Positions 1 to 64,000 of a DNA stretch of 64,000 nt are shown here, in pieces. This stretch comes from Oscillospiraceae bacterium (GTDB lineage Bacteria > Bacillota > Clostridia > Oscillospirales > SIG627). The notes beneath the pieces were generated by a model. The model did not search any database. It was not told the origin of the DNA and saw only the letters and a list, made by a program, of their open reading frames with translations. Positions within the stretch are counted from its first letter, which is position 1. Each line of letters begins with the position of its first letter. Both the position numbers and the translations under genes were made by a program. The stretch is taken from positions 8,324 through 72,323 of the forward strand of contig SVTC01000008.1 in NCBI GenBank assembly GCA_015063985.1, written 5' to 3'.

Positions 1-301
1 TGATCCATTCCTGGAGCTCGAGCTCAAGGAAATCATCTCTGGTTTCCTTGGATGCCCATACGTCAGCATCACCCTTATTAACGGTGATATCCGCACCCAG
101 CTTGATAGTCTTTCCGGCAAAGTTGTTGCTTGTGGAAAGAGAAGCAAAACCGTAGAGCTCTGCAGCATTATTGATCACAAACTCTGTGTCACTTGCATTG
201 TACCAATCGGTATCCGGAACGATGGTGTCAGCGGAAACGCTGAAGCACATCATCGGAACGATCATACACAGTGCAAGAACAACTGCAATGATTTTCTTCA
301 T
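1..301 (-). CDS. secreted protein, N-terminal part only (gene runs off the left window edge)
   Basis: Reverse-strand ATG at 301-299 preceded by AGGAGA. Translation MKKIIAVVLALCMIVPMMCFSVSADT... is a typical signal peptide and the frame stays open to position 1. It is absent from the ORF track because it is truncated. Confidence 0.6.
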   Translation of the reverse strand, partial: MKKIIAVVLALCMIVPMMCFSVSADTIVPDTDWYNASDTEFVINNAAELYGFASLSTSNNFAGKTIKLGADITVNKGDADVWASKETRDDFLELELQEWI

Positions 302-500
302 AATCTTCTCCTTGAAAATTTTAAGATTTTCAGTTCTTACTCTTGAGTTATACTGTAGGCGACTGATAATACAAGAGAAAGAACCACTTACGGAAGTATT
401 ATACAACACCTTGATAATAAAGTCAACACCGATTTAAAAAATATCTTAATGAAAATTTACCCTTCTTGTGCAAAATCGACAATATAAATAATTGCTATAT

Positions 501-535
501 ATACAAAACAAACAAAGGGCTTTTCAGCCCCTTGT
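501..535 (-). terminator. rho-independent terminator after the 537-1238 gene
   Basis: Hairpin ACAAAGGGC/GCCCCTTGT (512-535) directly after the stop, followed on the minus strand by TTGTTTTGT. Confidence 0.55.
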
Positions 536-536
536 T

Positions 537-1238
537 TCATATAAATATCTTCTTTTGAAGGGATGCTTTCAAAGCGGGACAAAGGCCCGTCACAATGAGA
601 AATACGCCCAAACCACAAAGGGGTATCAGCGGAAAAAACGCCCACTGAAAGCCTGCGGGTGATGAAAAGGTGATATCCGCAAAAAACTCAAAAAGCAGAC
701 AAAAGCAGCCGATCACCGTAAAGAAGCCGCCGAACATAAAGAGCCTTCCCCTCTTCAAAAGGCGCACAAGAGTAATAAGCGCGCAGATACAGATCCCCAC
801 TATACCCACCAAGGGAAAGGCAAAGGACAAAAACCATCTGCCGCCCGAGGACACTGCAAGATCTATATAAAGAAGGTACAGAAGCACCGTTGCAAAAAAT
901 ACCGGCGCAAACACGATGGGCTCCGGCGATTCAAACCACCCGGGCAACACGAAGCCCACGTACGCCACCGCCATAGCTCCCAGGGCTATACCGGACCAGC
1001 TCAGTGAAAGGCTTATGGAAAGATCGCAGATCAGACAAACCGCCGCCGCGATTATAAATATCAGAGTTGAAGCTATCAGAACACCTCTGTGACTGAAGCG
1101 CTCCGCTTCATCTGCCATATCGGGGTAGCTTCTCTCCCCCTTTGAGATCTCCTCGGCGGGTCTGTAAGCCCTTGTATGGCAAAGAGGGCATTTTTCCAGA
1201 CTGTCATCAAGCTCAACACCGCATTTAACACAGTACAA
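537..1238 (-). CDS. zinc-ribbon domain membrane protein (hypothetical)
   Basis: N-terminus MYCVKCGVELDDSLEKCPLCHT is a CxxC...CxxC zinc ribbon. The rest is several hydrophobic helices. Confidence 0.65.
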   Translation of the reverse strand: MYCVKCGVELDDSLEKCPLCHTRAYRPAEEISKGERSYPDMADEAERFSHRGVLIASTLIFIIAAAVCLICDLSISLSLSWSGIALGAMAVAYVGFVLPGWFESPEPIVFAPVFFATVLLYLLYIDLAVSSGGRWFLSFAFPLVGIVGICICALITLVRLLKRGRLFMFGGFFTVIGCFCLLFEFFADITFSSPAGFQWAFFPLIPLCGLGVFLIVTGLCPALKASLQKKIFI

Positions 1239-1244
1239 GCTTCT

Positions 1245-3404
1245 TCACTCCCTTCTGTTGGAGCGCAAATATACTCCAACTCCGCTTTTTACAAAATGTG
1301 TAAACACTCTTCTCTCGAATTCACTGTCCTTTAAAACCGAGGAAAGATTTATGACCATTCTATCCTGCAGGGATATTATAGCGCAGTTGCAGGCAGAGGA
1401 TCTTCTGGCTCCGATAACGAAATCCACGTCCTTTATATAGGGCAGCATTTTCTCGGGCAGCTCCAGGCCTCCAAGATTAGTCATACAAATACTGCTGCTC
1501 TTTTCTCCCACCAGCTTATACGCCGCCTTCATTGCAAGATTCTTTATAAAAAGAGGCATTACCCTCAGTGCCAGGACACGCTCGGTCTTGACGTTGGAGG
1601 AAAATCTGCACACCAATTCCTTTTTATCCGCTCCCAGCGCAAGCTGATGATGAAAGCTTTTTACTATCTCGTCAAAGCTGTAGTCGCCCTTTCTCGGATC
1701 CACCGAGAGGTTTACGAAGTAGGCAAAGTTGCGAAGCGTCTGAGGGGAACCAAAGCGCCTTAAATTGACGGGCACCTGAACCGTAACGGGAGCGAGAGCG
1801 GAGCTTTTTTTGTTCTCCGTGCGCCGTATTCCTTCCAAAGCCCAAGCCATCACAGCGGCAAGGTACACCGTAACAGACACCTTATACTCCGCTGCCTTTT
1901 TCTTAAGCTCTGCAACCGAAAGAACTCCCGTGGTGACGTTAAGATAACCGTTCTCACACACCGCACCCTTTAATCGGTATGCGTTTTCCTGCTTATCTCC
2001 CACCGCATAATCCGAGGCACTTAATAAAAAACCGTCCTCAAGCTCCTCGGCCGACGGCTTTTCAAGTCGGTCAAGCACTCCCTTTTCGGGCTCTATAAAA
2101 ATTCCTTTTTTCTGTCCGAGATATTCGGCAATAAGGGTTTTAAGAAAAACGGTGCCGCCCGTACCGTCGGTAAGAGAGTGGAAAAACTCCACTGCCACTC
2201 TGTTTTTATAGTACAGCACCCTGAATGCGCAGGTGGAAATATCGTCGAATACCATTCTTGTCAAAGGGCAAGACTTTTCCGGAATAACCTCGGGCGCCCT
2301 GCGGATCTCCTCGAGATAATACCAGAACACTCCCCTTCTCAGCCTTACCGCAATAGAAGGAAAGCGGCGTACCGTAACGTCCAGAGCGCTTTTTAACACT
2401 GCGGGATCGATCTGCTCATCCAGTGTAGCGGCAAGCCTGAAAACGTTGCTCCAGGTCCTCGTTCTTGCCGCGGGATATATCTTTGCGGCATTGTCAAGCT
2501 TTAGCCAGCCAAGCTTTTTTCTCTTGAGGCGCTTATCCAGAAAATCGTTCATCAACGCCATATCCTGCTCGTGATATTCCTTCAGGGAATACAGAAGATA
2601 TGCATGCCACAAGCCGTCCCTTACAACAAGCTCGGACTCATTCCCTCCCGCGAGAAGCTTATTGTGCATCCTCACGGAATCATCCAGAAGTATCTCACCG
2701 CCGCCTGCAAAGATAAGTGTGGGGCAAAACTCTCCATACTCACCGAAGACCGGGGATACGTAAGGATCATCAAGCCTTTTAGAGTAACAGTCGGCAAAAA
2801 AACGAAGCTTATCCCCATTCATCGAAACGTCGGTTTTTGCATTGGCGGTGCAGCTTTCAGAGGATAAAGAAAGATCACACCAGGGGCTTACGGCAATTAT
2901 CCCCGCAGGCATTTCCATCCCCGCGGCCTTTAACCTCAAGCCGAGGGAAAAGCAAAGTCCGCCACCGCTGCTCTCACCCGCAAGCACGATGCTTTCCGGT
3001 GAATAACCGCTGTCAATAAGATATTTATATGCCTCGAAGCAATCATCGAGAGCCGCAGGAAAGGGTGACTCGGGAGCAAGTCGGTAGGATACGCAAAGAG
3101 TTCTCACACCGCACCGATGAGCGATCATAGAGCCGAAGCCCTTTGCATACTCAAGATCACCGCAGGTAAAGCCGCCGCCGTGAATATAAAGAACGACACC
3201 GTTTCTCGTCTCGTCGACAGGCAACGCCCACAGACATTTCACCTTCAGACCATAGCAGGGAGAATAGGTGACGCTGTTCAAGTATCCCCTGCTCAGGAGA
3301 GATCCGATCTTTTCCTGTCCGCTTCTCACGGTTTCAAGAGAAAGCTGATCAACGATAGGTCTGAGCATATTCAAGCGTGCGCGAACCGAAGCTTCCTTGG
3401 GCAT
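1245..3404 (-). CDS. fusion protein: alpha/beta-hydrolase (esterase/lipase, HGGG + GxSxG) N-domain and HxxxDG acyltransferase (WS/DGAT / condensation-like) C-domain
   Basis: YIHGGGF oxyanion motif and GESSGG nucleophile elbow in the N half. FHSLTDGTGG (HxxxDG) in the C half. Start moved to ATG 3404 (MPKEAS...), which has AAGGAG 7 nt upstream. The track ORF starts further upstream at 3458. Confidence 0.8.
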   Translation of the reverse strand: MPKEASVRARLNMLRPIVDQLSLETVRSGQEKIGSLLSRGYLNSVTYSPCYGLKVKCLWALPVDETRNGVVLYIHGGGFTCGDLEYAKGFGSMIAHRCGVRTLCVSYRLAPESPFPAALDDCFEAYKYLIDSGYSPESIVLAGESSGGGLCFSLGLRLKAAGMEMPAGIIAVSPWCDLSLSSESCTANAKTDVSMNGDKLRFFADCYSKRLDDPYVSPVFGEYGEFCPTLIFAGGGEILLDDSVRMHNKLLAGGNESELVVRDGLWHAYLLYSLKEYHEQDMALMNDFLDKRLKRKKLGWLKLDNAAKIYPAARTRTWSNVFRLAATLDEQIDPAVLKSALDVTVRRFPSIAVRLRRGVFWYYLEEIRRAPEVIPEKSCPLTRMVFDDISTCAFRVLYYKNRVAVEFFHSLTDGTGGTVFLKTLIAEYLGQKKGIFIEPEKGVLDRLEKPSAEELEDGFLLSASDYAVGDKQENAYRLKGAVCENGYLNVTTGVLSVAELKKKAAEYKVSVTVYLAAVMAWALEGIRRTENKKSSALAPVTVQVPVNLRRFGSPQTLRNFAYFVNLSVDPRKGDYSFDEIVKSFHHQLALGADKKELVCRFSSNVKTERVLALRVMPLFIKNLAMKAAYKLVGEKSSSICMTNLGGLELPEKMLPYIKDVDFVIGARRSSACNCAIISLQDRMVINLSSVLKDSEFERRVFTHFVKSGVGVYLRSNRRE

Positions 3405-3468
3405 CGTCTTACTCCTTTCATTTTTTGACATTGTACCACATATTGGCTTAAAAATCAAGAACAGACTT

Positions 3469-3945
3469 TTAACGGCACTTTAAATAACTGAAAAGATACT
3501 CATCCTCCCAAGCCGCACAATATTCCGTCAAAAGCTCCTCGCTTTGCTTATCACTGTTTTCAATGAGCCTTAAGTACAGCTTTTCATCAGAGCCCGTTAT
3601 TATTTCCGCCCCGTCGAGGATCCCGCTCAGTCTTTTGTCCTGCCTGCAAAGAAGAAAATCGTCGTAGCTTTCAAAAACGTAAAATCTTAAATAGCTCCGC
3701 TCCCGCCCCTTTAAAAGATAGAGCTCGCAGCCGCCGTTTCTTTTAGGATACACCTTCACGGTAGTCTGCTGCTTTGCCGCATCAAAGCCCGTCTCCTTCT
3801 TCACCGCATCGAAAAGCTCCCACATAAAGCGTCTTGTGGCGGTATCGGAATAATCCATTCCCTCAAAGCTTATATCAAGCTCCCTCATTTCCTCCGAGGA
3901 TAAGACTACCCTTATCTCATTTGAGCTTATTACCCTGAATTGCAA
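3469..3945 (-). CDS. MecA-like adaptor protein (short form)
   Basis: TTG start with GGAGGAG upstream. The pattern M.F..IS.NEIRV.LS.EEM..L....E....D...R.F.W.L resembles the MecA family N-terminus. The C-terminus LYLRL...EELLTEY also resembles it. Recognised by eye only. Confidence 0.5.
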   Translation of the reverse strand: MQFRVISSNEIRVVLSSEEMRELDISFEGMDYSDTATRRFMWELFDAVKKETGFDAAKQQTTVKVYPKRNGGCELYLLKGRERSYLRFYVFESYDDFLLCRQDKRLSGILDGAEIITGSDEKLYLRLIENSDKQSEELLTEYCAAWEDEYLFSYLKCR

Positions 3946-4020
3946 GAAAATCTCCTCCCTATTGCCCGTATATGATAATTATATGGCCTATGGCGTTTTT
4001 TTGCAACGAACAAAAAATGG

Positions 4021-4050
4021 AAAAGAAAAAGGGTCACCGTCCGGTGACCC
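4021..4050 (-). terminator. rho-independent terminator after the 4063-5829 gene
   Basis: Perfect hairpin GGGTCACCG-TC-CGGTGACCC (4031-4050) followed on the minus strand by TTTTTCTTTT. Confidence 0.7.
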
Positions 4051-4062
4051 TGAATATGACGT

Positions 4063-5829
4063 TTATTTTCCTTCTGCCTTAAGAGCAGCCTCGTTGGAGG
4101 AAGCTATAACGCTTTCAAGCACGGAGTAGTAGACCTCGTTGCTCTCCTTGTAGTTCTCAAGGTTAGCCTCGTCAAATATTCTGTATCCGAACTGAGCGGA
4201 CTTGACGTTGCTGAGCTTGGAGGAGGTCATATAGTAATCGTTGTAGAAGCAAAGTGCGGTTGCGGGGCAGATCTCTGCAAACTTCTTTTCAAGATCAATA
4301 AGGATCTTAGCTCTGTCGCCTCTGTTAAGCTTTTCAAGAACGGAATCAACAAGTGCATCGTAGTCTGCGTTCTCGATATTGGTAACGTGGGGAGTGTAGC
4401 CGACAGAATCATCTGCAACTGATACGACGTTGCCGCTGTATCTGGTTGCGAAGGGTGCAAGGTAGGAATATGCGCTGGTGGTAAGACCCTGATAGTCAAG
4501 ACCGATAACGTCGAAATCACCGGTGTAAAGAGCGGTAACGTACTCGTCTCTTGCAAGACCCTTAAGAGTTACCTTGAAGCCGAGGGACTCCCAAATGCCC
4601 TTTGCATACTCTGCAACAGCCTTATCGTAATCTCTGTCGCTGCGATAGGTAAGGGTGAAGCTTCCGCCCTTAACGCCTGCGGAGGAAAGAAGGCTCTTAG
4701 CGCCGCTCGCATCTGCTGTGGTGCTGTAAATATCGCCTGCCTCGTCACGGAAGGACTTACCCATAGAGCTTCCGTATACACCGTGGGTAACAAAGCCCGT
4801 AGCAGCCTCTGCGCCTCTGCCGATGATCTTTGCGATCTCGTTACGGTCAAGAGCAAGGCTCAGTGCCTGTCTGACCTTTGCATCGTCGAGGACCTCGTTT
4901 GCGCAATCAAAGAAATATGTGTAAGAGGACAAAAGCTCCTGAGTGGTGAGCTTATCCTTATAGGATTCGTAATTCTCCTTGGAGAGCTCTGCGATATAAT
5001 GGAGCTCGCCGTTGTTGAAGAGCTCAAGCTGCTCTGCAAGATCGTAGCTGTAATCGGTAAGCAGACGGAAGGGCTTGATGTGCTTCATATAGCCTTCCTC
5101 GAAGGTGTTCTGTCCGAGGTAGTAGCTGTTCATCTCAAGTCTGTAAAGACCGCCGTTTACTCTGCCCTTAAGAGCGAAGGGGCCGTTTGTCAGCATATCG
5201 TCCGCACCCTTGGATGCCCAGGTATCAACCTTATCCGCAACACCTGCAACGTCATCTCTGACGGCAACGAGAGAGGGACTTGCGATAGCCTCGAGGAAAA
5301 GCTCGGAATCGATGGGCTTCTCAAACTCGATCTCAAGAAGAGTCTGGCTTACTGCGGCAATACCAACGTTGTCGATAGTAACGTCGCCGGCCTTTGCTGC
5401 CTTAGCATTCTTAACGTCGAAAAGAAGTGCTGCGGCGGGTGAATTGGTCTCGGGAGAAAGGATCCTCTTCCATGCCCAAGCATAGTGGTCTGCGGAAAGA
5501 GCACGACCGTCGTTCCACTTTGAGGTGTCAAGTCTTATAAAGAGCTTATACTCCTGTCTGTCTTCATCGTAATCGGTCCACCACTCGGATGCCATAGCCT
5601 TATCAATGCTTCCGCTTGTGGATATCTCGGTAAGACCCTCAAACATAACTCCTGCATACTTTATGTAATCCTTGTCATAGATCATGGGAGCGGGATCAAG
5701 ATTTGCGGGCTCGCTTGCAAGATACATTTTGATAACGGCGCCCTTGTCCTCAAGGTCGACCGCACAGCCGAAAAGGGTGCAGCACATTGTCGCCATCACC
5801 AAAAACAATGCAATAATTTTCTTCTTCAT
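4063..5829 (-). CDS. ABC transporter substrate-binding lipoprotein, family 5 (peptide/nickel/oligosaccharide type)
   Basis: MKKKIIALFLVMATMCCTLFGCAV is a lipobox signal peptide. About 590 aa with the general family-5 SBP look. Start taken at the MKKK Met (5829) rather than the track start. Confidence 0.8.
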   Translation of the reverse strand: MKKKIIALFLVMATMCCTLFGCAVDLEDKGAVIKMYLASEPANLDPAPMIYDKDYIKYAGVMFEGLTEISTSGSIDKAMASEWWTDYDEDRQEYKLFIRLDTSKWNDGRALSADHYAWAWKRILSPETNSPAAALLFDVKNAKAAKAGDVTIDNVGIAAVSQTLLEIEFEKPIDSELFLEAIASPSLVAVRDDVAGVADKVDTWASKGADDMLTNGPFALKGRVNGGLYRLEMNSYYLGQNTFEEGYMKHIKPFRLLTDYSYDLAEQLELFNNGELHYIAELSKENYESYKDKLTTQELLSSYTYFFDCANEVLDDAKVRQALSLALDRNEIAKIIGRGAEAATGFVTHGVYGSSMGKSFRDEAGDIYSTTADASGAKSLLSSAGVKGGSFTLTYRSDRDYDKAVAEYAKGIWESLGFKVTLKGLARDEYVTALYTGDFDVIGLDYQGLTTSAYSYLAPFATRYSGNVVSVADDSVGYTPHVTNIENADYDALVDSVLEKLNRGDRAKILIDLEKKFAEICPATALCFYNDYYMTSSKLSNVKSAQFGYRIFDEANLENYKESNEVYYSVLESVIASSNEAALKAEGK

Positions 5830-5981
5830 GAAAAACTTCCTCCTATGTAAATGCCGCGTACGTCGCCCTAAGGCGACCCATAACATCATTATTATACCAC
5901 CAAATCAAGTATTTTACAATTAAAAAAATTAACAACTCGAAAATTCTTCCAATTGCACAACAAACGCAGTCATTTATTGTG

Positions 5982-6773
5982 CTAAATGCCCAAAATTTCA
6001 GGAAAAACCACTTCTCCGCAAGCTCCAAAAGAGCTTTTTATCACAGTAATATCACTATCTGCGGCATTTATAGCCTCACAAAACATATCAAGACAAAGTA
6101 TTTCGCTTGAATAATGGGAGACCTCTATCACGTTCAGACCGCTCTGAGTGCAGTCAAGCACCAGGTTGTAGGAAAGATCGCCGGATAAAAACGTATCGCA
6201 GCCCTCCTTTTGCGCCAGTGGCAAAAACTCCTTGCCGCCGCCGCAAACGCACATAAGCCTTTTGGCTGTGTCACTGCCCTTGAAAAGCTTAACGGGCTGT
6301 CCCAGGGCGGAAGCTGCGATCAAAGCCGCCTCCTCGGCACTGCAATCCTCCAGCGTGCCTATCCTTCCCAGAGGAAGACCCTCCTCGGGGTCAAGCACGT
6401 CCGTGACGTTTTCAAGACCTATAGCGGCGGCAAATCTATCGTTAAGACCGCCTCTTGCACAATCCGCACGGGTGTGAAAGCTGAAGACGGCAATATTATT
6501 TTCGCAAAGTGCCTTCACTCTTCTGCCGAAAAGACCGTCGCCGTCAATGCTTTTTACACCCCTGAAAATAAAGGGGTGATGACTGACGATAAGATCACAA
6601 CCCTCATCGCAGGCAGCTCGAACAGCCTCGTCGGTAACGTCAAGACACACAAGAGCCTTTTTTACCTCTTTATCCCAATCAAGGCAAAGCATCGCACCGT
6701 CGTTGTCCCAGGAGCAGGAAAGCTCCTTGGGATAGCTTTGACACAGTGCCTCATATAATTTCCTTCGGTTCAT
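5982..6773 (-). CDS. Nif3-like dinuclear metal centre protein (YqfO family)
   Basis: LIVSHHPFIF, FSFHTRAD and the C-terminal H..SE motif. Overlaps and follows trmK, as in the conserved yqfN-yqfO pair. Confidence 0.85.
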   Translation of the reverse strand: MNRRKLYEALCQSYPKELSCSWDNDGAMLCLDWDKEVKKALVCLDVTDEAVRAACDEGCDLIVSHHPFIFRGVKSIDGDGLFGRRVKALCENNIAVFSFHTRADCARGGLNDRFAAAIGLENVTDVLDPEEGLPLGRIGTLEDCSAEEAALIAASALGQPVKLFKGSDTAKRLMCVCGGGKEFLPLAQKEGCDTFLSGDLSYNLVLDCTQSGLNVIEVSHYSSEILCLDMFCEAINAADSDITVIKSSFGACGEVVFPEILGI

Positions 6774-7458
6774 AATCCTTACCCTCCAGGATATCTTTTA
6801 TTTCCCCGTAAAGGGCACGTTTTTTTGATGCAACGCCACCCGAGATCTCCATCCCCCTTATCTCCTTTTCGAGTCGGGAGGATAAAAAAACAAGACACTC
6901 CCTCCAAAGAGGCTCTCTTCGCGAAAGCACCTCTCTGCCGGCAAAGTATTCAAGCTCGGGAAGAGTCCTTTTCACACCGGAGTAAGCAGCCTTCATCACA
7001 ACAAACAGCCTTTTATGCTCCCACACCAAAATATCGCGGGTGATCTCAAAGCCGTTCTCCCACAAAAATTTTCTCAGGTGAGGCGCCTTTGTCATAGGCT
7101 GGAAAACAAAGCTTTTCCCCAAAAGGCTGCCGTCGGGCTCGCAAAGCATACCCGAAACGGTCTCTCCGCCCATTCCCGCAACCACAAAGCAATCGGGAGA
7201 ATATTTTAAAAGCGGTCTTATACCGTCCGCCAACACAAAATCCGCACGGTGGCAAAGTCCGCTATCCTTAAAAGTCTCTTTTCCTCTTTGCAGAGGAAGA
7301 GGATTGATATCGCTCACAACGACCCTTGGCGCAATTCCCTTTTGCAAAAGATAAAGAGAAAGAGCGGCGTGATCGGCACCAACGTCAGCGGTAACAGCCC
7401 CCTTCGGTACCAATTCCGCCGCCGCCAAAAGTCTTTTGGACAAAACTTCCTCTTTCAT
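6751..7458 (-). CDS. trmK: tRNA (adenine22-N1)-methyltransferase
   Basis: SKRLLAAAELVPKG..ADVGADHA.L..YL, SDINP.PL and VVAGMGGE motifs typical of TrmK. Paired with Nif3. Confidence 0.85.
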   Translation of the reverse strand: MKEEVLSKRLLAAAELVPKGAVTADVGADHAALSLYLLQKGIAPRVVVSDINPLPLQRGKETFKDSGLCHRADFVLADGIRPLLKYSPDCFVVAGMGGETVSGMLCEPDGSLLGKSFVFQPMTKAPHLRKFLWENGFEITRDILVWEHKRLFVVMKAAYSGVKRTLPELEYFAGREVLSRREPLWRECLVFLSSRLEKEIRGMEISGGVASKKRALYGEIKDILEGKDYEPKEII

Positions 7459-7462
7459 AATA

Positions 7463-7666
7463 TTACTTCGCGGATGCGAAATAATCGTTGAGCTTCTTTA
7501 CCAGCTCATCCGCATCGGTTCCGTGAACCAGGCAAGCATCCTCTACGCACTCTCCTCTTGAAGCGGGGCAACCGAGGCAATGCATACCGATCTCAAGAAA
7601 GAATCTTCCGGTTTCGGGATCTGCATCCAGAATATCACCGATAATGCTTTTCTTTGTAACGACCAT
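7463..7666 (-). CDS. DUF1858-type small redox/hybrid-cluster-associated domain protein
   Basis: 67 aa. TIGDIL..DPET..FFLE.GMHCLGCP....E..EDAC..HG.D is the DUF1858 signature. Confidence 0.7.
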   Translation of the reverse strand: MVVTKKSIIGDILDADPETGRFFLEIGMHCLGCPASRGECVEDACLVHGTDADELVKKLNDYFASAK

Positions 7667-7669
7667 TTT

Positions 7670-10267
7670 TTAACTCCTTTCGATTTTATTCTTTCCCGTC
7701 CTATCCTGCTTAAAGGCAAACAATCCCACCAAAGCGGAAAGTGCCGCACCGCACAGAGCACAGACGAGAGCTATAATAACCGTGACAAGGTCAGGTATAG
7801 CTTTTATATTATTATTTACAGAGGGCATTATTACAACCAAAAAGATAATGGCTGCAATCCCAACTGCCGATCCGACGCCGTCCCACAGATTAAAAACAGG
7901 CTTCACCGTTGAAGCTTTAAGAGAAAATCTGACAAAAAACGCCGAAGCAAAAAGACAGATCACCGCACAGCTCTGAGAGAGACCGGGGATCGACGTATAA
8001 TAAAACACGGTCCTGTATGCTATAAGCGTGGCAAGGCTGCAAAGCACGGCGCAGCATGCCGCCACCCCTCCGCAAAGCAAATAGCTTTTCCTTTTTAAGC
8101 AAGCTCCGCCCTGCACCGGAGGTTGAGCGGCTATGGAAAGCACCGCACACTCCCCAAGACAGAGTCCGAAAAGGATCAAGGCACAGGGACTTACCACCGT
8201 GGTGCCGAAAAAGCCCAGAGAAAAGAAGGTGAGAACCGCTATAAGAGCCTGAATAAACACACTGTAAACAAGCATGCTTTCAATATTTTTTCTTATAGCC
8301 CCCGCCGCCTTCACAGAGGCGTAAACACCCTCAAAGCCGCGCTCGGAAAGCAAAACGTCCGCATTATGTCTTACGCAGATGCTTTTCGATCCCGCGTAGG
8401 CAAAGCTTACGTCTGCCTCCGACTGAGCTATGGATGAATCAAGAGAATCGGTAACCGATGCGGTAACGTCACCCGAGGAGTTTCTCAATCTCACCAGATC
8501 CCGCTGATTGGCAGGATCAAGACCGCAGAACACCTTATATTTATCAAGATCTGCGATAAAAAGACCTCTGTCGACCTTATTATACTCCGCATCGTCCATT
8601 GCAAACTGCTTATCCCCCGGTCCGATCATCCCAAGTCCCTTGGCAAGACCAAAGCCCGAATGCTTACTGTCGGAGGTTATAAGCAATACGTCTATACCGT
8701 CCTTAACGCAACGGTTGACCGCCTCCGCGGCCGCCGCTCTGACCGGGGTATATACCCCCACAAAGCCCAAAAAGGTCATATTCTGCAGGCAGGCGGGAAA
8801 TTCCTTTGCCAGGGCATCGCTAACGTCCAGCACCGCAAGAGCGGTAACGTATTCGCCTCCCACGGCTATTCCTCTTGCGGTATCCATAAGCCTGAGCTTT
8901 TGGGTCTCGTTGATAAATACGGTCTCCCGCTCCTTTTTCAGATAACCGCACCTGGGAATAACGCTCTCGGGACTTCCCTTCACTATAAATCTGCAACTGT
9001 TGTTACGGGAGCAAAGCACAGCCGAGAAGCCGATCTTAGGATCGTAATCATATCTTGTGAAAACACCCAGCGCCTTCTCGCTTCGCTTCTGCTTCAGTCC
9101 AAGACTCCTGCAGGCGTTTATTATGGCGGGATCCACCGCTCTTCTGTTCCAGGTGGGAGAGGTCTTGGTGCAGCAGACCATCATATATTCCAGAAGCTCA
9201 CGGGAATATTTGGGTCTGTCGGAAAATTGATATGGGCAATCGTCTACAAGGTAGCTTCCCACGACGGGATTCTTTTCAAGCATAAAGCTATCGGAATGGA
9301 CGCTTATGCAATTAACGGAGGAAAGCTTATCTATAGCCGCATAGTTTTTCAGTATCACTCCCCTTTTCATAAGGGATGACACCTGCATGGCAACGCAAAG
9401 CTCGCTTAAAAGTCTCACGCTCTCCGGCATTGCGGCGATCACCGGCACCAGAGCGTAATAGAACATATCGAAAATATTCTTTCCAGCCAGAACTCCCACC
9501 GCAAATATAAGAAAGCAAGCCGGGATCCAGATGAGGCTTAAATATTTCCCCAGCCTTTTCGCAACGGAATGGACCGCCGGCATCTGCCCCTGAGAGCGCT
9601 TTACGTTTGAATTAACGGAGTCGAAAAGATTCTTGCCCGTGTTACAAACAAGCACCGTAGCACTCCCGCTGAGAACCACCGTTCCCGCAAAAAGAATGCA
9701 ATCAAAATAGGGGTGCTTTTGCTCGCATACCTCGTGATAGTCGCGCTTTATAACGGCTTCGCACTTTCCCGTTACGTTTGCCTCCAGGACCTTGAGATAG
9801 CGCTTTTTCATAATAATTCCGTCGCAGGGGATTATTTCTCCCCTCTCAAGGAAAAGAGTATCTCCCGGTACCACTCGAGAGGAATCCAGAGGGCAGAATT
9901 TTCCGTCTCTCTTTACCCTGCTCTTCACCTGAGAAAAGCTTTTCACCTTGTCGAGGACCTTGTCAACATAAAGGCTGACCCCCACCGTGAAGATGAGGTA
10001 TCCGCACACGGTAACAAAAAGGCTTGCGGTTATATCCGCATCGGGATATGCGATTGCAACGTATAAGCTTATAAGAACAAATATCCAAAAAATGGCATCC
10101 GAAAACACCCTTTTGAAAAAACGGAAGGGCTTTTTCAGCTTTCCCGAGTAAACGTTTGGCCCGAATTCCTTAAGATTGCGCGCAGCCTGCTGAGAGCTTA
10201 ATCCGATCTCATCGTCGGCTCCGAGAACGCTTTTAAGTCTTTCGGGATCAACTTCAAGCAAATTCAT
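7670..10267 (-). CDS. P-type ATPase homologue with degenerate catalytic motifs (probably not a phospho-enzyme pump)
   Basis: Cation_ATPase_N-like GLSSQQAARNLKEFGPNV, PGD..L..GE.IPCDG, KGSPES and 8-10 TM segments identify the family. TGES is TGKCE. DKTGT is HSDSFM. TGD is TSD. GDGVND is TDSLDS. The ORF is intact at 865 aa. Its ATG overlaps the Clp stop (ATGA at 10267-10264). Confidence 0.8.
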   Translation of the reverse strand: MNLLEVDPERLKSVLGADDEIGLSSQQAARNLKEFGPNVYSGKLKKPFRFFKRVFSDAIFWIFVLISLYVAIAYPDADITASLFVTVCGYLIFTVGVSLYVDKVLDKVKSFSQVKSRVKRDGKFCPLDSSRVVPGDTLFLERGEIIPCDGIIMKKRYLKVLEANVTGKCEAVIKRDYHEVCEQKHPYFDCILFAGTVVLSGSATVLVCNTGKNLFDSVNSNVKRSQGQMPAVHSVAKRLGKYLSLIWIPACFLIFAVGVLAGKNIFDMFYYALVPVIAAMPESVRLLSELCVAMQVSSLMKRGVILKNYAAIDKLSSVNCISVHSDSFMLEKNPVVGSYLVDDCPYQFSDRPKYSRELLEYMMVCCTKTSPTWNRRAVDPAIINACRSLGLKQKRSEKALGVFTRYDYDPKIGFSAVLCSRNNSCRFIVKGSPESVIPRCGYLKKERETVFINETQKLRLMDTARGIAVGGEYVTALAVLDVSDALAKEFPACLQNMTFLGFVGVYTPVRAAAAEAVNRCVKDGIDVLLITSDSKHSGFGLAKGLGMIGPGDKQFAMDDAEYNKVDRGLFIADLDKYKVFCGLDPANQRDLVRLRNSSGDVTASVTDSLDSSIAQSEADVSFAYAGSKSICVRHNADVLLSERGFEGVYASVKAAGAIRKNIESMLVYSVFIQALIAVLTFFSLGFFGTTVVSPCALILFGLCLGECAVLSIAAQPPVQGGACLKRKSYLLCGGVAACCAVLCSLATLIAYRTVFYYTSIPGLSQSCAVICLFASAFFVRFSLKASTVKPVFNLWDGVGSAVGIAAIIFLVVIMPSVNNNIKAIPDLVTVIIALVCALCGAALSALVGLFAFKQDRTGKNKIERS

Positions 10268-12555
10268 TTTTCTTCCTTACTCAGATCCACGCAGAGTGTG
10301 CCGCCTTCAAGGCTGAGCTTAACACCCACGGGACGGTAATTATAAGCACTGATGATCTTCTCGGCGATAAGATCCTCGACCTCGGTCTGCATATAACGTC
10401 TGACGTTTCTTGCGCCGTATTTTTCACTGAAGGAATTGACGGCTATATGCTCTACACAGTCCTCATCGAATTCAAACTTCATCCCCTTCTCCTCCAGAGC
10501 GAGCCCCAGATCCTTAAGCTGGATACGGGCAATAAGCCTGAACATATCTATGCCCAATCTGTTAAAGGTGATTATCTCATCCACACGGTTTATAAACTCC
10601 GGTCTCAGGAACTCATTGAGGGCAAGCTTTGTCTTTTCGCTGTCGTCCTCAAGTGCGGTCCTGTTGAAACCGGTAAGAGCCGCCTTTATATTGCTTCCCG
10701 CATTGGTGGTCATAATAATGACGGTATTTTCAAAGTTTACCTCCTTGCCGTGAGCGTCGCTGATGCGGCCGTCGTCAAGGATCTGCAGGAGGATATTCAT
10801 AACGTCGGGATGCGCCTTCTCGATCTCGTCGAAAAGAATGACGGAATAGGGCTTTCTCCTTATTTTCTCGGTGAGCTGACCCGCATCGTCGTAGCCGACG
10901 TATCCGGGAGGAGAGCCTATTATCCTGCTGACTGCGTGCTTTTCCATAAATTCGCTCATATCAAGCCTTATCAACGCCTCGGGGCTATTGAAGAGCAAAG
11001 ACGCAAGCTGCTTCACAAGCTCGGTCTTTCCCACGCCCGTGGGACCTGCGAATATAAAGGATACCGGTTTTCTCTTATATGCCACTCCCGCTCTGGAGCG
11101 CTTTATCGCTCTGCAAACGCTGTCTATAGCCTTATCCTGTCCCACTATACGCTCCTTGAGCTTGGAGTCAAGATTGGAGATACGGTCGAACTCGTTTTCG
11201 GTAATATTTGCCGCGGGGATATCGGTCCAGCTCTCGATAACGTCGGCAAGGTGGCCTTCGGTAAGCCTTATGCTCTCCCTCTCCTTGGTAAGAGAGGTAT
11301 ACTCACCGACAAGCCTCATCTCGCTGACCTTAAGATCGGCTATTCTTGCATAAACCGAATCGTCGGGCGCAGTGTTTTGCTCCTCCTGCTCTCTTTGGGC
11401 TCTGACGCTTGATATCTCGTCCTTGAGCTCTTCGATGCGGTTTATTACGGGATCGGTAAGGGAGAGCCTTGCCGCCGCCTCGTCAAGAAGATCTATCGCT
11501 TTATCGGGAAGATATCTGTCCTGGATATATCTTTCGCTCATTACAACGGCACGTCTGACAACGGGCTCGGGGATCACTATTCCGTGGAACTCCTCGTAGT
11601 AGCCCTTCACACCGGAAAGTATTGCTATTGCCTGCTCCACGGAGGGCTCCTTGACCATAACCGGCTGGAAACGCCTTTCCAAAGCCTGATCCTTTTCGAT
11701 ATGCTTTCTGTATTCGGTAAGAGTGGTCGCGCCGATGACCTGGATCTCTCCTCTGGAGAGGGCGGGCTTTAAGATATTTCCCGCATTCATTCCGCCCTCC
11801 GCATCGCCTGCGGAAACGATGGTATGCACCTCGTCTATGACAAGAATGATATTGCCTTCCTTCTTGACCTCCTCTATAAGACCTCTTAAACGATTTTCAA
11901 ATTGACCTCTGAACTGTGTGCCCGCAACGAGGGCGGTAAGATCGAGAACGAATACCTCTTTGTTTTTCAGTCTGTAAGGAACGTCGCCGTCAACTATCTT
12001 CTGTGCAAGAGCCTCGGCAATGGCTGTTTTTCCAACGCCCGGCTCACCTATCAGACAAGGGTTGTTCTTTTGTCTGCGGCTGAGGATCTGTACGACCCTT
12101 TCAAGCTCCTTATCCCTGCCCACTATTCTGTCTATCAATCCGTTTTTCGCCTTTTGGGTAAGATCGAGGCAGAAGTTTGAAAGCATCTTTCTGGCATTCT
12201 TCTTTTCCTGATCGGGCTTTTGCTCCTTGGATCCCTTATCCCTTTTCTCGGAGGGCTGAGAGGGCACCACGGAGCCGCCGCCGTTCATTCCCTGCAGGAA
12301 CTGCCTTAAGTCCAGCGCGGGAGTCGTGGTATCGTCGCCCTCGCCGAGCTCACCCATCATCTGGGTCATCTGCTCCTCCAGCTGCTCCAGATCCTCGTCG
12401 CTGAGCCCCATTTTCTCAATATAATCGCTGAAGGGCTTTATCTTGAGCTCCTTGGCGCACTGTATACAAAGCCCCTCACTGGTCACCTTATCTCCGCTGA
12501 TCTTGTTGATAAAGAGAATCGCGGGGCGTTTATTGCATCTTGAACAAAGCTTCAT
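10264..12555 (-). CDS. Clp/Hsp100 AAA+ ATPase with two nucleotide-binding domains and an N-terminal zinc ribbon (ClpE/ClpC-like)
   Basis: CSRCNKRPA...CIQCAKE zinc ribbon. Walker A GEPGVGKT and GPTGVGKT. Also DEVH/FDEIEKAH, SPPGYVGY and a short middle coiled coil. Confidence 0.9.
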   Translation of the reverse strand: MKLCSRCNKRPAILFINKISGDKVTSEGLCIQCAKELKIKPFSDYIEKMGLSDEDLEQLEEQMTQMMGELGEGDDTTTPALDLRQFLQGMNGGGSVVPSQPSEKRDKGSKEQKPDQEKKNARKMLSNFCLDLTQKAKNGLIDRIVGRDKELERVVQILSRRQKNNPCLIGEPGVGKTAIAEALAQKIVDGDVPYRLKNKEVFVLDLTALVAGTQFRGQFENRLRGLIEEVKKEGNIILVIDEVHTIVSAGDAEGGMNAGNILKPALSRGEIQVIGATTLTEYRKHIEKDQALERRFQPVMVKEPSVEQAIAILSGVKGYYEEFHGIVIPEPVVRRAVVMSERYIQDRYLPDKAIDLLDEAAARLSLTDPVINRIEELKDEISSVRAQREQEEQNTAPDDSVYARIADLKVSEMRLVGEYTSLTKERESIRLTEGHLADVIESWTDIPAANITENEFDRISNLDSKLKERIVGQDKAIDSVCRAIKRSRAGVAYKRKPVSFIFAGPTGVGKTELVKQLASLLFNSPEALIRLDMSEFMEKHAVSRIIGSPPGYVGYDDAGQLTEKIRRKPYSVILFDEIEKAHPDVMNILLQILDDGRISDAHGKEVNFENTVIIMTTNAGSNIKAALTGFNRTALEDDSEKTKLALNEFLRPEFINRVDEIITFNRLGIDMFRLIARIQLKDLGLALEEKGMKFEFDEDCVEHIAVNSFSEKYGARNVRRYMQTEVEDLIAEKIISAYNYRPVGVKLSLEGGTLCVDLSKEEK

Positions 12556-12564
12556 TAATAACGC

Positions 12565-13149
12565 TTATCCTTTCCTTTGAACACTTTCGTTACCCATAGC
12601 CAATTTTATGCTTCTTCGGTAACTTATATAATACATAACAAAAGTTAAAAGCATACTGATGATGACCACCAGGCTCATTATATCGCATACGGTCGCGGAA
12701 ATAACCCCGGACAAAAAGGACACCACCAAAACCTCAACGTAAAGCAGGAAGGTGGTCAATTTTCCAAACCACATACTCATAACGTATACCTTCGCCTTTA
12801 CAACTATAACGTAAGCACCGAGGATCATCAAAAGCTCCTTTAAAAGAGCAACTATGGCAAGAGCCACAAATCCGCCGCCCCATCTCGTGGCAAGCAAGAT
12901 CAGTGCGGCAACCTCGATAAGCTTATCGGCAAGGGGATCCAGAAGCTTTCCTATATTGCTGACCCAATTGTTTTTTCTGGCAAGATAGCCGTCGAGAATG
13001 TCGGTAGCTCCCGCAAGCACAAATACCGCACCCGAATAATAAAGCCTATCGGGAAAAAACGCCAAAAACAGATAAATATATACGGGAATAAGCAATATTC
13101 TGAAAACAGATAGAATGTTGGGAATGTTTTTCTTTTGAAATATCTTCAT
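12565..13149 (-). CDS. pgsA: CDP-diacylglycerol--glycerol-3-phosphate 3-phosphatidyltransferase
   Basis: CDP-alcohol phosphatidyltransferase motif DGYLARK......GKLLDPLADK. Multi-TM, 194 aa. Confidence 0.85.
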   Translation of the reverse strand: MKIFQKKNIPNILSVFRILLIPVYIYLFLAFFPDRLYYSGAVFVLAGATDILDGYLARKNNWVSNIGKLLDPLADKLIEVAALILLATRWGGGFVALAIVALLKELLMILGAYVIVVKAKVYVMSMWFGKLTTFLLYVEVLVVSFLSGVISATVCDIMSLVVIISMLLTFVMYYISYRRSIKLAMGNESVQRKG

Positions 13150-13191
13150 TTTTTACGGCCTTAAGCTTTCTCCTTATATTGATTATACTTC

Positions 13192-13929
13192 TTAATGAAT
13201 GTTACCGACCAGCTCTTTTATGGCATCAAAGCCGACAAAAAATCTGAAAATAAGTGTTTTATCAAGAGTTACGTTTTTGAAAAAGGGGTTATCCATATTG
13301 GCAAGATAGGGTAAAAGCTGAGCTATGACGGTGCATACCGCAAAGCAGGCGATAACACCCGTGACCGCACCCAGCACCGCCCCCAAAAGCTTGTTGGGAA
13401 GCTTCAATATCGGAAGACTGAACACTCCGTCAAGCAGGGAAACTATGATCTTTAAAATGATAATGGCGGCTATATAGATCAGGATAAACGCTATAGCGCC
13501 CGATATGACCGCACTTACCGGGGAAGCGAGGCTCTTTCCCAATTCCGCAACGTAATCAACCTTTCCGGTAGAGGGCTGCGACGTTGAAAGCTCCTTCAAG
13601 GCCTCGGGAACGTCAAGTCCCATTCCCGACAAAAACTCCGAAAGCTCTTGGGGAGCGTTGGTTATAAATTCCTCCACTGACTTGATGCTTTCGTTTGCGC
13701 CGTCGGGAGCGTAGATCTCCAGCTGCTCGGTCACGGCTCCCTCTACAACGGGAGAAACAAAAGCGGAATCGATAAGACCGCCGACGGTGGGGGTAAGCAC
13801 GAAGGCAAGCACGAGAGCGATTATTCCGCTCACAAGCCCCATTATACCTTTAATAAAGCCCTTCTTATATCCCACCGCTATACACAGTGCAAGAATGGCA
13901 ACAACGATAAGATCGAGAATAATGTTCAT
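13192..13929 (-). CDS. cvpA: CvpA family membrane protein
   Basis: N-terminus MNIILDLIVVAILALCIAVGYKKGFIKG and four TM helices typical of CvpA. Confidence 0.75.
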   Translation of the reverse strand: MNIILDLIVVAILALCIAVGYKKGFIKGIMGLVSGIIALVLAFVLTPTVGGLIDSAFVSPVVEGAVTEQLEIYAPDGANESIKSVEEFITNAPQELSEFLSGMGLDVPEALKELSTSQPSTGKVDYVAELGKSLASPVSAVISGAIAFILIYIAAIIILKIIVSLLDGVFSLPILKLPNKLLGAVLGAVTGVIACFAVCTVIAQLLPYLANMDNPFFKNVTLDKTLIFRFFVGFDAIKELVGNIH

Positions 13930-13952
13930 ATTGTCCTCCCATTTATTATAAA

Positions 13953-15149
13953 TTATGTTTGTTTATCCAAAACCGTAAGATCGGCGCCAAAGGAATTAAC
14001 AAGGACACAGGAGCCTTCTCCCGTCACGAAAAGCTGGGTATATTCTCCCTCAACGGTGTAGCTTTCAATTTCTCCCGACGAGGTATCTAAAACAAGGATC
14101 GCATCCGTGCACAAAAGATACACGCAGTCTTCGAATTTAGACACGTCAACTATCTGCTTATCCACAGAAAACTCCGCCGCCTTGCCCTTTTCCTTATTGC
14201 AGAAAAGCACCTGCCGTGCGCCGCCCACGGAGTTATCGTCCAGAACGAGCACAGCACCGTCACGGAAAAAGCCATACATTCCAAGACTCTCGGAGCTGTA
14301 TTTTACAGAGGCAAGCTCGGTTCCGTCGTAGGACACAAAGTGCAATGCCACGTCGGTCATAAGCATAGCGCAGTCCTCGGTCGCGTAGGTCTTAAGAGGC
14401 ATTTCCCCCGGAAAGCTTACCAACGCCGAGCTTTCCTTATCGTTAACGGAGAAAAACAAAAGATCCGTTATAAAATCCCCGTTCTCCGCCCTCAGTGCCG
14501 CAACGCAAAGCTTATCGGAATTATTATCCGCCAAGGCCACGTCACTGACGTACTTATCCGCACTCAGCCATTTGAAGATCTGCTGGGAAGCACTGTTATA
14601 AACGTAGACCGCACTGTGATAGTTCTTTTCGCTGGTGGCAACGGCGTAATTACCCATATCGTTTACGTCTCCGCAGAAGATGGGATATTCATAGCTCTGC
14701 TGCCACACAAGGGAAAAGGAATTATAAAGCCTTGCTGTCTTCCCTCCCAGATCGTAGCAAAAAACGTATCGGGAGGAAACGTTCAAAGACGGCTCCGACA
14801 TACTGAAGGTATCGTTATAGACCTTACCTCCCGAAAAGTCGAAGACCTCGAAATTGTTTTTATTCAAAAGCACCAGATCGTTTCTGTATATCCCCGCGGT
14901 GCTTCCCGAGGATTCCGCACTGTCAAAGCTTATGTGCCCCTGCTTTCCCGCAAGGTCACCGCTTCCGATATCGATATATTTAATAAGGTATCTGAAGTTT
15001 TCAACGGTTATATCGTCCTTGAATACCGCAAGTCCGCCCAGAATAAACACAAGGCAAAGTCCAAGACAAATAAACTTATAGTAGCCAAAGCCGCGGGATA
15101 GGTTTCGGTATTCCTTTTCGGATACCTGCCACTGCCCTGAATTATCCAT
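13953..15149 (-). CDS. membrane-anchored beta-rich protein (DUF5711-like), hypothetical
   Basis: Single N-terminal TM (YYKFICLGLCLVFILGGLAVF) followed by about 340 aa of repetitive beta-strand-like sequence. The family name is from memory. Confidence 0.5.
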   Translation of the reverse strand: MDNSGQWQVSEKEYRNLSRGFGYYKFICLGLCLVFILGGLAVFKDDITVENFRYLIKYIDIGSGDLAGKQGHISFDSAESSGSTAGIYRNDLVLLNKNNFEVFDFSGGKVYNDTFSMSEPSLNVSSRYVFCYDLGGKTARLYNSFSLVWQQSYEYPIFCGDVNDMGNYAVATSEKNYHSAVYVYNSASQQIFKWLSADKYVSDVALADNNSDKLCVAALRAENGDFITDLLFFSVNDKESSALVSFPGEMPLKTYATEDCAMLMTDVALHFVSYDGTELASVKYSSESLGMYGFFRDGAVLVLDDNSVGGARQVLFCNKEKGKAAEFSVDKQIVDVSKFEDCVYLLCTDAILVLDTSSGEIESYTVEGEYTQLFVTGEGSCVLVNSFGADLTVLDKQT

Positions 15150-15165
15150 AGCGCCTTCTCCTTTT

Positions 15166-15906
15166 TCAGTATTGGACCTCCCAAAGATACAAGCCTCCCG
15201 GAGGCGCGGTAAAGCCCGCGCGGGTCCTGTCCAGAGAAGCTATAACGGCGGGGATATTATAATCCTCGTCCTGAGAATACTTAATAAGCGTTCCCACCAT
15301 TATCCTGACCATATTATACAAAAATCCGTCGGCAGTGACCGAAAAGACCAGATCCTCGCCGTCCTCAAAGGCACGGCAATCAAAAACCGTGCGCACCGTA
15401 TCCCTTATATTGGAGCCCGCTGCCATAAAAGCGGCAAAATCCTTTTTACCGATGAAATACCTGCATCCCTCAATAAACCTTTTATGATCCAGAGGTCTGT
15501 TCCAGAAAAGGCACTTGTCTGCTCTGAAGGGATCCCTGAGCTGACTGTGGCGGATGTAATATCTGTAAGTCTTATTCTTAACGTCATAGCGTGAATGGAA
15601 ATCATCTTTTACTATCTCGGCGCTTATGACCGATACGGTCTCCGGCAAAAGACAGTTAAGAGCAATCGGAAGCTTATCAAGAGGAATAAAGGTATCCACG
15701 TCCATATGGCAAATAAAACTCCTGGCGTGGACTCCCGCATCGGTGCGGCTGCAGCCGTGAAGCTCAACGGGCTTTTTATAAAGCTTTTCCAAAGCCTTGA
15801 GAAGAGTCCCCTGCACGGTCACGGCGTTATCCTGCACCTGCCAGCCGTGAAAGGACGTGCCGTCGTATGCCAAACAAAGCTTTATACGCACTCTCACACA
15901 CCCCAA
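15166..15906 (-). CDS. truA: tRNA pseudouridine(38-40) synthase
   Basis: LAYDGT.FHGWQ.Q and GCSRTDAGVHA (catalytic Asp) motifs. Confidence 0.9.
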   Translation of the reverse strand: MGCVRVRIKLCLAYDGTSFHGWQVQDNAVTVQGTLLKALEKLYKKPVELHGCSRTDAGVHARSFICHMDVDTFIPLDKLPIALNCLLPETVSVISAEIVKDDFHSRYDVKNKTYRYYIRHSQLRDPFRADKCLFWNRPLDHKRFIEGCRYFIGKKDFAAFMAAGSNIRDTVRTVFDCRAFEDGEDLVFSVTADGFLYNMVRIMVGTLIKYSQDEDYNIPAVIASLDRTRAGFTAPPGGLYLWEVQY

Positions 15907-16712
15907 ACCTTAACGGTACTTAAAAAATAAAGGGCAACACCGAGGGCGATCCAAGCCAGCATAAAGAGCCAATCCTTAAACGAGAGCTTCAATACCCGCA
16001 TCTTCGTTCTTCCCTCTCCGCCCGTATAGCAACGGCACTCCATTGCAGTGGCAAGATCGGTCGCCCTTCTGATGCTGCTGACCAAAAGCGGTATCAGCAC
16101 GGGAAGCAAAGCCTTTGCACGGCTTAAAAGGGAGCCCGTTTCAAAATTTGCCCCTCTTGCCTTCTGGGCACTCATTATCTTATCCGTCTCCTCTATAAGA
16201 GCGGGAACGAATCTGAGCGCGATGGTCATCATCATCGCAAAATCGTGAACCGGAACGTGAAGCCTCTTCAATGGAGACAAAAGACTTTCTATGGCATCAC
16301 AAAGAACGTTGGGGCTCGTGGTATAGGTGAGAAGAAGAGTGGTGCCCATAACGAGACTTATTATACGGATGGCAATAAACAGCGCCGCCCAAAGCCCCTC
16401 GGCACAGATCCTGATAAAGCCAAGCTCCACCAGCACCCTTTCCCCGGCAGTGAAGAATATATTAATTACGCCCATAAAAACGGTGATAAACACCACGGGC
16501 TTGAGACCCTTCAGGATCACCTTTAAAGATATTCCCGACAAAAAGCAAGCCAAAAGCACAAAGGCGGCAAGAAAAAGGTACGCCAGCAGTCCCGATGCCA
16601 TAAAAACGGCAACGGCAAAGATCAGCATTGAAACTACCTTCATTCTCGGGTCAGCCTTATGCAGCAGTGAATTTCCCGGGAAATACTGTCCCAGAGTAAT
16701 ATCCGTAAGCAT
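15894..16712 (-). CDS. ecfT: energy-coupling factor transporter transmembrane component
   Basis: DPR.K, the ARG..FE coupling motif (QKARGANFE) and its position after two EcfA genes. Confidence 0.9.
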   Translation of the reverse strand: MLTDITLGQYFPGNSLLHKADPRMKVVSMLIFAVAVFMASGLLAYLFLAAFVLLACFLSGISLKVILKGLKPVVFITVFMGVINIFFTAGERVLVELGFIRICAEGLWAALFIAIRIISLVMGTTLLLTYTTSPNVLCDAIESLLSPLKRLHVPVHDFAMMMTIALRFVPALIEETDKIMSAQKARGANFETGSLLSRAKALLPVLIPLLVSSIRRATDLATAMECRCYTGGEGRTKMRVLKLSFKDWLFMLAWIALGVALYFLSTVKVWGV

Positions 16713-17564
16713 TTATTCTTTTATCCTTGAAATTATTTGTTGGTAGGCATCCTCAGCGGTATATACACCGCAGTCCACCTCAACTCCCAACGTCGAAAGC
16801 TTATTCATAAATGAGGTGACCCAAGGTAATCCCAGACCCGAGGAGCGTATAAGCTCGCTCTTTCCGAATACCTCGGCAACACTTCCCGAGCAAAGCACTC
16901 TTCCGTCCTTGAGGACCACCAGCTCGTCAGCGTATTTTGCCATATCCTCCATAGAGTGGGAGATTATTATGACCGTCTTTCCCTTTTTCCTTTGATAATC
17001 CTTAATACCCTTGAAGATCGCTTCCCTTCCGCCGGGATCCAAGCCTGCGGCAGGCTCATCGAAAACTATAATATCGGGATCCATTGCCATAACTCCGGCA
17101 ATGGCCACCCTCCTCTTCTGACCGCCCGAAAGCTCAAAGGGACTTTTTTGAAGAAGCTCCTCCGAGACGCCTGCGAATTCGGCCGCACTTTTGACAAGAG
17201 CATCGATCTCTGCGTCGCTCTTTCTCATATTCTTCGGGCCGAAGGCTATATCCGCATACACCGTCTCCTCGAAAAGCTGATATTCGGGATACTGAAAGAC
17301 AAGTCCTACACGAAATCTTACGTTTATTATCGATCCTTTATCCTCCCAGATATCCCTGCCGTCTATAAGCACCCTTCCCGAGTGGGGCTTGTTCAAGCCG
17401 TTAAGAAGCTGGGCAAGGGTAGATTTTCCCGAGCCGGTGTGGCCGATAATCCCCGTGATCCTTCCCGGAGTAAAGCTGCAGCTTACAGAATCCAAGGCAT
17501 CCTTTTCAAAGGGGGTACCGATACCGTATTTATAAGAAACCTCTTCAAGACGAAGCTCTGTCAA
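16713..17564 (-). CDS. ecfA: energy-coupling factor transporter ATPase (A' component)
   Basis: Walker [10 protein letters not shown], signature LSGGQKRR and Walker B IIVFDEP. Second of the tandem ECF ATPases. Confidence 0.9.
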
Positions 17565-18439
17565 GGCTTTTTCCTCCCATTCAGAATATCACTTACAAGA
17601 GCCGCCGCCTCATCCTCGTCAACTATGCCGTCGGGAAGAGAAAAAAAGCGGGGATCCTTTTTCAGCATATACAAAAGCTTGGTGGGGCCGGGAACGTCAA
17701 GCCCCACGCTTTCAAGAAGCTCAACACGGGAGAATACCTCCCTCGGGGTGCCGTCGCAAAGCACCTTGCCGTCGTTCATTACCACCACTCTGTCAGCCCT
17801 TGCCGCCTCATTCATATAATGAGTTATCAATACGACCGTTATGCCCCGCTCCTTGTTGAGCTTTAAAACGGTGGAGATTATTTCTTCCCTTCCCGCAGGA
17901 TCCAGCATAGCGGTGGATTCATCAAGAACTATACACTGCGGCATCATTGCAAGTATTCCCGCGACAGCCACTCTTTGCTTCTGTCCACCGGAGAGCCTTC
18001 CCGGGGCGTGAAGCTTATATTTTGCCATCCCCACGGTCTCGAGGGCTTCATCAACTCTTTTTCTTATCTCGCTCGGCTCTATTCCCAGATTCTCCGGTCC
18101 GAAGGCAACGTCCTCCTCGACAACGGAGCCGACTATCTGGTTATCGGGGTTTTGAAAGACCATTCCCACCTTGCGGCGGATCTCAGTGAGATTTTTTTCC
18201 TCCGAGGTATCCAGGCCGTTGACCAGTACCCTTCCCGAGGTTGGGGTAAGTATGCCGTTTATAAGCTTTGCAAAGGTGGATTTTCCCGAGCCGTTATGAC
18301 CGAGTATAGCCACAAAGGAGCCCCTTTCTATATCCAGAGACACGTTCTTTAAGGCTCTTGAGCCGGGATCGTCCTCGTATTCAAAAAAGACTTCCCTTGC
18401 GCTTATTATTATATTATCTTCCATTTTCACCTTTCCCAT
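17561..18439 (-). CDS. ecfA: energy-coupling factor transporter ATPase (A component)
   Basis: Walker [18 protein letters not shown] and CIVLDEST. Confidence 0.9.
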
Positions 18440-19284
18440 CTTGCGCTTGCTCCGCAGGGCAGACAGCCGCCCGTGGATCCGACCCTGAGCCCCAGCTCGT
18501 CAAAGCTGAGCCTTCCTCCGAGATGAGCGGTCTCCTTGGCAAGAAGATATCCCACGGTCCCCGCGGAAAGACCGGTGGTGTAGGAATTCACAAGTATGAA
18601 AAGAGGATCGTCGGAAAGTATCTGCATTACCTGAGAAATAAAGCCGTGGATATTATCCTCAAGCCTCCAGGTCTCGCCGCCGGGACCTCTGCCGTAGCTG
18701 GGAGGATCCATTATAACCGCATCGTACTTATTCTGACGCCTGATCTCTCTTGTCACAAATTTGGAGCAATCGTCCACAATATATCTTATCGGAGCGTTCT
18801 CCAGCCCGTTAAGTGCCGCATTCTCCTTTGCCTGATTTACCATATTCTTTGCGGCATCAACGTGACACACCTTGGCACCCGCCTTGGCAGCGGCTATAGT
18901 GGCACCGCCCGTGTAAGCAAAGAGATTTAGTACGTTTATGGGCCTTCCCGCCTCTTTTATCTTCCGAGAGAACCACTCCCAGTTAGCCGCCTGCTCGGGA
19001 AAAAGTCCCGTATGCTTAAAGCCCATCGGCTTTATCTTGAAGCTGTATTCCCCCACTGCGATGTTCCAGCTTGCGGGAAGACGGTTCTCACTCCAGGCGC
19101 CGCCGCCCGAGCTCGAGCGGGAATATCTGGCATCAGCTCTGTTCCAAAGACCAGAGCTTTTGCAATTCTTCCAAATGACCTGAGGATCGGGTCTGACAAG
19201 AATATAGTCGCCCCAGCTTTCCAGCCTCTCCCCGTCGGAGCAATCATGGAGGATATATTCACCTGTATTTTGCGGTGTCCACAT
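18427..19284 (-). CDS. class I SAM-dependent (rRNA-type, RlmI/RlmK-like) methyltransferase
   Basis: [12 protein letters not shown]-binding motif and DPPSYGRG (DPP motif). N-terminus GERLE.WGDY.LVRPDPQ.IW typical of this family. Confidence 0.75.
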
Positions 19285-19297
19285 AAATCAACACGTC

Positions 19298-20398
19298 CTA
19301 TTCGATAGAAATCTGTTCAAAGCTTGTTTTCTTCTCCTCAAAGGGAATGCCCAGATGCTCGTATGCAAGATGGGTAACGCATCTGCCCCTGGGAGTTCTG
19401 TTTATAAATCCGATCTGCATAAGGTAGGGCTCGTAAACGTCCTCAATGGTAACGCTCTCCTCTCCGATGGTAGCGGCAAGGGTCTCAAGTCCCACAGGAC
19501 CGCCGGAAAAGCTTTTTATAATAGACGTGAGCATTTTTCTGTCCACTCCGTCAAGCCCCAGCTCGTCCACCTCAAGGCGTTCAAGCGCCGTAGAAGCAAT
19601 CTTTTTATCTATCACGCCGTCACCCAGCACCTGAGCAAAATCTCTGACTCTTCTTAAAAATCTGTTGGCGATCCTGGGAGTTCCTCTTGAGCGGCGTGCT
19701 ATCTCCAAGGCTCCCTCCTCCTCGATCTCTATACCGAGGATCCCCGCACTTCTTGTGACGATGGAGGCAAGCTCGCTGTGAGTATAAAGCTCAAGGCGCA
19801 TTATCATACCGAATCTGTCTCTCAAGGGCGCACTGAGCTGACCCGCTCTTGTGGTGGCACCTATAAGGGTGAAGCGCTCCAAGGGGATCCTTATGCTTCT
19901 TGCGGCGGGTCCCGTGCCCATGATTATATCCAGAGCGTAATCCTCCATGGCGGGATACAGTATCTCCTCGATATTTCTGGAAAGGCGGTGTATCTCATCG
20001 ATAAAAAGCACGTCGCCGTGATTGAGATTTGTAAGCAAAGCCGCAAGATCCCCCTGCTTTTCAATGGCAGGGCCCGAGGTTATCCTTATGTTTACCCCCA
20101 TCTCAGCGGCGATTATGTGTGCAAGAGTTGTCTTTCCCAAGCCGGGAGGGCCGTATAAAAGGAGGTGGTCCAGACTCTCGCCTCTGCTTTTTGCCGCCTG
20201 CATAAATACCTTTAGGTTTTCTCTGACCTTCTCCTGACCCACGTATTCGTCAAGGCATTGGGGTCTTAAGCTTACCTCACCGTCGGAAGCGCCTCCGTCC
20301 TCCTCCGAATAGCCCGCGCTTACGATCCGGTTTTCAAAATCGCTGTCCGGGAAGATATCCTTTGAATCCTTTATCATACTCTGAAAATCCTTTATCAT
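19298..20398 (-). CDS. ruvB: Holliday junction branch migration DNA helicase
   Basis: [27 protein letters not shown] and [15 protein letters not shown]. Confidence 0.95.
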
Positions 20399-21003
20399 TT
20401 CATTGAAAGTGCCTTAAGAGCCTCTCTTATAAGAGCCTCCACGCTCTTGCCCGTAACGTCCACGCCCGAGAGGGCTTCACTTGCCTGCTGACGGGAATAG
20501 CCAAGAACCACAAGGGCGTTGACCGCTTCGGCAACGGCAGAGCCTCTCGAGGGCGCCGCAGCCGCCAAGGGTGCAGAGGAAATATCCCCCGTCTTTGACT
20601 TTGCAAGCTTATCCTTAAGCTCCAGGATTATTCTTTGGGCGGTCTTATTTCCTATACCCTGAGCGCAGGACAGCCCCTTGGCATCCCCGGCAAGAACCGC
20701 ACTGACAACGTCGGAAGCGGAAAGACTGCCAAGGATAGACATCGCTGCCTTGGGTCCCACTCCGGAGACCGTATTCAAAAGGCGGAATATGTCCAGCTCC
20801 TGCTTTTGGGAAAAGCCAAAAAGCTCCACCCCGTCCTCTCTCACGCTAAGATGGGTGTATAAAAGCACCTTTTCTCCTACCTTCCGGCTGAGTTCGCCCA
20901 TATCTCTCAAGGATACGGTAAGCTGATATCCCACTCCTCCTGCCTCTACCACGGCAATGCCGGGCTCACAAAGACAAAGGGTTCCGTTTACAGAATAAAA
21001 CAT
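20395..21003 (-). CDS. ruvA: Holliday junction branch migration complex subunit
   Basis: MFYS..G........VVE..GVGY.L, HhH region L..V.GVGPK.A and its position between ruvC and ruvB. Confidence 0.9.
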
Positions 21004-21024
21004 TACTTCCTCACTGAAATTGAT

Positions 21025-21555
21025 TTATTTTCCCGCAGTTTTTTTCGATGCCTTGAGCATAGCGGTCTTAAGCTCTCCCAGCTTTGATGCACCTATGCTT
21101 GCATGGCAAATGGCAAGGGCAAGTGCGTCTGCCGCATCGTCGGGCTTTGGGATACGGCTGAGCTTGAGCTGGAGCTTTGTCATTTCCTGCACCTGCCTTT
21201 TTTCCGCTCTTCCGTAGCCGCACACAGCCACCTTGACCTGCAGTGGGGTATATTCGAAGATCGGTAATCCAAACTTTTCCGCACAGGCAAGGATAACTCC
21301 CCTCGCCTGGCAAACGTTAACGGCGGTCTTCTGGTTGTTATTGAAGAAAAGCTCCTCAATAGCCATAGCATCAGGTGTATAGCGCTCAATAAGCTCGGTC
21401 ATATTTTGGAAGATATCCCAAAGTCTTTTTTCCGTGCGTTCACCCGCGGGCGTGGAAATAACACCGCAATTAACGAATTTTGAGTGGATGCCGTCGCTGA
21501 TAACGACGCCAAAGCCGACGGTAGCAATTCCCGGATCTATCCCCAGGATAACCAT
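21025..21555 (-). CDS. ruvC: crossover junction endodeoxyribonuclease
   Basis: ILGIDPG...G.GV, AIEE.FF..N and DAADALA.A.CH motifs. Confidence 0.9.
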   Translation of the reverse strand: MVILGIDPGIATVGFGVVISDGIHSKFVNCGVISTPAGERTEKRLWDIFQNMTELIERYTPDAMAIEELFFNNNQKTAVNVCQARGVILACAEKFGLPIFEYTPLQVKVAVCGYGRAEKRQVQEMTKLQLKLSRIPKPDDAADALALAICHASIGASKLGELKTAMLKASKKTAGK

Positions 21556-21795
21556 AAAGCCACCACCTTTTTTCTCAAAATTCTGATACTTTTCCTTTTA
21601 TCATTTTATTGTACCACATTTTAAGTATAAAGTCAAACAAAACCTTAGAAAATTAAAACAAACTTCACTTTTTCTTAAAGCCGCCTTTTCAAATGCAAAA
21701 AAATAAATTTTCAGCCAAGGTTTTTCTTTAAACAACTTGAATAAATGATAATTATTTGTTATAATAACAGGTATAAAACTTATCAGGAGAATAAA

Positions 21796-23070
21796 ATGAC
21801 AGTCACTGAGCTTAAAAACACAATAAACAACGGCGAATTTGATGAAAAATTCCAATTGCTCTATTCCAAGGAAAACATCCCCGCGGCAAGAGAAAGATAT
21901 CTCAATGCCGTTTTTGAGTTCGAGAAGATATTCGGCTCGGAGGGATCAGTCAGCGTTTTTTCCGTTCCCGGAAGAAGCGAGATCAGCGGTAACCATACCG
22001 ACCACAACCACGGAAAGGTGATCGCCGCAAGCGTGGATCTTGACATTATCGCCATCGCCAGAAGGACCGACGGCAACACCGTAAGAGTAAAAAGCGCAGG
22101 CTTTGATATGGACACCGTAGACATCAACGTAAGGGACGGCTACGAGAGGTTCACCAGCTGTGCCCTTATAGCAGGCGTTATCGACGGCCTGGAAAAGAGA
22201 GGCTTTGAGATCTGCGGCTTTGACGCTTACACCACCTCCAACGTATTCAAGGGCTCGGGACTTTCCTCCTCTGCCGCCTTTGAAAATATGATCGGCACCA
22301 TCCTGAACCACTTCTCCAACGACGGCAAGATCGACTTTGTCACAATAAGCCAGATATCTCAATACGCCGAGAACGTTTTCTTCGGCAAGCCCTCGGGACT
22401 TATGGATCAGATCGCCTGCGCCGCAGGAGGATTTGTGGGCATCGATTTTGAGGATCCCACAGAGCCCGTAGTAAAGACCATCGACTTTGACCTTACCAAG
22501 GAAGGCTATAGCCTTGCTATAGTAAACACCGGCGGAAACCACGCAAATCTCAACGATGAATATGCAGCCATCACCGTAGAAATGAAAAAGATCTGCAAAT
22601 TCTTCGGCAAGAGCTACTTAAGAGAGCTGACCAAGGAGGACGTGCTCAATAACGTCACCGCGCTGAGAGCATCCTGCGGCGACAGAGCCATTCTCAGAGC
22701 TCTTCACTTCTTCAACGAGAACCAAAGAGTGGAAAAGCAGCTCAAGGCCTTGGAGAACAAGGATCTCGGCACCTTCTTTGAGAACGTCACCGCATCCGGA
22801 AGGTCCAGCCTGCAGATGCTCCAAAACATATTCTGTTGCGCCTCTCCCGAGGATCAGGGTCTTACCCTGGCACTTTCCCTCTGCCCCGAGATCCTGGACG
22901 AGCGCTGTGTATGGAGAGTACACGGCGGCGGATTTGCGGGTACTATTCTGGTCTTTGTTCCTCAGGATACAGTTAATAAATTCAAGACCGATATTGAAAA
23001 ATTCTTCGGCGACGGAAGCTGCTTTATTCTTAAGGTCAGAACCGTCGGTGCGGTTTGCCTGAGCAAATGA
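21796..23070 (+). CDS. galK: galactokinase-family GHMP kinase
   Basis: PGRSEISGNHTDHN (galactokinase signature variant) and GSGLSSSAA (GHMP ATP motif). Start at ATG 21796 with GGAGAA upstream; the track ORF starts at 21745. Confidence 0.8.
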   Translation: MTVTELKNTINNGEFDEKFQLLYSKENIPAARERYLNAVFEFEKIFGSEGSVSVFSVPGRSEISGNHTDHNHGKVIAASVDLDIIAIARRTDGNTVRVKSAGFDMDTVDINVRDGYERFTSCALIAGVIDGLEKRGFEICGFDAYTTSNVFKGSGLSSSAAFENMIGTILNHFSNDGKIDFVTISQISQYAENVFFGKPSGLMDQIACAAGGFVGIDFEDPTEPVVKTIDFDLTKEGYSLAIVNTGGNHANLNDEYAAITVEMKKICKFFGKSYLRELTKEDVLNNVTALRASCGDRAILRALHFFNENQRVEKQLKALENKDLGTFFENVTASGRSSLQMLQNIFCCASPEDQGLTLALSLCPEILDERCVWRVHGGGFAGTILVFVPQDTVNKFKTDIEKFFGDGSCFILKVRTVGAVCLSK

Positions 23071-23408
23071 AGGACATTCGTTGGAAGACCATAGTCCCCA
23101 TCGTCCTTTGGTGCGCAGTATGGATGGCTGTATACTTTTTCTCGGTATCCCGAGGCTTTAACGCCATAATGCCTATCTATATGGCAATTGTCTGCATCGG
23201 TGCACTGGCTTACATTTTCTTCCAAAGCCCCGCAGTGGAGATAGAGGGCAAGGAGACCGAAAACAGAAAAAGATCTGCCGTTATAAGGCTTCATCAATCC
23301 AAGCAGCGCCACATTTGCAGAATGATAATATTCATCATTCTCCCCTTTATCATCAGCTTTCTGACAGACTATATAATGATTCTTGTGGAAACCAAGCTCA
23401 ATTTCTGA
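23067..23408 (+). CDS. small membrane protein, hypothetical
   Basis: ATG at 23067 overlaps the galK stop (ATGA). Three predicted hydrophobic helices. No recognisable family. Confidence 0.45.
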   Translation: MKDIRWKTIVPIVLWCAVWMAVYFFSVSRGFNAIMPIYMAIVCIGALAYIFFQSPAVEIEGKETENRKRSAVIRLHQSKQRHICRMIIFIILPFIISFLTDYIMILVETKLNF

Positions 23409-23419
23409 AAAGGATAATT

Positions 23420-24229
23420 ATGTTCGATTGCAAGACTCTTGCATCCGGATCTACGGGAAACTGCGTTTTTTTCCGAGAGGGAAAAAGCGCTTTTCTCATT
23501 GATGCGGGTATCAGCTTTAAAAAGATCTGCTCATATCTTTCCGATATGAGCCTTTCCCTTGATGCTCTTAAGGGAGTATTTATAACCCATGAGCACAGCG
23601 ACCACACAAAGGCGCTGGCAACGTTATCAAAGCGCACGGATATTCCCATCTATGCTACTCTCCCCACCGCAAGGGAGATCTATCAGGACCTCTTCCAGAA
23701 AAACGACGGTGAAGCCTGCAGGCGCTTTAAAGAAAACGTGAGGATCATTGAGACCGGCATCTGCTATCCCGCGGGAGAATTGGGCATAACCGCCTTCGAT
23801 CTGCCTCACGACAGCGTCTCCTGTGTAGGCTTTAGCATCTCTGATGATTTCGGGGAAAAGCTTCTGGGGCTGGCGGCGGATATGGGACACATAACCTCCA
23901 AGGCGGTCGAGGCTCTTGTTGGGTGTAAAAGCGTGATACTGGAATCAAACCACGATCTCGAAATGCTCAAGAATTCCTCCTATCCCTCATTTCTGAAGGA
24001 AAGAATAGGCTCGGATTACGGTCATTTATCCAATTTCGACTGCTCGAGGCTTGCGGAATACCTTATAAAAAACAACACAAAGAACCTTTGTCTATATCAC
24101 CTTTCCGAGGAAAACAATCTTCCGGAGCTTGCTTTAAGCACCACCTCTGAAAGGCTTGCCGCCTCGACAAACACTAAGTATAACGTAACGGTTGCGGCAA
24201 AGGAAGGCATTACCGAGGTGATACAGTGA
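23420..24229 (+). CDS. MBL-fold metallo-hydrolase (YycJ/WalJ-like)
   Basis: THEHSDH zinc motif. MFDCKTLASGSTGNC.F....K.AFLIDAG N-terminus. Followed by rlmH, as in many Firmicutes. Start at ATG 23420 after AAGGA. Confidence 0.8.
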   Translation: MFDCKTLASGSTGNCVFFREGKSAFLIDAGISFKKICSYLSDMSLSLDALKGVFITHEHSDHTKALATLSKRTDIPIYATLPTAREIYQDLFQKNDGEACRRFKENVRIIETGICYPAGELGITAFDLPHDSVSCVGFSISDDFGEKLLGLAADMGHITSKAVEALVGCKSVILESNHDLEMLKNSSYPSFLKERIGSDYGHLSNFDCSRLAEYLIKNNTKNLCLYHLSEENNLPELALSTTSERLAASTNTKYNVTVAAKEGITEVIQ

Positions 24230-24717
24230 ATTTTTACGTGCTTCACACAGGCGACTCCAAGGAGCATTATTGGACTGACGCCTTTAAGGAATACAAAAAA
24301 AGAATGAGCCCTCTGCTATTGGAGGATATTTGCCTTAAGCCCCAAAAGCTTCCCGTCGATCCCAATCCCATGCAGATAGAGCAAGCTCTCGAAAAGGAAG
24401 CGGATGCAATATTTGCCGCACTAAAAAAGCACTCGTTGGATTCCGCTCAGACTCTTAAGATAGCGCTTTGCATTGAAGGAAAAATGCTGTCCTCGGAAAA
24501 GCTCGCCGAGCTTATAGAGCAAAGCCGGATAGACGGAAGATCCCAGGCGGTATTTATTCTCGGAAGCAGCCACGGTCTCAGTCCGAGAGTAAAGGACCGG
24601 TGCTTCAAGCTTTCCTTTTCGCCTATGACCTTCCCCCATCAGCTGGCAAAGGTAATGCTTGCAGAGCAGATCTACCGTGCAACGTCCATAATAAAGGGTA
24701 CAAAATACCACAAGTAA
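24226..24717 (+). CDS. rlmH: 23S rRNA (pseudouridine1915-N3)-methyltransferase
   Basis: About 160 aa SPOUT protein. EY.KR, F.LGSSHGLS, LS.S.MTFPHQL.. and LAEQIYRA motifs. Confidence 0.9.
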   Translation: MNFYVLHTGDSKEHYWTDAFKEYKKRMSPLLLEDICLKPQKLPVDPNPMQIEQALEKEADAIFAALKKHSLDSAQTLKIALCIEGKMLSSEKLAELIEQSRIDGRSQAVFILGSSHGLSPRVKDRCFKLSFSPMTFPHQLAKVMLAEQIYRATSIIKGTKYHK

Positions 24718-24728
24718 GAGGATGTAGA

Positions 24729-25604
24729 ATGAGATTATCGGTTAACGAAAGCTACTTCAGGCAATCGCCCATAAAAAAAAGAACTCAGCTCGATACTCTC
24801 AAGCTGATAAAGGACGGCGGCTTTGATACTGTGGATTTCGGTCTTTTCAATTTAAAAAAGCACAGTGACGAGGGCGACGATCATAGGGCGTGGATAAGCA
24901 AAAGAAGAGAATACTGCGAAAGCATTGGCTTGAAGGTAAACCAGACCCATGCTCCCTTTTATGAAGGCAAGCCTATGCCCGAGAGCTATAAAGAAAGACT
25001 TCTGCAGTGTGTCGAGGATACGGCCGCTTTGGGTGCCGACTGTATGGTAGCCCACGGCGATACCTGGTACTGCGAAAAATACAACCAATGGGATTACAGC
25101 TCGGTAGTAAACGAGGTGTACGAGGTATTTGCACCGGCTGTGGAGCTTGCCGCAGGGCTTGGAATAAAAATAGCAATGGAAACGCTTCACGAGTGGCTGG
25201 GCAACCATTATCACAGAGTAAGACTTTGCTCCTTTGTGGAGGAGATCGACGATCTTTTAGACAGATTCAACTGCGACGCCGTAGGCGTGTGCTGGGATTT
25301 CGGACACGCCGCGCTGGTATACAAAGAGGATCAGTTCAAGGCACTTAAAAGACTGCGCCACCCGATAATCGCCACCCACGTCCACGATAACTATTTCAGA
25401 AACGATGCCCACAGCCTCCCCTTTCAAGGATCGATAAATTGGCATGAGGCTATGCGGACCTTAGTCGAAATCGGTTACCGAGGCGATCTCACTCTGGAAT
25501 TGGGTCACGGAGCCATTCCCGACGGACTTATAAATGATTTTATCAGCTACACCCACAAAACGGGAATGGAGCTTTTGGATATCTTCAACTCCTTTTCGCA
25601 ATAG
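24729..25604 (+). CDS. sugar phosphate isomerase/epimerase (xylose-isomerase-like TIM barrel)
   Basis: HAPF, the metal ligands ME.LHEW, CWDFGHA and HVHDN. Start at ATG 24729. Confidence 0.75.
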   Translation: MRLSVNESYFRQSPIKKRTQLDTLKLIKDGGFDTVDFGLFNLKKHSDEGDDHRAWISKRREYCESIGLKVNQTHAPFYEGKPMPESYKERLLQCVEDTAALGADCMVAHGDTWYCEKYNQWDYSSVVNEVYEVFAPAVELAAGLGIKIAMETLHEWLGNHYHRVRLCSFVEEIDDLLDRFNCDAVGVCWDFGHAALVYKEDQFKALKRLRHPIIATHVHDNYFRNDAHSLPFQGSINWHEAMRTLVEIGYRGDLTLELGHGAIPDGLINDFISYTHKTGMELLDIFNSFSQ

Positions 25605-25608
25605 TAAG

Positions 25609-25656
25609 AATAAAAAAGACTGTCATTGAGGCACACTCCGTAAGGAAGTGTGCCTC
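25609..25656 (+). terminator. terminator-like hairpin; left arm of a 48-bp inverted repeat
   Basis: AATAAAAAAGACTGTC, then hairpin GAGGCACACT-ccgtaagga-AGTGTGCCTC. Its partner in inverted orientation is at 25932-25980. Confidence 0.5.
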
Positions 25657-25833
25657 AGTTATATTCGCCAAAGGCGAGTTATATTGCTACGCAGTTATAT
25701 TTGGGCTATGCCCAAGTTATATTCGCTTCGCGAGTTTTTGGGGCGAATATAATATCACTGAAACTGTAAGTTTCAATATCACTTTGCGCGATAAAGCAAA
25801 ATATCACTGTGAGACCTGTCTCACAATATCACT
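25657..25833. repeat. array of 9-bp direct repeats separated by different small GC-rich palindromes
   Basis: AGTTATATT starts at 25657, 25677, 25693 and 25715, with a degenerate AGTTTTTGG at 25733. AATATCACT starts at 25751, 25775, 25800 and 25825. The spacers are mini-hairpins: CGCCAAAGGCG, TGGGCTATGCCCA, CGCTTCGCG, GAAACTGTAAGTTTC, TTGCGCGATAAAGCAA and GTGAGACCTGTCTCAC. Confidence 0.8.
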
Positions 25834-25931
25834 TAATATTCTAATTTTTGAGATAGGTTGATTTTTAAAGTGTGTAACCCACTATGACACTTATCTGTAG
25901 AAAGTGTCAATTTTTATATAAAAAGAACAAA

Positions 25932-25980
25932 GGGAGACAACTTCCTTACGGAGTGTCTCCCTTCGACAGTCTTTTTTATT
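25932..25980 (-). terminator. rho-independent terminator of the 25982-27544 gene; right arm of the inverted repeat
   Basis: Hairpin GGGAGACA-(14 nt)-TGTCTCCC. On the minus strand it is followed by TTTGTTCTTTTTAT. It shares AATAAAAAAGACTGTC and ACACTCCGTAAGGAAGT with 25609-25656. Confidence 0.6.
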
Positions 25981-25981
25981 A

Positions 25982-27544
25982 TCAAACCTCCTCGAAGTAC
26001 TCGATGAGGCTTTCGAAGTTGCTATTAACGTTGGTCTCGATTCCGTTCCACATAGAAGCGAAATCATTGCTTCCGTCTCTTCCTATCATATGACGGAACT
26101 TGAAGGAAACGTCTGCGATGTTAACAGAGTAGATAAGACCGAAGTTGTAGTTGTTACCTGCAAGGATCATATCATAGATCTTCAGATCGTAGTCCTCGCT
26201 GTCCTCGGAACGGATGTAACGGTATTTCATAACTACCTCGAAGTAGTTTGGAGCAACAGTTCTGTAACTCTCTTCGTTGAGCTTTTCAAGAACTGCACCT
26301 GCAAGATAGTCTCTTGTGGTGGTGCCGTCAGCACAGAGAAAGCCCTCAACTCCCCACGGAATAGCAAAGGCGGTATAGCCGTCTGCCTGAGAGGTGAAAT
26401 AGCCCTCCTGGCTCTTGTCGAACTTAGGCATGGGAAGCAGACCGTAATCGTCCTTCATATCTCTGAAGTTGTTTGCACAACTGAGGACATCGGCGTGGAA
26501 GATCATATTTCCGTTGATGAACTTAGAGAGGTAAAGTCCACCGTCGCCTGCGTTGTAATATGCGGTATTTGTCCATACACCGTCGCACTCAAAGGCAAGG
26601 CTGTAAAGCTTATTGAGCGCATTAACGGTTCTTTCGGTATTGTAGGTAAGGTAAGGCATACCGTTCTCATCATCTCTGGTGATAAGGGCATCCATACCGT
26701 ACTGGAAGGAGTTACAGGGAATGGGACCTGCGAAGCGGTTACCGAAGCCATAGAAGTCACCCTCGCTTCTCTGACCGTCGCCGTCGGAATCGATCCACTT
26801 GTCTTTAACAAGCTCAGTGAACTTATCGATAGTCCAATCGCCGTCAATAACAAGCTTGTAGATACCCTCAGAGCCGCCCATCTCCTTATAATGCTCGTCT
26901 GCAAGACGCTTGTTAAAGAAGATACAGCCGGCACCGTAGGTAGAGGACAAGGAAAGATCGCCAACACAGGTGTACATCTGACCATTAAGGGTAGCCTCCT
27001 CAACGTATATCTGATTCCACCAGGGCTTTTCAAAATCCAGATAAGGAATATCGTAGAGGTTGGAGTATGTGTTTACGGTAACTGCGCAAGGCAGGAAGTA
27101 TCCGTAACCCATAACGATATCATAATCTCCGGTTCCGTTGAAAACTATAGCATCGACCTCAGATGCAAAGGTCCTTGTAGCGGCAGGCGCCTCACTGAAG
27201 ATCCAGTTAAGCTCAACACCCAGCTCCTCTTCCACCTTGATGTTTCTGTTGTAAACGGCATCGTTGATAATGTCATCGTTTAACTCTTCTACGGTAAGAT
27301 CGGTGGGATGAGCCTTATCGCAGTAGATATTTACGACCTCTCCGCCGAAATTAAGATCCGCAGGAAGAGCGGAATCCACAAGGGGTCTTCCCCATTCATC
27401 CAGATTGGGGTCGCTTTTGGTTTCGGTGGCGGCAGCAGTCTTATCGCCGTCGTTATCCTTTGTCGTAGCGGGATCGACCGAGCATGCAGCGAACAAAACC
27501 GCAACCATCGACAAAACGATCAGCAATGATAAAAGCTTTTTCAT
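25982..27544 (-). CDS. extracellular solute-binding lipoprotein, large family-1 type (carbohydrate ABC SBP), copy 1
   Basis: MKKLLSLLIVLSMVAVLFAACS lipobox. About 520 aa. Roughly 70% identical by eye to the next gene. Confidence 0.8.
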   Translation of the reverse strand: MKKLLSLLIVLSMVAVLFAACSVDPATTKDNDGDKTAAATETKSDPNLDEWGRPLVDSALPADLNFGGEVVNIYCDKAHPTDLTVEELNDDIINDAVYNRNIKVEEELGVELNWIFSEAPAATRTFASEVDAIVFNGTGDYDIVMGYGYFLPCAVTVNTYSNLYDIPYLDFEKPWWNQIYVEEATLNGQMYTCVGDLSLSSTYGAGCIFFNKRLADEHYKEMGGSEGIYKLVIDGDWTIDKFTELVKDKWIDSDGDGQRSEGDFYGFGNRFAGPIPCNSFQYGMDALITRDDENGMPYLTYNTERTVNALNKLYSLAFECDGVWTNTAYYNAGDGGLYLSKFINGNMIFHADVLSCANNFRDMKDDYGLLPMPKFDKSQEGYFTSQADGYTAFAIPWGVEGFLCADGTTTRDYLAGAVLEKLNEESYRTVAPNYFEVVMKYRYIRSEDSEDYDLKIYDMILAGNNYNFGLIYSVNIADVSFKFRHMIGRDGSNDFASMWNGIETNVNSNFESLIEYFEEV

Positions 27545-27680
27545 ACTATTCTCCTATTCTTATATCGATTCTTTGATCTTTTATAATTATACCACAAATA
27601 ATATATTAATCAAGCAAAATCAACACTTTTCCCCCAATTCGTCAAAACCCACAATCGCCAACATTTTCATTTGTGCACAA

Positions 27681-27712
27681 CGACAAAAGGAGCAGCCTAA
27701 GCTACTCCTTTT
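27681..27712 (-). terminator. terminator after the 27732-29279 gene
   Basis: Hairpin AAAAGGAGCAGC-ctaa-GCTACTCCTTTT with one mismatch and a T-run on the minus strand. Confidence 0.5.
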
Positions 27713-27731
27713 ATATTGGCTTATTGAATTA

Positions 27732-29279
27732 TCAGACCTCGGAGAAATACTCCATAAGATTCTCAAACTTATTCATAGTATCGGATTCCATAGCGCCCCA
27801 AGCAGAAGCAAAGTCGTTGGATGCATCTCTTCCGATGAGATGACGGAACTTAAAGGAGGGGTTGCCGTAGCAGTTGGAGAAGAGAAGTCCGAAATTGAAG
27901 TTACTACCTTCAAGGATCATATCGTAGATCTTCAGATCGTAGTCTTCGCTATCATCAGAACGGATGTAACGGTACTTCATAACCACCTCAAAGTAGTTGG
28001 GAGCAACGGTTCTGTAGCTCTCTTCGCAAAGCTTCTCAAGAACCGCACCTGCAAGGTAGTCTCTGGAGGTGGTTCCGTCGCTGCACATATGGTTCTGAAT
28101 TCCGAAGGGAATTGCAATAGCAGTGTAGGAGTCCTCCTGAGAGGTGTAGTACTTATCCTGCTTCTCGTCATACTTGGGCATGGGAAGCAGACCGTAGTCA
28201 TCCTTCATATCTCTGAAGCCGTTTGCCGCACTAAGCTTATCGGCGTGGAAAATAAGGGAGCCGTTAACAAACTTTCCGCCGAAGGGATTGTTGGTGTTGT
28301 AGTAAGCCTTGTCGGACCAAACACCGTCACATTCCCAAGCCAGGTTATAAAGCTTATTAAGAACGTTTACCGTTTTTTCGCTGTCATAAACGAACTGAGG
28401 GATACCCTCCTCGTTATCTCTGGTGATGGGAGCGTCCATACCGTACTGGAATGCATCGCAGGGGATGGAGCCGGACCACCAGTTACCGAAGCCGAAAAAG
28501 TCGCCTTCGCTTCTCTGACCGTCGCCGTCGGTATCTACCCACTTGTCTTTAACAAGGTCGGTAAACTTATCGATAGTCCACTTGCCGTCCATAACAAGCT
28601 TGTAGATTCCCTCGGAGCCGCCTATATCGGCATAATGCTCGTCAACAAGACGCTTGTTGAAGAAAATAGCACCGGTGTTAGCCATTGCGGAAATGCAAAG
28701 ATCGCCGACGCAGGTGTACATCTGGCCGTAGAGAGTAGCCTGATCAACGTAGATCTCGTTCCACCAGGGCTTTTCAAAATCCAGATAAGGGATCTCCATA
28801 AGGTTGGAGTAGGTGCTCAAAGGCACAACGCCGGTAAGGAAGTAGCCGTAGCCCATTGCGATATCGTAGTCGCCGGTATCGTTAAATACCATTGAGTCGA
28901 TATGGTTGGGATAATCTGTGGTTCCAACCTCTGCCTTGATCCAGTTAAGCTCAACGCCCAGATCCTCTTCTACCTTAAGGTTTCTGTTGTAAACAGCATC
29001 GTTGATGATATCGTCATTGAGCTCTTCAACGATAAAATAGGCAGTCTGAGAAGCGCATACGGAGATGTTTACGGTCTCACCGCCAAAGTTGAGGTCTGCG
29101 GGAAGAGCGGATTCAACCAGAGGTCTTCCCCAATCGTCCAGATTAGGGTCATTTGTCTTCTGCTGGGTTCCGCCGGTTGCACCTGTCTGAGGCTGAGTCT
29201 TTGCAGGCTCGCCGCCGCATGCGGCAAAGAGAACAAGCACCATGGAAAGAACCAATGCAAGTGTCAAAAGTTTCTTCAT
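27732..29279 (-). CDS. extracellular solute-binding lipoprotein, large family-1 type, copy 2 (tandem paralogue)
   Basis: MKKLLTLALVLSMVLVLFAACG lipobox. Collinear with copy 1 along its whole length, for example DPNLD.WGRPLV.SALPADLNFGGE and EELNDDIINDAVYNRN. Confidence 0.8.
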   Translation of the reverse strand: MKKLLTLALVLSMVLVLFAACGGEPAKTQPQTGATGGTQQKTNDPNLDDWGRPLVESALPADLNFGGETVNISVCASQTAYFIVEELNDDIINDAVYNRNLKVEEDLGVELNWIKAEVGTTDYPNHIDSMVFNDTGDYDIAMGYGYFLTGVVPLSTYSNLMEIPYLDFEKPWWNEIYVDQATLYGQMYTCVGDLCISAMANTGAIFFNKRLVDEHYADIGGSEGIYKLVMDGKWTIDKFTDLVKDKWVDTDGDGQRSEGDFFGFGNWWSGSIPCDAFQYGMDAPITRDNEEGIPQFVYDSEKTVNVLNKLYNLAWECDGVWSDKAYYNTNNPFGGKFVNGSLIFHADKLSAANGFRDMKDDYGLLPMPKYDEKQDKYYTSQEDSYTAIAIPFGIQNHMCSDGTTSRDYLAGAVLEKLCEESYRTVAPNYFEVVMKYRYIRSDDSEDYDLKIYDMILEGSNFNFGLLFSNCYGNPSFKFRHLIGRDASNDFASAWGAMESDTMNKFENLMEYFSEV

Positions 29280-29388
29280 ATTATCTCCTTTTTATCTCCT
29301 TTCGAAAGATAAGGTTTGATTTAGTAGATTATAACACATTATCAGATCTTTTGCAAGAGCCAAAACTGTCATTTTTACGAATTTTCAC

Positions 29389-29940
29389 TTAAATCTGGGC
29401 GTCAAAATAGTAGAAATTGTCAGCAAGTTTTTGTGTAAAATATCTAATCCCGTTACTTTCGCAGGAAAATCCGTCCTTTGTCTCCTCCAAGGTCACCGAG
29501 AAATTACTGATAAATATGGGCTTATCCTCGCTTACGTAGTATACCCCGCAGTAATAGCTTCCGCTCCCGCCGCAGTTAAACTCGCAGGCGCTGATACCTC
29601 CCTCGGTCCTTGTTGCCATACTCCTTACGTCACAGCGCTCAAAAAGAGCACTTATCACAGGATCCTCAAGTGCCTCCACCTTGGTTTCGGCTACGTTTGA
29701 TACGTATAGCCCCGAAAGCTCGGTATAATTCTCGGGGCGGTAATACTCCGCGGTGGAGATGAACACGTCATCCTCAAAAACAAGGGCTCTGTTTGCTGCG
29801 TCAAAGAAAAGCTGCTTGTTGGAAATATATTTATCCTCTACCTCCTCCGGTGTGGGATATATATGCTCCATCTGCACCTGACAGGAGGAAAGAAGAAGGA
29901 TACCCACAAGCAGGAAAAGTGCCAAAAACCTATGCTTCAA
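29389..29940 (-). CDS. lipoprotein, hypothetical
   Basis: Signal peptide with LLLSSCQ lipobox. No recognisable domain. Confidence 0.6.
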   Translation of the reverse strand: MKHRFLALFLLVGILLLSSCQVQMEHIYPTPEEVEDKYISNKQLFFDAANRALVFEDDVFISTAEYYRPENYTELSGLYVSNVAETKVEALEDPVISALFERCDVRSMATRTEGGISACEFNCGGSGSYYCGVYYVSEDKPIFISNFSVTLEETKDGFSCESNGIRYFTQKLADNFYYFDAQI

Positions 29941-29941
29941 A

Positions 29942-30889
29942 TCATTTCACCGCCTTTTTAAGCACTACGCAAGCCCAATCCTCGAAAACTCTGCTTTCAA
30001 CGATCTCAAAGCCCGCCCTTACAAGAGCCTCTTTTACCTCTTTTTCTCTTTCGGCTATGATGCCCGAGGCAATGAGAATGCCGTCGTCACAGAGCTTTTC
30101 AAGAAAGAAATCGCCCAAGGCTATTATCACCGCCGCAACGATATTGGCAAGAATTATTCTGTTATCGCCCTGTACAGCCTTTGCAAAGCCGGGATCTGTG
30201 ACCGCGTCGCCGCAGCTCAGGGTAAAGCCTTCCTCGCTGCAGGAATTGGATATAAAATTCTCACCCGCTACCCTTACGGCATTGGGATCTATGTCCACTG
30301 CGGCTACCCCTCCAGCGCCGAGCTTCAAGGCTCCGATCCCCAATATTCCGCTTCCGCAGCCCATATCAAGGACTCTGTCACCTTTTTTCAAATACTTTTC
30401 CAGCATTTCAAGGCAGAGCTTTGTGGTTGCGTGAGTGCCGCTTCCGAATGCAGAGGCGGGATCTATCTCGAGGACGGTCCTTCCCCCGACCTCCTCGGGA
30501 TCAAGCTCCTCCCAGGTAGGCTTTACGTAAAACCTTTCGCCTACGGGAAAGGGATAAAAATACTTCTTCCAATTATTCTCCCAATCCTCGGTATCGACCG
30601 TATTTTCAACGTAGCTGACTCCCTCTGACTCCAGCTCCGAGAGAACCCCTTCAAGACGAAGCTTTTCATCGAGAGCGCTGTCGTCGAAATAGATCTTAAG
30701 CTTGGGAGGTTGGTTTTTCTGTTCAAGAAGCTTTTCATCGATATAATCGTAAAAAACCTCTCCTATGGCATTTTCAAGATCGCAGTAATCATAGACCTCA
30801 TAGCTGTCAAAGCCCTCGAGCGCCATCTTCGCACAAAGCTCATCCAGATATTCTTTTCTGACCGTTATTTCTATTTCCAAGTATTTCAT
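29942..30889 (-). CDS. prmA: ribosomal protein L11 methyltransferase
   Basis: W...W.K.F.P, FGSG.H.TT..CL, VLD.GCGSGIL and its length are typical of PrmA. Confidence 0.9.
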   Translation of the reverse strand: MKYLEIEITVRKEYLDELCAKMALEGFDSYEVYDYCDLENAIGEVFYDYIDEKLLEQKNQPPKLKIYFDDSALDEKLRLEGVLSELESEGVSYVENTVDTEDWENNWKKYFYPFPVGERFYVKPTWEELDPEEVGGRTVLEIDPASAFGSGTHATTKLCLEMLEKYLKKGDRVLDMGCGSGILGIGALKLGAGGVAAVDIDPNAVRVAGENFISNSCSEEGFTLSCGDAVTDPGFAKAVQGDNRIILANIVAAVIIALGDFFLEKLCDDGILIASGIIAEREKEVKEALVRAGFEIVESRVFEDWACVVLKKAVK

Positions 30890-30944
30890 AGCTTACCTTT
30901 ACAAAATTCAAAGAGGCGGATATCATCCGCCCCTTGACGTTATT

Positions 30945-31355
30945 TTAGAATATATACTTCTGAAGCTCCTCGGGGATCGCTTCCTGAGCGGCGCTTACCG
31001 TGGTAACACAGTTGACCTCAAGCTTTGCGGCCAGCTCGTCCAGCTTCTTGATAAACTCTGTGAATGCGGGCATATCATCCTTGCAGATCTTCAAAGAGGA
31101 GTCGATGTAAAGATCCTTAAAATCAAAGTTAGCTGCGAGAACACCGCATACCAAGCCGTAAAGCTCGCTGGCGCTCTTTACTCCATATTCATCTGTATCG
31201 ATCAGTCTTACCTGATGCTTAATGTCGAAAATAAGCTTGTTGCCCTTTTCAATTACGACAACGTGACCGGGGGAGGTTTCAACAGACTTGTTAGCCAATT
31301 CTATCAACGCCTTTGTCTTGCCTGTTCCCTTTAATCCAACAATCATTCTAATCAT
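30945..31355 (-). CDS. small P-loop NTPase-like protein, hypothetical
   Basis: MIRMIVGLKGTGKTK is a Walker A-like loop at the N-terminus. Start chosen at ATG 31355 (AGGAAA upstream); the track ORF starts at 31382. Confidence 0.45.
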   Translation of the reverse strand: MIRMIVGLKGTGKTKALIELANKSVETSPGHVVVIEKGNKLIFDIKHQVRLIDTDEYGVKSASELYGLVCGVLAANFDFKDLYIDSSLKICKDDMPAFTEFIKKLDELAAKLEVNCVTTVSAAQEAIPEELQKYIF

Positions 31356-31474
31356 AGTCTCTATTTCCTTTCTTGTTCGCATTGCGAACTTTGGTCATAT
31401 CTATAATACACGAAAACCTATAAAAATTCAACCACTTTTTGAAAATTTTTATAAATAATTTATAATTTTTTCAC

Positions 31475-32803
31475 TCAAATCGTCTGACCCTCGTATCCGG
31501 GCTTGCCGAGAAGAATGAACATATTCTTCTTGTATGCCTCAACACCGGGCTGGTTGAAGGGACAAACGCCCAGAATATAGCCGCTGAGAGCACAGGAAAG
31601 CTCGAAGAAGTAAACCATATAACCAAAGTTTTCCTCGTCTGCGCGATCGTAGCTGAGAACGAGATTGGGAACTCCGCCCTTTACGTGAGCAAGAACCGTA
31701 CCGAGGAAGGCCTTGGAGTTTACGTAGTGAAGGGTCTTGCCTGCAATATAGCTGATTCCGTCGGTATCAAGCTCCGCCTGAGGAATGGTAAGCTCGTAAC
31801 GGGGATTCTCGGCTGTGAGCACGGTCTCAAAGAGTATTCTCTCGCCGTCCTGAACGTACTGACCCAAGGAATGGAGGTCTGTGGAATAAACGACGCTTGC
31901 AGGGAATATACCCTTTCCGTCCTTGCCCTCGCTCTCACCGAAGAGCTGCTTGAGCCACTCGCCCATATACTGCATTCCGGGAGTGTAGGACGCATAAAGC
32001 TCCACTGCCTTACCGTCGTTATAGAAGAGATTTCTCAAAATGGCGTATTTTACAGCGGTGTTCTTCTCAACGTCGAAGTCTTTGTAATCCTCCATTGCCT
32101 TCTTTGCGCCCTGCATCATCTTATCGATATCGCATCCGCTTACCGCGATGGGAAGAAGTCCGACCGCGCTGAGAACGGAAAATCTTCCGCCGATGTTGGA
32201 GGGTACCACGAAGGTCTCGTAGCCTACGTTATCCGCAAATTCCTTCAGGGTGCCGGGCTTGGGAGTCTTATCGGTGGTAACGAAGATCCTCTTTTTTGCT
32301 TCCTCGGAGCCATACTTCTTCTCCAGGAACTCACGGAAGATCCTGAAGGAGATCGCAGGCTCGGTGGTGGTACCGGACTTACTTATAACGTTAATGCAGA
32401 CATCCTTATCCTCGCAGATACTGAGAAGCTCGCTGAGATGATCGGGATCGATGGAGTTACCGGAGAAGTATACGTCGGGAGTATCCTTCTTCATTGCGTT
32501 GTAGTTGGTGCCCTTTACAAATTCAAGAGCTGCCCTTGCACCGAGATAGCTTCCGCCGATGCCGATGACGATGAAAACGTCACACATCTTCTGAATCCTC
32601 TTTGCGCAATCCTTGATGCGGGCAAATTCTTCCTTATCGTAATCCTCGGGAAGGGTGAGCCAGCCAATGGGCTGAGCCTTTCTTTCCTCGGGGCAATGAA
32701 CCTTTTCAAAAGCCTGCTTTGCAGAAGGGATCAATGCATCAAAAGCGCCGTCCTTAATAAAATCAACGGCATACTGTGTATCAAGTTTAATAGCCATATT
32801 CAA
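31475..32803 (-). CDS. pgi: glucose-6-phosphate isomerase
   Basis: Firmicute short-type PGI of about 440 aa. GIGGSYLG, SKSGTT.EP, GGRFSV.SAVGL and GESEGK motifs. Confidence 0.95.
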   Translation of the reverse strand: MNMAIKLDTQYAVDFIKDGAFDALIPSAKQAFEKVHCPEERKAQPIGWLTLPEDYDKEEFARIKDCAKRIQKMCDVFIVIGIGGSYLGARAALEFVKGTNYNAMKKDTPDVYFSGNSIDPDHLSELLSICEDKDVCINVISKSGTTTEPAISFRIFREFLEKKYGSEEAKKRIFVTTDKTPKPGTLKEFADNVGYETFVVPSNIGGRFSVLSAVGLLPIAVSGCDIDKMMQGAKKAMEDYKDFDVEKNTAVKYAILRNLFYNDGKAVELYASYTPGMQYMGEWLKQLFGESEGKDGKGIFPASVVYSTDLHSLGQYVQDGERILFETVLTAENPRYELTIPQAELDTDGISYIAGKTLHYVNSKAFLGTVLAHVKGGVPNLVLSYDRADEENFGYMVYFFELSCALSGYILGVCPFNQPGVEAYKKNMFILLGKPGYEGQTI

Positions 32804-32945
32804 AACTCCTTAAAATACTTTTCTACTATTTTACACCAAAACCTCAAAACTTTCAATAGCAAGTTTTCGATTTTGGGCTTTTTCTATTTACTTTTTTTAA
32901 AAAAGTGGTAAAATATAAGCATAAACAAGGAAAGGACAGAAAAAA

Positions 32946-34226
32946 ATGAATCTGATAGCAGCTGTCAGCAAAAATCGCGGTATAGGTCTCAACGGCTCCC
33001 TTTTATGCCACCTGCCCGAGGATCTTAAATATTTCAAGGAGACCACCCTCAACAAAAAGGTGCTTATGGGCTACAACACCCTCATATCCCTCCCCGGCTC
33101 AAAGCCCCTTCCCAACAGAGAAAACTTTGTCCTTACGAGAAAGGATATTAAAATAGAAGGCGCCACCGTGGTCCACACCATAGCCGAGGCATTGGAAAAA
33201 TGCGGAGACGACTGCTTTGTTATGGGAGGAGACAGCGTTTACCGCCAGCTGCTTCCCTTTTGCAGATACGCCTACGTCACCCACATCCAAAAGAGCTTTG
33301 AGGCAGACAGCTTCTTTCCCGAGCTCGGCGACAATTGGAAGCTCGTTCAAGAAAGCTCTCTTAAGGAGCACAAGGGGATAAGATTCACCTTCAGAGTTTA
33401 CAAAAACCTCGACCTCTGCTCCATAAGTAAAAAAATAGCAAAGGAGCTCTATCCTAAAACACTCTTCCCCGAGGAAAGCACGAGAATAATGTCAAACAAC
33501 GTGCTCCACGTTTCCTACAATCAAAAATACATTTCCGAGGACAGACTTAAGATCGCCGCAGGCTACTACAGGCATTTTTGTCCCGACAGTCTGGGGCTGC
33601 AGGAGTTTCACAGAGATCTTTCAACAGAACTTTTAAGGCTTATGGGAGAGGATTACGCCTTTACCCTCCCCCTTTATCCCGAGGGGCCTAAGAATTACAC
33701 TCCCATCATCTACAGAAAGGATCGCTTAAAGCTCATAAGCAGTGACCATTTAAGCTTTCTCGGAGAAAACCGCGGCTTATGGTCTTATACCTACGCTCTT
33801 TACCAAAGACACCTTGATTCCAAGCTGGTGCTGCACGTAAATCTGCATTACCATTACGATAAAGCCCTTATCCCCGATCAGGCAAAAAAGGTAAACGAGC
33901 TGATAAAGGACTTCAAGGAGGAGTATCCCGACTGTATGATATGCATAACGGGAGACCACAACTCCGAAGCCGACAGCCCCGAATTTCTTGAAATGACCCG
34001 AGACACCGACCTGAAAAGTGCCTGCCTTCTCACAGATGACCATTCCCAAAGAGGTAACACCTGGCACACGCCCGATATTTACCAAAACAACACCGACGCC
34101 GAGATCGACCACGCCGTGATAAATACCGACGTTACGGCTCTCGTTAAATACTGCAGGATCTGCGATCCCTTTATCGCCGTAGCAACGGACCATTATCCGA
34201 TCTACGTTGATATCAAAGCCAAATAA
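32946..34226 (+). CDS. fusion protein: dihydrofolate reductase (aa 1-~160) + endonuclease/exonuclease/phosphatase (EEP) domain (aa ~185-426)
   Basis: DHFR motifs: MNLIAAVSKNRGIG..G.L....PEDLKYFKE.T, LPNR.N.VL.R and GG..VY..L. EEP motifs: SNNV (N), LGLQEF (E), ITGDHNSE (D.N), IDHAVIN and TDHYPIYVD (DH). Confidence 0.85.
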   Translation: MNLIAAVSKNRGIGLNGSLLCHLPEDLKYFKETTLNKKVLMGYNTLISLPGSKPLPNRENFVLTRKDIKIEGATVVHTIAEALEKCGDDCFVMGGDSVYRQLLPFCRYAYVTHIQKSFEADSFFPELGDNWKLVQESSLKEHKGIRFTFRVYKNLDLCSISKKIAKELYPKTLFPEESTRIMSNNVLHVSYNQKYISEDRLKIAAGYYRHFCPDSLGLQEFHRDLSTELLRLMGEDYAFTLPLYPEGPKNYTPIIYRKDRLKLISSDHLSFLGENRGLWSYTYALYQRHLDSKLVLHVNLHYHYDKALIPDQAKKVNELIKDFKEEYPDCMICITGDHNSEADSPEFLEMTRDTDLKSACLLTDDHSQRGNTWHTPDIYQNNTDAEIDHAVINTDVTALVKYCRICDPFIAVATDHYPIYVDIKAK

Positions 34227-34231
34227 AAGCT

Positions 34232-34257
34232 ATACCGCCTCCCAAGGGAGGCGGTAT
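34232..34257. terminator. bidirectional terminator between convergent genes
   Basis: Perfect hairpin ATACCGCCTCCC-aa-GGGAGGCGGTAT with A/T-rich flanks on both sides. Confidence 0.6.
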
Positions 34258-34268
34258 TATTATGCCGA

Positions 34269-36074
34269 TTATTTCTTGTACATGGGACCGTATGCGGCAC
34301 AAGCGCGATAGTCCTGGCCCTCCTTGTCCATACCGAAGGCATTCCAAGCGGCGGGACGGAAGATCTGGCTTTCGGGAACGTTATGCATACAAACGGGGAT
34401 ACGGAGCATACTGCACATCGTAATAAGGTCGGCACCGATGTGACCGTAGCTGATAGCACCGTGGTTAGCACCCCAGTTATTCATAACGTCGTAAGCGGTT
34501 TTGAAGGGGCTGCCCTCCTTGCCGTCGCATCTGGGAGCAAACCAGGTGCAAGGCCACGTGGGATTGGTACGCTCCATAAGCTGATCGCTTACCTCATCGG
34601 GAAGCTTGACGGTCCAGCCCTCTGCGATCTGCATAACGGGTCCGAGGTTCTTTACAAGATTGAGTCTGATCATAGTAACGGGCATACGTGCACGGGTGGT
34701 ATAGTGGCTGGAGAATCCGCCGCCTCTGAAGTTATCGAAGCCCGCCTCGCACCATACGGTAGCGTCGGTCATCTTCTTGATATCCTCCTCGGTAACGTCC
34801 CACCACCTCTTCATTGTGGCCTCGCCCTTCTCATCGGTGCATTCGCCGCATCCGTCAAGACAAGCGGCACCCGAGTTCAAAAGATGTATGATACCGCCGT
34901 TAGTCTTTGCATCGCCCTCAAGATCGTATCCGGTAACGCGCTTTGTAGCCTCGGGGCTCCAATACGTCCTTACGTCTGCAAATATCTGAGCACGGTGAGT
35001 GAGAAGACGCATAAAGAGCATTCCCAAGCCGTTGAGAATATCGTTCTCGGTGGCAAGAGTATAGGGCTCTCGGGCGCCGTTATGGTCAAAGGTGGAGCTT
35101 AAAAGCGCCTCGGGATAGTCACAGTTGGGCCAGTGGTCAGTCCACTGTCTCTGACCCTGGAAGCCGCCTGCGATGGCGTTATGACCGAGCATCTCCTCCT
35201 CAAAGCCCGCGGGAAGATCCTTGTTGCCTGCCATAAGATCTCTGATGATAAGATACATCTTAACGGTGAACTCCCACTGCTTTTCCTTTTCCTCGTCGGA
35301 GAAGCGGACAAAGTCGGGATTATCGTCTCTGCCCATCTTGCAGTGCTCCTTAGTCCACTTGAGCGCTCTTTCATATTCTTCCTTGTTGTAGATGCCCTCC
35401 TCCATTCTGCGAAGGACCTCTACCTCGTCAACCGCCTCCACGCGCATACCCAGGTAGCTTTCCATAAACTCCTGATCAACGATAGAGCCGCCGATACCCA
35501 TACACTGGGAACCGATCTGCAGATAGCTCTTGCCTCTCATCGTAGCAACGGCAACGGCACATCTTCCGAATCTCAAAAGCTTTTCCTTAACGTCCTCGGG
35601 AATGGTGGAGACCATATCTCTGTCCTGCACCTCGTGGCCGTAGATACCGAATGCGGGAAGTCCCTTCTGTGCATGGGATGCAAGAACTGCCGCCAGATAT
35701 ACCGCACCGGGCCTTTCGGTGCCGTTGAAGCCCCATACGCCCTTGATGGTGTTGGGATCCATATCCATAGTCTCACTGCCGTAGCACCAGCAGGGAGTAA
35801 CGGAAAGAGTGATATCCACGCCCTCTCTCTTGAACTGCTCCGCACAAGCCGCAGCCTCGGGAACTCTGCCTATGCTGTGATCTGCGATAACGACCTTTAC
35901 CTTTTCCCCGTTGGAGTAATAAAGGTTTTCTTCAAAAAGCTTCTTTGCCGCAAGAGCAAGAGCCATAACCTGATCTTCAAGACTTTCCCTTAATTTCATC
36001 GGACCGCGACGGGCATCGATAATGGGGCGGATACCTATAACCGGATAGCCGCCAACGTATCTTTTTTCTGCCAT
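34269..36074 (-). CDS. fucI: L-fucose isomerase
   Basis: 601 aa. IGIRP.IDARRG...RESLE.Q.M and [15 protein letters not shown] closely match the FucI family. Confidence 0.95.
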
Positions 36075-36210
36075 TTTTATTCTCTCCTTTTGTTTGACTT
36101 TTTATATGACCGACCTTAGGTTTATTGGTCTTTCTATAAGCATAATTATAAATGCAAATAATAATTTTGTCAACTGTTTATTAAAAGCAAGTGACCCCTA
36201 AAAAGAATTT

Positions 36211-37002
36211 TTAAATTTCCACGAAAACGGTGTTGGGACAGGTCTCTTTAAGAGCCGAGTCGATTTTGAAATCCACTATCACAAAATCGAAGTCGTCAAA
36301 GTGCTTTATCCTTCCCGGAGGCTGCTTTTGTATCTTTTCTCTGTCGGCAATAAAAAATATTTTATCGCTGTTTTCCATCATTGTCTGGTGAAGGATGCCG
36401 TAGGTTCCGCCAAAGGAAACCGTTCCGTTTTGGCAAATTCCTCCCGTTGAGAAAAACATCTTGTCCGCGTGGTATCCTCTTGCGTTTTTGATGGTATCCT
36501 CACCGCAAAGCATATAGGGCTTTTCAACCACCTCGCCCCCAAGACAGATGCATTTGACCGAATACTCACTGAGAAAGCTGATGAGTGCCATATTATTACT
36601 TATGACGGTTATGTCCTTTTTATCGGTAAGATACTGTCCGATATACTCGGTTGTGGTCGAGGCATCGATAAACAAAGTGTCGCCGTCGCAAATATACTCC
36701 GCCGCTTTTTTGGCAAGGCGGATTTTGGAAAGCTTCATTTTCTGGTATCGGCTTACCAAGGGATCGGAGCATTCCAAAAGCTCAACGCCGCCGTAGCTTC
36801 GCCTTACCAGCTTTCTCTTTTCCATTACGTTGAGATCTCTGTTTATGGTGGCGTTGCTGTAGTTTAAAATTTCCTTCAGCGCCTTAACGCTTACGTACTC
36901 CTTTTGCCCGAGAATTTTTAAAATCCTTGCAATTCGCTCGTTTTGATACAGCCTTTTGCCGTCTTCTGATAAATGTTGAGAAATTTCCATCTTTTTCTCC
37001 AT
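36211..37002 (-). CDS. DeoR family transcriptional regulator
   Basis: N-terminal wHTH (RI..IL..L......V....L...L..S..TI.RDL..ME) plus a DeoR C-terminal sugar-phosphate sensor domain. Divergent from the GH operon. Confidence 0.85.
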   Translation of the reverse strand: MEKKMEISQHLSEDGKRLYQNERIARILKILGQKEYVSVKALKEILNYSNATINRDLNVMEKRKLVRRSYGGVELLECSDPLVSRYQKMKLSKIRLAKKAAEYICDGDTLFIDASTTTEYIGQYLTDKKDITVISNNMALISFLSEYSVKCICLGGEVVEKPYMLCGEDTIKNARGYHADKMFFSTGGICQNGTVSFGGTYGILHQTMMENSDKIFFIADREKIQKQPPGRIKHFDDFDFVIVDFKIDSALKETCPNTVFVEI

Positions 37003-37076
37003 CTGTTGATTTTTGTTGATAATTTAATTATACTACAGACAGAAGAAAAAAACAACGTTTAAGGGAGAAGAAAATC

Positions 37077-38894
37077 ATGAATTCAAGCTTCTTTTCATAC
37101 AGAATTTTTGATAAAAAAGGCAAAAGCATCACAGTTTCCGGAAAAAGCGAGCTTTCGGGCGAAAAGGAAAGCTTTAGTTATTCTTATTTATCGGATGCAA
37201 TTAAAGATTTCCCCGAAGACGGCTCGGTATTTAAGATAGCTCTTTTCAAAGAAATTCCAAGCAAAATAAAAGAGCTTGCAAAAACCGAATACAAGGATCA
37301 CCAAGAAGCCTATTGCATTTTGGCAAGCAAAGAAGAAAACGCAATATATCTTTATTCCCCCACCGATCGCGGTCTGATCTACGCTGCGGCAACTCTTATC
37401 AGACTTTCCGGCTCAAAGGAATTAACAGACGAGCTTTTTATTTACGACCATCCCGATATGGACGTGCGCGGTTACAGAGTTTACACCCCCGGCAGAGAAA
37501 ACATTCCCACCTTTAAGGCAATGATCGACAAGCTTTTATACTACAAATACAACTCGATCATCATCGAAGTGGGCGGAGCAATGGAATATAAGCGTCACCC
37601 CGAAATAAACGAAAAATGGGTGGAATTTTGCGCAGAGATTGGTGTCAGCCCCGAGGTGGCGGACACAATACAGAGAAAAACCTATCCTTGGAGAAAGGAT
37701 TCCATACATTTTGAAAACGGCGAGGGCGGATATATCAGCCAAGAGGAAATGAAGGATATTGTGGATTATTGCAAAAAGCGCGGATTTGACGTGATCCCCG
37801 AAGTCCCCTCTTTAAGCCACGCGGACTATATTGTGAGAGCCTTCCCGCAGCTTAACGAAAGAATTGCTGATCGCTATCCCGATACCTACTGCCCCTCCAA
37901 TCCTTTAAGCTATGAAATTCTTTTTGATATAATCGACGAGGTTTTGGAGGTTTTCCGCCCCAAGCACTTAAACATCGGCCACGACGAATATTACACTGCG
38001 GCAAAGTGCCCGCTGTGCAAGGGAAAATCCCCTGTTGATCTTTACGTTGGAGATATAATCAAGATCAACGATTATTTGAAAACCAAGGGCGTTAAGGCTC
38101 TTATGTGGGCTGACAAATTTTTTGCAGGCAAGGACGGCCAAAACGGAGAGCCGGAAAAGGACGTGCCCGATCTGATCGGATGCCGCGGAAAAGTTCCCAC
38201 GGATATCACCCTTTTAAACTGGGCTTGGCCCGGCGAAGACCACAGCCAAGAGGAGCTTTTGGCGAAAATGGGCTACAAGATGACCTTTGGCAATTTCGAC
38301 GCCATCTCAAGACCCAAATACCGCGAGGGAGTTCATCTGCACAACGGAGGCTTCGTTTCCAACTGGGGCTCACCCGAGGAAAAATATATGCAAAGAAACC
38401 TGCAAAACTTTTGGCTTTTGAACACAGCCTACGTTTTTTGGAGCAAGGATTACACCAATGACCAAGCCCCGATGCTTTTGGAAAAGGTGAAAACGGAGCT
38501 TTACACATCCTATAAAAACAGCTTGGGCGATTCGGTGATCGAGATCTGCCACACCACCGATACGGATAAAAAATATATTTGGTTCTGGTGCGGTATATTT
38601 ATTGTGGATTCCGATTGGCATATCGGAGATCACACCGTCAACTATACCGACGGCACAAAAGCAAATCTCCCCGTTATATACGGCTACAATATCCGCCAAA
38701 GCCAAGCTTCAAAAGAAGAGGGTATCAAAGAAAAGCTGGAATATAAAAGGCTGGAGCCGATGGGCGCCTCTTACCCGTTTTTGGAGGACGGCAAGCTTTG
38801 GTACAAGGCGGCGTACAAAAATCCATATCCGAATAAGACAATTGAGTCCATCACCCCTGCAGAGGGTGTCTTGATAAAAGAGGTGCAAAAATGA
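37077..38894 (+). CDS. glycoside hydrolase, GH20-like (putative beta-N-acetylhexosaminidase family)
   Basis: DHPDMDVRGY, VIPEVPSLSHADY and LNIGHDEY parallel the GH20 motifs (RG..LD, PEID.PGH, H.GGDE). The assignment is by eye. Confidence 0.5.
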   Translation: MNSSFFSYRIFDKKGKSITVSGKSELSGEKESFSYSYLSDAIKDFPEDGSVFKIALFKEIPSKIKELAKTEYKDHQEAYCILASKEENAIYLYSPTDRGLIYAAATLIRLSGSKELTDELFIYDHPDMDVRGYRVYTPGRENIPTFKAMIDKLLYYKYNSIIIEVGGAMEYKRHPEINEKWVEFCAEIGVSPEVADTIQRKTYPWRKDSIHFENGEGGYISQEEMKDIVDYCKKRGFDVIPEVPSLSHADYIVRAFPQLNERIADRYPDTYCPSNPLSYEILFDIIDEVLEVFRPKHLNIGHDEYYTAAKCPLCKGKSPVDLYVGDIIKINDYLKTKGVKALMWADKFFAGKDGQNGEPEKDVPDLIGCRGKVPTDITLLNWAWPGEDHSQEELLAKMGYKMTFGNFDAISRPKYREGVHLHNGGFVSNWGSPEEKYMQRNLQNFWLLNTAYVFWSKDYTNDQAPMLLEKVKTELYTSYKNSLGDSVIEICHTTDTDKKYIWFWCGIFIVDSDWHIGDHTVNYTDGTKANLPVIYGYNIRQSQASKEEGIKEKLEYKRLEPMGASYPFLEDGKLWYKAAYKNPYPNKTIESITPAEGVLIKEVQK

Positions 38895-39673
38895 AAAAGA
38901 AGATTAAGCTGGTCCTTATCGGCGGTCAGTCCAACGCGGTGGGATGCACAATGACGGAAAGTCTGGACGAAAAACACAAAGGAAAAGAATTTGAAAGGGT
39001 CTGCCTCTACCAGGAAGGCAACTTCACCGCCGAGGCAAAACACAAAATCATTCCCAAAATAACTCTCGGAATGGGCTGCAAGCCCCACCAGATGGGAATT
39101 GAATACGGAATTTCCCAAATTCTCAACGAGCTTGACGGCGCCTTCGGTCTCATCAGATTTGCCTACGGCGGAACGGATCTCGGCTTTCATTGGCAAACGG
39201 AATTTGAGAAAATTCCCGAAACAGTGGAGGACAAGGGTTACTGCTACCACGAATTTGTGGGCACTGTAAAGCGCGGTTTAGCCGAGTTTACCAAGGCGGG
39301 CTACGACTTTGAAATTCTCGGAATGGTCTGGATGCAGGGAGAATCGGACACCAACAAGACCCTTTCCCAAGCCGAGTGTTACGAAAGCAATTTGAAAAAG
39401 CTCTTTACCGCAATACGAAGAAAGCTTGAGCTTCCCGAGCTTAAGATCATTGTAGGGGGCATATCCACCAATCCTCCCCTTGCACCCTTTTCCGATATCG
39501 TCCGCCAAAAGCAGAAGGACTATTGCACTAAGGATCAATTTGCGATCTACGTTGACAACACCGATATCCCCATCGGAAGGGACGGCTGGCACTATGAAGG
39601 CAACGAGGATCTTGAGCTGGGAAAAAGATTCGGAAAATACATTAAGGACTATTTACTGCGAGGTAAAAAATGA
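38891..39673 (+). CDS. SGNH/SASA-type carbohydrate esterase (sialate O-acetylesterase-like)
   Basis: GGQSNAVG nucleophile block and WMQGESD block. Start overlaps the upstream stop. Confidence 0.7.
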   Translation: MKKKIKLVLIGGQSNAVGCTMTESLDEKHKGKEFERVCLYQEGNFTAEAKHKIIPKITLGMGCKPHQMGIEYGISQILNELDGAFGLIRFAYGGTDLGFHWQTEFEKIPETVEDKGYCYHEFVGTVKRGLAEFTKAGYDFEILGMVWMQGESDTNKTLSQAECYESNLKKLFTAIRRKLELPELKIIVGGISTNPPLAPFSDIVRQKQKDYCTKDQFAIYVDNTDIPIGRDGWHYEGNEDLELGKRFGKYIKDYLLRGKK

Positions 39674-42348
39674 AAAGCTTAAAGGCTTACGTTGTAAACC
39701 ACGGTCACATGGATATCGAATGGTATCAACCGCTGACGGTCTTTGGCGAATGGTTTTGCCAAAGCATTGATATGCTGGAAAAGATAGCCGAAAAGGAGCC
39801 CGATTACAAATGCTACGTCTACGACGGTGTGGTTTTCCCCGTTTTATATGCAATGGAAAAGGACAAAAAACTGAAAGAAAAGGTCAGAAAGCTTTTGGAT
39901 TCAAAAAAGCTCAGGCTCGGACCCTTCTACACTCAGTTCGACGAATTTTTGGCCTGCGGAGAAAGCATTATAAAAAACTGTCTTTGGGGAGACAGACTGT
40001 GCCGCAAGCTTGCCGCTTCTCCCATGAAGGCGGGATATCTTCTTGACAACTTCGGTCATCCCGCTCAGCTCAGCCAGATACTTAACAATTTCAAAATAAA
40101 GAGCTTGTTTTTCTCCAGAGGAATGTGCGACGTCCAAGACAACGTGAAGGAATTTTTGTTCTGCTCTCCCGACGGATCTCAGGTGGTGGCTCAAAACTTC
40201 AGCTACGGCTCTTCCTTTAAGATCTACGAAAACAACTCCCCTATCCCCGGAAATCCAAATCTTATGCCCTACTACAACTTTGGCGGCTACGGCTACGGGA
40301 CATACGAGTATCTCTGCGATCTTTCAAAGCATAAAGATCACAAAGGCATCGCAGAGCAGTTGATCGAGGGAGTTAAAAATGCGGCGCGCTTTTATCCCAC
40401 GGGAATAATTCCACTTTTTGTCGGCGCAGATCACTGTCCGCCCCAAGAGGGGATCACAAAAACTCTTAAATTGGCAAACGAAATGCAGGACGAAATAGAA
40501 TTTATCTTTTCCGACGCCGAGGAGCTATCCGAGGTCCTTGCAAAGGAAAGCAAGGTCCTTCCCCGCCACAGAGGTGACCTTTTGGGCTCTAAGTTCGACA
40601 GACTGCTTTTTGGAGCTACAACCACAAGAATCTATCTTAAGCAGGATATGTATAACTCGGAGCATCTTCTTTTTGCTTACGCTTTACCCCTTAAAGCCTA
40701 CGAGAAAAGGCTTGGGTATGAGATAAATTCAGCCGACACGGAAGAAGCAACCGAGCTTTTGCTTTTAAATTCCACCCACGACAGCATCCACGGCTCGAGC
40801 CTGGATTGCGTGCACAGAGAGAACCGTTACCGCTTTGACAAAGCCGCCCAGCTTTGCGCGGGAGCTATTCATAAAGCCTTAGACAATATCTCAAAGCAGC
40901 TTAAAAGCAAGGAGGGCTACGAGGAATTCACAGTATTCTCTCCCAGAGGCGGCGAAGACTATATAAGCGTTTGGCTTCCCACCGAAAGCTGTGATATTGA
41001 GATCACGGACTCCGAAAACAGAATTTACAATGCCACTCTCGCACCGAAAAAAGAAATGCTTTACAACGCCAAAAACCAGCCCTATTACCTGTCACCCACC
41101 GGAGACGTCCAAAGAGAATGGCTATTTAAGGCAAAGCTCGGTATGGGAGAGGTAAAGAAATTTTATTACCGCAAAAAAGAAAACCGCCTCTGCGAATATG
41201 AAAACGAAGAGAAAGCTTTCATCGAAAACGAGTTTTATTCCCTCTCGATAGAAAATGGAAAGCTTGTTTTCACAGATCTTGAAAAGAATATCAAAGCAAA
41301 GGGCTTTCTTCGTTTTATCGAGGAGGCGGAAACGGGAGACAGCTTTGACCATTCATCGCCCTGGGCAGAAGCCGAAAGCTACGATTCCGAGAGCTTTGAT
41401 TTGAGTGATATAAAAGCCCTTGACTGCCCCGCCTACCAAGAGCTGAAGGCAAAATGCGTTATGACTGTTCCTCTTGACACGATAGGCGACCTCCGCTCAA
41501 AATCATTTGTCGATATGCCGATATCCCTCTGCTTCAAGCTTTGGAAAGGAGTTAAGCGGCTGGATATCAAGATCAAGCTTTCCAACCGCGCCACCAATCA
41601 CAGAGTAAGAGCCTTTTTCTGCCTTCCCCATTGCTTTAAAGAGGTAAAGGCGAAGGAAAGCTTCTGTACGGAGAGCTTTGGATTAAGCCGTCCGCCCATG
41701 ACCGAGGGCTGGAAGGAAGCCCACACAAAGGAGCTTCCATTCAGAGATTATCTGAGCTTATGCACCGAGAAAATCGGCTATACAGTCTGCGCAAAAGGAC
41801 TCTACGCCTTCGAGCCAATTGACCAAAACACCGTTGCCTTCACACTTTTCAGAGGCGTATCGGAGCTTATGAGAATAAACATAAAAAGCCGTTCAAGCTG
41901 TTGTATGTCGGGAATACCCGTCCCCGAGGCTCAGTGTCTGGGAGATATGAATTTTGAATTTTCTCTTTTCACCCACGAGCTTTCGGCATCGGATCACCGG
42001 ATCAAAACTGCCTCGGACAGCTTCATTTATCCCCCCTTGGCACATTCTATCAGAAGAAGCCAAAATTCCGATTCCGAGCTCTCTTCCTTCACTCCATTTA
42101 AATTTATTGACAATTCTTCCTTCGTTCTTTCCCTTTTTGATCTTTCTTATGATAAAAAGCACTACGTTTTGCGCTTTTACGAAATAAATTCCAAAGCAAA
42201 AAAAGCAAAACTCGACCTTTCCCTCTTTAAGAAAGTGTACCTCTCCGATATGAACGAAAACCCCGTGCAAGAATTAGTCACGGTTGACGGAATTTTGGAA
42301 TTGGACGTTTCAAATAACAAGATAGTCACACTTTTATTGGAAAAATAA
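39670..42348 (+). CDS. glycoside hydrolase family 38 alpha-mannosidase
   Basis: VVNHGHMDIEW (the H.H.D..W metal site) and NSTHDSIHGSS. About 890 aa, as in bacterial GH38 enzymes. Confidence 0.8.
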   Translation: MKSLKAYVVNHGHMDIEWYQPLTVFGEWFCQSIDMLEKIAEKEPDYKCYVYDGVVFPVLYAMEKDKKLKEKVRKLLDSKKLRLGPFYTQFDEFLACGESIIKNCLWGDRLCRKLAASPMKAGYLLDNFGHPAQLSQILNNFKIKSLFFSRGMCDVQDNVKEFLFCSPDGSQVVAQNFSYGSSFKIYENNSPIPGNPNLMPYYNFGGYGYGTYEYLCDLSKHKDHKGIAEQLIEGVKNAARFYPTGIIPLFVGADHCPPQEGITKTLKLANEMQDEIEFIFSDAEELSEVLAKESKVLPRHRGDLLGSKFDRLLFGATTTRIYLKQDMYNSEHLLFAYALPLKAYEKRLGYEINSADTEEATELLLLNSTHDSIHGSSLDCVHRENRYRFDKAAQLCAGAIHKALDNISKQLKSKEGYEEFTVFSPRGGEDYISVWLPTESCDIEITDSENRIYNATLAPKKEMLYNAKNQPYYLSPTGDVQREWLFKAKLGMGEVKKFYYRKKENRLCEYENEEKAFIENEFYSLSIENGKLVFTDLEKNIKAKGFLRFIEEAETGDSFDHSSPWAEAESYDSESFDLSDIKALDCPAYQELKAKCVMTVPLDTIGDLRSKSFVDMPISLCFKLWKGVKRLDIKIKLSNRATNHRVRAFFCLPHCFKEVKAKESFCTESFGLSRPPMTEGWKEAHTKELPFRDYLSLCTEKIGYTVCAKGLYAFEPIDQNTVAFTLFRGVSELMRINIKSRSSCCMSGIPVPEAQCLGDMNFEFSLFTHELSASDHRIKTASDSFIYPPLAHSIRRSQNSDSELSSFTPFKFIDNSSFVLSLFDLSYDKKHYVLRFYEINSKAKKAKLDLSLFKKVYLSDMNENPVQELVTVDGILELDVSNNKIVTLLLEK

Positions 42349-42355
42349 AGAGGAT

Positions 42356-45202
42356 ATGAATATGATAAAAACAAAGCAGGAGCTGAATTCAGGCTGGTTT
42401 GCCATACCCGAAAAGGAGAACTGCCAAGACAAGAAGGAGTATTATCTTTCCTTTGATGAAAAAGCCTGCACCGAGACAAATATCCCCGCATTGGTAAAGG
42501 ATCTCTTTCCCAAGGCGAGCACGGCAATTTGGTATTACAAACGCTTTAACTATTCTCTTTTACCCGACAAGGATCATAGGATCTATTTGGAGTTTCAGAA
42601 GGTCATCAGCCTTTGCGAGGCTTGGGTAAACGGAATTTACGTTGGAAAGCACCTCCACTCCGAGGAAAAGTTTTCTTTCGACGTAACAGACGCACTTAAA
42701 GAGGGAGAAAACCTCGTTGCTTTAAGAGTCTACGGCCCCGTTTGGGGAAAGGACGGCGAAGAAGGAATTTCCATGCAGACCATGCCGAATTTTGCTCAGG
42801 TCTACAGCTACTACACAGTGATACCCCTGACGGGAATTTATGAAAAGGTTTCGCTTGTGAAAAAGCCACTTTGCTCGGTTAAGGATCTTTACATAAACCC
42901 CGACGTCAAATCAAAGACGGTAACAGTTGAGCTGACTTTGGAAAACAAAAGCAGCCAAAACGAAAGTATCGAAGCGGATTTTGAGATCTATGACAAGGGA
43001 AGTCTTATATCTTCCCTTTCAAAAGCCTTTTCGGTAAAAGGCGAAGGCTGCCTGACAGAGTATGTGACACTGGAGATGGAGGATATCCGCCTTTGGTCTC
43101 CCGACGATCCTTATCTCTACAGCATCAACGTTTCCGTTAAAACCAAATCAACAAAAGAAACAAAGCAAAAGCGCTTTGGCTTTAAAAGCCTTTATATCAA
43201 AGACGGATGGTTTATTTTAAACGGCAAACGGATATTTCTCACCTGCGCCCACTCTATAGAAGGAAAAGATGCCGTTGTTCACGCAAAGACCATGGGCTTC
43301 AAGGCACTGCGTTATCTCAGCGCAATGCCCTCGGAGGAGCTTTTGGATTTCTGCGACGAGATAGGAATGTTAGTATACGAGGAGTGCGCCGCGGCTTGGG
43401 GAATGCAGGATTATCCCGATATGCCCCGACATATGTCAGAATACCTTGACAATATGATGTGCCGCGACAGAAGCCATGTTTGTGTGGGAATATGGGGGAT
43501 CTTCAACGAGCAGGCGGGCCCCAACAAAAATATGAAAAGCAGAAGGCTCTCCGACACCTCGAAGGTCTTTGATTTTGCGGTGAGCTATCTTGCTCAAATG
43601 CGCCGATTGGACGACACGAGGTTGATCCTTCTTTCCTCGGGAAGGTGGGATGCCCGCGCGGATATCGGAAGCTTTTCCAACCCCGGTTCAAAAATTTGGA
43701 ACTGCGGTTGGGGAAAGGAAAGCCCCGATTTTAAAAACTCAGAATTTGAAAAAGCCCATCGGGATATCGATCCTTATATCGAGGGCTTGGGAGATAATCA
43801 CGTTTATCCCACCGTTCCCATTCAAAATAAGGTCCGCGATTTTATCAGAACCATCGGAGAAAACACAAAGCCCGTTTTCTTAAGCGAATACGGAGTAGGA
43901 GCTCAATTTGAGCTTTACGATCTTTTTATTGAGCAAAAGAAAAAAAGCCACAAGGATCATCCCTCGCTCTCCTATTACAGTATCCAGATAGAACGTATGG
44001 AGGAATGGATAAAAAAATATTCTCTGGAAAAGATCTACCCCACCCCCAGAGATTTCCTGATGGCTTCCATTTGCTCTCTTTCACGGCAAAGAAGAGAAAG
44101 CATTGATCCGATCCGCGCAAATCCCAAGCTCTGCGGCTACAGTATGACAAGCTTTTCCGTAAGCAACGAGGGCGTATATTACCGCTCCGATGCTCTGATC
44201 CCCGGCATTGCGGACGCATTGAGAGACAGCTTTGCGCCATTGAAATGGTCTGTTTTTATGGATCAAACTCAGCTCTATTCCAACACCCCCTTCGAGGTGG
44301 AAGCGGTTTTGTGCAACGAGGATCTTTTACCTGCGGGCGAATACAATGCTCTGCTTTCCGTCAGCGGAAGTAAAGGGGTGGTCTTCACTAAGGAATATTG
44401 CTTTAATTATCCCGATAATAAGCCTCTTGCCGCTTCGGTGATCAAAGACACGCTCCCGGGGCTTCCCGCGGATAAATACAGCCTTTCACTGCACCTCAAG
44501 GGCGAAAAACAGCCCACCTGCTCAAATAAGAGCTTTTGTGTCCACGAGCTTTCAAAGCTACCGCCGCTAAACGGAAGCTTTTATATCTTCGGGAAAGCGG
44601 GAGCGGTGAAAGATCTTCTGTTGAAGCACGAAATGAAGCTCAGCCCATCGGCAAAGAAAGCCGACGTCATCATCGTCGGTATTCTTCCTTCCGATCCCTT
44701 CCAAAGAAAAGAGATCCTGGACTTAGCCTTCCAAGGAAAGAAAACACTTGTTTTGGATCACGGCTTTTGGGAATCGGCTAACACCTCGACGCAGGGCTTT
44801 ATGCAATCGGTGGAATATTCCTCTCAGGGCACAGACGAGCTTGCAAAGATTTTCGGAAGCTGCATCTACGTCCGAAATTGGCTCTATCATCTTGACAGTT
44901 ACGTTGCCGACAACAGAATCTTCGAGGGGCTTTGCAATGCGGGACTTTTGGATATGGATGAGTTCAGACTTGTTTATCCCGACCGCTATCTGACCGAAAC
45001 CGAAGCTCCGAAAAAGACCTTTTGCGCATCCTTCGGAAGCGGTCTTTTTGCCAAAGACAATTGCATTTCGGCTCTGACCATGGGAGAATTCGATTTCGGA
45101 AAGGGCTCTGTGACGGTCAGCACCTTCAAGCTCATTGAAAATGCACTGAAGGATCCCGTTGCAGACCGCCTGATTTATAACCTTCTTAAATATCTTACAT
45201 AA
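42356..45202 (+). CDS. glycoside hydrolase family 2 protein
   Basis: GH2 sugar-binding region (WYYKRF......RIYLEF..V...CEAWVNG.YVG.H) and FDVTD.L..GEN..A.RV. TIM barrel with WGIFNE (acid/base NE). Confidence 0.8.
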   Translation: MNMIKTKQELNSGWFAIPEKENCQDKKEYYLSFDEKACTETNIPALVKDLFPKASTAIWYYKRFNYSLLPDKDHRIYLEFQKVISLCEAWVNGIYVGKHLHSEEKFSFDVTDALKEGENLVALRVYGPVWGKDGEEGISMQTMPNFAQVYSYYTVIPLTGIYEKVSLVKKPLCSVKDLYINPDVKSKTVTVELTLENKSSQNESIEADFEIYDKGSLISSLSKAFSVKGEGCLTEYVTLEMEDIRLWSPDDPYLYSINVSVKTKSTKETKQKRFGFKSLYIKDGWFILNGKRIFLTCAHSIEGKDAVVHAKTMGFKALRYLSAMPSEELLDFCDEIGMLVYEECAAAWGMQDYPDMPRHMSEYLDNMMCRDRSHVCVGIWGIFNEQAGPNKNMKSRRLSDTSKVFDFAVSYLAQMRRLDDTRLILLSSGRWDARADIGSFSNPGSKIWNCGWGKESPDFKNSEFEKAHRDIDPYIEGLGDNHVYPTVPIQNKVRDFIRTIGENTKPVFLSEYGVGAQFELYDLFIEQKKKSHKDHPSLSYYSIQIERMEEWIKKYSLEKIYPTPRDFLMASICSLSRQRRESIDPIRANPKLCGYSMTSFSVSNEGVYYRSDALIPGIADALRDSFAPLKWSVFMDQTQLYSNTPFEVEAVLCNEDLLPAGEYNALLSVSGSKGVVFTKEYCFNYPDNKPLAASVIKDTLPGLPADKYSLSLHLKGEKQPTCSNKSFCVHELSKLPPLNGSFYIFGKAGAVKDLLLKHEMKLSPSAKKADVIIVGILPSDPFQRKEILDLAFQGKKTLVLDHGFWESANTSTQGFMQSVEYSSQGTDELAKIFGSCIYVRNWLYHLDSYVADNRIFEGLCNAGLLDMDEFRLVYPDRYLTETEAPKKTFCASFGSGLFAKDNCISALTMGEFDFGKGSVTVSTFKLIENALKDPVADRLIYNLLKYLT

Positions 45203-45250
45203 AAAAACGGCTGATAAAGTGCTGTATTGCGCTCTATCAGCCATTATTCT
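45202..45250. terminator. bidirectional terminator
   Basis: Hairpin GGCTGATA...TATCAGCC (45209-45242). Flanked by an A-run on the left and ATTATTCTTT on the right. Confidence 0.5.
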
Positions 45251-45343
45251 TTATAAAACTCCGTTTGCTCTCATCACAAGCACTGCAGCCGCAAGAATTA
45301 TATACGCCACGGCAAGAATGGATATCACCAGTCTGTTTTTCAT
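45251..45343 (-). CDS. possible 30-aa single-pass membrane peptide, translationally coupled
   Basis: ATG at 45343-45341 overlaps the TGA of the upstream gene (ATGA). It encodes MKNRLVISILAVAYIILAAAVLVMRANGVL. Too short for the ORF track. Confidence 0.35.
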   Translation of the reverse strand: MKNRLVISILAVAYIILAAAVLVMRANGVL

Positions 45344-47562
45344 TTCAGCGTCAGTGCCTCCAAAGCCCCAAGCTCGGTTCTTGCGATCTCGCTGAGCCTT
45401 TCCAGATCAAAGAATACTATCTCCTTTTCGCCAAGGCAGTAAAGAGTATCCTCCACCCAGACGCCTCTTGTGTCGCTCTGTTCTCTTATATCCACCACCG
45501 CCAGAGGCACGAATCCCGACTCATCATAGCTGAAAAGATGATAGCCGTTTCTGCCGGCAAAGCCGATAAGATTCTTACCGCTGTCGCAAAGGATCGCCTT
45601 ATGATTATAGGTTGCGGCGGAATAGTATTCACCCTTTACGGAGTACACCGCAAGCTCGGTAAGCTCCGACGACGATGAAACGTCAAACATACTGAGCTTT
45701 AAAAATCTCTCCTCGTCAAAGCCGAAGCCCAGAAGCAGGCCCTCGCCGTAGGACTGCAGATAAGCCGAGTAGCCCGGGATCTTCAGCTCGCTTTTTATAA
45801 CGGGCTTCAAGGGATCGGAAAGATCGGCGCAAAACAGAGGATCCACCTCAAGATAGGTCACAAAGTAACAAAGCTCCTTATCAAAGCGCACCGATTTAAG
45901 CTGCTCGTCGGGCGCAAGGTTCTTTATCGAGGAGACCTCCGAAAGAGTCATATCAAGAATAAACAAGGCGTTGTCGCTTTCCCAATCAATGGACTCCGAG
46001 AGCTTAAACCTGACACCGCGGTACTCTATCACCTCAAGGTAAGTATCAGAGAAAGCGCTGCCTATGACGTCAACGGCGCTGTAAGGCTCCACCCTCTGAG
46101 TTATTCTGTTGCGGTTTGTGACCACTCTCAGATAACCGTTATATTCATCAAGAGAGAACTGATCGTCGTAAAAGCCCGACACCCTGCCTTGGGCGGCAAG
46201 CTCAAGCTCACCGTCGGTATATGCCACACGTGTGATATAGCTGTACTTCTCGCTGATAAACTCCATTGCGGCACTGTCCACCCATTCACTGCGGGTCTTA
46301 TCCAGAACGTAGATATTGCTCTCGCTTACGTAAAGCTCGCTTCCCGCGCCGACTATGCAAAGCTTATCCTTTATCTCGGCTGTGCTTGCATCGTAGGAAA
46401 GAAGGTTGATATAGGCTCTTGAGCCGTGATCCTGAGCAATGTAGATACTGTCCGCCTCCACACAGCTTACGCTCTCGCCGTCGGTATAGCTGGGGACAAA
46501 GCTCACGGGGGAGCTTTTTTCAATGTCGCTGAATTTTTCTTTGGTAACTATATAGACGTAGCCGTCCTTCATCCTGCTGCTGACCAGCTCTCCGGATATA
46601 CCGGCAAAATGAATCTGCTTGGGCTCCTCTCCGATGCTTACGTCCACAACTCTCAGGCTAACGCTTTGAGCGATCCTTTCCATGCGATAGTAGCAAGGAA
46701 TACCCATATCGTTGTAAAGCCCCTGGTCGTGAAGATAGTCCTCAAGAGGTATCTTGGGCTCGGAGATGGAATTATACTGCTCCGTATACATATTTTCAAG
46801 GCTTTGAAACTTTTTTATTTCATTATTGTCCACGCCCTTTTCCGTATAGGTGCAGGAATAGTTCTTTTCAAGAATATAGAGCTTATTTTCGTAAAGATAC
46901 ATATCAAAGGGCAGGCTTCTTTCAACTTTAAGCCCTTCCTTTACGGTAGTGCCGACAGAGTACCTTTTCACGGCCCCCGTTTGTGCGGAGGTATCGATAA
47001 TATAAAGCTCGCCGTTTCTCAAAAGGTATATACGGTCCCCGTCGGTCTTGACTATATCCGCCTCGTCCACTCCTTGGTACTGAAGGTTAGTGTCGGAATG
47101 CTCCTTGTCCTCTTCATTTTCGCTCGGAGCATCAAGAGTGGGATATCTGTCTGCGGGCTCTGTGGGAGCTCCCGCTATTGTTTGCCCCGGCAAAACCTGA
47201 TCCGTTTCCCCGTCGACAAGGTCCCCGACCGATGAGTTTTCCTCCTTTGAGGTGCCGTCGGTAAAACGGTCAAGGTATTTATACTCCACCTTATCAAGAG
47301 GTGCGGAAAGATAGTTGTATATACTGTCGTAATCCTCGGCAACCGCAGGCGGCAAAATCTCGTTTGGAAGGCCTGCAGGCCTTGTGTTAAAAAGTCCCGC
47401 CGACGCAAGAGCTCCAAAGCAAATGCAAAGAGCAAGGCAGGCGCAAAGAGCGGCCACGGCACTAAATCTGCTTTTCTTTTTTCTACGTGCCGTTTCCATA
47501 AGTCTGTCGCTGTCGGGACAGACCGCATCAAAGGATGCTTTTATCTCATCAGAAAGCTTCAT
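45340..47562 (-). CDS. membrane-anchored beta-propeller domain protein, putative anti-sigma / sigma-associated factor
   Basis: Start at ATG 47562 (MKLSDEIKASF...) overlaps the end of the sigma gene. One TM (FSAVAALCACLALCICFGALA). The long extracellular part resembles the secreted beta-propeller family (DGDRIY..., LSMFDVS). The track ORF extends falsely to 47799. Confidence 0.7.
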   Translation of the reverse strand: MKLSDEIKASFDAVCPDSDRLMETARRKKKSRFSAVAALCACLALCICFGALASAGLFNTRPAGLPNEILPPAVAEDYDSIYNYLSAPLDKVEYKYLDRFTDGTSKEENSSVGDLVDGETDQVLPGQTIAGAPTEPADRYPTLDAPSENEEDKEHSDTNLQYQGVDEADIVKTDGDRIYLLRNGELYIIDTSAQTGAVKRYSVGTTVKEGLKVERSLPFDMYLYENKLYILEKNYSCTYTEKGVDNNEIKKFQSLENMYTEQYNSISEPKIPLEDYLHDQGLYNDMGIPCYYRMERIAQSVSLRVVDVSIGEEPKQIHFAGISGELVSSRMKDGYVYIVTKEKFSDIEKSSPVSFVPSYTDGESVSCVEADSIYIAQDHGSRAYINLLSYDASTAEIKDKLCIVGAGSELYVSESNIYVLDKTRSEWVDSAAMEFISEKYSYITRVAYTDGELELAAQGRVSGFYDDQFSLDEYNGYLRVVTNRNRITQRVEPYSAVDVIGSAFSDTYLEVIEYRGVRFKLSESIDWESDNALFILDMTLSEVSSIKNLAPDEQLKSVRFDKELCYFVTYLEVDPLFCADLSDPLKPVIKSELKIPGYSAYLQSYGEGLLLGFGFDEERFLKLSMFDVSSSSELTELAVYSVKGEYYSAATYNHKAILCDSGKNLIGFAGRNGYHLFSYDESGFVPLAVVDIREQSDTRGVWVEDTLYCLGEKEIVFFDLERLSEIARTELGALEALTLK

Positions 47563-48037
47563 TTTCGTAATCCTCTCCCAAAATGTTTTTGATCTGCTCT
47601 CGGGCACGGAAAAGCCTGACCTTAAAGGCCTGCTCCGATATTCCCAGCACCGCGGCACCCTTGGCAACGCTAAGTGAATCGTAGTAAAAAAGTATAAGCG
47701 CCATGCGGTACTTTTCGGAAAGAGACATAACGGCGTTTCTGACGTCCAGCTCACGGGCCCTTGAGCCGATACTGTCATCGGGATCGGGAAGCTCCTCACC
47801 CAGCTCCGCGGATCTTCTTCTCCAGGGGACTCTCAGCTTGTTTTTGGCGCAATTTACCGTGACCTTCAAAAGCCAGTTTTTCAAATACTCTTCGCTTTCA
47901 AAGGTCTTGGAGCTGCTTACGTATTTAACAAAAACGTCCTGCAGAACGTCCTCTGCGTCACTGTGATCCTTCAGGTATGCCAAGGCTGTAATATATACCT
48001 GCTTGGAATACTTCTTGAAAACCTCTTCGCCCTTCAC
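47549..48037 (-). CDS. RNA polymerase ECF-type sigma-70 factor
   Basis: Region 2 (DAEDVLQDVFVK...NWL..V..N) and region 4 HTH (LSEKYR....L.YYD.LSV.........GIS....KVRL.RAR). GTG start after GGAGA. Confidence 0.9.
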   Translation of the reverse strand: MKGEEVFKKYSKQVYITALAYLKDHSDAEDVLQDVFVKYVSSSKTFESEEYLKNWLLKVTVNCAKNKLRVPWRRRSAELGEELPDPDDSIGSRARELDVRNAVMSLSEKYRMALILFYYDSLSVAKGAAVLGISEQAFKVRLFRAREQIKNILGEDYENEAF

Positions 48038-48092
48038 CGTCGATCTCCTTTTTGCAGATTCTGTAAATATTACACTTGGGGCAGGAAAAAGG

Positions 48093-49364
48093 TTACAGCT
48101 TTAATAAAATATTTCTGATTTTTTCCGTATCCGCCTTCTTTTTGTTGGTCTTTATACTCAGAACAAGATTATCGCAGGTAAAGATTTCTCTTGAAAGCCT
48201 GTCGATATCATCGTTCTTTATCGAAGCGTAGACTCGGCTCCTCTCCCTCTCGTCGGGATAAAACTCGCCCAGAATATGGCAGTTATACGCTCTCGCCCAA
48301 TTTAATTCGTCGGGGTTATCAAGGATCATATCTCCGTTATCGGTATATGCCGCTCTGACGTAATCAAGCTCATCGCTTATACCGCGCTTCATATCCTTTA
48401 AAAGTCCGACCACTATTTCCACGGCCTTTATTATATCCTGTGGCTTGACCTCAAAGGAAAAGGAAAGATTTCCCACGTTGTTATACTTCTCAAGCCTTGC
48501 ATCGTAGCTGTAGACTATACCGTTTTTCTCGCTGAGCTCCTGAAACATCTTACAGTTATCGCCGCAAAAGAGAACGTCGTACAACAGATTCAGCGCCACG
48601 CAGTCAAAGCGGGCGGTATCAAGATCAAAGGAAAATCTGAGAAAATGATCGCAGGAGTTTTTCACGTTAACAAGGCAGTTCCTGTTAAAAAAGCTCTTGG
48701 GAACGGGGGCGATATTCTCCTTTTTTCTTGCTCCATGGCCTATATCGGCACCTTCGCAAAGCTCCTTCAAGCTCTCACACTGAGCATCGCTCACGTTTCC
48801 CGTTACGTAGAAAAACAGATTCTCGCTGCACAAAAGCTCCCTTCTGAAGCTTTCGAGAGCAGTTTTTCCGACGGAATCCACCACGCCGATCTTGCCCGTG
48901 ATAAGATTCTTTAAGGGAGTGCCCTCCCACACGAAGCCGTCGGCAAAATAATCGAGACTGTTTTTGTCATCGGCCTCTCTTATCTCCGCCTTGATGCGCT
49001 TTTTTTCCGTGGCAATATCCGAGGCGGGAACGGTTATCGGCTTAAAAAGATCACAAAGCACCCTGCAGGCAAAGTCAAAGTGCTTGGGCGCACCGATGAC
49101 CGTAAACCTCACAAACTCCTTATAGGTGCTTGCATTGAAATCCAGACCCTTTTTATCCAAAAGTCGATATAGCTCGGAGCCGTACAGATAATTTAAATTG
49201 CGAAAGCTTACGTGTTCCAACAAATGAGTGATGCCGTTTTGGCTCTCCGGCTCATATAAGCAACCGCCCCGCACATACAGACAGATACAAAAGCTGTGCA
49301 GTGCGGGGTTGGGATAGCTGTGGATAAGAACACCGTTGTCGCAACGAAGTGTTTTTTCCCTCAA
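48093..49364 (-). CDS. M16 family (pitrilysin/insulinase-like) metallopeptidase
   Basis: Inverted zinc motif HLLEH (GITHLLEHVSFR). About 420 aa. Confidence 0.8.
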   Translation of the reverse strand: MREKTLRCDNGVLIHSYPNPALHSFCICLYVRGGCLYEPESQNGITHLLEHVSFRNLNYLYGSELYRLLDKKGLDFNASTYKEFVRFTVIGAPKHFDFACRVLCDLFKPITVPASDIATEKKRIKAEIREADDKNSLDYFADGFVWEGTPLKNLITGKIGVVDSVGKTALESFRRELLCSENLFFYVTGNVSDAQCESLKELCEGADIGHGARKKENIAPVPKSFFNRNCLVNVKNSCDHFLRFSFDLDTARFDCVALNLLYDVLFCGDNCKMFQELSEKNGIVYSYDARLEKYNNVGNLSFSFEVKPQDIIKAVEIVVGLLKDMKRGISDELDYVRAAYTDNGDMILDNPDELNWARAYNCHILGEFYPDERERSRVYASIKNDDIDRLSREIFTCDNLVLSIKTNKKKADTEKIRNILLKL

Positions 49365-49370
49365 TTCAAT

Positions 49371-50468
49371 TTACGCCTTTCCTTCAAGAATATCTGCGAT
49401 CCTGCGGCAGGCAAGACCGTCACCGTAGGGGTTGGAGGCCTCGGACATAGCCGAATATGCCTTTTCGTCCTCCAAAAGAAGCTTGAAATGATCGTAGATC
49501 ACCTTTTCATCGGTGCCGACCAGCTTAAGAGTTCCCGCCTTGATGCCCTCGGGACGCTCGGTGGTGTCTCGCATAACGAGCACGGGCTTGCCAAGGGAGG
49601 GCGCCTCCTCCTGGATCCCGCCGCTATCGGTGAGGATGAGATAGCTTCTCGCAAGGAAGTTATGGAAGTCCAAAACGTCCAGAGGCTCAATGATGCGGAT
49701 CCTGTCACAGCCGCCCAGCTCCTCCTCCGCCGCCTTTCTTACTACGGGATTCATATGTATGGGATATATCGCCTTTACGTCGGGATGCTCGTCGATTATC
49801 CTTCTGATCGCACGGAACATACTGTGCATCGGCTCGCCGAGATTCTCTCTTCTGTGGGCGGTTATCATTATCAGCCTGGAATCACTTGCCCATTCAAGCT
49901 GGGGATGACTGTAATCTTCTCTTACGGTGGTCTTAAGGGCGTCGATAGCGGTATTTCCCGTAACGTATACGGTGCTTTCGTCTCTTCCCTCCTTGAGAAG
50001 GTTTGCCTTGGAAAGCTCGGTGGGCGCAAAGTTATACTTTGAAACTATGCTCACCGCCTGACGGTTGAACTCCTCGGGGAAGGGCGAATGGATATTATAG
50101 GTCCTCAGTCCCGCCTCAACGTGACCGACGGGGATCTGCATATAGAAGCAGGCAAGAGCGGTGGCAAAGGTGGTGGAGGTGTCGCCGTGCACCAACACAA
50201 CGTCGGGTCTTTCCTTTTCCAGAACAGGGCTGATCCCGTTTAAGATGCCCGTGGTGATATCAAAAAGAGTCTGTTTGTTTTTCATTATATCAAGATCGTA
50301 GTCGGGTACCACCTCGAAGGCGTTGAGCACCATATCCAGCATCTGGCGGTGCTGACCGGTAACGCATACAAGAGTATTGATACCGCTGCGGCTCTTAAGC
50401 TCCTTTACAAGGGGACACATTTTTATTGCCTCGGGTCTTGTGCCGAAAACAAGCATAACTTTTTTCAT
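49371..50468 (-). CDS. wecB: UDP-N-acetylglucosamine 2-epimerase (non-hydrolysing)
   Basis: FGTRPEAIKM.P, V.VTGQHR.MLD, V.VHGDT.T, H.EAGLRT and TDSGG.QEEAP.LGKPVLV.R..TERPE. Confidence 0.95.
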   Translation of the reverse strand: MKKVMLVFGTRPEAIKMCPLVKELKSRSGINTLVCVTGQHRQMLDMVLNAFEVVPDYDLDIMKNKQTLFDITTGILNGISPVLEKERPDVVLVHGDTSTTFATALACFYMQIPVGHVEAGLRTYNIHSPFPEEFNRQAVSIVSKYNFAPTELSKANLLKEGRDESTVYVTGNTAIDALKTTVREDYSHPQLEWASDSRLIMITAHRRENLGEPMHSMFRAIRRIIDEHPDVKAIYPIHMNPVVRKAAEEELGGCDRIRIIEPLDVLDFHNFLARSYLILTDSGGIQEEAPSLGKPVLVMRDTTERPEGIKAGTLKLVGTDEKVIYDHFKLLLEDEKAYSAMSEASNPYGDGLACRRIADILEGKA

Positions 50469-50486
50469 TGGTATAACCTCTCTTTA

Positions 50487-50669
50487 TCAATTTTGCTTTT
50501 GTACAAGCTTATATTCATCAAAAAAACGAAAATAGGGGCAGGAGGAATAGTTCCCCGCCATATATCTTGCCAGCTCGTCCTCGTCAAGATCCACTGCGCA
50601 AACGTAATCGTCCAGCTCTTCGTCGTAGACGTTGTTCTCGCAATGATCGCAATTTGAACGCTCCTTCAC
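50487..50669 (-). CDS. small cysteine-containing protein (DUF6472-like), hypothetical
   Basis: 60 aa. CDHC....YDEE.DDY.C..DLDEDE......SCPYF pattern. Confidence 0.55.
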   Translation of the reverse strand: MKERSNCDHCENNVYDEELDDYVCAVDLDEDELARYMAGNYSSCPYFRFFDEYKLVQKQN

Positions 50670-50732
50670 AAAAATCCCCTCCTTCGATTTATTCTTAAAT
50701 GATTATAACACATTGTTTTGATTTTTGCAACA

Positions 50733-50761
50733 ACAAAAAAGTGCGTCCCTTTCAAGACGCA
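50733..50761 (-). terminator. terminator after spoVT
   Basis: Hairpin GTGCGTC-(8 nt)-GACGCAC followed on the minus strand by TTTTTTGTT. Confidence 0.55.
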
Positions 50762-50768
50762 CAAGCCC

Positions 50769-51302
50769 TCAGGCCTCAAGCTGCTTTGCCAAAAATGCCG
50801 CCGCGGTCTGGACAAGCTTTATTTCCAGGTCGGTGGGCTCGCCTTCCCCATCCGTCACACTCAGTACGGCGCCTATTATATCTCCGTCAAGGAGTATGGG
50901 CATAAGGACGCTTACGTAGCTTCCCGCCTTACCCAGATCTATAAGCGCCTGACCGCTTCTGTGGCAAAAGAGCTGTCTTCGTTCTATAAGCCGCTCCAGC
51001 TCCTGAGGCAGCTTCTGATCCACAAACTCCTTTTTCGATATTCCCGCGCAGGCGATTATGCTGTCTCTGTCGCATACCGCCACGTTCAGACCGCAGCTTT
51101 TGTTCAAGGTGTCGCAGTATCCCGATGCAAAGTTAAAAAGCTCCCCTATGGGCGAATACTTTTTAAATATCACTTCCCCATCGTGATCGGTAAATATTTC
51201 CAGCGGGTCGCCCTCTCTTATCCTCATCGTGCGACGAATTTCTTTGGGGATAACGACTCTGCCGAGGTCGTCTATACGTCTTACTATTCCAGTTGCTTTC
51301 AT
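50769..51302 (-). CDS. spoVT: stage V sporulation protein T (AbrB-type N-domain + GAF-like C-domain)
   Basis: MKATGIVRRIDDLGRVVIPKEIRRTMRIREGDPLEIF is the canonical SpoVT/AbrB swapped-hairpin N-terminus. At 177 aa the length matches SpoVT. Confidence 0.9.
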   Translation of the reverse strand: MKATGIVRRIDDLGRVVIPKEIRRTMRIREGDPLEIFTDHDGEVIFKKYSPIGELFNFASGYCDTLNKSCGLNVAVCDRDSIIACAGISKKEFVDQKLPQELERLIERRQLFCHRSGQALIDLGKAGSYVSVLMPILLDGDIIGAVLSVTDGEGEPTDLEIKLVQTAAAFLAKQLEA

Positions 51303-51367
51303 ATATACATTTCTCCTTAAATTACAAATTGTGTTGTTATTATCTGTAATTTGAGGGGATTTATACT
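51292..51367. repeat. left direct repeat: first 11 nt of spoVT plus its upstream region
   Basis: GTTGCTTTCAT-ATATACATTTCTCCTT-aaatta-CAAATTGTGTTGTTATTATCTGTAATTTGAGGGGATTTATACT recurs at 54029-54164. The 43-nt 3' part differs at one base. Confidence 0.85.
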
Positions 51368-51391
51368 TTTAAAACAACTAATAAACTGGGA

Positions 51392-52825
51392 TTATTTCAA
51401 TTTTTGATTGAAAGTTCTTTCAGTTACAGGTTCGTCATAATTCCAGTAAATAATATGAACGCCATTCTTTTTGCACAAGTTAGATTTTTTCAAATCTCTT
51501 TTTTGTAATTCTTTGAATTTTTGTTCGCCGCCAAAATAATCTACTGGACTAAAATGTTGAATTCCTTGATACTCAAAAGCGATTTTTAAAGAAGGAATAT
51601 AAACGTCCAAAGATTGCTGACCAAGCCACTGTGCACGATATTGATAGATGGCTTCGGGATAATGCTTGTGTATCAATTCAAACATTGCAGCTTCGTTTAC
51701 CCACTTGCTAATTTTAATTCCTGCTGCTTTCATTTCCAATAAAAGTGAAGATTCATATTCTTGGAATATTTCTTTTTCTTTTTTGCATTTTTCTTGCAGG
51801 AACCACAAATCTATATCGCCCGAAAAACTACATTTCGATGAACCGTATTCGCCATAAGTGCCTTTAAAATATGCTGTAGAGAATATTTTGTCAAAAATGT
51901 TATTGAATATTTCTTTATCTGTTTTTATTCCTGTCAACATTTTCATTGTATCCAAAAGGCACTGACACATTCTTTCTTGTGAATCGGTCAACGATGGTAA
52001 TGCAGAAAAATATCCGTGTTTTTCTGTTAATGTTATATCCATTATGGAAATAAACATATCCATGGGCACGCCATAAATAGAATATGAACCGCGAAGCCTT
52101 GAAAAAAGATAGCGAACCTCTTTTAATTCTAAATTTTTCTCGTCGAGTTTAATTCGGATGTTTTGTGTTTCATCATTTTCAAATATATTGGGTACAATTT
52201 CAAAAGGCAAACTATGCCTCATTAACCAAGATACTATTTCGCCTGTTTTATTGTTGCCACAAGTGTAATAAAGATATCTATAATCATCATTCCTTTTAAA
52301 AAACTTTTTGCGAAAAAACTCTATAAACTCTTTGTTAATAGAAATTGAAGCGTCAGGCGATGTTTCCTTATGATATCGAGAAATTTCCGCTTGTGTCATA
52401 GCAGAAAGTTCCCAAAGAGTAATATCTCTATCGGCTATTTTGTAACAACCAGTCATTTTATTAAGCGTAAAGCCGTATTGACATGGCCCTAAAAACAAAG
52501 CAGATTCTTTATGTGGCAATTGATACAATTCACCACGAGTATCAATTAAATAATTTTCTTTTGATTTTTCATCGAACACTATTATAGAAGTATATTCTTG
52601 ATTTGATGCAGATACGAAAGCTTTATTAAAAATAATTTGTTCCTGGTCTTTTGTAACATGAACAATACAATGATTTCCACGATATTTCTTTTGATAAAAT
52701 ATGCCCTTTTCCGTATTAACACAAAAAGCGCCTATTTCATATTTTTTTGCCTTGTCTATAGGAAACATAGGAGTTTTATTTGTGATAACTATATCTTTTT
52801 TATTATCCCATTTTTTAACGAGCAT
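51392..52825 (-). CDS. 477-aa protein with C-terminal Vsr/DUF559-like PD-(D/E)XK nuclease domain; N-terminal ~370 aa unassigned
   Basis: AT-rich ORF with AAGAGGTG RBS. C-terminus ...SLDVYIPSLKIAFEYQGIQHF...KRD..K...C...G...I carries the D...(A/V)(F/I)E(Y)xGxQH pattern of restriction-endonuclease-fold proteins. No motif recognised in the N-terminal part. Confidence 0.6.
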   Translation of the reverse strand: MLVKKWDNKKDIVITNKTPMFPIDKAKKYEIGAFCVNTEKGIFYQKKYRGNHCIVHVTKDQEQIIFNKAFVSASNQEYTSIIVFDEKSKENYLIDTRGELYQLPHKESALFLGPCQYGFTLNKMTGCYKIADRDITLWELSAMTQAEISRYHKETSPDASISINKEFIEFFRKKFFKRNDDYRYLYYTCGNNKTGEIVSWLMRHSLPFEIVPNIFENDETQNIRIKLDEKNLELKEVRYLFSRLRGSYSIYGVPMDMFISIMDITLTEKHGYFSALPSLTDSQERMCQCLLDTMKMLTGIKTDKEIFNNIFDKIFSTAYFKGTYGEYGSSKCSFSGDIDLWFLQEKCKKEKEIFQEYESSLLLEMKAAGIKISKWVNEAAMFELIHKHYPEAIYQYRAQWLGQQSLDVYIPSLKIAFEYQGIQHFSPVDYFGGEQKFKELQKRDLKKSNLCKKNGVHIIYWNYDEPVTERTFNQKLK

Positions 52826-52848
52826 ATTTTCACCTCTTTATTATTGTA

Positions 52849-53604
52849 TTATTGATGACTTTCAAGTTCTTTTGTTTTCGCTTCTAACTTTTTAATCTCT
52901 TGGCTTAAGATTTCACTATATTCTGCAGAATAAAAATCAATTTTTGAACTTAAATATGTATTATGCCATAATACTTTTTGTTTTGATTTTATATCTGTTG
53001 CTTCTTCCAGCAGTTTTTCACATTCATTGATTCTATAAAGAAGCAATTCAATATAATTATCCTTAAAAGCCGTTTTTTGCATATAGTCTACAAAAAACAA
53101 ACCATCGCTATCTTGCATTATCCATTTTTGTCGACTTTCATTAGTAGCCAAGTTTAACTTGCCAACGGTTTCTGGGTGTATAACTATTCTGGGGTAAATA
53201 GAAACATTGCTTTCTATATAATAGGCATCTAAAAGAGCGTTTCCCCACAACATAGTTTCATCGGCGAAAAAGTCACCCATTGAAATTCCACCACGAACAA
53301 GATATTTGTGATGAAGAAACTCGTGTTGAATTAAACCACTCAAAATAGCGATAGAAACAAAAGCAGAAAAGTCACCGTTTTGTTTTGTTGGAACTGCAAT
53401 AACAATATTGTCTGAAAAAATTCTAATAATTGGCTTTAGTTTGCTTATTCTTCCGTCATCATATAATTTTTCACATGAAGCTAAAGCATTTTCATACACG
53501 GCATGTACGATATTCAAAGATTTTTCAACGTCTTCCCTGATTTTTTTAGACGAACCTAAAATATCTATAAAAGCAACAACATATTCTTCCAACTTGTGTT
53601 CCAT
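52849..53604 (-). CDS. 251-aa protein with class III nucleotidyl-cyclase-like (palm/CHD) motif pattern and C-terminal coiled coil
   Basis: VAFIDILGSS (D14) parallels F.DI.GFT. IRIFSDNIVIAV (D65) parallels K.IGDA.M. VRGGISMGDFF parallels R.GIH.G. LWGNALLDAYYIES parallels .WGD.VN.A.R.ES. The Asn/Arg of the last motif are not conserved. RBS AAGGGGGA. Sits 23 nt upstream of the nuclease-domain gene. Confidence 0.5.
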   Translation of the reverse strand: MEHKLEEYVVAFIDILGSSKKIREDVEKSLNIVHAVYENALASCEKLYDDGRISKLKPIIRIFSDNIVIAVPTKQNGDFSAFVSIAILSGLIQHEFLHHKYLVRGGISMGDFFADETMLWGNALLDAYYIESNVSIYPRIVIHPETVGKLNLATNESRQKWIMQDSDGLFFVDYMQKTAFKDNYIELLLYRINECEKLLEEATDIKSKQKVLWHNTYLSSKIDFYSAEYSEILSQEIKKLEAKTKELESHQ

Positions 53605-53667
53605 CTGAATCTATCCCCCTTTGTTTATAATATTATATCATATTCTAACACATAAAACAAGCGAGGC

Positions 53668-53853
53668 TCAACACCTCGCTTGTTCTTTATATCGTTTCAA
53701 AATACTATGTACTGCAATCGCAAACTTTTCTTCCAGTGTCAATGTTGTATGAGAGGGGGCTCCTTCTCTTATCCGCATCGTGCGGCGAATTTCTTTGGGG
53801 ATAACAACACGACCAAGGTCGTCTATTCTACGAACAATTCCAGTTGCTTTCAT
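53668..53853 (-). pseudogene. 5' fragment of a second, diverged spoVT/abrB-type gene fused to unrelated sequence
   Basis: The first 30 codons (MKATGIVRRIDDLGRVVIPKEIRRTMRIREG) match SpoVT exactly at protein level. At DNA level 53762-53853 vs 51211-51302 shows 14 mismatches in 92 nt by hand count. In-frame homology then ends, leaving a 61-aa ORF too short for a complete AbrB fold. Confidence 0.6.
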
Positions 53854-53919
53854 AAATATATTGACTCCTCTTTCTTTAATTTAATGAATAATGAAAAATG
53901 AATGATGAATATTGGAATA

Positions 53920-54026
53920 ATTAATGTGTCGGCACAGCCGACAATATTTATATCGTGCCGAAGGCACACCGAAATTATTCACTATTCACTATTCATTATT
54001 CACTCGCAAGGCTCCGCCTTGCGCCC
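53920..54026. repeat. string of small GC hairpins in AT-rich context plus a TTCACTA-type tandem repeat
   Basis: GTCGGCACAGCCGAC, GTGCCGAAGGCAC and GCAAGGCTCCGCCTTGC separated by AATATTTATATC and ATTATTCACTATTCACTATTCATTATTCACT. Confidence 0.7.
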
Positions 54027-54028
54027 CT

Positions 54029-54164
54029 GTTGCTTTCATATATAAATTCTCCTTTGTTGATTTTGTAGGGGCGGCAATCTGCCGCACGCGGGAGGCTGAT
54101 AGCCTCCCCTACGAAAAATTTCAAATTGTGTTGTTATTATCTGTAATTTGAGGAGATTTATACT
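54029..54164. repeat. right direct repeat (spoVT 5' stub + upstream region), interrupted by a 66-bp palindromic insertion
   Basis: GTTGCTTTCAT-ATATAAATTCTCCTT, then the insertion at 54055-54120, then CAAATTGTGTTGTTATTATCTGTAATTTGAGGAGATTTATACT. The insertion holds nested hairpins GTAGGGG[CGGCAatcTGCCG]cacgc[GGGAGGCTgatAGCCTCCC]CTAC. Confidence 0.85.
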
Positions 54165-54171
54165 GCGTGAA

Positions 54172-54200
54172 TTTACTTTTTGAATTGGTTGTGATATAAT
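54172..54200 (+). promoter_or_regulatory. putative sigma-A-type promoter for the 117-aa gene
   Basis: TTTACT, 17 nt spacer, then TGaTATAAT (extended -10) about 30 nt upstream of ATG 54230. The same elements occur at the same spacing at 60388-60416. Confidence 0.45.
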
Positions 54201-54229
54201 AAATAAAAATAATCGATAGGAGGTATTTT

Positions 54230-54583
54230 ATGGCAGATCCGATTATAGAAGAATTAGAAAGTTTCAATGCATTTAGAGTTGATGCTTATTGCGAAGGTTA
54301 TCCGGATGTGATTTTTGAAATCATTTTGGATGTCCAACCGACACAAGAACAAATCACAACTGCCGTTAGTGCTTTGGAACAGTTTGTAAGCCAATATAAC
54401 AAACGCCATTTTTTGAAACCTATTCATTATGTTTCTGATGTTGATAGCTTACCCGACGGCGATCACCCAAGAGGGATATACATACATGTTGATTTTGGTA
54501 ACAGCTCTCCCACTGCTCTAATTGCTGCAGTTGAAGCTTTAGAAAAAACGAAACTGCCTATTTTTAGAGTTGCCTTACAATAA
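54230..54583 (+). CDS. 117-aa acidic cytoplasmic protein, hypothetical
   Basis: AGGAGG RBS 7 nt upstream. AT-rich. No recognisable family. Confidence 0.6.
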   Translation: MADPIIEELESFNAFRVDAYCEGYPDVIFEIILDVQPTQEQITTAVSALEQFVSQYNKRHFLKPIHYVSDVDSLPDGDHPRGIYIHVDFGNSSPTALIAAVEALEKTKLPIFRVALQ

Positions 54584-54607
54584 ATTCATCTGTAAATACA
54601 TAACAAC

Positions 54608-54653
54608 GAGGCTGAGTCAAAAGCAAAATTTTCGCTTTTGACTCAGCCTCTTT
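54608..54653 (+). terminator. strong rho-independent terminator; copy 1 of an identical 46-bp repeat
   Basis: GAGGCTGAGTCAAAAGC-aaaattttc-GCTTTTGACTCAGCCTC-TTT. The 17-bp stem is perfect and a T-run follows. Identical to 61223-61268. Confidence 0.8.
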
Positions 54654-54684
54654 TTTGAGACTTATTGACTCAGCGCCTATGAAT

Positions 54685-55494
54685 TTATTTGACGTTATAG
54701 CGCTCAACTATTTTTTTGACATAGTCACGTGGGGATGTTCCCATACGGCGTTTGAATGCGTAGCTGAAATAGGATTGCGATGAAAATCCGCACTCATAGG
54801 CTATCTGTGTAAGTGTCATATCGGTAGAGATCAGTAGATTGACAGATTTTTTGATTCGTTGATCTTCCACATATTCGTGCAGCGTTTTTCCCGTGGAGGC
54901 TTTGAAAAGCTTGTGAAAATATATCGTGTTGAAATTCGCCGCACTTGCCAGCTTTTCAAGTGTAAGCTCTGCAGACAGATTATTGTTGATATATTCAAGT
55001 GCGCGCTCTATTGTTTTGCGATTGTTGCTTTTCGGAGTGAATTTTACGACAGAGGCAGAGTTTTCACTTAATATATATATGAGTTTAAGTATTAAGCTTT
55101 GAAGAAAGATATCATCGTTTGAAATTCCCGTATTATAGTGTTCACATAGCGATATAAATATCTCTTTTATCTGATCTGTATCTAAAAAATCAATATAGTT
55201 CGGGAGATTAGTAAGAACGTCTCCAAGATACCCATCGTTTACGATCATATGAATATAATAACACTTAAACGGCAAACGGGTATGTCGGATCTGTCCGGGC
55301 TTTGCGCAGATGACCATATTCTCAGTTATCGGATGAGATTCATCATTGATATATGACATTCCTCCGCTTCCAATGGGAAGCTCGAGCTCAAACATTGAAG
55401 TTTTTCGGTTTTTTGATATCGTTCGATTTTTGATTGCAATTTGGGCGTTGTATATTCCGATTGCAACGATCTGCGGTAAAATAGTTTCTTTCAT
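54685..55494 (-). CDS. AraC family transcriptional regulator
   Basis: C-terminal double HTH (LTLEKLA...NFN..YF.KLFK..TG.T...Y....R..K...LL..T....T.IA...GF.S.SYF...FKR..G.SP..Y). N-terminal cupin-like sensor. Confidence 0.9.
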   Translation of the reverse strand: MKETILPQIVAIGIYNAQIAIKNRTISKNRKTSMFELELPIGSGGMSYINDESHPITENMVICAKPGQIRHTRLPFKCYYIHMIVNDGYLGDVLTNLPNYIDFLDTDQIKEIFISLCEHYNTGISNDDIFLQSLILKLIYILSENSASVVKFTPKSNNRKTIERALEYINNNLSAELTLEKLASAANFNTIYFHKLFKASTGKTLHEYVEDQRIKKSVNLLISTDMTLTQIAYECGFSSQSYFSYAFKRRMGTSPRDYVKKIVERYNVK

Positions 55495-55617
55495 AGCACT
55501 CCAATAATAGCAAGATATCTAATAAATGCGGAAATAAATATATATTTTTCTGACAAGATCTATTATATAATAAAATAAAAAAGATATCAATAGAAACGGT
55601 AATAAAAAGAGGTTTAT

Positions 55618-56301
55618 ATGAAAATAACATGGCTTGGTCAGGCCGGATTGCTTTTTTACAACGGAAAAGTAAAAATAATGGTGGATCCATATTTATCAAA
55701 CAGTGTGGAAAAAGCAGAGCCTAAAATTTTTCGTCGCGTTCCCGTAAAGGAGGAGCTCTTTAATATCGAGCCTGATTTTATGGTGTTTACACACGATCAT
55801 CTTGATCATTACGATCCCGAAACAGCTCCAAGATTCCTTTGCGAAGGAAGAAATCCCATGACTGTATTGAGCCCTACCTCGGTATGGAAAAAGGCGAGAG
55901 TTTGCGGTGGCGGTCACAATTACGTACTTTTTGACAGAGGCAGTGAGTGGACGGATAAGGGGATTCATTTCACTGCGGTAAGGGCGGTACATAGCGATGC
56001 CTACGCTATTGGAGTTATAATTGAGGATCTTACTGAAAATAAGGTATATTACGTAACGGGTGATACTCTCTATAACCGAGAGATTTTTTCGGATCTTCCC
56101 GAAAGCATAGACGTTATATTTCTTCCTATAAACGGAGTGGGTAATAATATGAACGCAACCGACGCGGTGAGATTTTTCAAGGACAGCGGCGCAAAACGGG
56201 CGGTTCCTTATCACGTAGGTATGTTTGACAGCAAAACCGCTGATATTTTTGATGATGAGAATAAAATAATTTTGGAAGTATATAAAGAAAGTGAGCTGTG
56301 A
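55618..56301 (+). CDS. MBL-fold metallo-hydrolase (possible lactonase, UlaG-like small form)
   Basis: MKITWLGQAGLL......I.VDPYLS and THDHLDHYD zinc motif. 227 aa. Confidence 0.75.
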   Translation: MKITWLGQAGLLFYNGKVKIMVDPYLSNSVEKAEPKIFRRVPVKEELFNIEPDFMVFTHDHLDHYDPETAPRFLCEGRNPMTVLSPTSVWKKARVCGGGHNYVLFDRGSEWTDKGIHFTAVRAVHSDAYAIGVIIEDLTENKVYYVTGDTLYNREIFSDLPESIDVIFLPINGVGNNMNATDAVRFFKDSGAKRAVPYHVGMFDSKTADIFDDENKIILEVYKESEL

Positions 56302-56304
56302 GCG

Positions 56305-57465
56305 ATGAAAGTAACAGATATCAAGACCTTTGTAGTCGATTGCTTCAGAACTAACTGGGTATTCGTAAAAGTATACACCGATGAGGGTATTACGGGCGTG
56401 GGAGAAGGAACGCTCGAATACAAGGAAAAAGCACTTGTGGGGGCTGTGGAGCACATCAAGAGCTATCTTGTGGGCAAGGACCCCCGACAGATCGAAAAGC
56501 ATTATCACGATATTTACCGTGACGCCTATTGGCGCGGCGGTGCGGTGTTGATGAGCGCGCTCTCCGCTGTGGAAACGGCTCTGTGGGATATTCTCGGAAA
56601 ATCCTTGAACGTCCCTGTTTATCAGCTTCTCGGAGGTAAGGTCAATGAGGACTGTCGCATATACGTAAACGGTTGGTTTGCGGGAGCTAAATACCCCGAG
56701 GAGTTTGGCGAGAAGGCGAAAGAGGCGGTCAAACGGGGTGTGACCGCTATGAAATGGGATCCCTTTGGCAAGAATTATTTGCAGATCTCAAACAAGGAGC
56801 TTGACAAGGCTCTGCGTTGCATTGCCGCAGTTCGCGAGGCGGTCGGTGACGAGGTTGACCTGTTGATCGAAGCGCACGGACGCTTTGACGTGCCCACCGG
56901 AATCAAGATAGCGCAAGAGGTGGCGCAGTTCAAGCCGATGTTCCTGGAAGAACCGGTACCGCCTGACAATTTGGAGGCACTTGAAGCCGTAAGAGCAAAA
57001 TCCCCCGTCGCGATATCCGCGGGAGAGAGACTTTATACAAGATTTGATTATAACGAGCTCTTCCGCCGCCGCGCTTGCGATTACATTCAGCCGGATATTT
57101 CCCATGCGGGCGGCATTATGGAGCTTAAGAAGATAGCCGCTATTGCAGAGGCAAATTACATACCTTTCGCCCCTCATAATCCCTCGGGTCCCATTGCAAA
57201 TGCCGCAACGCTTCAGCTTGCCGCTTGCTGCCCGAGCTTCTGCATACTTGAGATCATGTACAGTGACGTGGATTGGCGCAAGGATGTGACAGATGAAAAT
57301 CTTGTTTACGAAAACGGTCGCATTAAGATAGGAGACAGACCGGGACTTGGTATAGAGCTTAACGAAGAGGCTTGCCTTGAGCATCCTTACGTCGAGCATA
57401 ATCTTCGACACTACACAGGGGCGCTTACCGATATAAGGCCTGCGAAAACAGAATTTTATTTTTAA
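56305..57465 (+). CDS. enolase-superfamily dehydratase (mandelate racemase / D-galactonate dehydratase family)
   Basis: I....V.........VKV.TDEGI.G.GE, A.WDI.GK....PVYQLLGG and the metal ligands D...E...E context (LIEAHGRF, LEEP, QPD.SH.GG). Confidence 0.9.
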   Translation: MKVTDIKTFVVDCFRTNWVFVKVYTDEGITGVGEGTLEYKEKALVGAVEHIKSYLVGKDPRQIEKHYHDIYRDAYWRGGAVLMSALSAVETALWDILGKSLNVPVYQLLGGKVNEDCRIYVNGWFAGAKYPEEFGEKAKEAVKRGVTAMKWDPFGKNYLQISNKELDKALRCIAAVREAVGDEVDLLIEAHGRFDVPTGIKIAQEVAQFKPMFLEEPVPPDNLEALEAVRAKSPVAISAGERLYTRFDYNELFRRRACDYIQPDISHAGGIMELKKIAAIAEANYIPFAPHNPSGPIANAATLQLAACCPSFCILEIMYSDVDWRKDVTDENLVYENGRIKIGDRPGLGIELNEEACLEHPYVEHNLRHYTGALTDIRPAKTEFYF

Positions 57466-57485
57466 AAGATCGGAGCATTGCCATT

Positions 57486-59516
57486 ATGAAGGTCAAATTA
57501 ACACGTCACTTAGGGCGGTTGAAAGTAAATATAGACGATAAGCTTTATGAGCCCTTGTCCTTTAAATCCTTTCGCCCTAACCCAAGAAACGTTTCTGAAT
57601 TTTACAGTGCGGGAGTGCGACTGTTCAGCGTACTGACGACAGGATTGACCTCTGCCATAGGTGTTCCTTATTCACTGTACGGAGAATCGTGGATCGGTGA
57701 CGGACAATACGATTTCAGCGCGATCGACAGACAGATGGATATGTTTTTGGAAAATGCACCCGATGCCTATTTTGCTCCTATGATACAGGTGGATACGAGG
57801 GATTGGTATCTAAAAGCTCATCCGGACAAGCCAAATTCATTTACGCATCTTTCTCAAATTGCCCACGATGAACAATGGCGGCTTGCTGCCGCCGAGTATA
57901 TGAAGGCGGCGATCCGTCATTGTGAAGAAAAATACGGGGAATGTATTTACGGCTATTTTCTTTTGGGCGGAACGACGACAGAGTGGTTCTCGAACGGAGA
58001 TAAAGAAGCAAGCCACCCTATAAAAGAGGCAGGATATCGAAAGTGGACAGGTGACGATAGCGCCCATCTGCCCTCTCTTGAACGCTTGAATCGCGAGGGC
58101 AACGTATTCCTTTGCTCAGACGAGTCCGACGTATATAACGCAAGACGCTTTCATGCCCAAACGATATCCGAGCTTATTTTATACTTCGCCAAAGAGGCGC
58201 AGTCTGTGCTTAAACATAAAAAGCTACTGGGAGTTTATTACGGATATTTGTTTGAGCTTGGCACAGAGCGTCTTTATAACGACGGAAGCTTGGATTATGA
58301 ACGAGTATTTTTCAGTCGTGATATTGATATGATATCCAGTCCGTCTTCATACGGATACAGAAAAACAGACGACCCAAGTGCCTTTATGGTAACACACAGG
58401 ACGCTTGACGATCACGATAAGTTGTATTTTCTTGAATTTGACCATATTACCCACACAGCCCCCGAGCAGATACTGGACGGTTTGGACTTAACTGCATCTA
58501 ACAGAAGTATCGTAAAGATACCGGGAAGCAAAAGCAGGTGTAAAAACGAGACCGAGACTCTGAATTTGATGTATCGTGATTTTATTCTTTGCAACGCAAA
58601 CCGAGCGGCACTTTGGTGGTTTGATATGTTTGATGGATGGTTTCGTTCGGACGGCATGATGGCAGCCGTCAGCCATATGCTTAAGATTTCAAAATTACTG
58701 GGAGCTATCGAAACGAAAAGCGTTTCCGATATTGCGGTCATTGCAGAGGGCGAGTCTATGTATCGGGCAAGAAAATCTGCACGACTTGCTACGGAATGTC
58801 TTTCCAATATTCGTCGTACTTTGGCAGAGTGTGGATGCGCTTACGACTTGTATTCTATCGGAGATTGCGGTGAGGCACTTTTGCGTCCGTATAAATTGTA
58901 CGTATTTGTAAATCAATATGACTTGCCGGACACTGATGCTATTCATAAACGGTTGCGCAACTCCGGTAAAAGTGTGCTTTGGCTTTATGCACCTGCATAT
59001 GCTACATCCGGAGAGCTCAGCGTGTCTGCCATACAAAAAGCCACAGGGCTTTGTGTGACCGAACAGTCTGCATCAAATGGCGGAATGGTTTATGAGGACC
59101 GTTTGATCGATTACGGATTAAATGCGCCGTATTTTGCGGTTGAAGATCCGTGTGCCGTACCGCTTGCTTATTTTGAGAACGGTGCGGTTGCCGTAGCATC
59201 TAAACAATTAGCGGGTTATCGCTCGGTTTACGCATCTACCTGCAATCTCCCATCGGGACTTCTCCGACAAATTGCCGCCAAGGCGGGTGTGTTTGTATAC
59301 AGTGATAACAACTTCGTCTATGTTTATCCTAACTCTGCTTCTGTTGGTGTATACAATGCCACCGATGAGGACGCGGTTATTCATTTGCCTGAAGATGGGG
59401 TATATACAGATATGATAGAGGGTGGAAAGTACACATGTAAGGATGGCAATTTGTTGCTTACGAAAAAAAAGATTCGTTCTTATTTACTAATCAGGGAGAA
59501 AAGAAAAGGCTTATGA
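57486..59516 (+). CDS. 676-aa cytoplasmic protein, possibly a GH42-like glycoside hydrolase architecture (uncertain)
   Basis: No signal peptide. The N-terminal about 400 aa looks TIM-barrel-like. The middle DIAVIAEGESMY... segment resembles the GH42 trimerisation (flavodoxin-like) domain. The call is weak and made by eye. Confidence 0.35.
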   Translation: MKVKLTRHLGRLKVNIDDKLYEPLSFKSFRPNPRNVSEFYSAGVRLFSVLTTGLTSAIGVPYSLYGESWIGDGQYDFSAIDRQMDMFLENAPDAYFAPMIQVDTRDWYLKAHPDKPNSFTHLSQIAHDEQWRLAAAEYMKAAIRHCEEKYGECIYGYFLLGGTTTEWFSNGDKEASHPIKEAGYRKWTGDDSAHLPSLERLNREGNVFLCSDESDVYNARRFHAQTISELILYFAKEAQSVLKHKKLLGVYYGYLFELGTERLYNDGSLDYERVFFSRDIDMISSPSSYGYRKTDDPSAFMVTHRTLDDHDKLYFLEFDHITHTAPEQILDGLDLTASNRSIVKIPGSKSRCKNETETLNLMYRDFILCNANRAALWWFDMFDGWFRSDGMMAAVSHMLKISKLLGAIETKSVSDIAVIAEGESMYRARKSARLATECLSNIRRTLAECGCAYDLYSIGDCGEALLRPYKLYVFVNQYDLPDTDAIHKRLRNSGKSVLWLYAPAYATSGELSVSAIQKATGLCVTEQSASNGGMVYEDRLIDYGLNAPYFAVEDPCAVPLAYFENGAVAVASKQLAGYRSVYASTCNLPSGLLRQIAAKAGVFVYSDNNFVYVYPNSASVGVYNATDEDAVIHLPEDGVYTDMIEGGKYTCKDGNLLLTKKKIRSYLLIREKRKGL

Positions 59517-60292
59517 AAACTGCACTGATTACCGGTGCTTGTATAAATACAGGCGTTGCGATTGTTGAAAAATTCGCGTCCGAGGGCTACAACGTGATAT
59601 TTACTGGCAGGAGCATAGAAAAGGTTCATGCCGCAAAAAAAGCGTACAGAGAAAAATTTCCGGAGGTACAAATTATCGGGTATAATATAGACTCGCTTCT
59701 CGACGAGAGGACAGTTGACGAGGAGTCTGTGGAGAAAACGTTTTCGGATATTGACGCAAAAGGACTTCTTGTTGACACCTTGGTTCTCAATGCTGCCGAT
59801 CAGGGTCTTGGACAAAAGATATTTGAAAATCCTCTTACCGATTTTATGAAGGTCATCAACACAAACGTGGTATGGAACTACTGCCTTTGCGAGCACGCCG
59901 CAAAGCGAATGAAAGAAAACGGCGGCGGAAATATAGTGTTTGTTAATTCAAATACCGCATACCGCGCTATTCCCGACAGAATCGCATATGAAGCATCAAA
60001 AGGCGGTCAGCTTGGCATGATGCGAGGACTTGCCCTCGATCTGGGAAAATACAATATTCGAGTAAACGCAGTTCTTCCCGGAATGATAAAAACAGACCGT
60101 TGGGATAAGGATCCTGAGTTCTACGCAAAGGTTCCTTCGCGTTTTACTCCCATCGGAGACGTAGCCGTAGGTGAGGACGTAGCCGATGCAGTATGGTATT
60201 TTGCCGCACACGCCCGTAACACCACAGGCGCAGAGCTTGTTGTCGACGGAGGCAATACCATTCAGCTATATCCCGTTATACCAAAGACATAA
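59513..60292 (+). CDS. SDR family oxidoreductase
   Basis: ALITGA...G.A cofactor motif, NAA, and the catalytic YEASKGG (YxxxK). Confidence 0.9.
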   Translation: MKTALITGACINTGVAIVEKFASEGYNVIFTGRSIEKVHAAKKAYREKFPEVQIIGYNIDSLLDERTVDEESVEKTFSDIDAKGLLVDTLVLNAADQGLGQKIFENPLTDFMKVINTNVVWNYCLCEHAAKRMKENGGGNIVFVNSNTAYRAIPDRIAYEASKGGQLGMMRGLALDLGKYNIRVNAVLPGMIKTDRWDKDPEFYAKVPSRFTPIGDVAVGEDVADAVWYFAAHARNTTGAELVVDGGNTIQLYPVIPKT

Positions 60293-60299
60293 ATTGTAC

Positions 60300-60338
60300 A
60301 GAAGGCGGCAGATCTTTGACCTGCCGCCTTCTGTTTTC
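60300..60338 (+). terminator. terminator after the SDR gene
   Basis: AGAAGGCGGCAG-atctttgac-CTGCCGCCTTCT followed by GTTTTC. Confidence 0.65.
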
Positions 60339-60387
60339 AAATCGTGATACTATTATTTGTGATGAAAGGGTATTTATACTGTCCAAC

Positions 60388-60416
60388 TTTACTTTTTTGA
60401 GCAACTATGGTATAAT
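60388..60416 (+). promoter_or_regulatory. putative sigma-A-type promoter for the DUF4375-like gene
   Basis: TTTACT, 17 nt spacer, then TGgTATAAT (extended -10). It lies within an 81-bp segment (60336-60416) that aligns without gaps to 54120-54200 at 56/81 identities by hand count. Confidence 0.45.
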
Positions 60417-60444
60417 TATCAAAAATTATTCGAGGGGCATAAAT

Positions 60445-61215
60445 ATGAATAAATTTTATACATTTTTTGCTAATTTCTTTCTAACTGCATTTCGTCACAT
60501 AGGGTCTATTGTAATTTCTATAATCCTGATTGTAGTAGGTGCAATATGGTCTAAAGTTTGTTTTTACATAGGTTTGTTTTTAATTATCTCAAATATAATC
60601 GTTGCTTTTGTCGGTGCAATTCGTATGCAAAATATTATGAATTATCGTTCTGATGATGACCCCGAATTCAATGAAATGATGGAAAAAATAACTGCCGATC
60701 CAAAATCTTTTTTATCCGAGATAATGGAGGCGCAAGAAAAAAACAGACATTTACATGGCGAAGATTTATTATCCCTTTCGGATGACGATTTATTTGAAAC
60801 TATCTATTTTCAAAACATCGATATTGCAGAAGCAGCTGAAGATGAGGATAAAGAATTAGAACAATTTACAGGTGCTCGCAAAACAGTTTATGTTTTGGGC
60901 TTATTTGATTCAGAAATTCAAAATGGTGGTCTTTGCCAATTTTTTGTAAACTCATCAAGAGTTGTTGCACCGTATGTTAGTGAATCGCTAAGATGCGTGG
61001 GTGCAGATGAACATCTGAATCTTTTTGAGGAATTTATTACTGCAAACAATATTGATGTTTCTGATCTCGAATCTTTTAAAGTTTTCAGTAAGCGCGGATA
61101 CATAAAACAAACTAAGAGGTTTGACTTTGATTCATTTGATGATAAATATTATGAATTGCCTGCATTACAAGAAAAAGTAGTTAAATACATCAAAAATAAT
61201 ATAAACGAGTTTTAA
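60445..61215 (+). CDS. membrane-anchored DUF4375 / DMP19-like domain protein
   Basis: Two N-terminal TM helices. The C-terminal region with VLGLFDSEIQNGGLCQFFVNSS matches the DMP19 (DNA-mimic) C-terminal domain signature ..EV.NGG..QFF.NS. AT-rich. Start at ATG 60445. Confidence 0.65.
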   Translation: MNKFYTFFANFFLTAFRHIGSIVISIILIVVGAIWSKVCFYIGLFLIISNIIVAFVGAIRMQNIMNYRSDDDPEFNEMMEKITADPKSFLSEIMEAQEKNRHLHGEDLLSLSDDDLFETIYFQNIDIAEAAEDEDKELEQFTGARKTVYVLGLFDSEIQNGGLCQFFVNSSRVVAPYVSESLRCVGADEHLNLFEEFITANNIDVSDLESFKVFSKRGYIKQTKRFDFDSFDDKYYELPALQEKVVKYIKNNINEF

Positions 61216-61222
61216 CTAAAAG

Positions 61223-61268
61223 GAGGCTGAGTCAAAAGCAAAATTTTCGCTTTTGACTCAGCCTCTTT
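61223..61268 (+). terminator. strong rho-independent terminator; copy 2 of the identical 46-bp repeat
   Basis: Same 46 nt as 54608-54653. Confidence 0.8.
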
Positions 61269-61315
61269 GCTTAAAACAGTATTACCTTGCTTGAACGGCA
61301 GACCCCTGCAACGGT

Positions 61316-61993
61316 TCACTCCATCTCGGGCAAAGTGATCTCTGTTGTGCCAAAGTCGCTGTATTCACGCTCACCTTTATCGTCACCGTAAACCATACGG
61401 ATCAGCTTGCCGTTTTCAAAATAAAACTCAAAAAACTCACCGGAGTTATAAAAGGTGTACGCATGATCTTCTTCGGAATACCTAAACTCCTGCAGATTGT
61501 AGATACCGGGGAGCCATTCGAGCCAATCACTGCTGAATTCAAAGCCGCCGGTGGCATTTCTCTCGTGCATTTCCCACTGCTCATCGGCTTGCAGTGTGGT
61601 TTTAGACATATGCACAAAGTAGTGATCCACCTTGTCCCCCTTACGGTGGTAGTAATTTTCCGAAGAGCCGTTCACAGATTGACGGTAATATAGATTCTCG
61701 GCGGGGCAAAGCTTATATATCTGCTCATCGATGGTCGAGGCATCACAGGTATAATTCTCAAAGCTTGAAGCAATGATCGACTCCCACTGCTCAAAAGTGA
61801 CCTTATAAGGTGAGCTCTCCTGAGTCTCTGCGGTTCCGTTCTCGGTGGTAACGTTGTCGGCGGTAACGTTATTGGCGGTACCGTTATTGGCGCCTGCGCC
61901 CTCGTTGGTGCCGTCGGTTTTTGCCTCACATCCAACAAAGCAAAGCGCGGCTATCAAAAGCACGCACAACAATCCCAATAAGTTTTTCTTCAT
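61316..61993 (-). CDS. lipoprotein, hypothetical
   Basis: MKKNLLGLLCVLLIAALCFVGCEA lipobox and a low-complexity N/T/G-rich linker. No known domain recognised. Confidence 0.6.
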   Translation of the reverse strand: MKKNLLGLLCVLLIAALCFVGCEAKTDGTNEGAGANNGTANNVTADNVTTENGTAETQESSPYKVTFEQWESIIASSFENYTCDASTIDEQIYKLCPAENLYYRQSVNGSSENYYHRKGDKVDHYFVHMSKTTLQADEQWEMHERNATGGFEFSSDWLEWLPGIYNLQEFRYSEEDHAYTFYNSGEFFEFYFENGKLIRMVYGDDKGEREYSDFGTTEITLPEME

Positions 61994-62258
61994 AATATAT
62001 CTCCTTTATTTATGATTATATTTCCAAGGCCAAAGCTCTCAGATCCTTAGCTTAACGCAAGCCTTTTATCAAGCTTGCCACGATCTGCCCACCTTTACAG
62101 AAAACGCAGAACACTATATTCTTATAACACATAATACTAAAAAAGTCAACACAAAAATCGATTTCACCTGTTTTTTTACTCTCTATCAAAATTAAATGAT
62201 CCTCCGCCGACTTTAAAAAGCCCGATTCAATTTTTCAGAACTAAAAATGTCCTACGTA

Positions 62259-62287
62259 TTGACTTTTAATGAATAAAGTGATATATT
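62259..62287 (+). promoter_or_regulatory. putative sigma-A promoter
   Basis: TTGACT (62259-62264), 17 nt spacer, then TATATT (62282-62287). It sits 30 nt upstream of the AAGGAG RBS / ATG at 62318. Confidence 0.4.
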
Positions 62288-62317
62288 TTTGTCAAACCGC
62301 AAAAAAGGAGAAATGAT

Positions 62318-63607
62318 ATGTTTAAAGCAGGCTTTGCAAGAGTAGACGTTACACCGCCCCTGGGCACGGAATTGACGGGATACTTTGAAAAGAGATATTC
62401 CGACGGAGTTCTTGACCCCGTTGAGCTTAATGCCCTTGCCATCAATGACGGAGAAAAAAGCGCGATCATCATCACGTCGGATTTTATGTATTGCCCCGAA
62501 AAACCAATGCTGCGTTTTCGCACACTTGTTTCTCAAAAGACCTCTGTTGATATAAACAGCATCTTCATTCAGTCCGTACATCAGCACACCTCCACCACTG
62601 CGGGGATTGACGGTCCCACAGATCCCGACTACCAGATCCTCCTTGAAAAGAAGTACTGCGACGTCGCCGTGATGGCGCTGGAGGATATGAAGGAAGCGGA
62701 AATATCCATTGCACAAAAGGAGGCTGCCGTTCCTCTATCATTTATCCGCCGTTACAAAATGAAGGACGGCAGCACAAGAACGAATCCCGGCCTGAAAAGA
62801 ATGGCTTTGATCGACAGCCCCATCGGAAAAGCAGATAATACCGTGCGCATTGTAAAGCTTTCCAGAGAGGGAGCAAAGGACATAGCGTTGGTCAACTTCC
62901 AGACCCATCCCGACGTTATTGGCGGAAATAAGTTTTCCGCAGATTGGCCCGGCTTCACACGCAGATTTTGCGAAAAGGATCTGGACAACGTTCACTGCAT
63001 ACTCGTCAACGGCTGTCAGGGAGACGTTAATCACATAAACCTCTTTGATCTCCGCACCGGATATTCCCATAGCAAATTCATGGGCAGAACCATTGCAGAT
63101 ACGGTTATAGAGATGTGGAACAATACCGAAAAGACCGATGCAGGCTCTATCACCACCGACGTCCTGGTCAAACGCATCCCCTCCAACACCGAGGGAATCG
63201 AAAAGGTAGACGAATGTATTAAGATCTACAGCGACTACCAGGCAGGTAAGCTTGAGGAGCACATCAGCATGAACGAGCTCGGCGAGATAAGAAGAATATC
63301 ACAGATGGACGAGCTGAACGTTCTCCAAAGAGTACCGGTCTCTATAGTGGCCTTCGGAAAGGTAGTGCTTATCGGTTACGGCGGAGAGCCCTTTACCGAA
63401 TACGCCGACAAGCTCAGAGAAGCCTTCCCCGAGCTTCACATAATGACAGCCTGCCTTGCCAACGGAGCCCAAGGCTATTTGCCGTCCGTATCGGCCTTTG
63501 AGGAGGGCGGCTACGAATCCCGCACCACAAACTTCACCAAAACGGTTGCCCCCGTTTTGCAGCAATGTGCCATAGATATGATAAAGGATCATATAAGCAA
63601 GGCTTGA
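62318..63607 (+). CDS. neutral/alkaline ceramidase-like N-terminal-domain hydrolase (uncertain)
   Basis: MFKAGFARVDVTPPLGTEL.GY......GVLDP.....L and a later HQH motif resemble the ceramidase-like family seen in Clostridia. Recalled by eye. Confidence 0.45.
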   Translation: MFKAGFARVDVTPPLGTELTGYFEKRYSDGVLDPVELNALAINDGEKSAIIITSDFMYCPEKPMLRFRTLVSQKTSVDINSIFIQSVHQHTSTTAGIDGPTDPDYQILLEKKYCDVAVMALEDMKEAEISIAQKEAAVPLSFIRRYKMKDGSTRTNPGLKRMALIDSPIGKADNTVRIVKLSREGAKDIALVNFQTHPDVIGGNKFSADWPGFTRRFCEKDLDNVHCILVNGCQGDVNHINLFDLRTGYSHSKFMGRTIADTVIEMWNNTEKTDAGSITTDVLVKRIPSNTEGIEKVDECIKIYSDYQAGKLEEHISMNELGEIRRISQMDELNVLQRVPVSIVAFGKVVLIGYGGEPFTEYADKLREAFPELHIMTACLANGAQGYLPSVSAFEEGGYESRTTNFTKTVAPVLQQCAIDMIKDHISKA

Positions 63608-63616
63608 CCCAACACG

Positions 63617-63642
63617 TAAAGGATGCTTTTCAGCATCCTTTA
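63617..63642. terminator. bidirectional terminator
   Basis: TAAAGGATGC-ttttca-GCATCCTTTA with T-rich sequence after it. Confidence 0.6.
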
Positions 63643-63813
63643 TTTATCCCCTGCCACTTTCTTTAAAAACCTATTTTTTGCAAGTGTCAAAAGCCTTTTA
63701 TCTATATCGGGATACACACATTCCGTACAGCTGCCGTTACTGTCTATAGCAACACCTTCAAGTATACAATACCCCTTATCTTGATAAACACAAAGCTCAT
63801 TTTCACATTTCAT
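63640..63813 (-). CDS. 57-aa cysteine-rich small protein, hypothetical
   Basis: MKCENELCVYQDKGYCILEGVAIDSNGSCTECVY... with six Cys. Start taken at the internal Met (63813), since the upstream part of the track ORF lacks an RBS context. Confidence 0.35.
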   Translation of the reverse strand: MKCENELCVYQDKGYCILEGVAIDSNGSCTECVYPDIDKRLLTLAKNRFLKKVAGDK

Positions 63814-63926
63814 CCCAATCACCTCAAAGCCGATTTTCGGTTTAATTATAACATATTTCTCCTTGTTACGCAAGTGCGTATACGCAACGATGTAAAAACA
63901 CATAAAATATCCTTGAGGTGTTTAAA

Positions 63927-64000
63927 ATGAGTGTTAAGGATATCGTTGTTAAAAGATTCAAGGAGCTTTGCGATGCAAAAAATATCAAGTTAAACGAGCT
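63927..64000 (+). CDS. N-terminal fragment, possibly an XRE-type HTH protein (runs off the right window edge)
   Basis: ATG 63927. MSVKDIVVKRFKELCDAKNIKLNEL resembles the start of Cro/CI-type HTH regulators. Only 24 codons are visible. Confidence 0.3.
   Translation, partial: MSVKDIVVKRFKELCDAKNIKLNE

What the first reader, a model, noticed from the sequence alone, without database searches (positions are those of the whole stretch)
51292..54164. The islet is bracketed by direct repeats of the spoVT start/promoter and carries a second, foreign spoVT 5' fragment with only synonymous differences
**Seen in the sequence**
- The segment covering the first 11 nt of spoVT plus about 65 nt upstream (51292-51367) recurs at 54029-54164. 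The 43-nt distal part is near-identical, with one mismatch.
- These repeats flank 2,661 bp (51368-54028) that contain the two novel genes.
- Inside the islet, next to its right end, lies another spoVT 5' piece (53762-53853). It is only about 85% identical at DNA level (14 of 92 mismatches by hand), yet it encodes exactly the same 30 amino acids.

**Inference**
- All-synonymous divergence means this fragment evolved as a functional gene in another lineage. It is not a decaying local duplicate.
- The simplest model is acquisition from a related organism by homologous (Campbell-type or double-crossover) recombination at the spoVT 5' region. That would make the spoVT upstream region an integration hotspot that needs no integrase, and none is present.
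- The displaced promoter copies could place islet or neighbouring genes under forespore-type control. The minus-strand sequence GTATA-15nt-CAGATAATA upstream of spoVT loosely resembles sigma-G/F promoters. This last point is speculative.
Basis: partly seen in the sequence, partly recalled or inferred. Interest (0 to 1): 0.6.

Follow-up and report, generated by a model that had tools for sequence, protein, structure and literature searches.

The report
Integrase-free cargo hotspot upstream of spoVT
A two-gene, probably anti-phage cassette sits just upstream of the sporulation regulator gene spoVT, bracketed by copies of that gene's promoter and first ~31 codons. The same bracket, with the same or other cargo, recurs in about ten distantly related gut and rumen Clostridia, so this is a gene-exchange hotspot with no integrase gene nearby.

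Summary
spoVT (50769-51302, minus strand) has its promoter and 5' end repeated at 54026-54164 (copy C, split by a GC-rich insert). A second 5' piece lies at 53761-53853 (copy B): 31 identical codons and 15 nucleotide differences, all synonymous.

Comparison with other genomes changes the picture:
- **Left-end module.** Copy B belongs to a conserved module: spoVT promoter and 5' codons, a ~26-aa "tail", then a GC hairpin. This module precedes variable cargo directly upstream of spoVT in about ten lineages.
- **Horizontal transfer.** The 251-aa plus 477-aa cassette is 80-98% identical in DNA (98-100% over 1.56 kb) between organisms whose SpoVT proteins share only 54-56% identity.
- **No artefact, no integrase.** Seven independent assemblies (seven samples) with this exact SpoVT hold the repeats and exclude an artefact. 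No integrase lies within 10 kb.
- **Empty sites.** Sixty-nine of 73 related species representatives have an empty site. A sister species carries the module with different cargo.
- **Cargo.** It is a class III cyclase-fold protein plus a Vsr-like nuclease protein. Relatives of the cyclase-fold protein sit in restriction-modification islands, so defence is the likely function.

Best model: cassettes carry a portable copy of their target and are exchanged by homologous recombination. The step that founds the arrangement in a naive genome is unresolved. Forespore control of the cargo is not supported.

The parts
50769..51302 (-). Intact spoVT gene (177 aa)
   Evidence: Pfam SpoVT_C 2.4e-34 and MazE/AbrB N-domain 6e-12. 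Identical protein on 18 metagenome contigs.
51303..51367 (-). Copy A: spoVT RBS and promoter (GTATA-N15-CAGATAATA), starting at about -64 directly after the cassette
   Evidence: Repeat D2. The motif recurs upstream of spoVT in many of the related genomes (strict pattern in 19 of 74). The cassette-to-promoter junction falls at the same point in L091, L092 and L096.
51392..52825 (-). Cargo gene 2: 477-aa protein with a beta-rich N-terminal region and a C-terminal Vsr/DUF559-like nuclease domain (about residues 373-477)
   Evidence: AlphaFold model pLDDT 84. Foldseek matches Vsr 1cw0 (prob 1.0, TM 0.51) and viral restriction/homing-endonuclease proteins. PHROG homing-endonuclease families 1.7e-13 to 3.4e-17. 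Invariant D407, E418, Q423, H424, D444, K447.
52849..53604 (-). Cargo gene 1: 251-aa protein with a class III nucleotidyl-cyclase fold
   Evidence: AlphaFold model pLDDT 89.7. Foldseek matches CyaB 3r5g at 5e-7 and many adenylyl/guanylyl cyclases. Invariant D14, S64-D65, R104-G105. No Pfam, PADLOC or NCBIfam match. 5421 cluster representatives at E<=1e-3.
53642..53671 (-). Predicted sigma-70-type promoter of the cassette (TTGAGC-18-TAGAAT with an upstream TG)
   Evidence: Consensus scan only; function not shown.
53656..53684 (.). Conserved GC hairpin (AACAAGCGAGG...CCTCGCTTGTT) followed by Ts; terminator-like end of the left-end module
   Evidence: Terminator scan. Present at the same place in L091, L092, L256, L023 and L039.
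53668..53760 (-). 'Tail' of the fragment ORF (codons 32-61, ..TTLTLEEKFAIAVHSILKRY..), unrelated to SpoVT
   Evidence: nhmmer profile hits in L091, L092, L256, L023, L039 and weakly L014. Related tails read by eye at the same place in L096, L029 and L270. The peptide pattern is conserved; dN/dS is about 0.1-0.7 in most pairs (two of 21 exceed 1) and is inconclusive.
53761..53853 (-). Copy B: foreign spoVT codons 1-31
   Evidence: 15 of 93 nt differ from the resident gene, all synonymous. Nearest relatives are the L091 copies, 9 differences. TIGR02851 spore_V_T N-terminus 1.1e-17.
53854..53880 (-). Separate RBS leader of copy B (AAAGAAAGAGGAG...), unlike the leaders of copies A and C
   Evidence: Read from the sequence.
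53882..54002 (.). AT-rich element with 27-nt inverted arms that enclose two small GC hairpins; a third GC hairpin lies just outside it, up to 54025; separates copies C and B
   Evidence: Inverted repeat I1, 85% complementary. Found only in this species among the loci fetched. No Rfam family.
54026..54056 (-). Copy C, proximal part: RBS, ATG and the first 11-14 nt of spoVT, then an abrupt junction
   Evidence: Repeat D3, 91%. A GC-rich element follows the same ATGAAAGCAACAGG| point in L270.
54065..54112 (.). GC-rich palindromic insert GTAGGGG...CCCCTAC that splits copy C
   Evidence: Unique in the window. Elements with the same termini lie 24-31 nt before the ATG of the true spoVT in L042, L057 and L270.
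54116..54164 (-). Copy C, distal part: spoVT promoter, 96% identical to copy A. Its upstream extension resembles the long native promoters of related genomes
   Evidence: Repeat D2. Compared with L020, L039 and L256.
54230..55494 (.). 117-aa ORF (plus strand) and AraC-family regulator (minus strand). They lie outside the repeats but inside the low-G+C block that is 99.85% identical in a strain whose DNA beyond about 55400 is 13-30% diverged
   Evidence: Composition. Comparison with L003. Pfam HTH_AraC.

Best explanation
The region upstream of spoVT is a recombination hotspot for gene cassettes that carry a portable copy of their own target.

**Anatomy.** A conserved left-end module consists of a spoVT promoter, spoVT codons 1 to about 31-35, a ~26-aa unrelated tail and a GC hairpin. 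It precedes the cargo. The intact spoVT with its own promoter follows the cargo. The cargo is therefore flanked by direct repeats of one of the most conserved DNA stretches in these genomes.

**Spread (inferred).**
- Between genomes that already carry a module, cargo is swapped by ordinary double-crossover homologous recombination in the two arms or inside related cassettes.
- In a naive genome the arrangement is founded more rarely. One route is a single (Campbell-type) crossover of a cassette that circularised through its own repeats. The other is repair synthesis primed from the spoVT 5' region.
- Between close relatives the whole block moves by recombination in flanking core genes.
- No dedicated integrase is involved.

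**This window.** Copy B and the 251-aa plus 477-aa cassette came from an L091-like donor. Copy C is an older, resident-type module remnant that small GC-rich and AT-rich insertions have broken up.

**Cargo (inferred).** It is most likely a two-gene anti-phage system. The cyclase-fold protein would make a nucleotide signal that activates the Vsr-like nuclease protein.

**Shown:** the repeats, the conserved module, the variable cargo, horizontal transfer, mosaic breakpoints and the absence of an integrase.
**Inferred:** the recombination pathway, the founding step and the defence function.
For: **The cassette moves between distant hosts**
- Window against L091: the 251-aa gene is 98.4% and the 477-aa gene 91.8% identical in DNA, while SpoVT is 53.7% identical in protein.
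- Window against L092: 79.9% and 87.1% in DNA, with SpoVT at 55.9%.
- The flanking genes are entirely different in each genome.

**Mosaic identity, as expected from homologous recombination**
- Window against L091 is 98-100% identical from about 53710 (inside the tail and hairpin) to about 52150 (mid 477-aa gene).
- Identity then falls to 77-89%, to 69-79% over the promoter and spoVT 5' end, and to about 41-57% in the rest of spoVT.

**One module, different cargo**
- 251-aa plus 477-aa genes: window, L091, L092, L096.
- 253-aa gene plus a different 582-aa nuclease protein: L270.
- Acyltransferase: L014. Esterase: L023. Membrane protein: L039. Small ORF: the sister species L256. Another ORF: L029.

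**The occupied state is derived**
- Only 4 of 73 assessable species representatives carry a module.

**Crossover and conversion points vary**
- Copy B of L023 is foreign up to about codon 10 and identical to the resident gene afterwards.
- The two copies are identical in L014, differ at 4 of 93 nt in L091 and at 15 of 93 nt in the window.

**No mobility gene**
- No integrase, recombinase or transposase is called around the window locus, L091, L092 or L270.

**Transfer between close lineages**
- A block of at least 4.8 kb that includes spoVT is 99.85% identical to L003. The DNA beyond it differs at 13-30% of positions.

**Cargo points to defence**
- Cyclase fold. Vsr-like nuclease.
- Homologues of the 251-aa protein lie next to or inside restriction-modification and McrBC-like loci, and their partner genes vary.
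Against: - The homology arms are short (about 170-250 nt) and only about 77-85% identical between lineages. The longest exact matches are 12-36 nt. From general knowledge of RecA requirements, that is a poor substrate, so transfer between families by recombination alone should be rare.
- The junctions are strikingly constant: codon ~33-35 into the tail, and about -64 at the promoter. The tail and hairpin persist even where the spoVT part has been deleted (L039, L092, L256). This hints at a function beyond passive homology.
- No empty site was found within the window's own species. No circular or excised form can be looked for with these tools.
- The founding step in a naive genome is not documented by any intermediate.
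- The C-to-B arrangement in the window is not explained in detail.
- The defence function rests on fold and neighbourhood only. The cassette matches no PADLOC model.
Confidence: 0.55

Rival explanations
1. The module is an attachment site. A site-specific recombinase encoded elsewhere (a host Xer-type enzyme or a helper element) recognises the spoVT 5' sequence or the conserved tail and hairpin. It inserts circular cassettes there, much as integron cassettes or dif-targeting elements use an enzyme supplied in trans.
For: - Junction positions are constant across lineages.
- The tail and hairpin are retained with very different cargo, even where the spoVT codons are lost.
- Tandem modules occur in L096.
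- Arms of 77-85% identity with exact runs of 12-36 nt are weak substrates for general recombination.
Against: - No recombinase gene lies near any of the loci examined.
- Breakpoints of high identity lie inside the cargo genes and at variable places in the repeats. This is not what one fixed core would give.
- No right-end hairpin or inverted repeat matches the left one.
Confidence: 0.2
2. The cassette is a selfish homing element. The 477-aa Vsr-like nuclease cuts cassette-free spoVT 5' regions. Repair from a cassette-bearing copy then installs the cassette and co-converts the flanking spoVT sequence, as free-standing homing endonuclease genes of phages do.
For: - The C-terminal domain matches phage families annotated as homing or HNH endonuclease and viral restriction/homing proteins by fold.
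- It occurs fused to NUMOD1 and related DNA-binding modules.
- Nuclease-bearing cassettes sit at spoVT in five lineages.
- A foreign spoVT 5' tract lies beside the cassette, as co-conversion would leave.
Against: - The same module and site hold cargo without any nuclease: an esterase, an acyltransferase, a membrane protein and small ORFs.
- A 57%-identical homologue of the 477-aa protein lies away from spoVT.
- The nuclease is always paired with a cyclase-fold gene whose relatives sit in defence islands.
- The intact spoVT next to the cassette keeps the same protein-coding target, with no sign of an immune site.
Confidence: 0.1
3. The arrangement is a local duplication or an ancestral arrangement inherited vertically, with slow decay of the extra copies.
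For: - In L014 the two copies are identical, and in L091 nearly so.
- All informative contigs of the window's own species carry the islet.
Against: - Cassette DNA is 80-100% identical between hosts whose SpoVT is 50-56% identical.
- Carriers are scattered among non-carriers, and the closest SpoVT relative, L011, lacks a spoVT 5' duplicate.
- Copy B is closer to another lineage's gene than to the resident one.
- The islet has foreign base composition.
Confidence: 0.03
4. The repeats are an assembly artefact, such as a collapsed or duplicated join.
For: The window and its relatives are metagenome assemblies, and repeats can mislead assemblers.
Against: - The same structure appears at 99.85-100% identity in seven contigs from seven samples and two data sources.
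- The three copies differ from one another, so none is a duplicated read path.
- Diverged versions of the same architecture exist in other species.
Confidence: 0.01

Closest known systems
Minimal mobile elements of Neisseria (cassettes exchanged between conserved flanking genes by transformation and homologous recombination; recalled from my own knowledge, not checked here)
   Same: - Variable cargo at one chromosomal site.
- No mobility genes.
- Exchange best explained by recombination in conserved flanks.
- Mosaic identity between carriers.
   Different: - The left flank here is not an independent conserved neighbour gene. It is a duplicated piece of the right-flank gene (promoter plus about 31-35 codons) with a conserved tail and hairpin, and it travels with the cargo.
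- The unit therefore lands at spoVT in genomes that share no synteny upstream of it and belong to hosts whose SpoVT proteins are only 50-56% identical.
Core defence hotspots (for example cDHS1 and cDHS2 of Pseudomonas aeruginosa; PMC10250203)
   Same: - Defence-type cargo between conserved markers, without scars of mobile elements.
- The authors suggest transfer through the conserved flanks by transduction and homologous recombination.
   Different: - Those hotspots are defined within one species, between two different core genes or RNAs.
- This one spans many species.
- It uses direct repeats of a single gene's 5' end.
- It also holds non-defence cargo.
Integrase-borne genomic islands that insert into a gene end and carry a replacement for it (tRNA/tmRNA islands; sporulation-gene intervening elements such as skin; recalled from my own knowledge)
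   Same: - Direct repeats made of a gene end flank the inserted DNA.
- The target gene stays intact.
- The displaced copy shows foreign, synonymous-only differences.
   Different: - No integrase or recombinase gene is present.
- Crossover points vary.
- The target is a 5' end with its promoter.
- spoVT is not interrupted, so nothing needs to be excised for it to function.
Pycsar and Pucsar cyclic-nucleotide defence systems (for the cargo)
   Same: - A small cyclase-fold protein encoded next to a separate effector.
- The effector is swapped between relatives: 477-aa, 582-aa, 227-aa and DUF3800 partners.
- Relatives lie in restriction-modification and other defence neighbourhoods.
   Different: - No sequence match to PADLOC models or to Pfam Guanylate_cyc.
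- The effector carries a Vsr/DUF559-like nuclease rather than a TIR or transmembrane domain.
- No cyclic-nucleotide-binding domain was recognised.
- No product or phenotype is known.
Free-standing homing endonuclease genes of phages with Vsr/DUF559-type nuclease domains
   Same: - The nuclease domain of the 477-aa protein matches them by sequence profile and by fold.
- The cassette lies beside a highly conserved gene.
   Different: - The protein has about 340 residues of unrelated N-terminal domains.
- It is paired with a cyclase-fold gene.
- The hotspot works with cargo that has no nuclease.

Membership tests
SpoVT (stage V sporulation protein T) - resident gene 50769-51302 | AbrB-type N-terminal DNA-binding domain plus the SpoVT C-terminal GAF-like domain | tested here: met
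   Pfam PF04014 at 6e-12 and PF15714 at 2.4e-34, above the cut-offs.
SpoVT - fragment ORF 53668-53853 | A full-length match to the family model | tested here: not met
   Only residues 2-35 match TIGR02851 (64.5 bits against a cut-off of 235.9). The rest is an unrelated tail. It is a 5' fragment, not a paralogue.
Integrase-mediated genomic island | Tyrosine or serine recombinase gene within or beside the island | tested here: not met
   No such Pfam family among the genes called within about 10 kb of the window locus, L091, L092 or L270.
Integrase-mediated genomic island | Direct repeats derived from the target gene at both ends | tested here: met
   Repeats D1-D3. The same is seen in L091, L023, L014 and L096.
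Recombination hotspot / minimal mobile element | Different cargo between the same conserved flanks in different genomes | tested here: met
   At least seven kinds of cargo behind the same module.
Recombination hotspot / minimal mobile element | Exchange by homologous recombination (mosaic tracts, variable breakpoints) | tested here: inconclusive
   Sharp identity breakpoints at about 53710, 52150 and 55400 and hybrid repeat copies fit this. The pathway itself, and the way DNA enters the cell, cannot be tested here.
Homing endonuclease gene | Nuclease domain of a homing-endonuclease type | tested here: met
   PHROG homing/HNH endonuclease families at 1.7e-13 to 3.4e-17. Vsr-like fold.
Homing endonuclease gene | Mobility of the locus depends on the nuclease, which cleaves the cassette-free allele | tested here: not met
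   The same site and module carry cargo with no nuclease. Cleavage specificity cannot be tested with these tools.
Class III nucleotidyl cyclase (251-aa protein) | Cyclase homology domain fold | tested here: met
   Foldseek probability 1.0, E down to 5e-7, target TM 0.6-0.68 against many solved cyclases. Model pLDDT 89.7.
Class III nucleotidyl cyclase (251-aa protein) | Sequence membership (Pfam Guanylate_cyc) and the catalytic metal-binding Asp pair | tested here: inconclusive
   No Pfam match at E<=0.01. Invariant D14 and D65 plus R104 lie in motifs that resemble the catalytic ones, but their structural equivalence was not checked residue by residue.
Pycsar / Pucsar | Match to known PycC cyclase models and an effector with a cyclic-nucleotide-binding domain fused to a TIR or transmembrane module | tested here: not met
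   No PADLOC match for either protein. The effector has a Vsr-like nuclease and no recognised nucleotide-binding domain.
Sporulation-gene intervening element (skin-like) | The element interrupts the gene and is excised by its own recombinase | tested here: not met
   spoVT is intact and complete, and no recombinase is present.

The most novel reading that the evidence does not exclude
The conserved left-end module is an active mobility device, not passive homology. The module consists of the spoVT promoter and 5' codons, the tail and the GC hairpin. Under this reading it defines a new family of integrase-less gene cassettes that carry a copy of their own chromosomal target. The copy would serve as a built-in homology arm or as the recognition site of an unidentified enzyme acting in trans. 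This would let varied cargo home to spoVT across family-level distances in gut and rumen Clostridia. The cyclase-plus-nuclease cargo would then also be a previously undescribed signalling defence system.
Probability: 0.25. Interest if true: 0.8.

Novelty: new variant of a known kind. Interest (0 to 1): 0.6.

Why it matters
**How genes move without mobility genes**
- Cassettes flanked by a portable copy of a highly conserved promoter and 5' coding stretch can move between distantly related, uncultured gut and rumen Clostridia.
- They land at the same place each time, beside a key sporulation regulator, with no mobility gene of their own.
- This would be a simple and general way for defence genes and other accessory genes to cross species boundaries.
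- Island-finding tools that look for integrases or tRNA sites would miss it.

**A candidate defence family**
- The 251-aa cyclase-fold family is large (5421 cluster representatives at E<=1e-3) and has no annotation in Pfam, NCBIfam or PADLOC.
- It is paired with interchangeable partner proteins; those at spoVT carry a Vsr-like nuclease. It is a candidate for a new nucleotide-signalling defence system.

**A practical warning**
- Insertions and small GC-rich elements accumulate in the promoter region of spoVT. Annotation and expression studies of this gene in these organisms need care.

Tried and rejected
**Searches that found nothing useful**
- Pfam, PADLOC, NCBIfam and PDB sequence searches gave nothing usable for either cargo protein. 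Only PHROGs and fold comparison were informative.
- Rfam found nothing above noise in 51200-54700, so the hairpins are not a known RNA family.
- Literature searches for a spoVT-linked island or hotspot, and for a cyclase plus Vsr defence system, found nothing relevant.
- The upstream neighbours of the module (the 117-aa ORF in the window, a 170-aa ORF in L091, a 174-aa ORF in L092) are unrelated to one another. The conserved unit does not extend further upstream.
- The C-to-B spacer (53854-54026) has no relative outside this species among the loci fetched.

**Searches that were limited or unavailable**
- The metagenome scan with the 477-aa family returned mostly distant nuclease-domain hits. 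Only one close cassette, L096, came back.
- The viral scan showed that the nuclease domain is common in phages, but found no copy of the cassette.

**Questions left open**
- I looked for an empty site in the same species. Of the ten contigs shown with the identical SpoVT, nine reach into the islet and carry it, and one stops 54 nt upstream. No empty site was seen.
- I tested whether the tail is under protein-level selection. Over 20 codons, dN/dS is 0.1-0.7 in most pairs (up to 1.2), too short to decide.

**Ideas rejected**
- *The fragment ORF is a functional small AbrB-like protein.* Its spoVT part is deleted or truncated in L092, L256, L039 and L029, while the tail and hairpin persist.
- *Homing endonuclease is the main explanation.* I first favoured this, then rejected it because nuclease-free cargo uses the same site.

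Full report
**1. What is in the window**

spoVT lies on the minus strand at 50769-51302 and is intact. It is 177 aa, with an AbrB-type N-domain and the SpoVT C-domain.

On the spoVT strand, from far upstream towards the gene, the order is as follows:
- **Copy C.**
  - Distal promoter, 54164-54116.
  - A GC-rich palindrome, GTAGGGG...CCCCTAC, at 54112-54065.
  - RBS, ATG and 11-14 nt of coding sequence, 54056-54026.
- **Spacer.** An AT-rich element with 27-nt inverted arms and small GC hairpins, 54002-53882.
- **Copy B.**
  - Its own RBS.
  - spoVT codons 1-31, 53853-53761.
  - An unrelated 30-codon tail that ends in a GC hairpin, 53684-53656.
- **Cassette.** A 251-aa gene (53604-52849) and a 477-aa gene (52825-51392).
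- **Copy A.** Promoter and RBS (51367-51303), followed by spoVT.

How the copies compare:
- Copies A and C share 49 nt at 96% and 23 nt at 91% identity.
- Copies A and B share 107 nt at 83%.
- Copy B has 15 differences in its 31 codons, all synonymous.
- The promoter core occurs exactly twice in 64 kb, with none expected by chance.

G+C is 26-36% from about 51300 to about 55600, against roughly 42-55% outside.

**2. It is not an artefact**

Eighteen metagenome contigs encode the identical SpoVT, and ten were shown. Seven of them, from seven different samples, extend into the islet and match the window at 99.85-100% over it. Two more end 210 nt upstream of spoVT, inside the 477-aa gene. The tenth stops 54 nt upstream. 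No empty site was seen in this species.

No integrase, recombinase or transposase is called within about 10 kb.

**3. The cassette is horizontally mobile and lands at spoVT**

Close homologues of both cargo genes were found immediately upstream of spoVT in other organisms. The surrounding genes there are completely different.

| Comparison | 251-aa gene (DNA) | 477-aa gene (DNA) | SpoVT (protein) |
|---|---|---|---|
| Window vs L091 | 98.4% | 91.8% | 53.7% |
| Window vs L092 | 79.9% | 87.1% | 55.9% |

Two further lineages show the same placement:
- L096 carries a more diverged cassette, at 83% and 74% protein identity.
- L270 has an 82%-identical cyclase-fold gene with a different 582-aa partner. 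The partner contains the same nuclease core, again directly before a spoVT that is 50% identical to the window's.

A sliding comparison of the window with L091 is mosaic:
- 98-100% from about 53710 to about 52150;
- then 77-89% over the rest of the cassette;
- 69-79% over the promoter and spoVT 5' end;
- about 41-57% in the rest of spoVT.

So 1.56 kb was exchanged very recently between hosts that are far apart. One breakpoint lies in the tail and hairpin, the other inside a cargo gene.

**4. A conserved left-end module with variable cargo**

The sequence that follows spoVT codon ~33-35 in copy B is not random. The same tail (..TLTLEEKFAIAVHSILKRY.. and variants) and the same hairpin occur at the corresponding place in L091, L092, L256/L257, L023 and L039. 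More diverged or partial versions occur in L014, L029, L096 and L270.

The cargo behind the module differs between lineages:
- the two-gene cassette;
- an Acyl_transf_3 protein (L014);
- an esterase (L023);
- a membrane protein (L039);
- a 92-aa Cys-rich ORF (L256/L257);
- other ORFs (L029, and the first module of L096).

L096 has two modules in tandem.

L256/L257 is a sister species. Its SpoVT is 89% identical and the downstream gene order is the same. It has the module but not the cassette.

Among 73 species-representative genomes with at least 1.5 kb upstream of spoVT, four carry a module and 69 have a single spoVT 5' end. Carriers do not group by SpoVT similarity, so the occupied state is derived and scattered.

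**5. Copy B is foreign**

SpoVT residues 1-31 are almost invariant: 4 protein variants in 85 genomes. The DNA differs by a median of 21-22 of 93 nt between lineages. All-synonymous divergence is therefore the normal signature of an orthologous 5' end from elsewhere.

Copy B is nearest to the L091 copies (9 differences) and further from the resident gene (15). In other genomes the two copies are partly or fully homogenised:
- identical in L014;
- 4 differences in L091;
- in L023, a hybrid that switches type near codon 10.

This shows ongoing conversion, or variable crossover points, within the repeat.

**6. A larger exchange between close lineages**

Against L003, the window is 99.85% identical from about 55400 to the contig end at 50586. 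That stretch includes the AraC gene, the 117-aa ORF, both modules, the cassette and spoVT. Beyond 55400 the two differ at 13-30% of positions. The breakpoint coincides with the edge of the low-G+C zone. The whole block therefore also moves by recombination in flanking DNA.

**7. The cargo**

*The 251-aa protein*
- It models confidently (pLDDT 89.7) as a class III nucleotidyl-cyclase fold.
- D14, S64-D65 and R104-G105 are invariant.
- The family is large, with 5421 cluster representatives at E<=1e-3. Pfam, NCBIfam and PADLOC do not recognise it.
- Homologues lie beside type I restriction genes, inside a type I restriction-modification operon, and next to a methylase, a restriction enzyme and a McrBC-like pair. 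Their partner genes vary.

*The 477-aa protein*
- Its model has pLDDT 84.
- It has a Vsr/DUF559-like nuclease domain at the C-terminus.
- That domain is shared with phage proteins annotated as homing or HNH endonucleases.

The most economical reading is a signal-generating enzyme plus a nuclease effector, that is, a defence system. This is inferred from fold and neighbourhood only.

**8. Mechanism**

The data fit cassettes that carry a copy of their target:
- **Between carriers.** Double crossover in the module, in the spoVT 5' region or inside related cargo explains the mosaics.
- **In naive genomes.** A circle formed through the cassette's own direct repeats could insert by a single crossover. 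Alternatively, repair synthesis could copy the cassette between the two repeat copies. Both routes give the observed duplication, and neither is documented here.

Two facts weigh against a purely passive model:
- The arms are short and only 77-85% identical, with exact runs of 12-36 nt.
- The junctions and the tail and hairpin are unusually constant.

An enzyme acting in trans on the module therefore remains a serious rival. Homing driven by the nuclease is less likely, because nuclease-free cargo uses the same site and module.

**9. Promoter question**

The repeated 49 nt contain GTATA-N15-CAGATAATA. A strict version of this motif is found upstream of spoVT in 19 of 74 of the related genomes examined, and by eye in more. 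From general knowledge of Bacillus forespore promoters, it resembles the sigma-F/G type.

- The module ends in a terminator-like hairpin in every lineage where it is intact.
- The cassette has its own predicted sigma-70-type promoter.
- Cargo in other lineages often points the other way.

**10. Novelty**

No paper linking spoVT to an insertion hotspot was found.

The nearest concepts are defence hotspots flanked by core genes (PMC10250203) and the minimal mobile elements of Neisseria (from my own knowledge). What differs here:
- the homology arm is portable, being a duplicated target promoter and 5' end with a conserved tail and hairpin;
- the unit reaches across hosts whose SpoVT proteins are only 50-56% identical.

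I rate it a new variant of a known kind, with moderate to high interest.

Noticed in passing
window 54065-54112; also L042, L057 and L270 just upstream of spoVT: A GC-rich palindromic element with the termini GTAGGG...CCCTAC and two internal hairpins splits promoter copy C. Elements with the same termini but different interiors lie 24-31 nt before the ATG of the true spoVT in 3 of 84 related genomes, where about 0.24 would be expected from background. It could be a small mobile palindromic element with a site preference, or a structured leader.
   Followed up: partly
window 53882-54002: An AT-rich element with 27-nt inverted arms (85% complementary) encloses two short GC hairpins, and a third lies just beyond it. 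It sits between copies C and B. It has no Rfam match, and among the loci fetched it is found only in this species. Its origin is unexplained.
   Followed up: partly
L096 225-300 and 1196-1280; L270 5645-5760; L272 85-190: Other GC-rich elements of about 75-115 nt sit exactly at junctions inside the modules: after ATGAAAGCAACAGG, or between spoVT codon ~31 and the tail. Some occur twice in one locus. Recombination between such copies could explain modules that have lost their spoVT codons.
   Followed up: no
window about 55400 (inside the AraC-family gene 54685-55494): There is a sharp switch from 99.85% identity to 13-30% divergence against contig L003, at the edge of the low-G+C zone. A block of at least 4.8 kb that includes spoVT itself was exchanged between lineages that are otherwise well diverged.
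   Followed up: yes
L256 2085-2190; L092 7030-7145: In two lineages the fragment ORF starts at the codon for Met26 of SpoVT, fused in frame to the tail (M-RIREGD..DNSL..). In L256 it lies directly behind a complete spoVT-type promoter and RBS. This is either a precise internal deletion or a hint that the tail peptide is expressed.
   Followed up: no
window 54602-54656 and 61220-61269: The long perfect hairpin after the 117-aa ORF (a 20-bp stem, terminator-like) has a related copy about 6.6 kb away in the window. The match to L003 is 87-98%. It looks like a repeated terminator or a small repeat element.
   Followed up: no
L266-L269 5001-5840: A distant (32% identical) member of the 251-aa cyclase-fold family is encoded between hsdM and hsdS, inside a type I restriction-modification operon next to a Mu-like transposase and TniB.
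   Followed up: no
window 50487-50669: A 60-aa Cys-rich DUF6472 protein lies directly downstream of spoVT. It is conserved in that position in the sister species, followed there by the same epimerase and M16 peptidase genes.
   Followed up: no

Follow-up and report, generated by a model that had tools for sequence, protein, structure and literature searches.

Class III cyclases (cyclase homology domain, CHD; PF00211), among them the PycC synthases of Pycsar, are the nearest described relatives in fold of the first of the two genes considered here. In Pycsar the synthase is paired with an effector in which a cNMP-binding domain is fused to TM or TIR. A second point of comparison is mCpol of Panoptes, a minimal Cas10-palm cyclase with the motif GGDD, which as a palm-type synthase of ~250 aa lies in defence loci beside a separate effector gene (2TM-beta or CARF-TM) and belongs to guard systems with constitutive decoy signalling (PMC12657218, PMC12657230). 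For the second gene, the closest described proteins are the EDxHD enzymes, exemplified by I-Bth0305I, which are Vsr-like homing endonucleases (PMC3239194). We analysed a 64-kb stretch of an Oscillospiraceae bacterium contig (hereafter the window), in which a cyclase-like gene and a nuclease gene lie side by side. Literature searches for cyclase-plus-nuclease defence or for a relation to mCpol gave no matching system, and neither protein matched PADLOC, Pfam or NCBIfam, so that the original prediction of a pair unlike any named system, with no PADLOC match, stands.

Both genes are on the minus strand. The upstream one (52849..53604) encodes a 251-aa CHD-like protein of class III cyclase fold, and the downstream one (51392..52825) a 477-aa protein with a C-terminal Vsr/EDxHD-like nuclease domain. 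The spacing between them is 23 nt, and both carry the ribosome-binding sites that had been predicted (GGGGGA and GAGGTG). They are more than chance reading frames, because homologues of the same length with 75-98% identity occur in other assemblies. For the two genes together, the promoter scan gave a candidate sigma-A promoter at 53632..53671 on the minus strand (TTGAGC, 18 nt, TAGAAT, with an upstream TG), a consensus match that overlaps TGATATAAT. The two genes are not separated by a terminator. G+C was 0.26-0.33 across 51250-53750 (about 31%) and 0.42-0.54 in the flanks. The contrast with a richer chromosome is real, although the 50-58% G+C first given for that chromosome was too high, the window mean being ~0.46. 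An Rfam scan of 51200-54400 yielded sub-threshold noise only, and sequence and profile searches of the PDB with both proteins returned nothing relevant.

The 251-aa protein was assigned by structure. Its AlphaFold model had a pLDDT of 92, and of the 99 significant Foldseek matches in the PDB (E <= 0.001) the best 50 (E 1e-6 to 5e-5, probability 1.0) were without exception class III cyclases. Against a viral structure library, guanylate-cyclase-domain proteins scored best. All four cyclase motif blocks that had been proposed were found, with key residues invariant across 55 homologues (D14, S64, D65, R104, G105, E131, P138, R139, K210 and W213). In the model D14 stands at the end of strand beta1 and S64-D65-N66 in the beta2-beta3 hairpin, and in a profile alignment with 25 PF00211 proteins D14 and D65 fell in register with the two invariant Asp of that family. 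The protein has a class III cyclase fold that keeps both metal Asp, as predicted. Topology is likewise shared, and the RxGxH Arg, the WG motif and the helix alpha4 Glu aligned, with the basic R61 at the base-specifying Lys. At the level of sequence, hhalign of the family profile against PF00211 was marginal (E 0.0047, probability 7.5%), the PF00211 and PycC models did not match, a Pfam scan of the protein gave no match at E <= 1, a profile search against PDB sequences did not find a cyclase, and Pfam, NCBIfam and PADLOC scans of the protein together with 55 family members assigned no family.

The protein also departs from canonical class III cyclases. The positions of the transition-state Asn and Arg (GDxVNxAxR, helix alpha4) are occupied by L125 and Y129 and are variable in the family, which confirms the earlier remark that this pair is missing. 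It has in addition the invariant YPR139, K210 and W213 and a C-terminal three-helix extension. Some relatives of 470-540 aa are tandem fusions in which D14 and D65 are retained in one half and substituted in the other (by E/Q/H and N/S). Such dimer asymmetry is what pseudo-heterodimeric class III cyclases show, and at the level of sequence it lends indirect support to a catalytic dimer. The gene product would be a dimeric two-metal NTP-processing enzyme: D14 and D65 would coordinate the metals, R104 would contact the phosphates and R61 would take the base-specifying position. With the canonical transition-state Asn and Arg absent, it may make something other than an ordinary 3',5'-cNMP. In size and in its place beside a separate effector-type gene, the protein resembles Panoptes mCpol. 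However, no Cas10, GGDEF or mCpol structure was among the best 50 of the 99 structural matches, it has SDN where mCpol has GGDD, and its neighbour is a soluble nuclease rather than 2TM-beta or CARF-TM. By analogy with Panoptes, constitutive decoy signalling is possible for the pair. The pair differs from Pycsar in having no cNMP-binding effector fused to TM or TIR.

The 477-aa protein (model pLDDT 83) was composed of an N-terminal beta-rich domain (about 35-141), an alpha/beta domain (184-260), a helical region (281-367) and the Vsr/EDxHD-like nuclease domain (376-477). Its C-terminus, for which a Vsr/DUF559-like motif had been proposed, matched the Vsr structures 1cw0_A (probability 0.98, target-normalised TM-score 0.54) and 1vsr (probability 0.95, target-normalised TM-score 0.52), and the other fold matches were weak beta-propeller fragments. 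The motif LDVYIP...FEYQGIQH was present, and E378, D407, E418, Q420, H424, D444 and K447 were invariant in 27 homologues. Of these residues E378, D407, H424 and D444 correspond to the E, D, H and D by which the EDxHD enzymes are defined (PMC3239194), and the fold is that of Vsr. The protein would be a Mg-dependent DNA endonuclease of the Vsr/EDxHD type, and its novel N-terminal domains, about 370 aa, would set target or trigger specificity. Unlike described Vsr/DUF559 nucleases it had no match to their Pfam models. Pfam also gave no NUMOD or other known DNA-binding domain, TIR and TM domains were absent from the Pfam and PADLOC results, and cNMP-binding, CARF, SAVED and STING domains were not found by Pfam, fold and PDB profile searches.

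This nuclease domain is also frequent in phage proteins that resemble homing endonucleases. PHROG families with a homing or HNH endonuclease annotation matched residues 345-470. The domain is shared by proteins that contain NUMOD and was present in 255 phage records; one matching phage record, like several of the matching PHROG families, carries a homing-endonuclease annotation. PF07453 and PF22083, which are of NUMOD type, were carried only by more distant relatives of the domain. Homologues of the 477-aa protein that have no cyclase-like neighbour stand alone in accessory regions of prophages or mobile elements. From these affinities one could picture a selfish homing cassette, in which the 477-aa protein, as an EDxHD-type homing endonuclease, would cut cassette-free copies of the neighbouring gene spoVT and so spread the whole islet, in which the cyclase-like gene would only be carried along. 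In contrast to EDxHD homing endonucleases the protein has no NUMOD region and carries the novel N-terminal domains, and its gene stands free in a chromosomal cassette rather than inside an intron or intein.

The islet lies just upstream of an intact gene for the sporulation regulator SpoVT, which defines its site (spoVT, 177 aa; 50769..51302, minus strand) and was recognised by Pfam SpoVT_C (2.4e-34) and a MazE/AbrB N-terminal domain. The resident spoVT promoter (51319..51367, minus strand; repeat D2) forms the right edge of the islet. A second, upstream copy of this forespore-type promoter (GTATA, 17 nt, GATAATA; 54116..54164, minus strand), 96% identical to the resident copy, forms the left edge of the duplication, and the same promoter lies beside the same upstream flank in related metagenome contigs. 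The end of the cargo falls precisely at AAAGTATAAATC in all islets. A GC-rich palindromic element, GTAGGG...CCCTAC (54065..54112), separates the upstream promoter copy from an RBS and is predicted to fold stably as a hairpin (z = -4.0). At L018 and L098, two other islet loci, analogous elements are likewise placed between the promoter and RBS of spoVT. A genome-wide REP element was considered for this palindrome and rejected for this window, in which it has a single copy. There follow a third, very short copy, a stub made of the spoVT RBS and ATGAAAGCAACAGG (54026..54056, minus strand; repeat family D3), and an AT-rich inverted-repeat element (53885..54002; inverted repeats I2 and I4, 27-nt arms, 85% complementary) that separates the stub from a fragment of spoVT, here called spoVT'.

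spoVT' is a 61-aa pseudo-ORF (53668..53853, minus strand) that consists of spoVT codons 1 to about 32 and a tail of roughly 28 aa, and Pfam MazE/AbrB covers residues 7-31 only. It is closer to its counterpart in L013 (90% identity) than to the resident spoVT 5' end (83-86% at the nucleotide level). In a hand count, its tail differed between islets at about 9 non-synonymous against 3 synonymous sites, and is probably not under purifying selection. Judged by its sequence, the 61-aa ORF arose by duplication of the 5' part of the neighbouring spoVT and does not represent a gene family in its own right. A role for it as a functional antitoxin or regulator was downgraded on these grounds, namely its origin as a spoVT 5' fragment and the largely non-synonymous differences in its tail. 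It is followed by a terminator-like hairpin with a T-run (53656..53684, minus strand; terminator scan), a conserved landmark of the left end of the cassette. In L014, L018, L101, L108 and L109 this hairpin, GCGAGGTG-loop-CACCTCGC, recurs at the left end of cassettes whose cargo differs, and a search of viral contigs with it gave no match.

Six hosts carried an islet at the spoVT 5' end; their SpoVT proteins are 46-62% identical and their cyclase-like proteins 77-98%. Islet G+C was 31-35% compared with 42-54% in the hosts, and duplicated spoVT promoter and 5' sequence flanked the islets. These data establish horizontal transfer and a site-specific location, and together with the defence-gene neighbours of the family they agree with the original view of foreign, mobile, defence-like DNA. 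The interval 51368-54115 contains the two genes, spoVT' and small repeats, with no recombinase, and none adjoined the islets in L013, L014, L018, L098 and L101. The islet thus differs from an integrase- or transposase-borne genomic island in having no element-encoded recombinase. The interval would represent a horizontally acquired, AT-rich cargo cassette of ~2.7 kb, placed at a putative recombinase-less insertion hotspot at the spoVT promoter and 5' end. Unrelated cargo, without the cyclase-like gene, occupies the same site in L108 and L110. No cassette-free spoVT site was found in a close relative, and four metagenome contigs with the same promoter all carried other cargo or stubs. The use of one spoVT position in divergent hosts, with flanking spoVT sequence apparently transferred along, is what the homing model outlined above would produce, but the islets in L101, L108 and L110 lie at this very site without any nuclease. 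Moreover, the intact spoVT beside the islet keeps an uninterrupted junction and would therefore remain a target, and the insertion duplicates promoter and 5' end, unlike classical homing. We regard homing as improbable.

Clustered at 50% identity, the family of the 251-aa protein comprises more than 14,000 clusters, and it has no model in Pfam, NCBIfam or PADLOC. Its neighbours were surveyed with crude gene calls (longest-ORF calling), and in this survey a type I S subunit was immediately downstream in 7/34 loci, a type I methyltransferase immediately upstream in 4/40, and AbiQ/ToxN immediately upstream in 6/40. McrBC-like, SIR2, TIR, KAP NTPase, AbiEii and YhcG proteins were further neighbours, and distant members adjoined TIR_2, CAP12/Pycsar-type TIR, SIR2, YhcG and DUF3800 proteins. 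The expectation that homologues would sit in defence islands elsewhere was thereby upheld. Many members lie between hsdM and hsdS and lack an effector in their vicinity, and at least 12 loci had no co-directional neighbour within 150 nt. PrrC sits within the prr type I R-M locus, a comparable position. The family has no sequence or fold relation to PrrC/RloC, and the window copy lies outside an R-M operon. In its distribution the family would behave like a stand-alone gene of the abortive-infection or R-M-guard type. The proximity of some members to AbiQ/ToxN and AbiEii toxins, and the order of a short gene followed across a tight gap by a nuclease, could also indicate a toxin-antitoxin or addiction pair, in which the cyclase-like protein restrains a nuclease toxin and the pair stabilises the islet. 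This seems highly improbable: the same upstream gene is found with unrelated downstream genes, both genes also occur alone, and conservation of the two-metal site is what one expects of an enzyme and not of a binding antitoxin.

The second gene of the islet proved to be exchangeable. A Vsr-like nuclease was next to the cyclase-like gene in five of the eight host contexts of the subfamily (the window, L013, L014, L018 and L098), with gaps of 23-33 nt. In L018 and L098 this is a different Vsr-like nuclease in the same islet type, and the cyclase-like genes of L014 and L018 are 96% identical, yet their second genes differ. L101 encodes instead an HTH-TM-trypsin protease with its own promoter and an operator-like palindrome, and its trypsin-like domain matches the retron type XI and LmuA proteases. 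A common candidate sensor domain was not found among the alternative second genes. The co-occurrence that had been expected of the two homologue families was accordingly seen in part, for a Vsr-like nuclease is the frequent neighbour within the subfamily, but each family also occurs alone. An obligate system of signal generator and nuclease effector, as originally proposed, was not borne out, given that the second gene is swapped, the nuclease family is found alone, and most cyclase-like genes, many of them monocistronic or between hsdM and hsdS, have no nuclease partner.

Signalling between the 251-aa and 477-aa proteins, the model originally put forward, is possible. Here a nucleotide messenger, made on infection or constitutively as in Panoptes, would control the adjacent effector through its non-catalytic domains, and effectors would be swapped as in CBASS, Pycsar and Thoeris. 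The tight operon, the invariant catalytic Asp pair and the effector-like, exchangeable nature of all the islet second genes (a trypsin-like protease and Vsr-like nucleases of two architectures) are consistent with it, and so are the TIR, SIR2, YhcG and DUF3800 neighbours of distant members. Against it stand the alternative partners, which share no sensor domain, the 477-aa protein, in which no cNMP-binding, CARF, SAVED or STING domain was found, the solitary occurrence of both families, the many members that lie between hsdM and hsdS away from any effector, and the separate promoter of the L101 partner; we consider it rather unlikely. Our best explanation, which we put forward tentatively and with somewhat less than even confidence, is a mobile spoVT-site cassette that carries two co-transcribed defence-type cargo genes, each probably able to work alone. 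The defence role, the enzymatic activities and the independence of the two genes in this explanation are what we infer from folds, conserved residues and defence-island context.

Three observations run counter to independence. The gap of 23-33 nt with no terminator between the genes fits functional coupling. All partners seen look effector-like (nuclease, protease, TIR, SIR2, PD-(D/E)XK). For the cyclase-like protein, at 250 aa, no effector function that it could exert by itself is obvious.

More broadly, and as a doubtful but conceivable generalisation, the cyclase-like proteins might constitute a very large unnamed family of minimal anti-phage enzymes of class III cyclase fold, acting alone or via exchangeable effectors, and carried in Clostridia by recombinase-less, spoVT-anchored cassettes with a left-end hairpin. 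The chemistry in this reading would be non-canonical, because the two-metal site is kept and the cyclase Asn/Arg pair is missing, and for more than 14,000 sequence clusters that currently have no annotation a new reaction or product is predicted from the altered active site. That members so often lie within type I R-M operons and next to AbiQ suggests that they serve as guards or back-ups. If the family is a defence gene, it would be a third palm/cyclase lineage in bacterial nucleotide-based immunity, beside Pycsar and Cas10/mCpol. The spoVT-anchored site, at which cargo would move between distantly related spore-formers without an integrase, bears on how small defence islets spread.

Two minus-strand ORFs of 251 aa (52849-53604) and 477 aa (51392-52825) were found 23 nt apart, each with a purine-rich ribosome-binding site in front, as the original prediction had described. 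Same-length homologues of both occur in other assemblies at 75-98% identity, so both ORFs are genes rather than chance reading frames. The G+C content was 0.26-0.33 across 51250-53750 and 0.42-0.54 (mean ~0.46) in the remaining window, which bears out the predicted contrast between an AT-rich block and its chromosome, although the background figure had been overestimated.

The 251-aa protein was matched by none of the Pfam, NCBIfam and PADLOC models, the last as anticipated, and by only two PHROG families, both of unknown function. Its AlphaFold model was confident (pLDDT 92, pTM 0.85), with secondary-structure elements in the order of a cyclase homology domain; D14 ends beta1, and S64-D65-N66 lie within the beta2-beta3 hairpin. 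A Foldseek search against the PDB agreed with the predicted fold, since the best 50 matches listed were exclusively class III adenylyl/guanylyl cyclase catalytic domains (E 1e-6 to 5e-5, probability 1.0), and the best matches in a viral structure library were guanylate-cyclase-domain proteins. Alignment of 55 homologues revealed D14, S64, D65, R104, G105, E131, P138, R139, K210 and W213 to be invariant. When the family profile was compared with 25 bona fide PF00211 cyclases using hhalign, the match was statistically weak (E 0.0047, probability 7.5%), yet its register was exact. D14 and D65 fell on the first and second metal Asp, R61 on the Lys of KTIGD, R104 on the Arg of RIGIH, W120-G121 on WG and E131 on the Glu of RxES, and the transition-state Asn and Arg positions were taken by L125 and Y129, neither of them conserved. 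This in-register alignment confirmed the earlier residue-level reading, and together with the model it indicates a predicted cyclase fold in which the metal site is kept and the canonical transition-state pair is missing. The protein resembles class III cyclases in fold and metal site, but differs from them in lacking both the sequence-model match and the Asn/Arg pair. Nor is it a Pycsar cyclase; in line with the original prediction, no Pycsar-type effector lies alongside it, and its fold is unlike that of mCpol.

When 1.84 billion representative proteins were scanned in full, 14,191 clusters fell into this cyclase-like family at E <= 1e-3, and the stricter cut-off of E <= 1e-30 left 2,048. 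Members are usually 230-270 aa long, some carry an N-terminal XRE-type HTH domain, and others are tandem duplications of 470-540 aa. In tandem members one half, usually the first (N-terminal), has D14 replaced by E/Q/H and D65 by N/S, and the other half keeps both (proteins P0182, P0183, P0185, P0214, P0216 and P0251; P0254 was too divergent to judge by eye). Such one-sided loss is typical of pseudo-heterodimeric class III cyclases, and it suggests that family members may act as catalytic dimers.

For the 477-aa protein, the model (pLDDT 83) began with a beta-rich N-terminal domain, continued through an alpha/beta domain and a helical region, and closed with a C-terminal domain. The last of these matched the Vsr endonuclease (1cw0_A, probability 0.98, target TM-score 0.54; 1vsr, probability 0.95), and E378, D407, E418, Q420, H424, D444 and K447 were invariant in the last 100 residues of its homologues. 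Four of these residues (E378, D407, H424 and D444) match the composite EDxHD motif known from Vsr-like homing endonucleases, I-Bth0305I among them (PMC3239194), and the proposed Vsr-like domain is upheld. This domain shares 54-58% identity with the C-terminal ends of ~720-aa NUMOD-module proteins, is matched by PHROG families annotated as homing or HNH endonuclease, and is present in 255 phage records. It has the catalytic residues of the EDxHD/Vsr-like family, but the protein is without that family's DNA-binding module and genomic setting. As had been noted, the first 370 residues matched nothing in sequence searches, and their fold matches were weak and beta-propeller-like only.

The two genes had been proposed to form a nucleotide-signal generator and its nuclease effector. 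The pair recurs in locus L013 (98% aa identity for the cyclase-like protein, 92% for the nuclease) and in L014-L016 (80% and 86%). In other loci the cyclase-like gene (77-96% identical) has a different gene behind it. In L018 and L098 this encodes 582-584 aa, with DUF4116, a different Vsr-like domain and a C-terminal SAP-like segment (by eye; no model match). In L101 (5754-7127) it encodes a 417-aa protein with an XRE-type HTH, a transmembrane segment and a trypsin-like protease domain resembling retron type XI and LmuA proteases, and has its own TTGACA/TATAAT promoter and a palindromic operator-like TTGCAAGCAACATTGTATTGTTTGCAA upstream. The second gene of L006 encodes a 227-aa unknown protein, and L001 has none. 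L014 and L018 differ in their second genes, with cyclase-like proteins 96% identical. The alternative second genes share no domain except the Vsr-like domain of the two nuclease types. Nuclease homologues also occur without a cyclase-like gene, in L017 (57% identical), L103 (within a mobile-element-like region) and L106 (with a prophage holin on one side and serine recombinases on the other). Among more distant cyclase-like genes, at least 12 stand without any gene in the same direction inside 150 nt. An obligate pair is contradicted by these swapped, absent and solo genes. A messenger controlling the adjacent effector is nevertheless favoured by how closely the two genes are packed in their operon, by Vsr-like nucleases recurring in this subfamily and by the effector-like nature of all partners, but the partners share no sensor domain and the many solo copies contradict it; we consider this model rather unlikely. 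A homing-endonuclease cassette is far less probable still, and a toxin-antitoxin pair slightly less so again.

Among 80 species-representative genomes surveyed for more distant cyclase-like genes, a type I S subunit lay immediately downstream in 7/34, and a type I methyltransferase or AbiQ/ToxN immediately upstream in 4/40 and 6/40, respectively. Single cases involved HsdR, KAP NTPase, AbiEii, TIR, CAP12/Pycsar-type TIR, YhcG, DUF3800 and McrBC-like neighbours. Adjacency and defence neighbours were found, but not constant pairing: members of the family reside in defence islands and have no fixed partner, and the Vsr-like nuclease pairing is recurrent in one subfamily rather than defining.

Several further arrangements were observed. 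In six loci from Lachnospiraceae, Eubacterium or Clostridia (L034, L036, L040, L043, L051, L093), a gene for an AbiQ/ToxN toxin of ~178-194 aa is followed 7-69 nt later by a cyclase-like member, a recurrent two-gene arrangement. In L007-L010 (3988-6822), three genes are inserted between hsdM and hsdS of a type I R-M operon, encoding a SIR2_2 protein, a 251-aa protein whose C-terminus matches the PADLOC candidate PDC-S32, and a 273-aa cyclase-like member; at least 24 contigs carry the same L007-L010 protein. L006 (1412-4206), located away from spoVT, carries a 72%-identical cyclase-like gene, the 227-aa protein (possible D...D-x-K motif, by eye only) and a 593-aa DUF4365 protein.

In the window, intact spoVT (50769-51302) stands immediately downstream of the module, and the 61-aa ORF upstream (53668-53853) consists of spoVT codons 1 to ~32 plus a tail. 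The spoVT promoter is duplicated (54116-54164 versus 51319-51367, 96% identical), with two small inverted-repeat elements between the copies. A third, very short spoVT stub, a ribosome-binding site plus ATGAAAGCAACAGG, lies within 53885-54056, and after it comes an AT-rich element whose inverted repeats are 27 nt long; stub and element suggest successive insertion events at one site.

The window, L013, L014, L018, L098 and L101 share one layout: a spoVT' fragment, a GCGAGG-type hairpin, cargo, then promoter and intact spoVT. Their outer flanks are mutually unrelated, and SpoVT identity among them is only 46-62%, against 77-98% for the cyclase-like proteins. Islet G+C is 31-35% and host G+C 42-54%, which supports the predicted mobile, foreign context. 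The cargo invariably stops right at AAAGTATAAATC, which is the spoVT promoter's upstream edge. Flanking sequence seems to have travelled with the cargo, because the spoVT' fragment in the window matches that of L013 at 90% identity and the window's own spoVT at only 83%. Metagenome contigs carrying the window's promoter hold other cargo, namely a 102-aa gene (L110) and a 365-aa gene between two promoter-plus-stub copies (L108); cargo at spoVT thus comprises cyclase-like plus nuclease, cyclase-like plus protease, and these two genes. L108 and L109 have the same left-end hairpin after the stub, and the hairpin common to cassettes is GCGAGGTG-loop-CACCTCGC. No recombinase was found in or adjoining the islets examined. 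These results place a cassette hotspot with no recombinase at the spoVT promoter/5' end, where duplicated promoter and 5'-stub sequence flanks the cassettes (window 51319-54164; L013, L014, L018, L098, L101, L108-L110). Nuclease-driven homing is unlikely to be the general mechanism, since the same site also holds cassettes lacking any nuclease. Homology-driven insertion or loop-out via the duplicated promoter and 5' segment would be the most economical route.

GC-rich GTAGGG...CCCTAC palindromes lie between spoVT promoter and ribosome-binding site in three genomes (window 54065-54112; L018 7645-7721; L098 7594-7661, before intact spoVT). Each is single-copy in its source, folds very stably (z -4 to -8) and is unmatched in Rfam; the element may represent a site-specific miniature element or else a leader structure. 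Upstream of the islet, 53750-56000 has a G+C of only 0.35-0.39 and contains a 117-aa ORF (54230-54583), an AraC-type regulator (54685-55494) and the start of a metallo-beta-lactamase-like ORF; this DNA may also be of foreign origin.

We tentatively prefer to read the region as a mobile cargo cassette whose two defence-type genes are co-transcribed here yet separable. The 251-aa protein would be a dimeric two-metal NTP-processing enzyme, and the 477-aa protein probably a Vsr/EDxHD-type DNA endonuclease. The two genes are candidates for nucleotide-enzyme-based defence, and their mobile setting is genuinely unusual.

Follow-up and report, generated by a model that had tools for sequence, protein, structure and literature searches.

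Sporulation genes can be split by intervening elements, as by skin in sigK and by SPbeta in spsM. In Dehalococcoides, the tandem ssrA-specific islands are serine-recombinase (DsiB) islands (PMC3146451). The rAID-1 clusters of gut Bacteroidales are arrays of small, low-GC genes with repetitive intergenic sequences and have been called "reminiscent of integrons" (bioRxiv 10.1101/471110). The locus described here lies in a stretch of 64,000 nucleotides from an Oscillospiraceae bacterium (the window), which probably contains part of an array of small-gene cassettes built on the 5' end of spoVT. Both Pfam domains are present in the 177-aa spoVT ORF, which is not split in the skin-like manner, and spoVT fragments of 33 and 4-5 codons form direct repeats of the intact target gene at the unit boundaries. 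The genes for a 117-aa acidic protein and for a DMP19 protein are probably two cassettes of a widespread and apparently undescribed array at spoVT.

Organization of the locus in the window

The features of the locus are listed in Table 1. An earlier note on this DNA had reported a promoter module ahead of each of two dissimilar small genes and an identical hairpin behind each, and its measurements were reproduced. Specifically, 54120-54200 and 60336-60416 share exactly 56 of 81 ungapped identities, against a mean of 20.4 (sd 4.1) for random pairs of 81-mers from the window, and both contain TTTACT-17-TATAAT preceded by TG. In a scan of the region for promoter-like sites, the two rank second and fourth; promoters were assigned by consensus matches only. 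The partial copy upstream of spoVT (D7 copy 1) is 96% identical to copy 2 and 71% to copy 3 over D7, and it is without the TTTACT/TATAAT half.

Table 1 Features of the spoVT-anchored locus in the window.
Feature	Position	Strand	Basis
Intact spoVT, 177 aa, array anchor	50769-51302	-	Pfam SpoVT_C 2.4e-34; MazE_antitoxin/AbrB domain 6e-12
Frame 1: spoVT RBS and D7 copy 1 (51319-51367)	51303-51367	.	Repeat family D7; alignment of ~29 modules
Inverted two-gene cargo, 477 aa and 251 aa, GC 0.31	51392-53604	-	PHROGs without assigned function, 1e-35 and 4e-24
Canonical cassette terminator hairpin, AACAAGCGAGG-N7-CCTCGCTTGTT	53656-53684	.	Sole window copy
Type-A tail with CATACAACATTGACAC at 53736-53751 (minus strand), resembling the P' half-site of a large-serine-recombinase attP	53685-53755	-	Fragment alignment
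Displaced spoVT 5' fragment, codons 1-33, within 61-aa ORF 53668-53853	53756-53853	-	83% nt identity to 51205-51311 (family D5)
Third spoVT start stub (4-5 codons, 54027-54039) and RBS remnant	54027-54054	-	Direct reading: cctgttgctttcatatataaattctcctt vs 51290-51318
GC-rich palindromic insert, RBS remnant to D7	54061-54116	.	Repeat element I2
Module copy 2: D7 (54116-54164) and predicted sigma-A-type promoter TTTACT-17-TGATATAAT (54172-54200)	54116-54200	+	Repeat, promoter scan, module alignment
Cargo 1: 117-aa acidic protein, pI 4.56	54230-54583	+	Conserved family, 146 homologues
46-nt hairpin copy 1, bidirectional terminator, 117-aa gene to araC	54608-54653	.	Exact repeat, fold, terminator scan
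AraC regulator (-), then MBL-fold hydrolase, MR/MLE enolase-family enzyme, 676-aa protein, SDR (+)	54685-60292		Pfam
Module copy 3: D7-like block (60332-60380) and predicted promoter (60388-60416)	60332-60416	+	Repeat, promoter scan, L029 match
Cargo 2: membrane-anchored DMP19/DUF4375 protein, 256 aa	60445-61215	+	Pfam DMP19 5.7e-20; 424 homologues
46-nt hairpin copy 2	61223-61268	.	Exact repeat; cassette homology ends ~61274 (TTTGCT)

Its sequence identifies the module as the divergent spoVT intergenic region, with the spoVT RBS, D7 and a predicted back-to-back TTTACT-17-TGnTATAAT promoter; the start and promoter region of spoVT is evidently what has been copied at the edge of each foreign gene beside it. 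D7 may itself be the forespore-type promoter of spoVT, reading GTATAA-N15-17-(CA)GATAATA on the spoVT strand. The earlier note had overlooked this identity of the module, as well as the 61-aa displaced spoVT fragment and the third stub of 4-5 codons. Homology of the first frame ends after GATTTATACT at 51367, and the same breakpoint is found ahead of inverted cargo at two other loci, L014 and L045.

The repeat unit measures about 300 bp and runs from the terminator to the promoter. Each boundary, or frame, probably has six parts in a fixed order: a GC-rich bidirectional terminator hairpin, a conserved tail, a displaced spoVT 5' fragment, the spoVT RBS, D7 and a back-to-back sigma-A-type promoter. 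The displaced fragment can be assigned to type A (codons 1 to ~33-35) or type B (codons 1 to ~11-13). A single cargo gene with its own leader and RBS is probably driven by the predicted sigma-A-type promoter. The GC content of the cassettes is 0.31-0.38, compared with 0.46 for the window. Copy 3 departs from this layout in that the SDR terminator adjoins it and its left side carries no spoVT fragment; the DMP19 cassette is thus without a fragment and 9 kb away from spoVT. The GC-rich insert of the 54-kb frame has a comparable counterpart at the same place in L038.

The displaced fragment differs from spoVT at 15 of 93 nt, with 12 synonymous-only codons and no non-synonymous one. Across the loci compared, the window included, copies of codons 1-31 within one locus differ at 15-25 of 93 nt, nearly all synonymous, and the ratios of synonymous-only to non-synonymous codons are 12:0, 17:1, 18:0, 15:1 and 18:1. 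Such near-purely synonymous differences indicate that the copies diverged inside functional genes and not by local duplication and decay. One breakpoint (directly after REGDP), a conserved tail and then the hairpin are common to the truncated fragments, and the fragment ORF of ~60 aa falls into more than 120 protein clusters at 80% identity or higher.

The 46-nt string occurs exactly twice in the window (0 expected in shuffles), and the shared stretch extends to 49 nt with one mismatch (54605-54653 and 61220-61268; family D15). The fold has a perfect 17-bp stem and a 9-nt loop (-31.3 kcal/mol, z = -7.1) and was found by the terminator scan. Both copies have features of intrinsic (Rho-independent) terminators, with a 17-20-bp stem and a T-run on the plus strand (TTTTTT after copy 1, TTT after copy 2), and both sit between convergent genes. 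Two contigs from different samples each have both hairpins, and the pair is therefore not an assembly artefact. The canonical hairpin closes the 3' ends of cargo at nine other loci; since it is single in the 64-kb window, it is not a genome-wide repeat. The 3' end of the DMP19 cassette is taactaaaagCGAGGTGAATTTCACCTCGcttttgct in L029 and taactaaaagGAGGCTGAGTC...GACTCAGCCTCtttgct in the window, and the local identity is limited to the hairpin. We favor the reading that, in this lineage only, a longer palindrome has taken the place of the inner stem and loop of the cassette terminator to give the 46-nt form. The identity of the two copies would then more probably reflect recent intragenomic copying or conversion (homogenization) than a property of the cassette family.

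The two ORFs behind the modules are indeed unlike, as the earlier note had it. The 117-aa protein had no match in Pfam, NCBIfam, PADLOC or PHROG; its AF2 model (pLDDT 90) has a ferredoxin-like alpha+beta fold with no PDB match at E < 1e-3. The DMP19 protein scores 72.4 bits against PF14300 (gathering cut-off 25) over residues 140-252 and begins with a hydrophobic stretch of ~60 residues. For the inverted 477-aa and 251-aa cargo, PADLOC gave no match. The metabolic AraC-SDR cluster is positioned between the two cassettes.

The same frame at other loci

The module set comprises ~29 copies on ~20 independent contigs. Conserved blocks run through the alignment, the predicted outward sigma-A-type promoter has the consensus TTTACTTTTT-17-TGnTATAAT, and variability begins directly after the -10 box. 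The modules nearly always adjoin a complete or truncated spoVT 5' end; behind them stand no fewer than 17 unrelated cargo genes, which usually end in the conserved terminator. The notion of cassette slots, in which module and terminator frame interchangeable cargo, therefore holds for other genomes and metagenomes. All 13 metagenome loci with the module pattern have a spoVT 5' end on the opposite strand. In 12 of them it immediately precedes the module, and in one (L020) it lies only beyond the cargo; it is full length in four and truncated in nine. Many gut and rumen Clostridia share this cassette-like slot, occupied by different genes.

Eight loci with differing flanking core genes hold arrays of one to at least six cassettes, and intact spoVT together with fragments is found at eight loci besides the window. 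In two of the arrays, L014 and L038, the DMP19 and 117-aa cassettes stand in one contiguous array near spoVT. At L041 and L043, some cassettes have no spoVT within 5-9 kb; together with the DMP19 cassette of the window, these indicate that units also exist or move off the anchor. The cargo is heterogeneous and includes acyltransferases, S15 peptidase, TauE, deacetylase, ADP-ribosylglycohydrolase, DUF4279, DMP19 and many unknowns. The earlier note had suggested immunity or anti-defence genes for this slot, and some of the cargo (DMP19, DUF4279, ADP-ribosylglycohydrolase, LRR) could be orphan immunity genes.

Modules and ORFs of the DMP19 cassettes diverge in step (91.5/96.5, 80.2/87.8 and 67.9/79.6% identity). 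The distal frames of L028 are 94-98% identical to the spoVT upstream region of the window; its own spoVT frame is 74% and its SpoVT protein 56% identical. This co-divergence, the near-identical frames beside distant SpoVT proteins and the synonymous-only divergence of the 5' copies argue that the cassettes were probably imported together with their frames.

Recombinase traces and origin of the array

A recombinase was found at one locus only. In the relative L015, and only there, spoVT is split within its coding sequence by a large-serine-recombinase element in a skin-like manner, and the reading frame of the 739-aa recombinase continues into SpoVT_C at REGDPL. The attP reconstructed from this locus has inverted arms GATGTAAGTGTTGTA ... 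TATACAACATTTACATC, the second of which matches the type-A tail motif CATACAACATTGACAC with a spacing different by 2 nt. L015 also has the features of an attL (target half-site, core and inverted-repeat P' half-site). In one class of truncated ends, the break at codon 33-35 is joined to a match for one attP arm, and an attL-like junction was observed at nine independent loci besides L015, the window included (53736-53751), giving 10 junctions. The junction survey returned attL-type junctions only and never attR; classical serine-integrase chemistry alone therefore cannot yield "intact spoVT + attL". Neither tblastn with the L015 recombinase nor Pfam analysis of the ORFs from 45 to 64 kb revealed a recombinase gene in the window, and at 9 of 10 long loci the 8-10 kb around the arrays are likewise free of one. 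Phage_integrase was absent from the same window ORFs and from the Pfam tables of eight further loci. Viral contigs yielded no free attP, contig-level look-ups showed neither an excised circle nor an empty site, and no recombinase was identified for the type-B breakpoint.

The best explanation, which we regard as probable, is a spoVT-anchored accretion array with attL-derived type-A boundaries and later shuffling by homologous recombination. The acquisition mechanism inferred is as follows. Foreign DNA would integrate where the spoVT coding sequence begins, in its highly conserved AbrB-domain portion, supplying a replacement 5' end and promoter, so that spoVT remains intact while the resident 5' end is displaced outward. 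Repeated rounds would produce a tandem array. Type-A boundaries would have originated as attL sites of large-serine-recombinase elements, and the recombinase-free cassettes would now be exchanged, lost and shuffled mainly via homologous recombination between the ~300-bp frames.

A possible but doubtful alternative is an active integron-like system, in which a recombinase from elsewhere (L015-like serine or unknown) recombines the cassette-borne "spoVT 5' fragment + tail" with intact spoVT, so that every integration restores an intact spoVT along with a further fragment-plus-tail site. Capture and excision of single-gene cassettes would thus be site-specific, at the spoVT-proximal end. The layout is very regular: promoter, terminator and tail are constant, and what varies between them is strictly leader and ORF. 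Many genomes have identical breakpoints, the tail contains a conserved recombinase half-site, and the Dehalococcoides ssrA islands, with one arm common with the target gene end and tandem stacking, provide a precedent (PMC3146451). However, the arrays are without a linked recombinase, and circular junctions were not seen in the contig-level look-ups. In formal terms, a fragment and its tail make up an attL, and classical large serine recombinases do not act on the combination of attL and attB. The breakpoints also fall into two types, A and B, and some frames are degraded (L040, and copy 3 of the window with its missing fragment). Only tentatively, then, may gut and rumen Clostridia of the Oscillospiraceae/Ruminococcus type be credited with an integron-like gene-capture platform, whose attachment site would be the spoVT 5' coding end and into which an in-trans recombinase would insert circular single-gene cassettes (promoter, ORF, terminator, recombinase half-site and spoVT 5' end). 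If so, each insertion would regenerate intact spoVT and push older cassettes outward, leaving a heritable, ordered record of acquisitions with cargo that may be enriched in self-protection functions.

The earlier note had proposed local duplication of a cassette, replacement of its ORF and later insertion of the AraC-SDR cluster between the copies. Interchangeable cargo in a shared frame bears out one part of this model, and the identical 46-nt hairpins, the homologous 5' modules and the contiguous cassettes in L014 and L038 also fit it. The two cassettes are, however, not recent duplicates: the orthologues of copy 3 are the DMP19 modules of other genomes. It is 91.5% identical to the L029 module, which is attached to a spoVT 5' end, and only 69% to copy 2, and orthologous cassettes end in terminators other than the 46-nt form. 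Contig look-ups found no contig or strain without the AraC-SDR cluster and no deletion variant; instead, L006, a strain of 94% identity, retains AraC-MBL-MR_MLE, is without the DMP19 cassette and has a different right flank, and a similar AraC/MBL/MR_MLE cluster borders the array of L040. We therefore consider this sequence of events as a whole very improbable; taken by itself, insertion of the AraC-SDR cluster between two copies is a possibility.

Equally hard to credit is a function of the ~60-aa "fragments" as small AbrB-type regulators or antitoxins that merely look like spoVT at the 5' end and form a unit with divergently transcribed cargo: the ORF length is conserved in more than 100 clusters, the divergence of codons 1-31 is almost purely synonymous and residues 1-33 match PHROG antitoxin families, but an AbrB fold requires ~50 residues while homology ends at residue 33-35, the tails are poorly conserved as protein with variable stops (ORFs of 52 to 73 aa), frameshifted or insert-bearing copies exist (L027), type-B frames keep only 11-13 codons, and the ORF length is set by the DNA element because the stop codon falls inside the terminator hairpin.

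Comparison with known systems

The array resembles integrons in its small, mostly single-ORF, low-GC cassettes beside a fixed anchor, in cargo that varies between strains, and in conserved boundary elements with a palindromic 3' structure. Unlike integrons, it is without intI and attI/attC, its hosts are Clostridia and its boundaries are host-gene fragments. In place of attC and a single Pc, the 3' element is a perfect GC-rich stem, a T-run and then the spoVT fragment, and each cassette has its own TTTACT-17-TATAAT, unlike promoterless integron cassettes. Low GC and repeated intergenic motifs are shared with rAID-1, which belongs to a different phylum; here the array is spoVT-anchored, no XerD-like recombinase stands at its head and, in contrast to the immunity-enriched rAID-1, much of the cargo consists of enzymes or membrane proteins.

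As with skin and SPbeta, the L015 element splits a sporulation gene in its coding sequence. In the window, by contrast, spoVT is unbroken; of the junctions, the distal one (attL) alone is left, and the cargo is fixed next to the gene. Because spoVT belongs to the forespore genes, an excision during development would be inherited.

The likeness to the Dehalococcoides ssrA islands (PMC3146451), and more broadly to integrative or cis-mobilizable elements accreted at a conserved gene end, extends to units integrated one after another at the same end of a conserved, single-copy gene that stays intact, a gene-end direct repeat at each boundary, many units without an integrase, and a recombinase ORF that runs into the target gene, as that of L015 runs into spoVT. 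The target here is instead the 5' end of a protein-coding sporulation regulator, and the repeat must therefore include promoter, RBS and 11-35 codons (~250 bp vs 20 bp). The arrays also differ in having no integration module and in consisting mostly of single-gene units of 0.5-2 kb that share an outward promoter and terminator.

Module copies and the spoVT 5′ region

The promoter match described in the earlier note was reproduced in full. The 81-bp alignment of the modules upstream of the 117-aa and DMP19 genes has exactly 56/81 identities (20.4 ± 4.1 for random pairs), both copies contain TTTACT-17-TATAAT with an upstream TG (TGnTATAAT), and the partial copy upstream of spoVT is present. In addition, the window contains a 107-nt copy of the spoVT 5′ end (83% identical), which yields a 61-aa ORF, and a third stub of 4–5 spoVT codons with a ribosome-binding site (RBS) immediately before module copy 2. 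Since one module copy adjoins intact spoVT and further spoVT 5′ copies accompany the repeats, the module is, as judged from sequence, the divergent spoVT intergenic region, comprising the RBS, the D7 block and a sigma-A-like promoter that faces outward. On the spoVT strand, D7 reads GTATAA-N15-17-(CA)GATAATA and resembles forespore sigma-F/G promoters. Such promoters transcribe spoVT in Bacillus. The window sequence recurs unchanged in a JGI metagenome contig, and the same structure in a second sample rules out an assembly artefact.

When metagenome contigs were scanned with ATTTATACTGNNNRAMTTTACTTTTT, 13 loci were obtained. All 13 have a spoVT 5′ end on the opposite strand, full length in four and truncated in nine; in 12 of them it adjoins the module immediately upstream, and in L020 it occurs only past the cargo. 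The ORF after the module is different in each locus (e.g. Acyl_transf_3, a 265-aa protein, DUF4279, S15 peptidase, a 365-aa protein, TauE and DMP19). Look-ups of the context around homologues of three sequences (117-aa protein, DMP19 protein, 61-aa fragment) revealed the same arrangement on long contigs whose core-gene neighbourhoods differ. A long row, on contig L040, carries genes for a 187-aa protein, DMP19, a 283-aa protein with DUF5655, a 228-aa hydrolase, a 604-aa protein and a 374-aa protein; some of its frames are cut down to hairpin and promoter only, and no spoVT lies within 9 kb. In an alignment of ~29 modules, the blocks GTTGCTTTCAT, TCTCCTT, TATTATCTGTAA, GATTTATACTG, TTTACTTTTT and TGnTATAAT are invariant. 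Variability begins right after the -10 box, the leader and RBS coming with each cargo, and at least 17 unrelated cargo families follow the module.

Coordinates and composition of spoVT-associated features in the window and in comparison loci
Sequence	Feature	Position	Strand	Remarks
Window	Intact spoVT	50769-51302	minus	Module copy 1 directly upstream
Window	Module copy 1, partial	51319-51367		96% identical to 54116-54164
Window	Inverted two-gene operon	51392-53604	minus	477 aa + 251 aa; AT-rich, GC 0.31
Window	Canonical hairpin	53656-53684		
Window	spoVT 5′-end copy	53756-53862		
Window	Inverted-repeat element	53882-54002		~120 bp
Window	spoVT stub	54027-54054		
Window	GC-rich near-palindrome	54061-54116		56 nt
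Window	Module copy 2	54116-54200		
Window	117-aa gene	54230-54583		
Window	46-nt hairpin, copy 1	54608-54653		
Window	Partial hairpin-arm copy	54654-54684		Adjoins araC stop codon
Window	AraC-SDR cluster	54685-60292		
Window	Module copy 3	60332-60416		
Window	DMP19 gene	60445-61215		ATG at 60445
Window	46-nt hairpin, copy 2	61223-61268		
L001	Shared-stem hairpin	5409-5448		
L002	Shared-stem hairpin	1716-1754		
L003	Shared-stem hairpin	1716-1754		
L014	Array			spoVT, DMP19, DUF3878 (inverted), 117-aa gene
L014	DMP19 promoter	4950-5050		
L015	Element splitting spoVT	403-7871		ENA ERZ27297573 k141_517670
L032, L035, L036, L038	Arrays			1–3 cassettes adjoining spoVT
L038	GC-rich hairpin insert	~9990-10040		
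L040	Array	7900-16130		GCA_054279175.1; at least 6 cassettes in a row, each with canonical hairpin at its end
L045	Array			3 cassettes

Several small insertions were observed in these regions. In the inverted-repeat element of the window, 27-nt arms (TGAATAATGAA-type repeats, 85% complementary) flank two small GC hairpins. Upstream of the displaced 61-aa spoVT fragment, this element stands in place of the D7 block; it may be a miniature inverted-repeat insertion. The near-palindrome lies between the spoVT RBS remnant and D7, and L038 has a similar insert at the same frame position. The DMP19 promoter of L014 is interrupted or duplicated: after TGTGATATAAT comes a ~95-nt GC-rich insert, and beyond it a second copy, CATGGTATAAT, which matches the window -10 box.

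Cassette ends, hairpins and cargo

Within a few bases of the cargo stop codons stands a conserved hairpin, AAAGCGAGGTGAAnTTCACCTCGCTTT, followed by a tail and then the spoVT fragment. In type A frames spoVT breaks after REGDP (codon 33-35) and the ~70-nt tail contains CATACAACATTGACAC; in type B frames the break is at codon 11-13 and the tail is ~110 nt long. The ~60-aa ORF formed by the type-A fragment and tail is very common, with >120 clusters listed at ≥80% identity. The canonical hairpin has a single copy in the 64-kb window, placed precisely at the type-A frame, and therefore does not serve as a general terminator in this genome. An Rfam search of the module, hairpin and tail B gave no match near threshold, and searches of the arrays detected neither tRNA nor tmRNA.

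The 46-nt identity noted after both ORFs was also borne out: there are exactly two copies in the window, none being expected by chance, and the stretch common to both sites amounts to 49 nt with one mismatch. The sequence folds into a perfect 17-bp stem (-31.3 kcal/mol, z = -7.1), and both copies, lying between convergent genes, look like bidirectional intrinsic terminators. A ubiquitous repeat is ruled out by the two copies in the window and by the presence of the same stem in only three GTDB species genomes (one copy in each fetched stretch). Plasmid and phage searches with the hairpin gave no matches; a gapped pattern had 0 matches in metagenome and viral collections, an uninformative result, as the source samples are evidently missing from that collection. 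Each of three further Clostridia MAGs (L001–L003) has one hairpin that shares the 13-15-nt inner stem, (G)GCTGAGTCAAAAGC, with the window's 46-nt hairpin and differs from it in loop and outer stem; in L002, a canonical GCGAGG-type hairpin is also present at a distance of 1.2 kb. Directly after hairpin copy 1, the string TTGACTCAGC is repeated (cttattgactcagcgcc) as a partial extra copy of the right arm.

The orthologous DMP19 cassette of L029 (96.5% nucleotide identity) ends in the canonical hairpin taactaaaagCGAGGTGAATTTCACCTCGcttttgct, and that of the window in taactaaaagGAGGCTGAGTCAAAAGC-aaaattttc-GCTTTTGACTCAGCCTCtttgct. The outer GAGG/CCTC and flanks are retained and the inner part is swapped for a longer palindrome. 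The 117-aa cassette carries the same derived form, so the window's 3′ hairpins were homogenised locally and its 5′ modules (69% identical) are old paralogues. The derived hairpin is already present in L006, a 94%-identical strain without the DMP19 cassette. The window's DMP19 cassette has lost the spoVT fragment on its left, where the SDR terminator meets D7 at ~60336, and the tail on its right, where homology stops at ~61274.

The two cargo proteins are as the earlier note described them: an acidic 117-aa protein, without family assignment, and a 256-aa DMP19/DUF4375 protein whose N-terminus is hydrophobic. The earlier note's proposal of immunity or anti-defence cargo is still speculative, as PADLOC gave no match, the cargo is heterogeneous and the predicted fold of the 117-aa protein is only generic ferredoxin-like. 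NCBIfam likewise gave no defence annotation, PDB sequence searches with the cargo were empty, and the literature searched gave no support for DMP19 as an immunity protein. Nor was insertion of the AraC-SDR cluster between the two cassettes demonstrated: in L006 the genes from AraC to MR_MLE are retained, 94% identical, and the DMP19 cassette is missing. L006 diverges from 57466 onward, with a GH16 gene in place of the 676-aa gene and an 80% identical SDR. A similar AraC/MBL/MR_MLE cluster adjoins the edge of the L040 array. Among 18 contigs with identical SpoVT, none has the hairpin-to-hairpin deletion that had been suggested as a check.

Import of cassettes and a recombinase at spoVT

Within one locus, copies of spoVT codons 1–31 differ at 15–25 of 93 nt, and the ratio of synonymous-only to non-synonymous codons is 12:0 in the window and 17:1, 18:0, 15:1 and 18:1 elsewhere. 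Such a dominance of synonymous changes marks the copies, at the sequence level, as having diverged within functional genes. Two distal frames of L028 match the spoVT upstream region of the window at 94–98% identity, against 74% for the frame of L028's own spoVT and 56% for its SpoVT protein. Identities of the DMP19 module and ORF to their orthologues drop in parallel (91.5/96.5, 80.2/87.8 and 67.9/79.6%). Taken together, these comparisons indicate that frames and cargo move together between genomes and were imported, not locally duplicated.

In L015, a relative, a ~7-kb element splits spoVT. A 739-aa large serine recombinase ORF is in frame with SpoVT_C at REGDPLEIY, and a 58-aa N-terminal SpoVT fragment lies ~7 kb away, adjoining the 117-aa gene. 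The element also encodes a REP_ORF2-G2P rolling-circle Rep, a hexapeptide acetyltransferase and a SnoaL protein; since it interrupts a gene expressed in the forespore, it is an intervening element of the skin-like kind. The attP rebuilt from its two junctions has inverted arms (GATGTAAGTGTTGTA - cgggaaggagacccctca - TATACAACATTTACATC), the second of which corresponds to the type-A tail motif. Besides L015, attL-like junctions were found in the window and eight other independent loci; an attR-like junction was found only in L015. By tblastn, the recombinase matched L015 alone among the window and fetched loci, and no free attP or module was found in viral contigs.

Accretion at a conserved gene end is the most economical reading. 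In Dehalococcoides, serine-recombinase islands accrete at ssrA (PMC3146451). Here the target would be a 5′ end, so incoming DNA would have to bring a promoter, RBS and first codons, which would account for the length of the repeat and for older 5′ ends being pushed outward. Type-A boundaries would be fossil attL sites. Given arrays without recombinases and attR sites, present exchange would most simply be RecA-type recombination between ~300-bp frames, by Campbell-type insertion of looped-out circles or by allelic replacement after DNA transfer; an active integron-like system with a trans-acting recombinase seems unlikely.

Immediately behind GATTTATACT(G) there is another recurrent junction, at which inverted cargo is inserted in the window (between 51367 and 51368, at the end of D7; 477-aa and 251-aa genes), L014 (DUF3878) and L045 (GCE_fung). 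The window's 477-aa and 251-aa proteins match phage protein families of unknown function (phrog_34504, 1e-35; phrog_23933, 4e-24), and the C-terminal third of the former matches a domain of phage HNH/homing-endonuclease families; PADLOC and Pfam gave neither an assignment.

Significance and relation to known systems

The architecture, successive promoter-equipped accessory genes beside a conserved developmental regulator, recurs in >100 sequence clusters from gut and rumen metagenomes. The spoVT 5′ fragment with GATTTATACTG...TTTACTTTTT offers a simple handle for mining accessory, possibly protective genes in uncultured Clostridia, and the frame is a natural portable promoter and terminator. 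L015 marks spoVT as the target of a serine-recombinase intervening element; a search of the literature for spoVT with a recombinase, intervening element, island or hotspot returned nothing relevant. Elements that hit the 5′ end of a gene essential for sporulation and spare it via a replacement start and promoter present a testable case.

To our knowledge, cassette arrays of the integron kind are virtually unknown from Firmicutes. Among known systems, ssrA-type tandem islands and CIME accretion, integrons and rAID-1 clusters come closest; the window array differs from both integrons and rAID-1 clusters in recombinase and att features. We rate it as a tandem integration hotspot at the spoVT 5′ end, with an unusually regular, promoter-carrying, single-gene cassette format.
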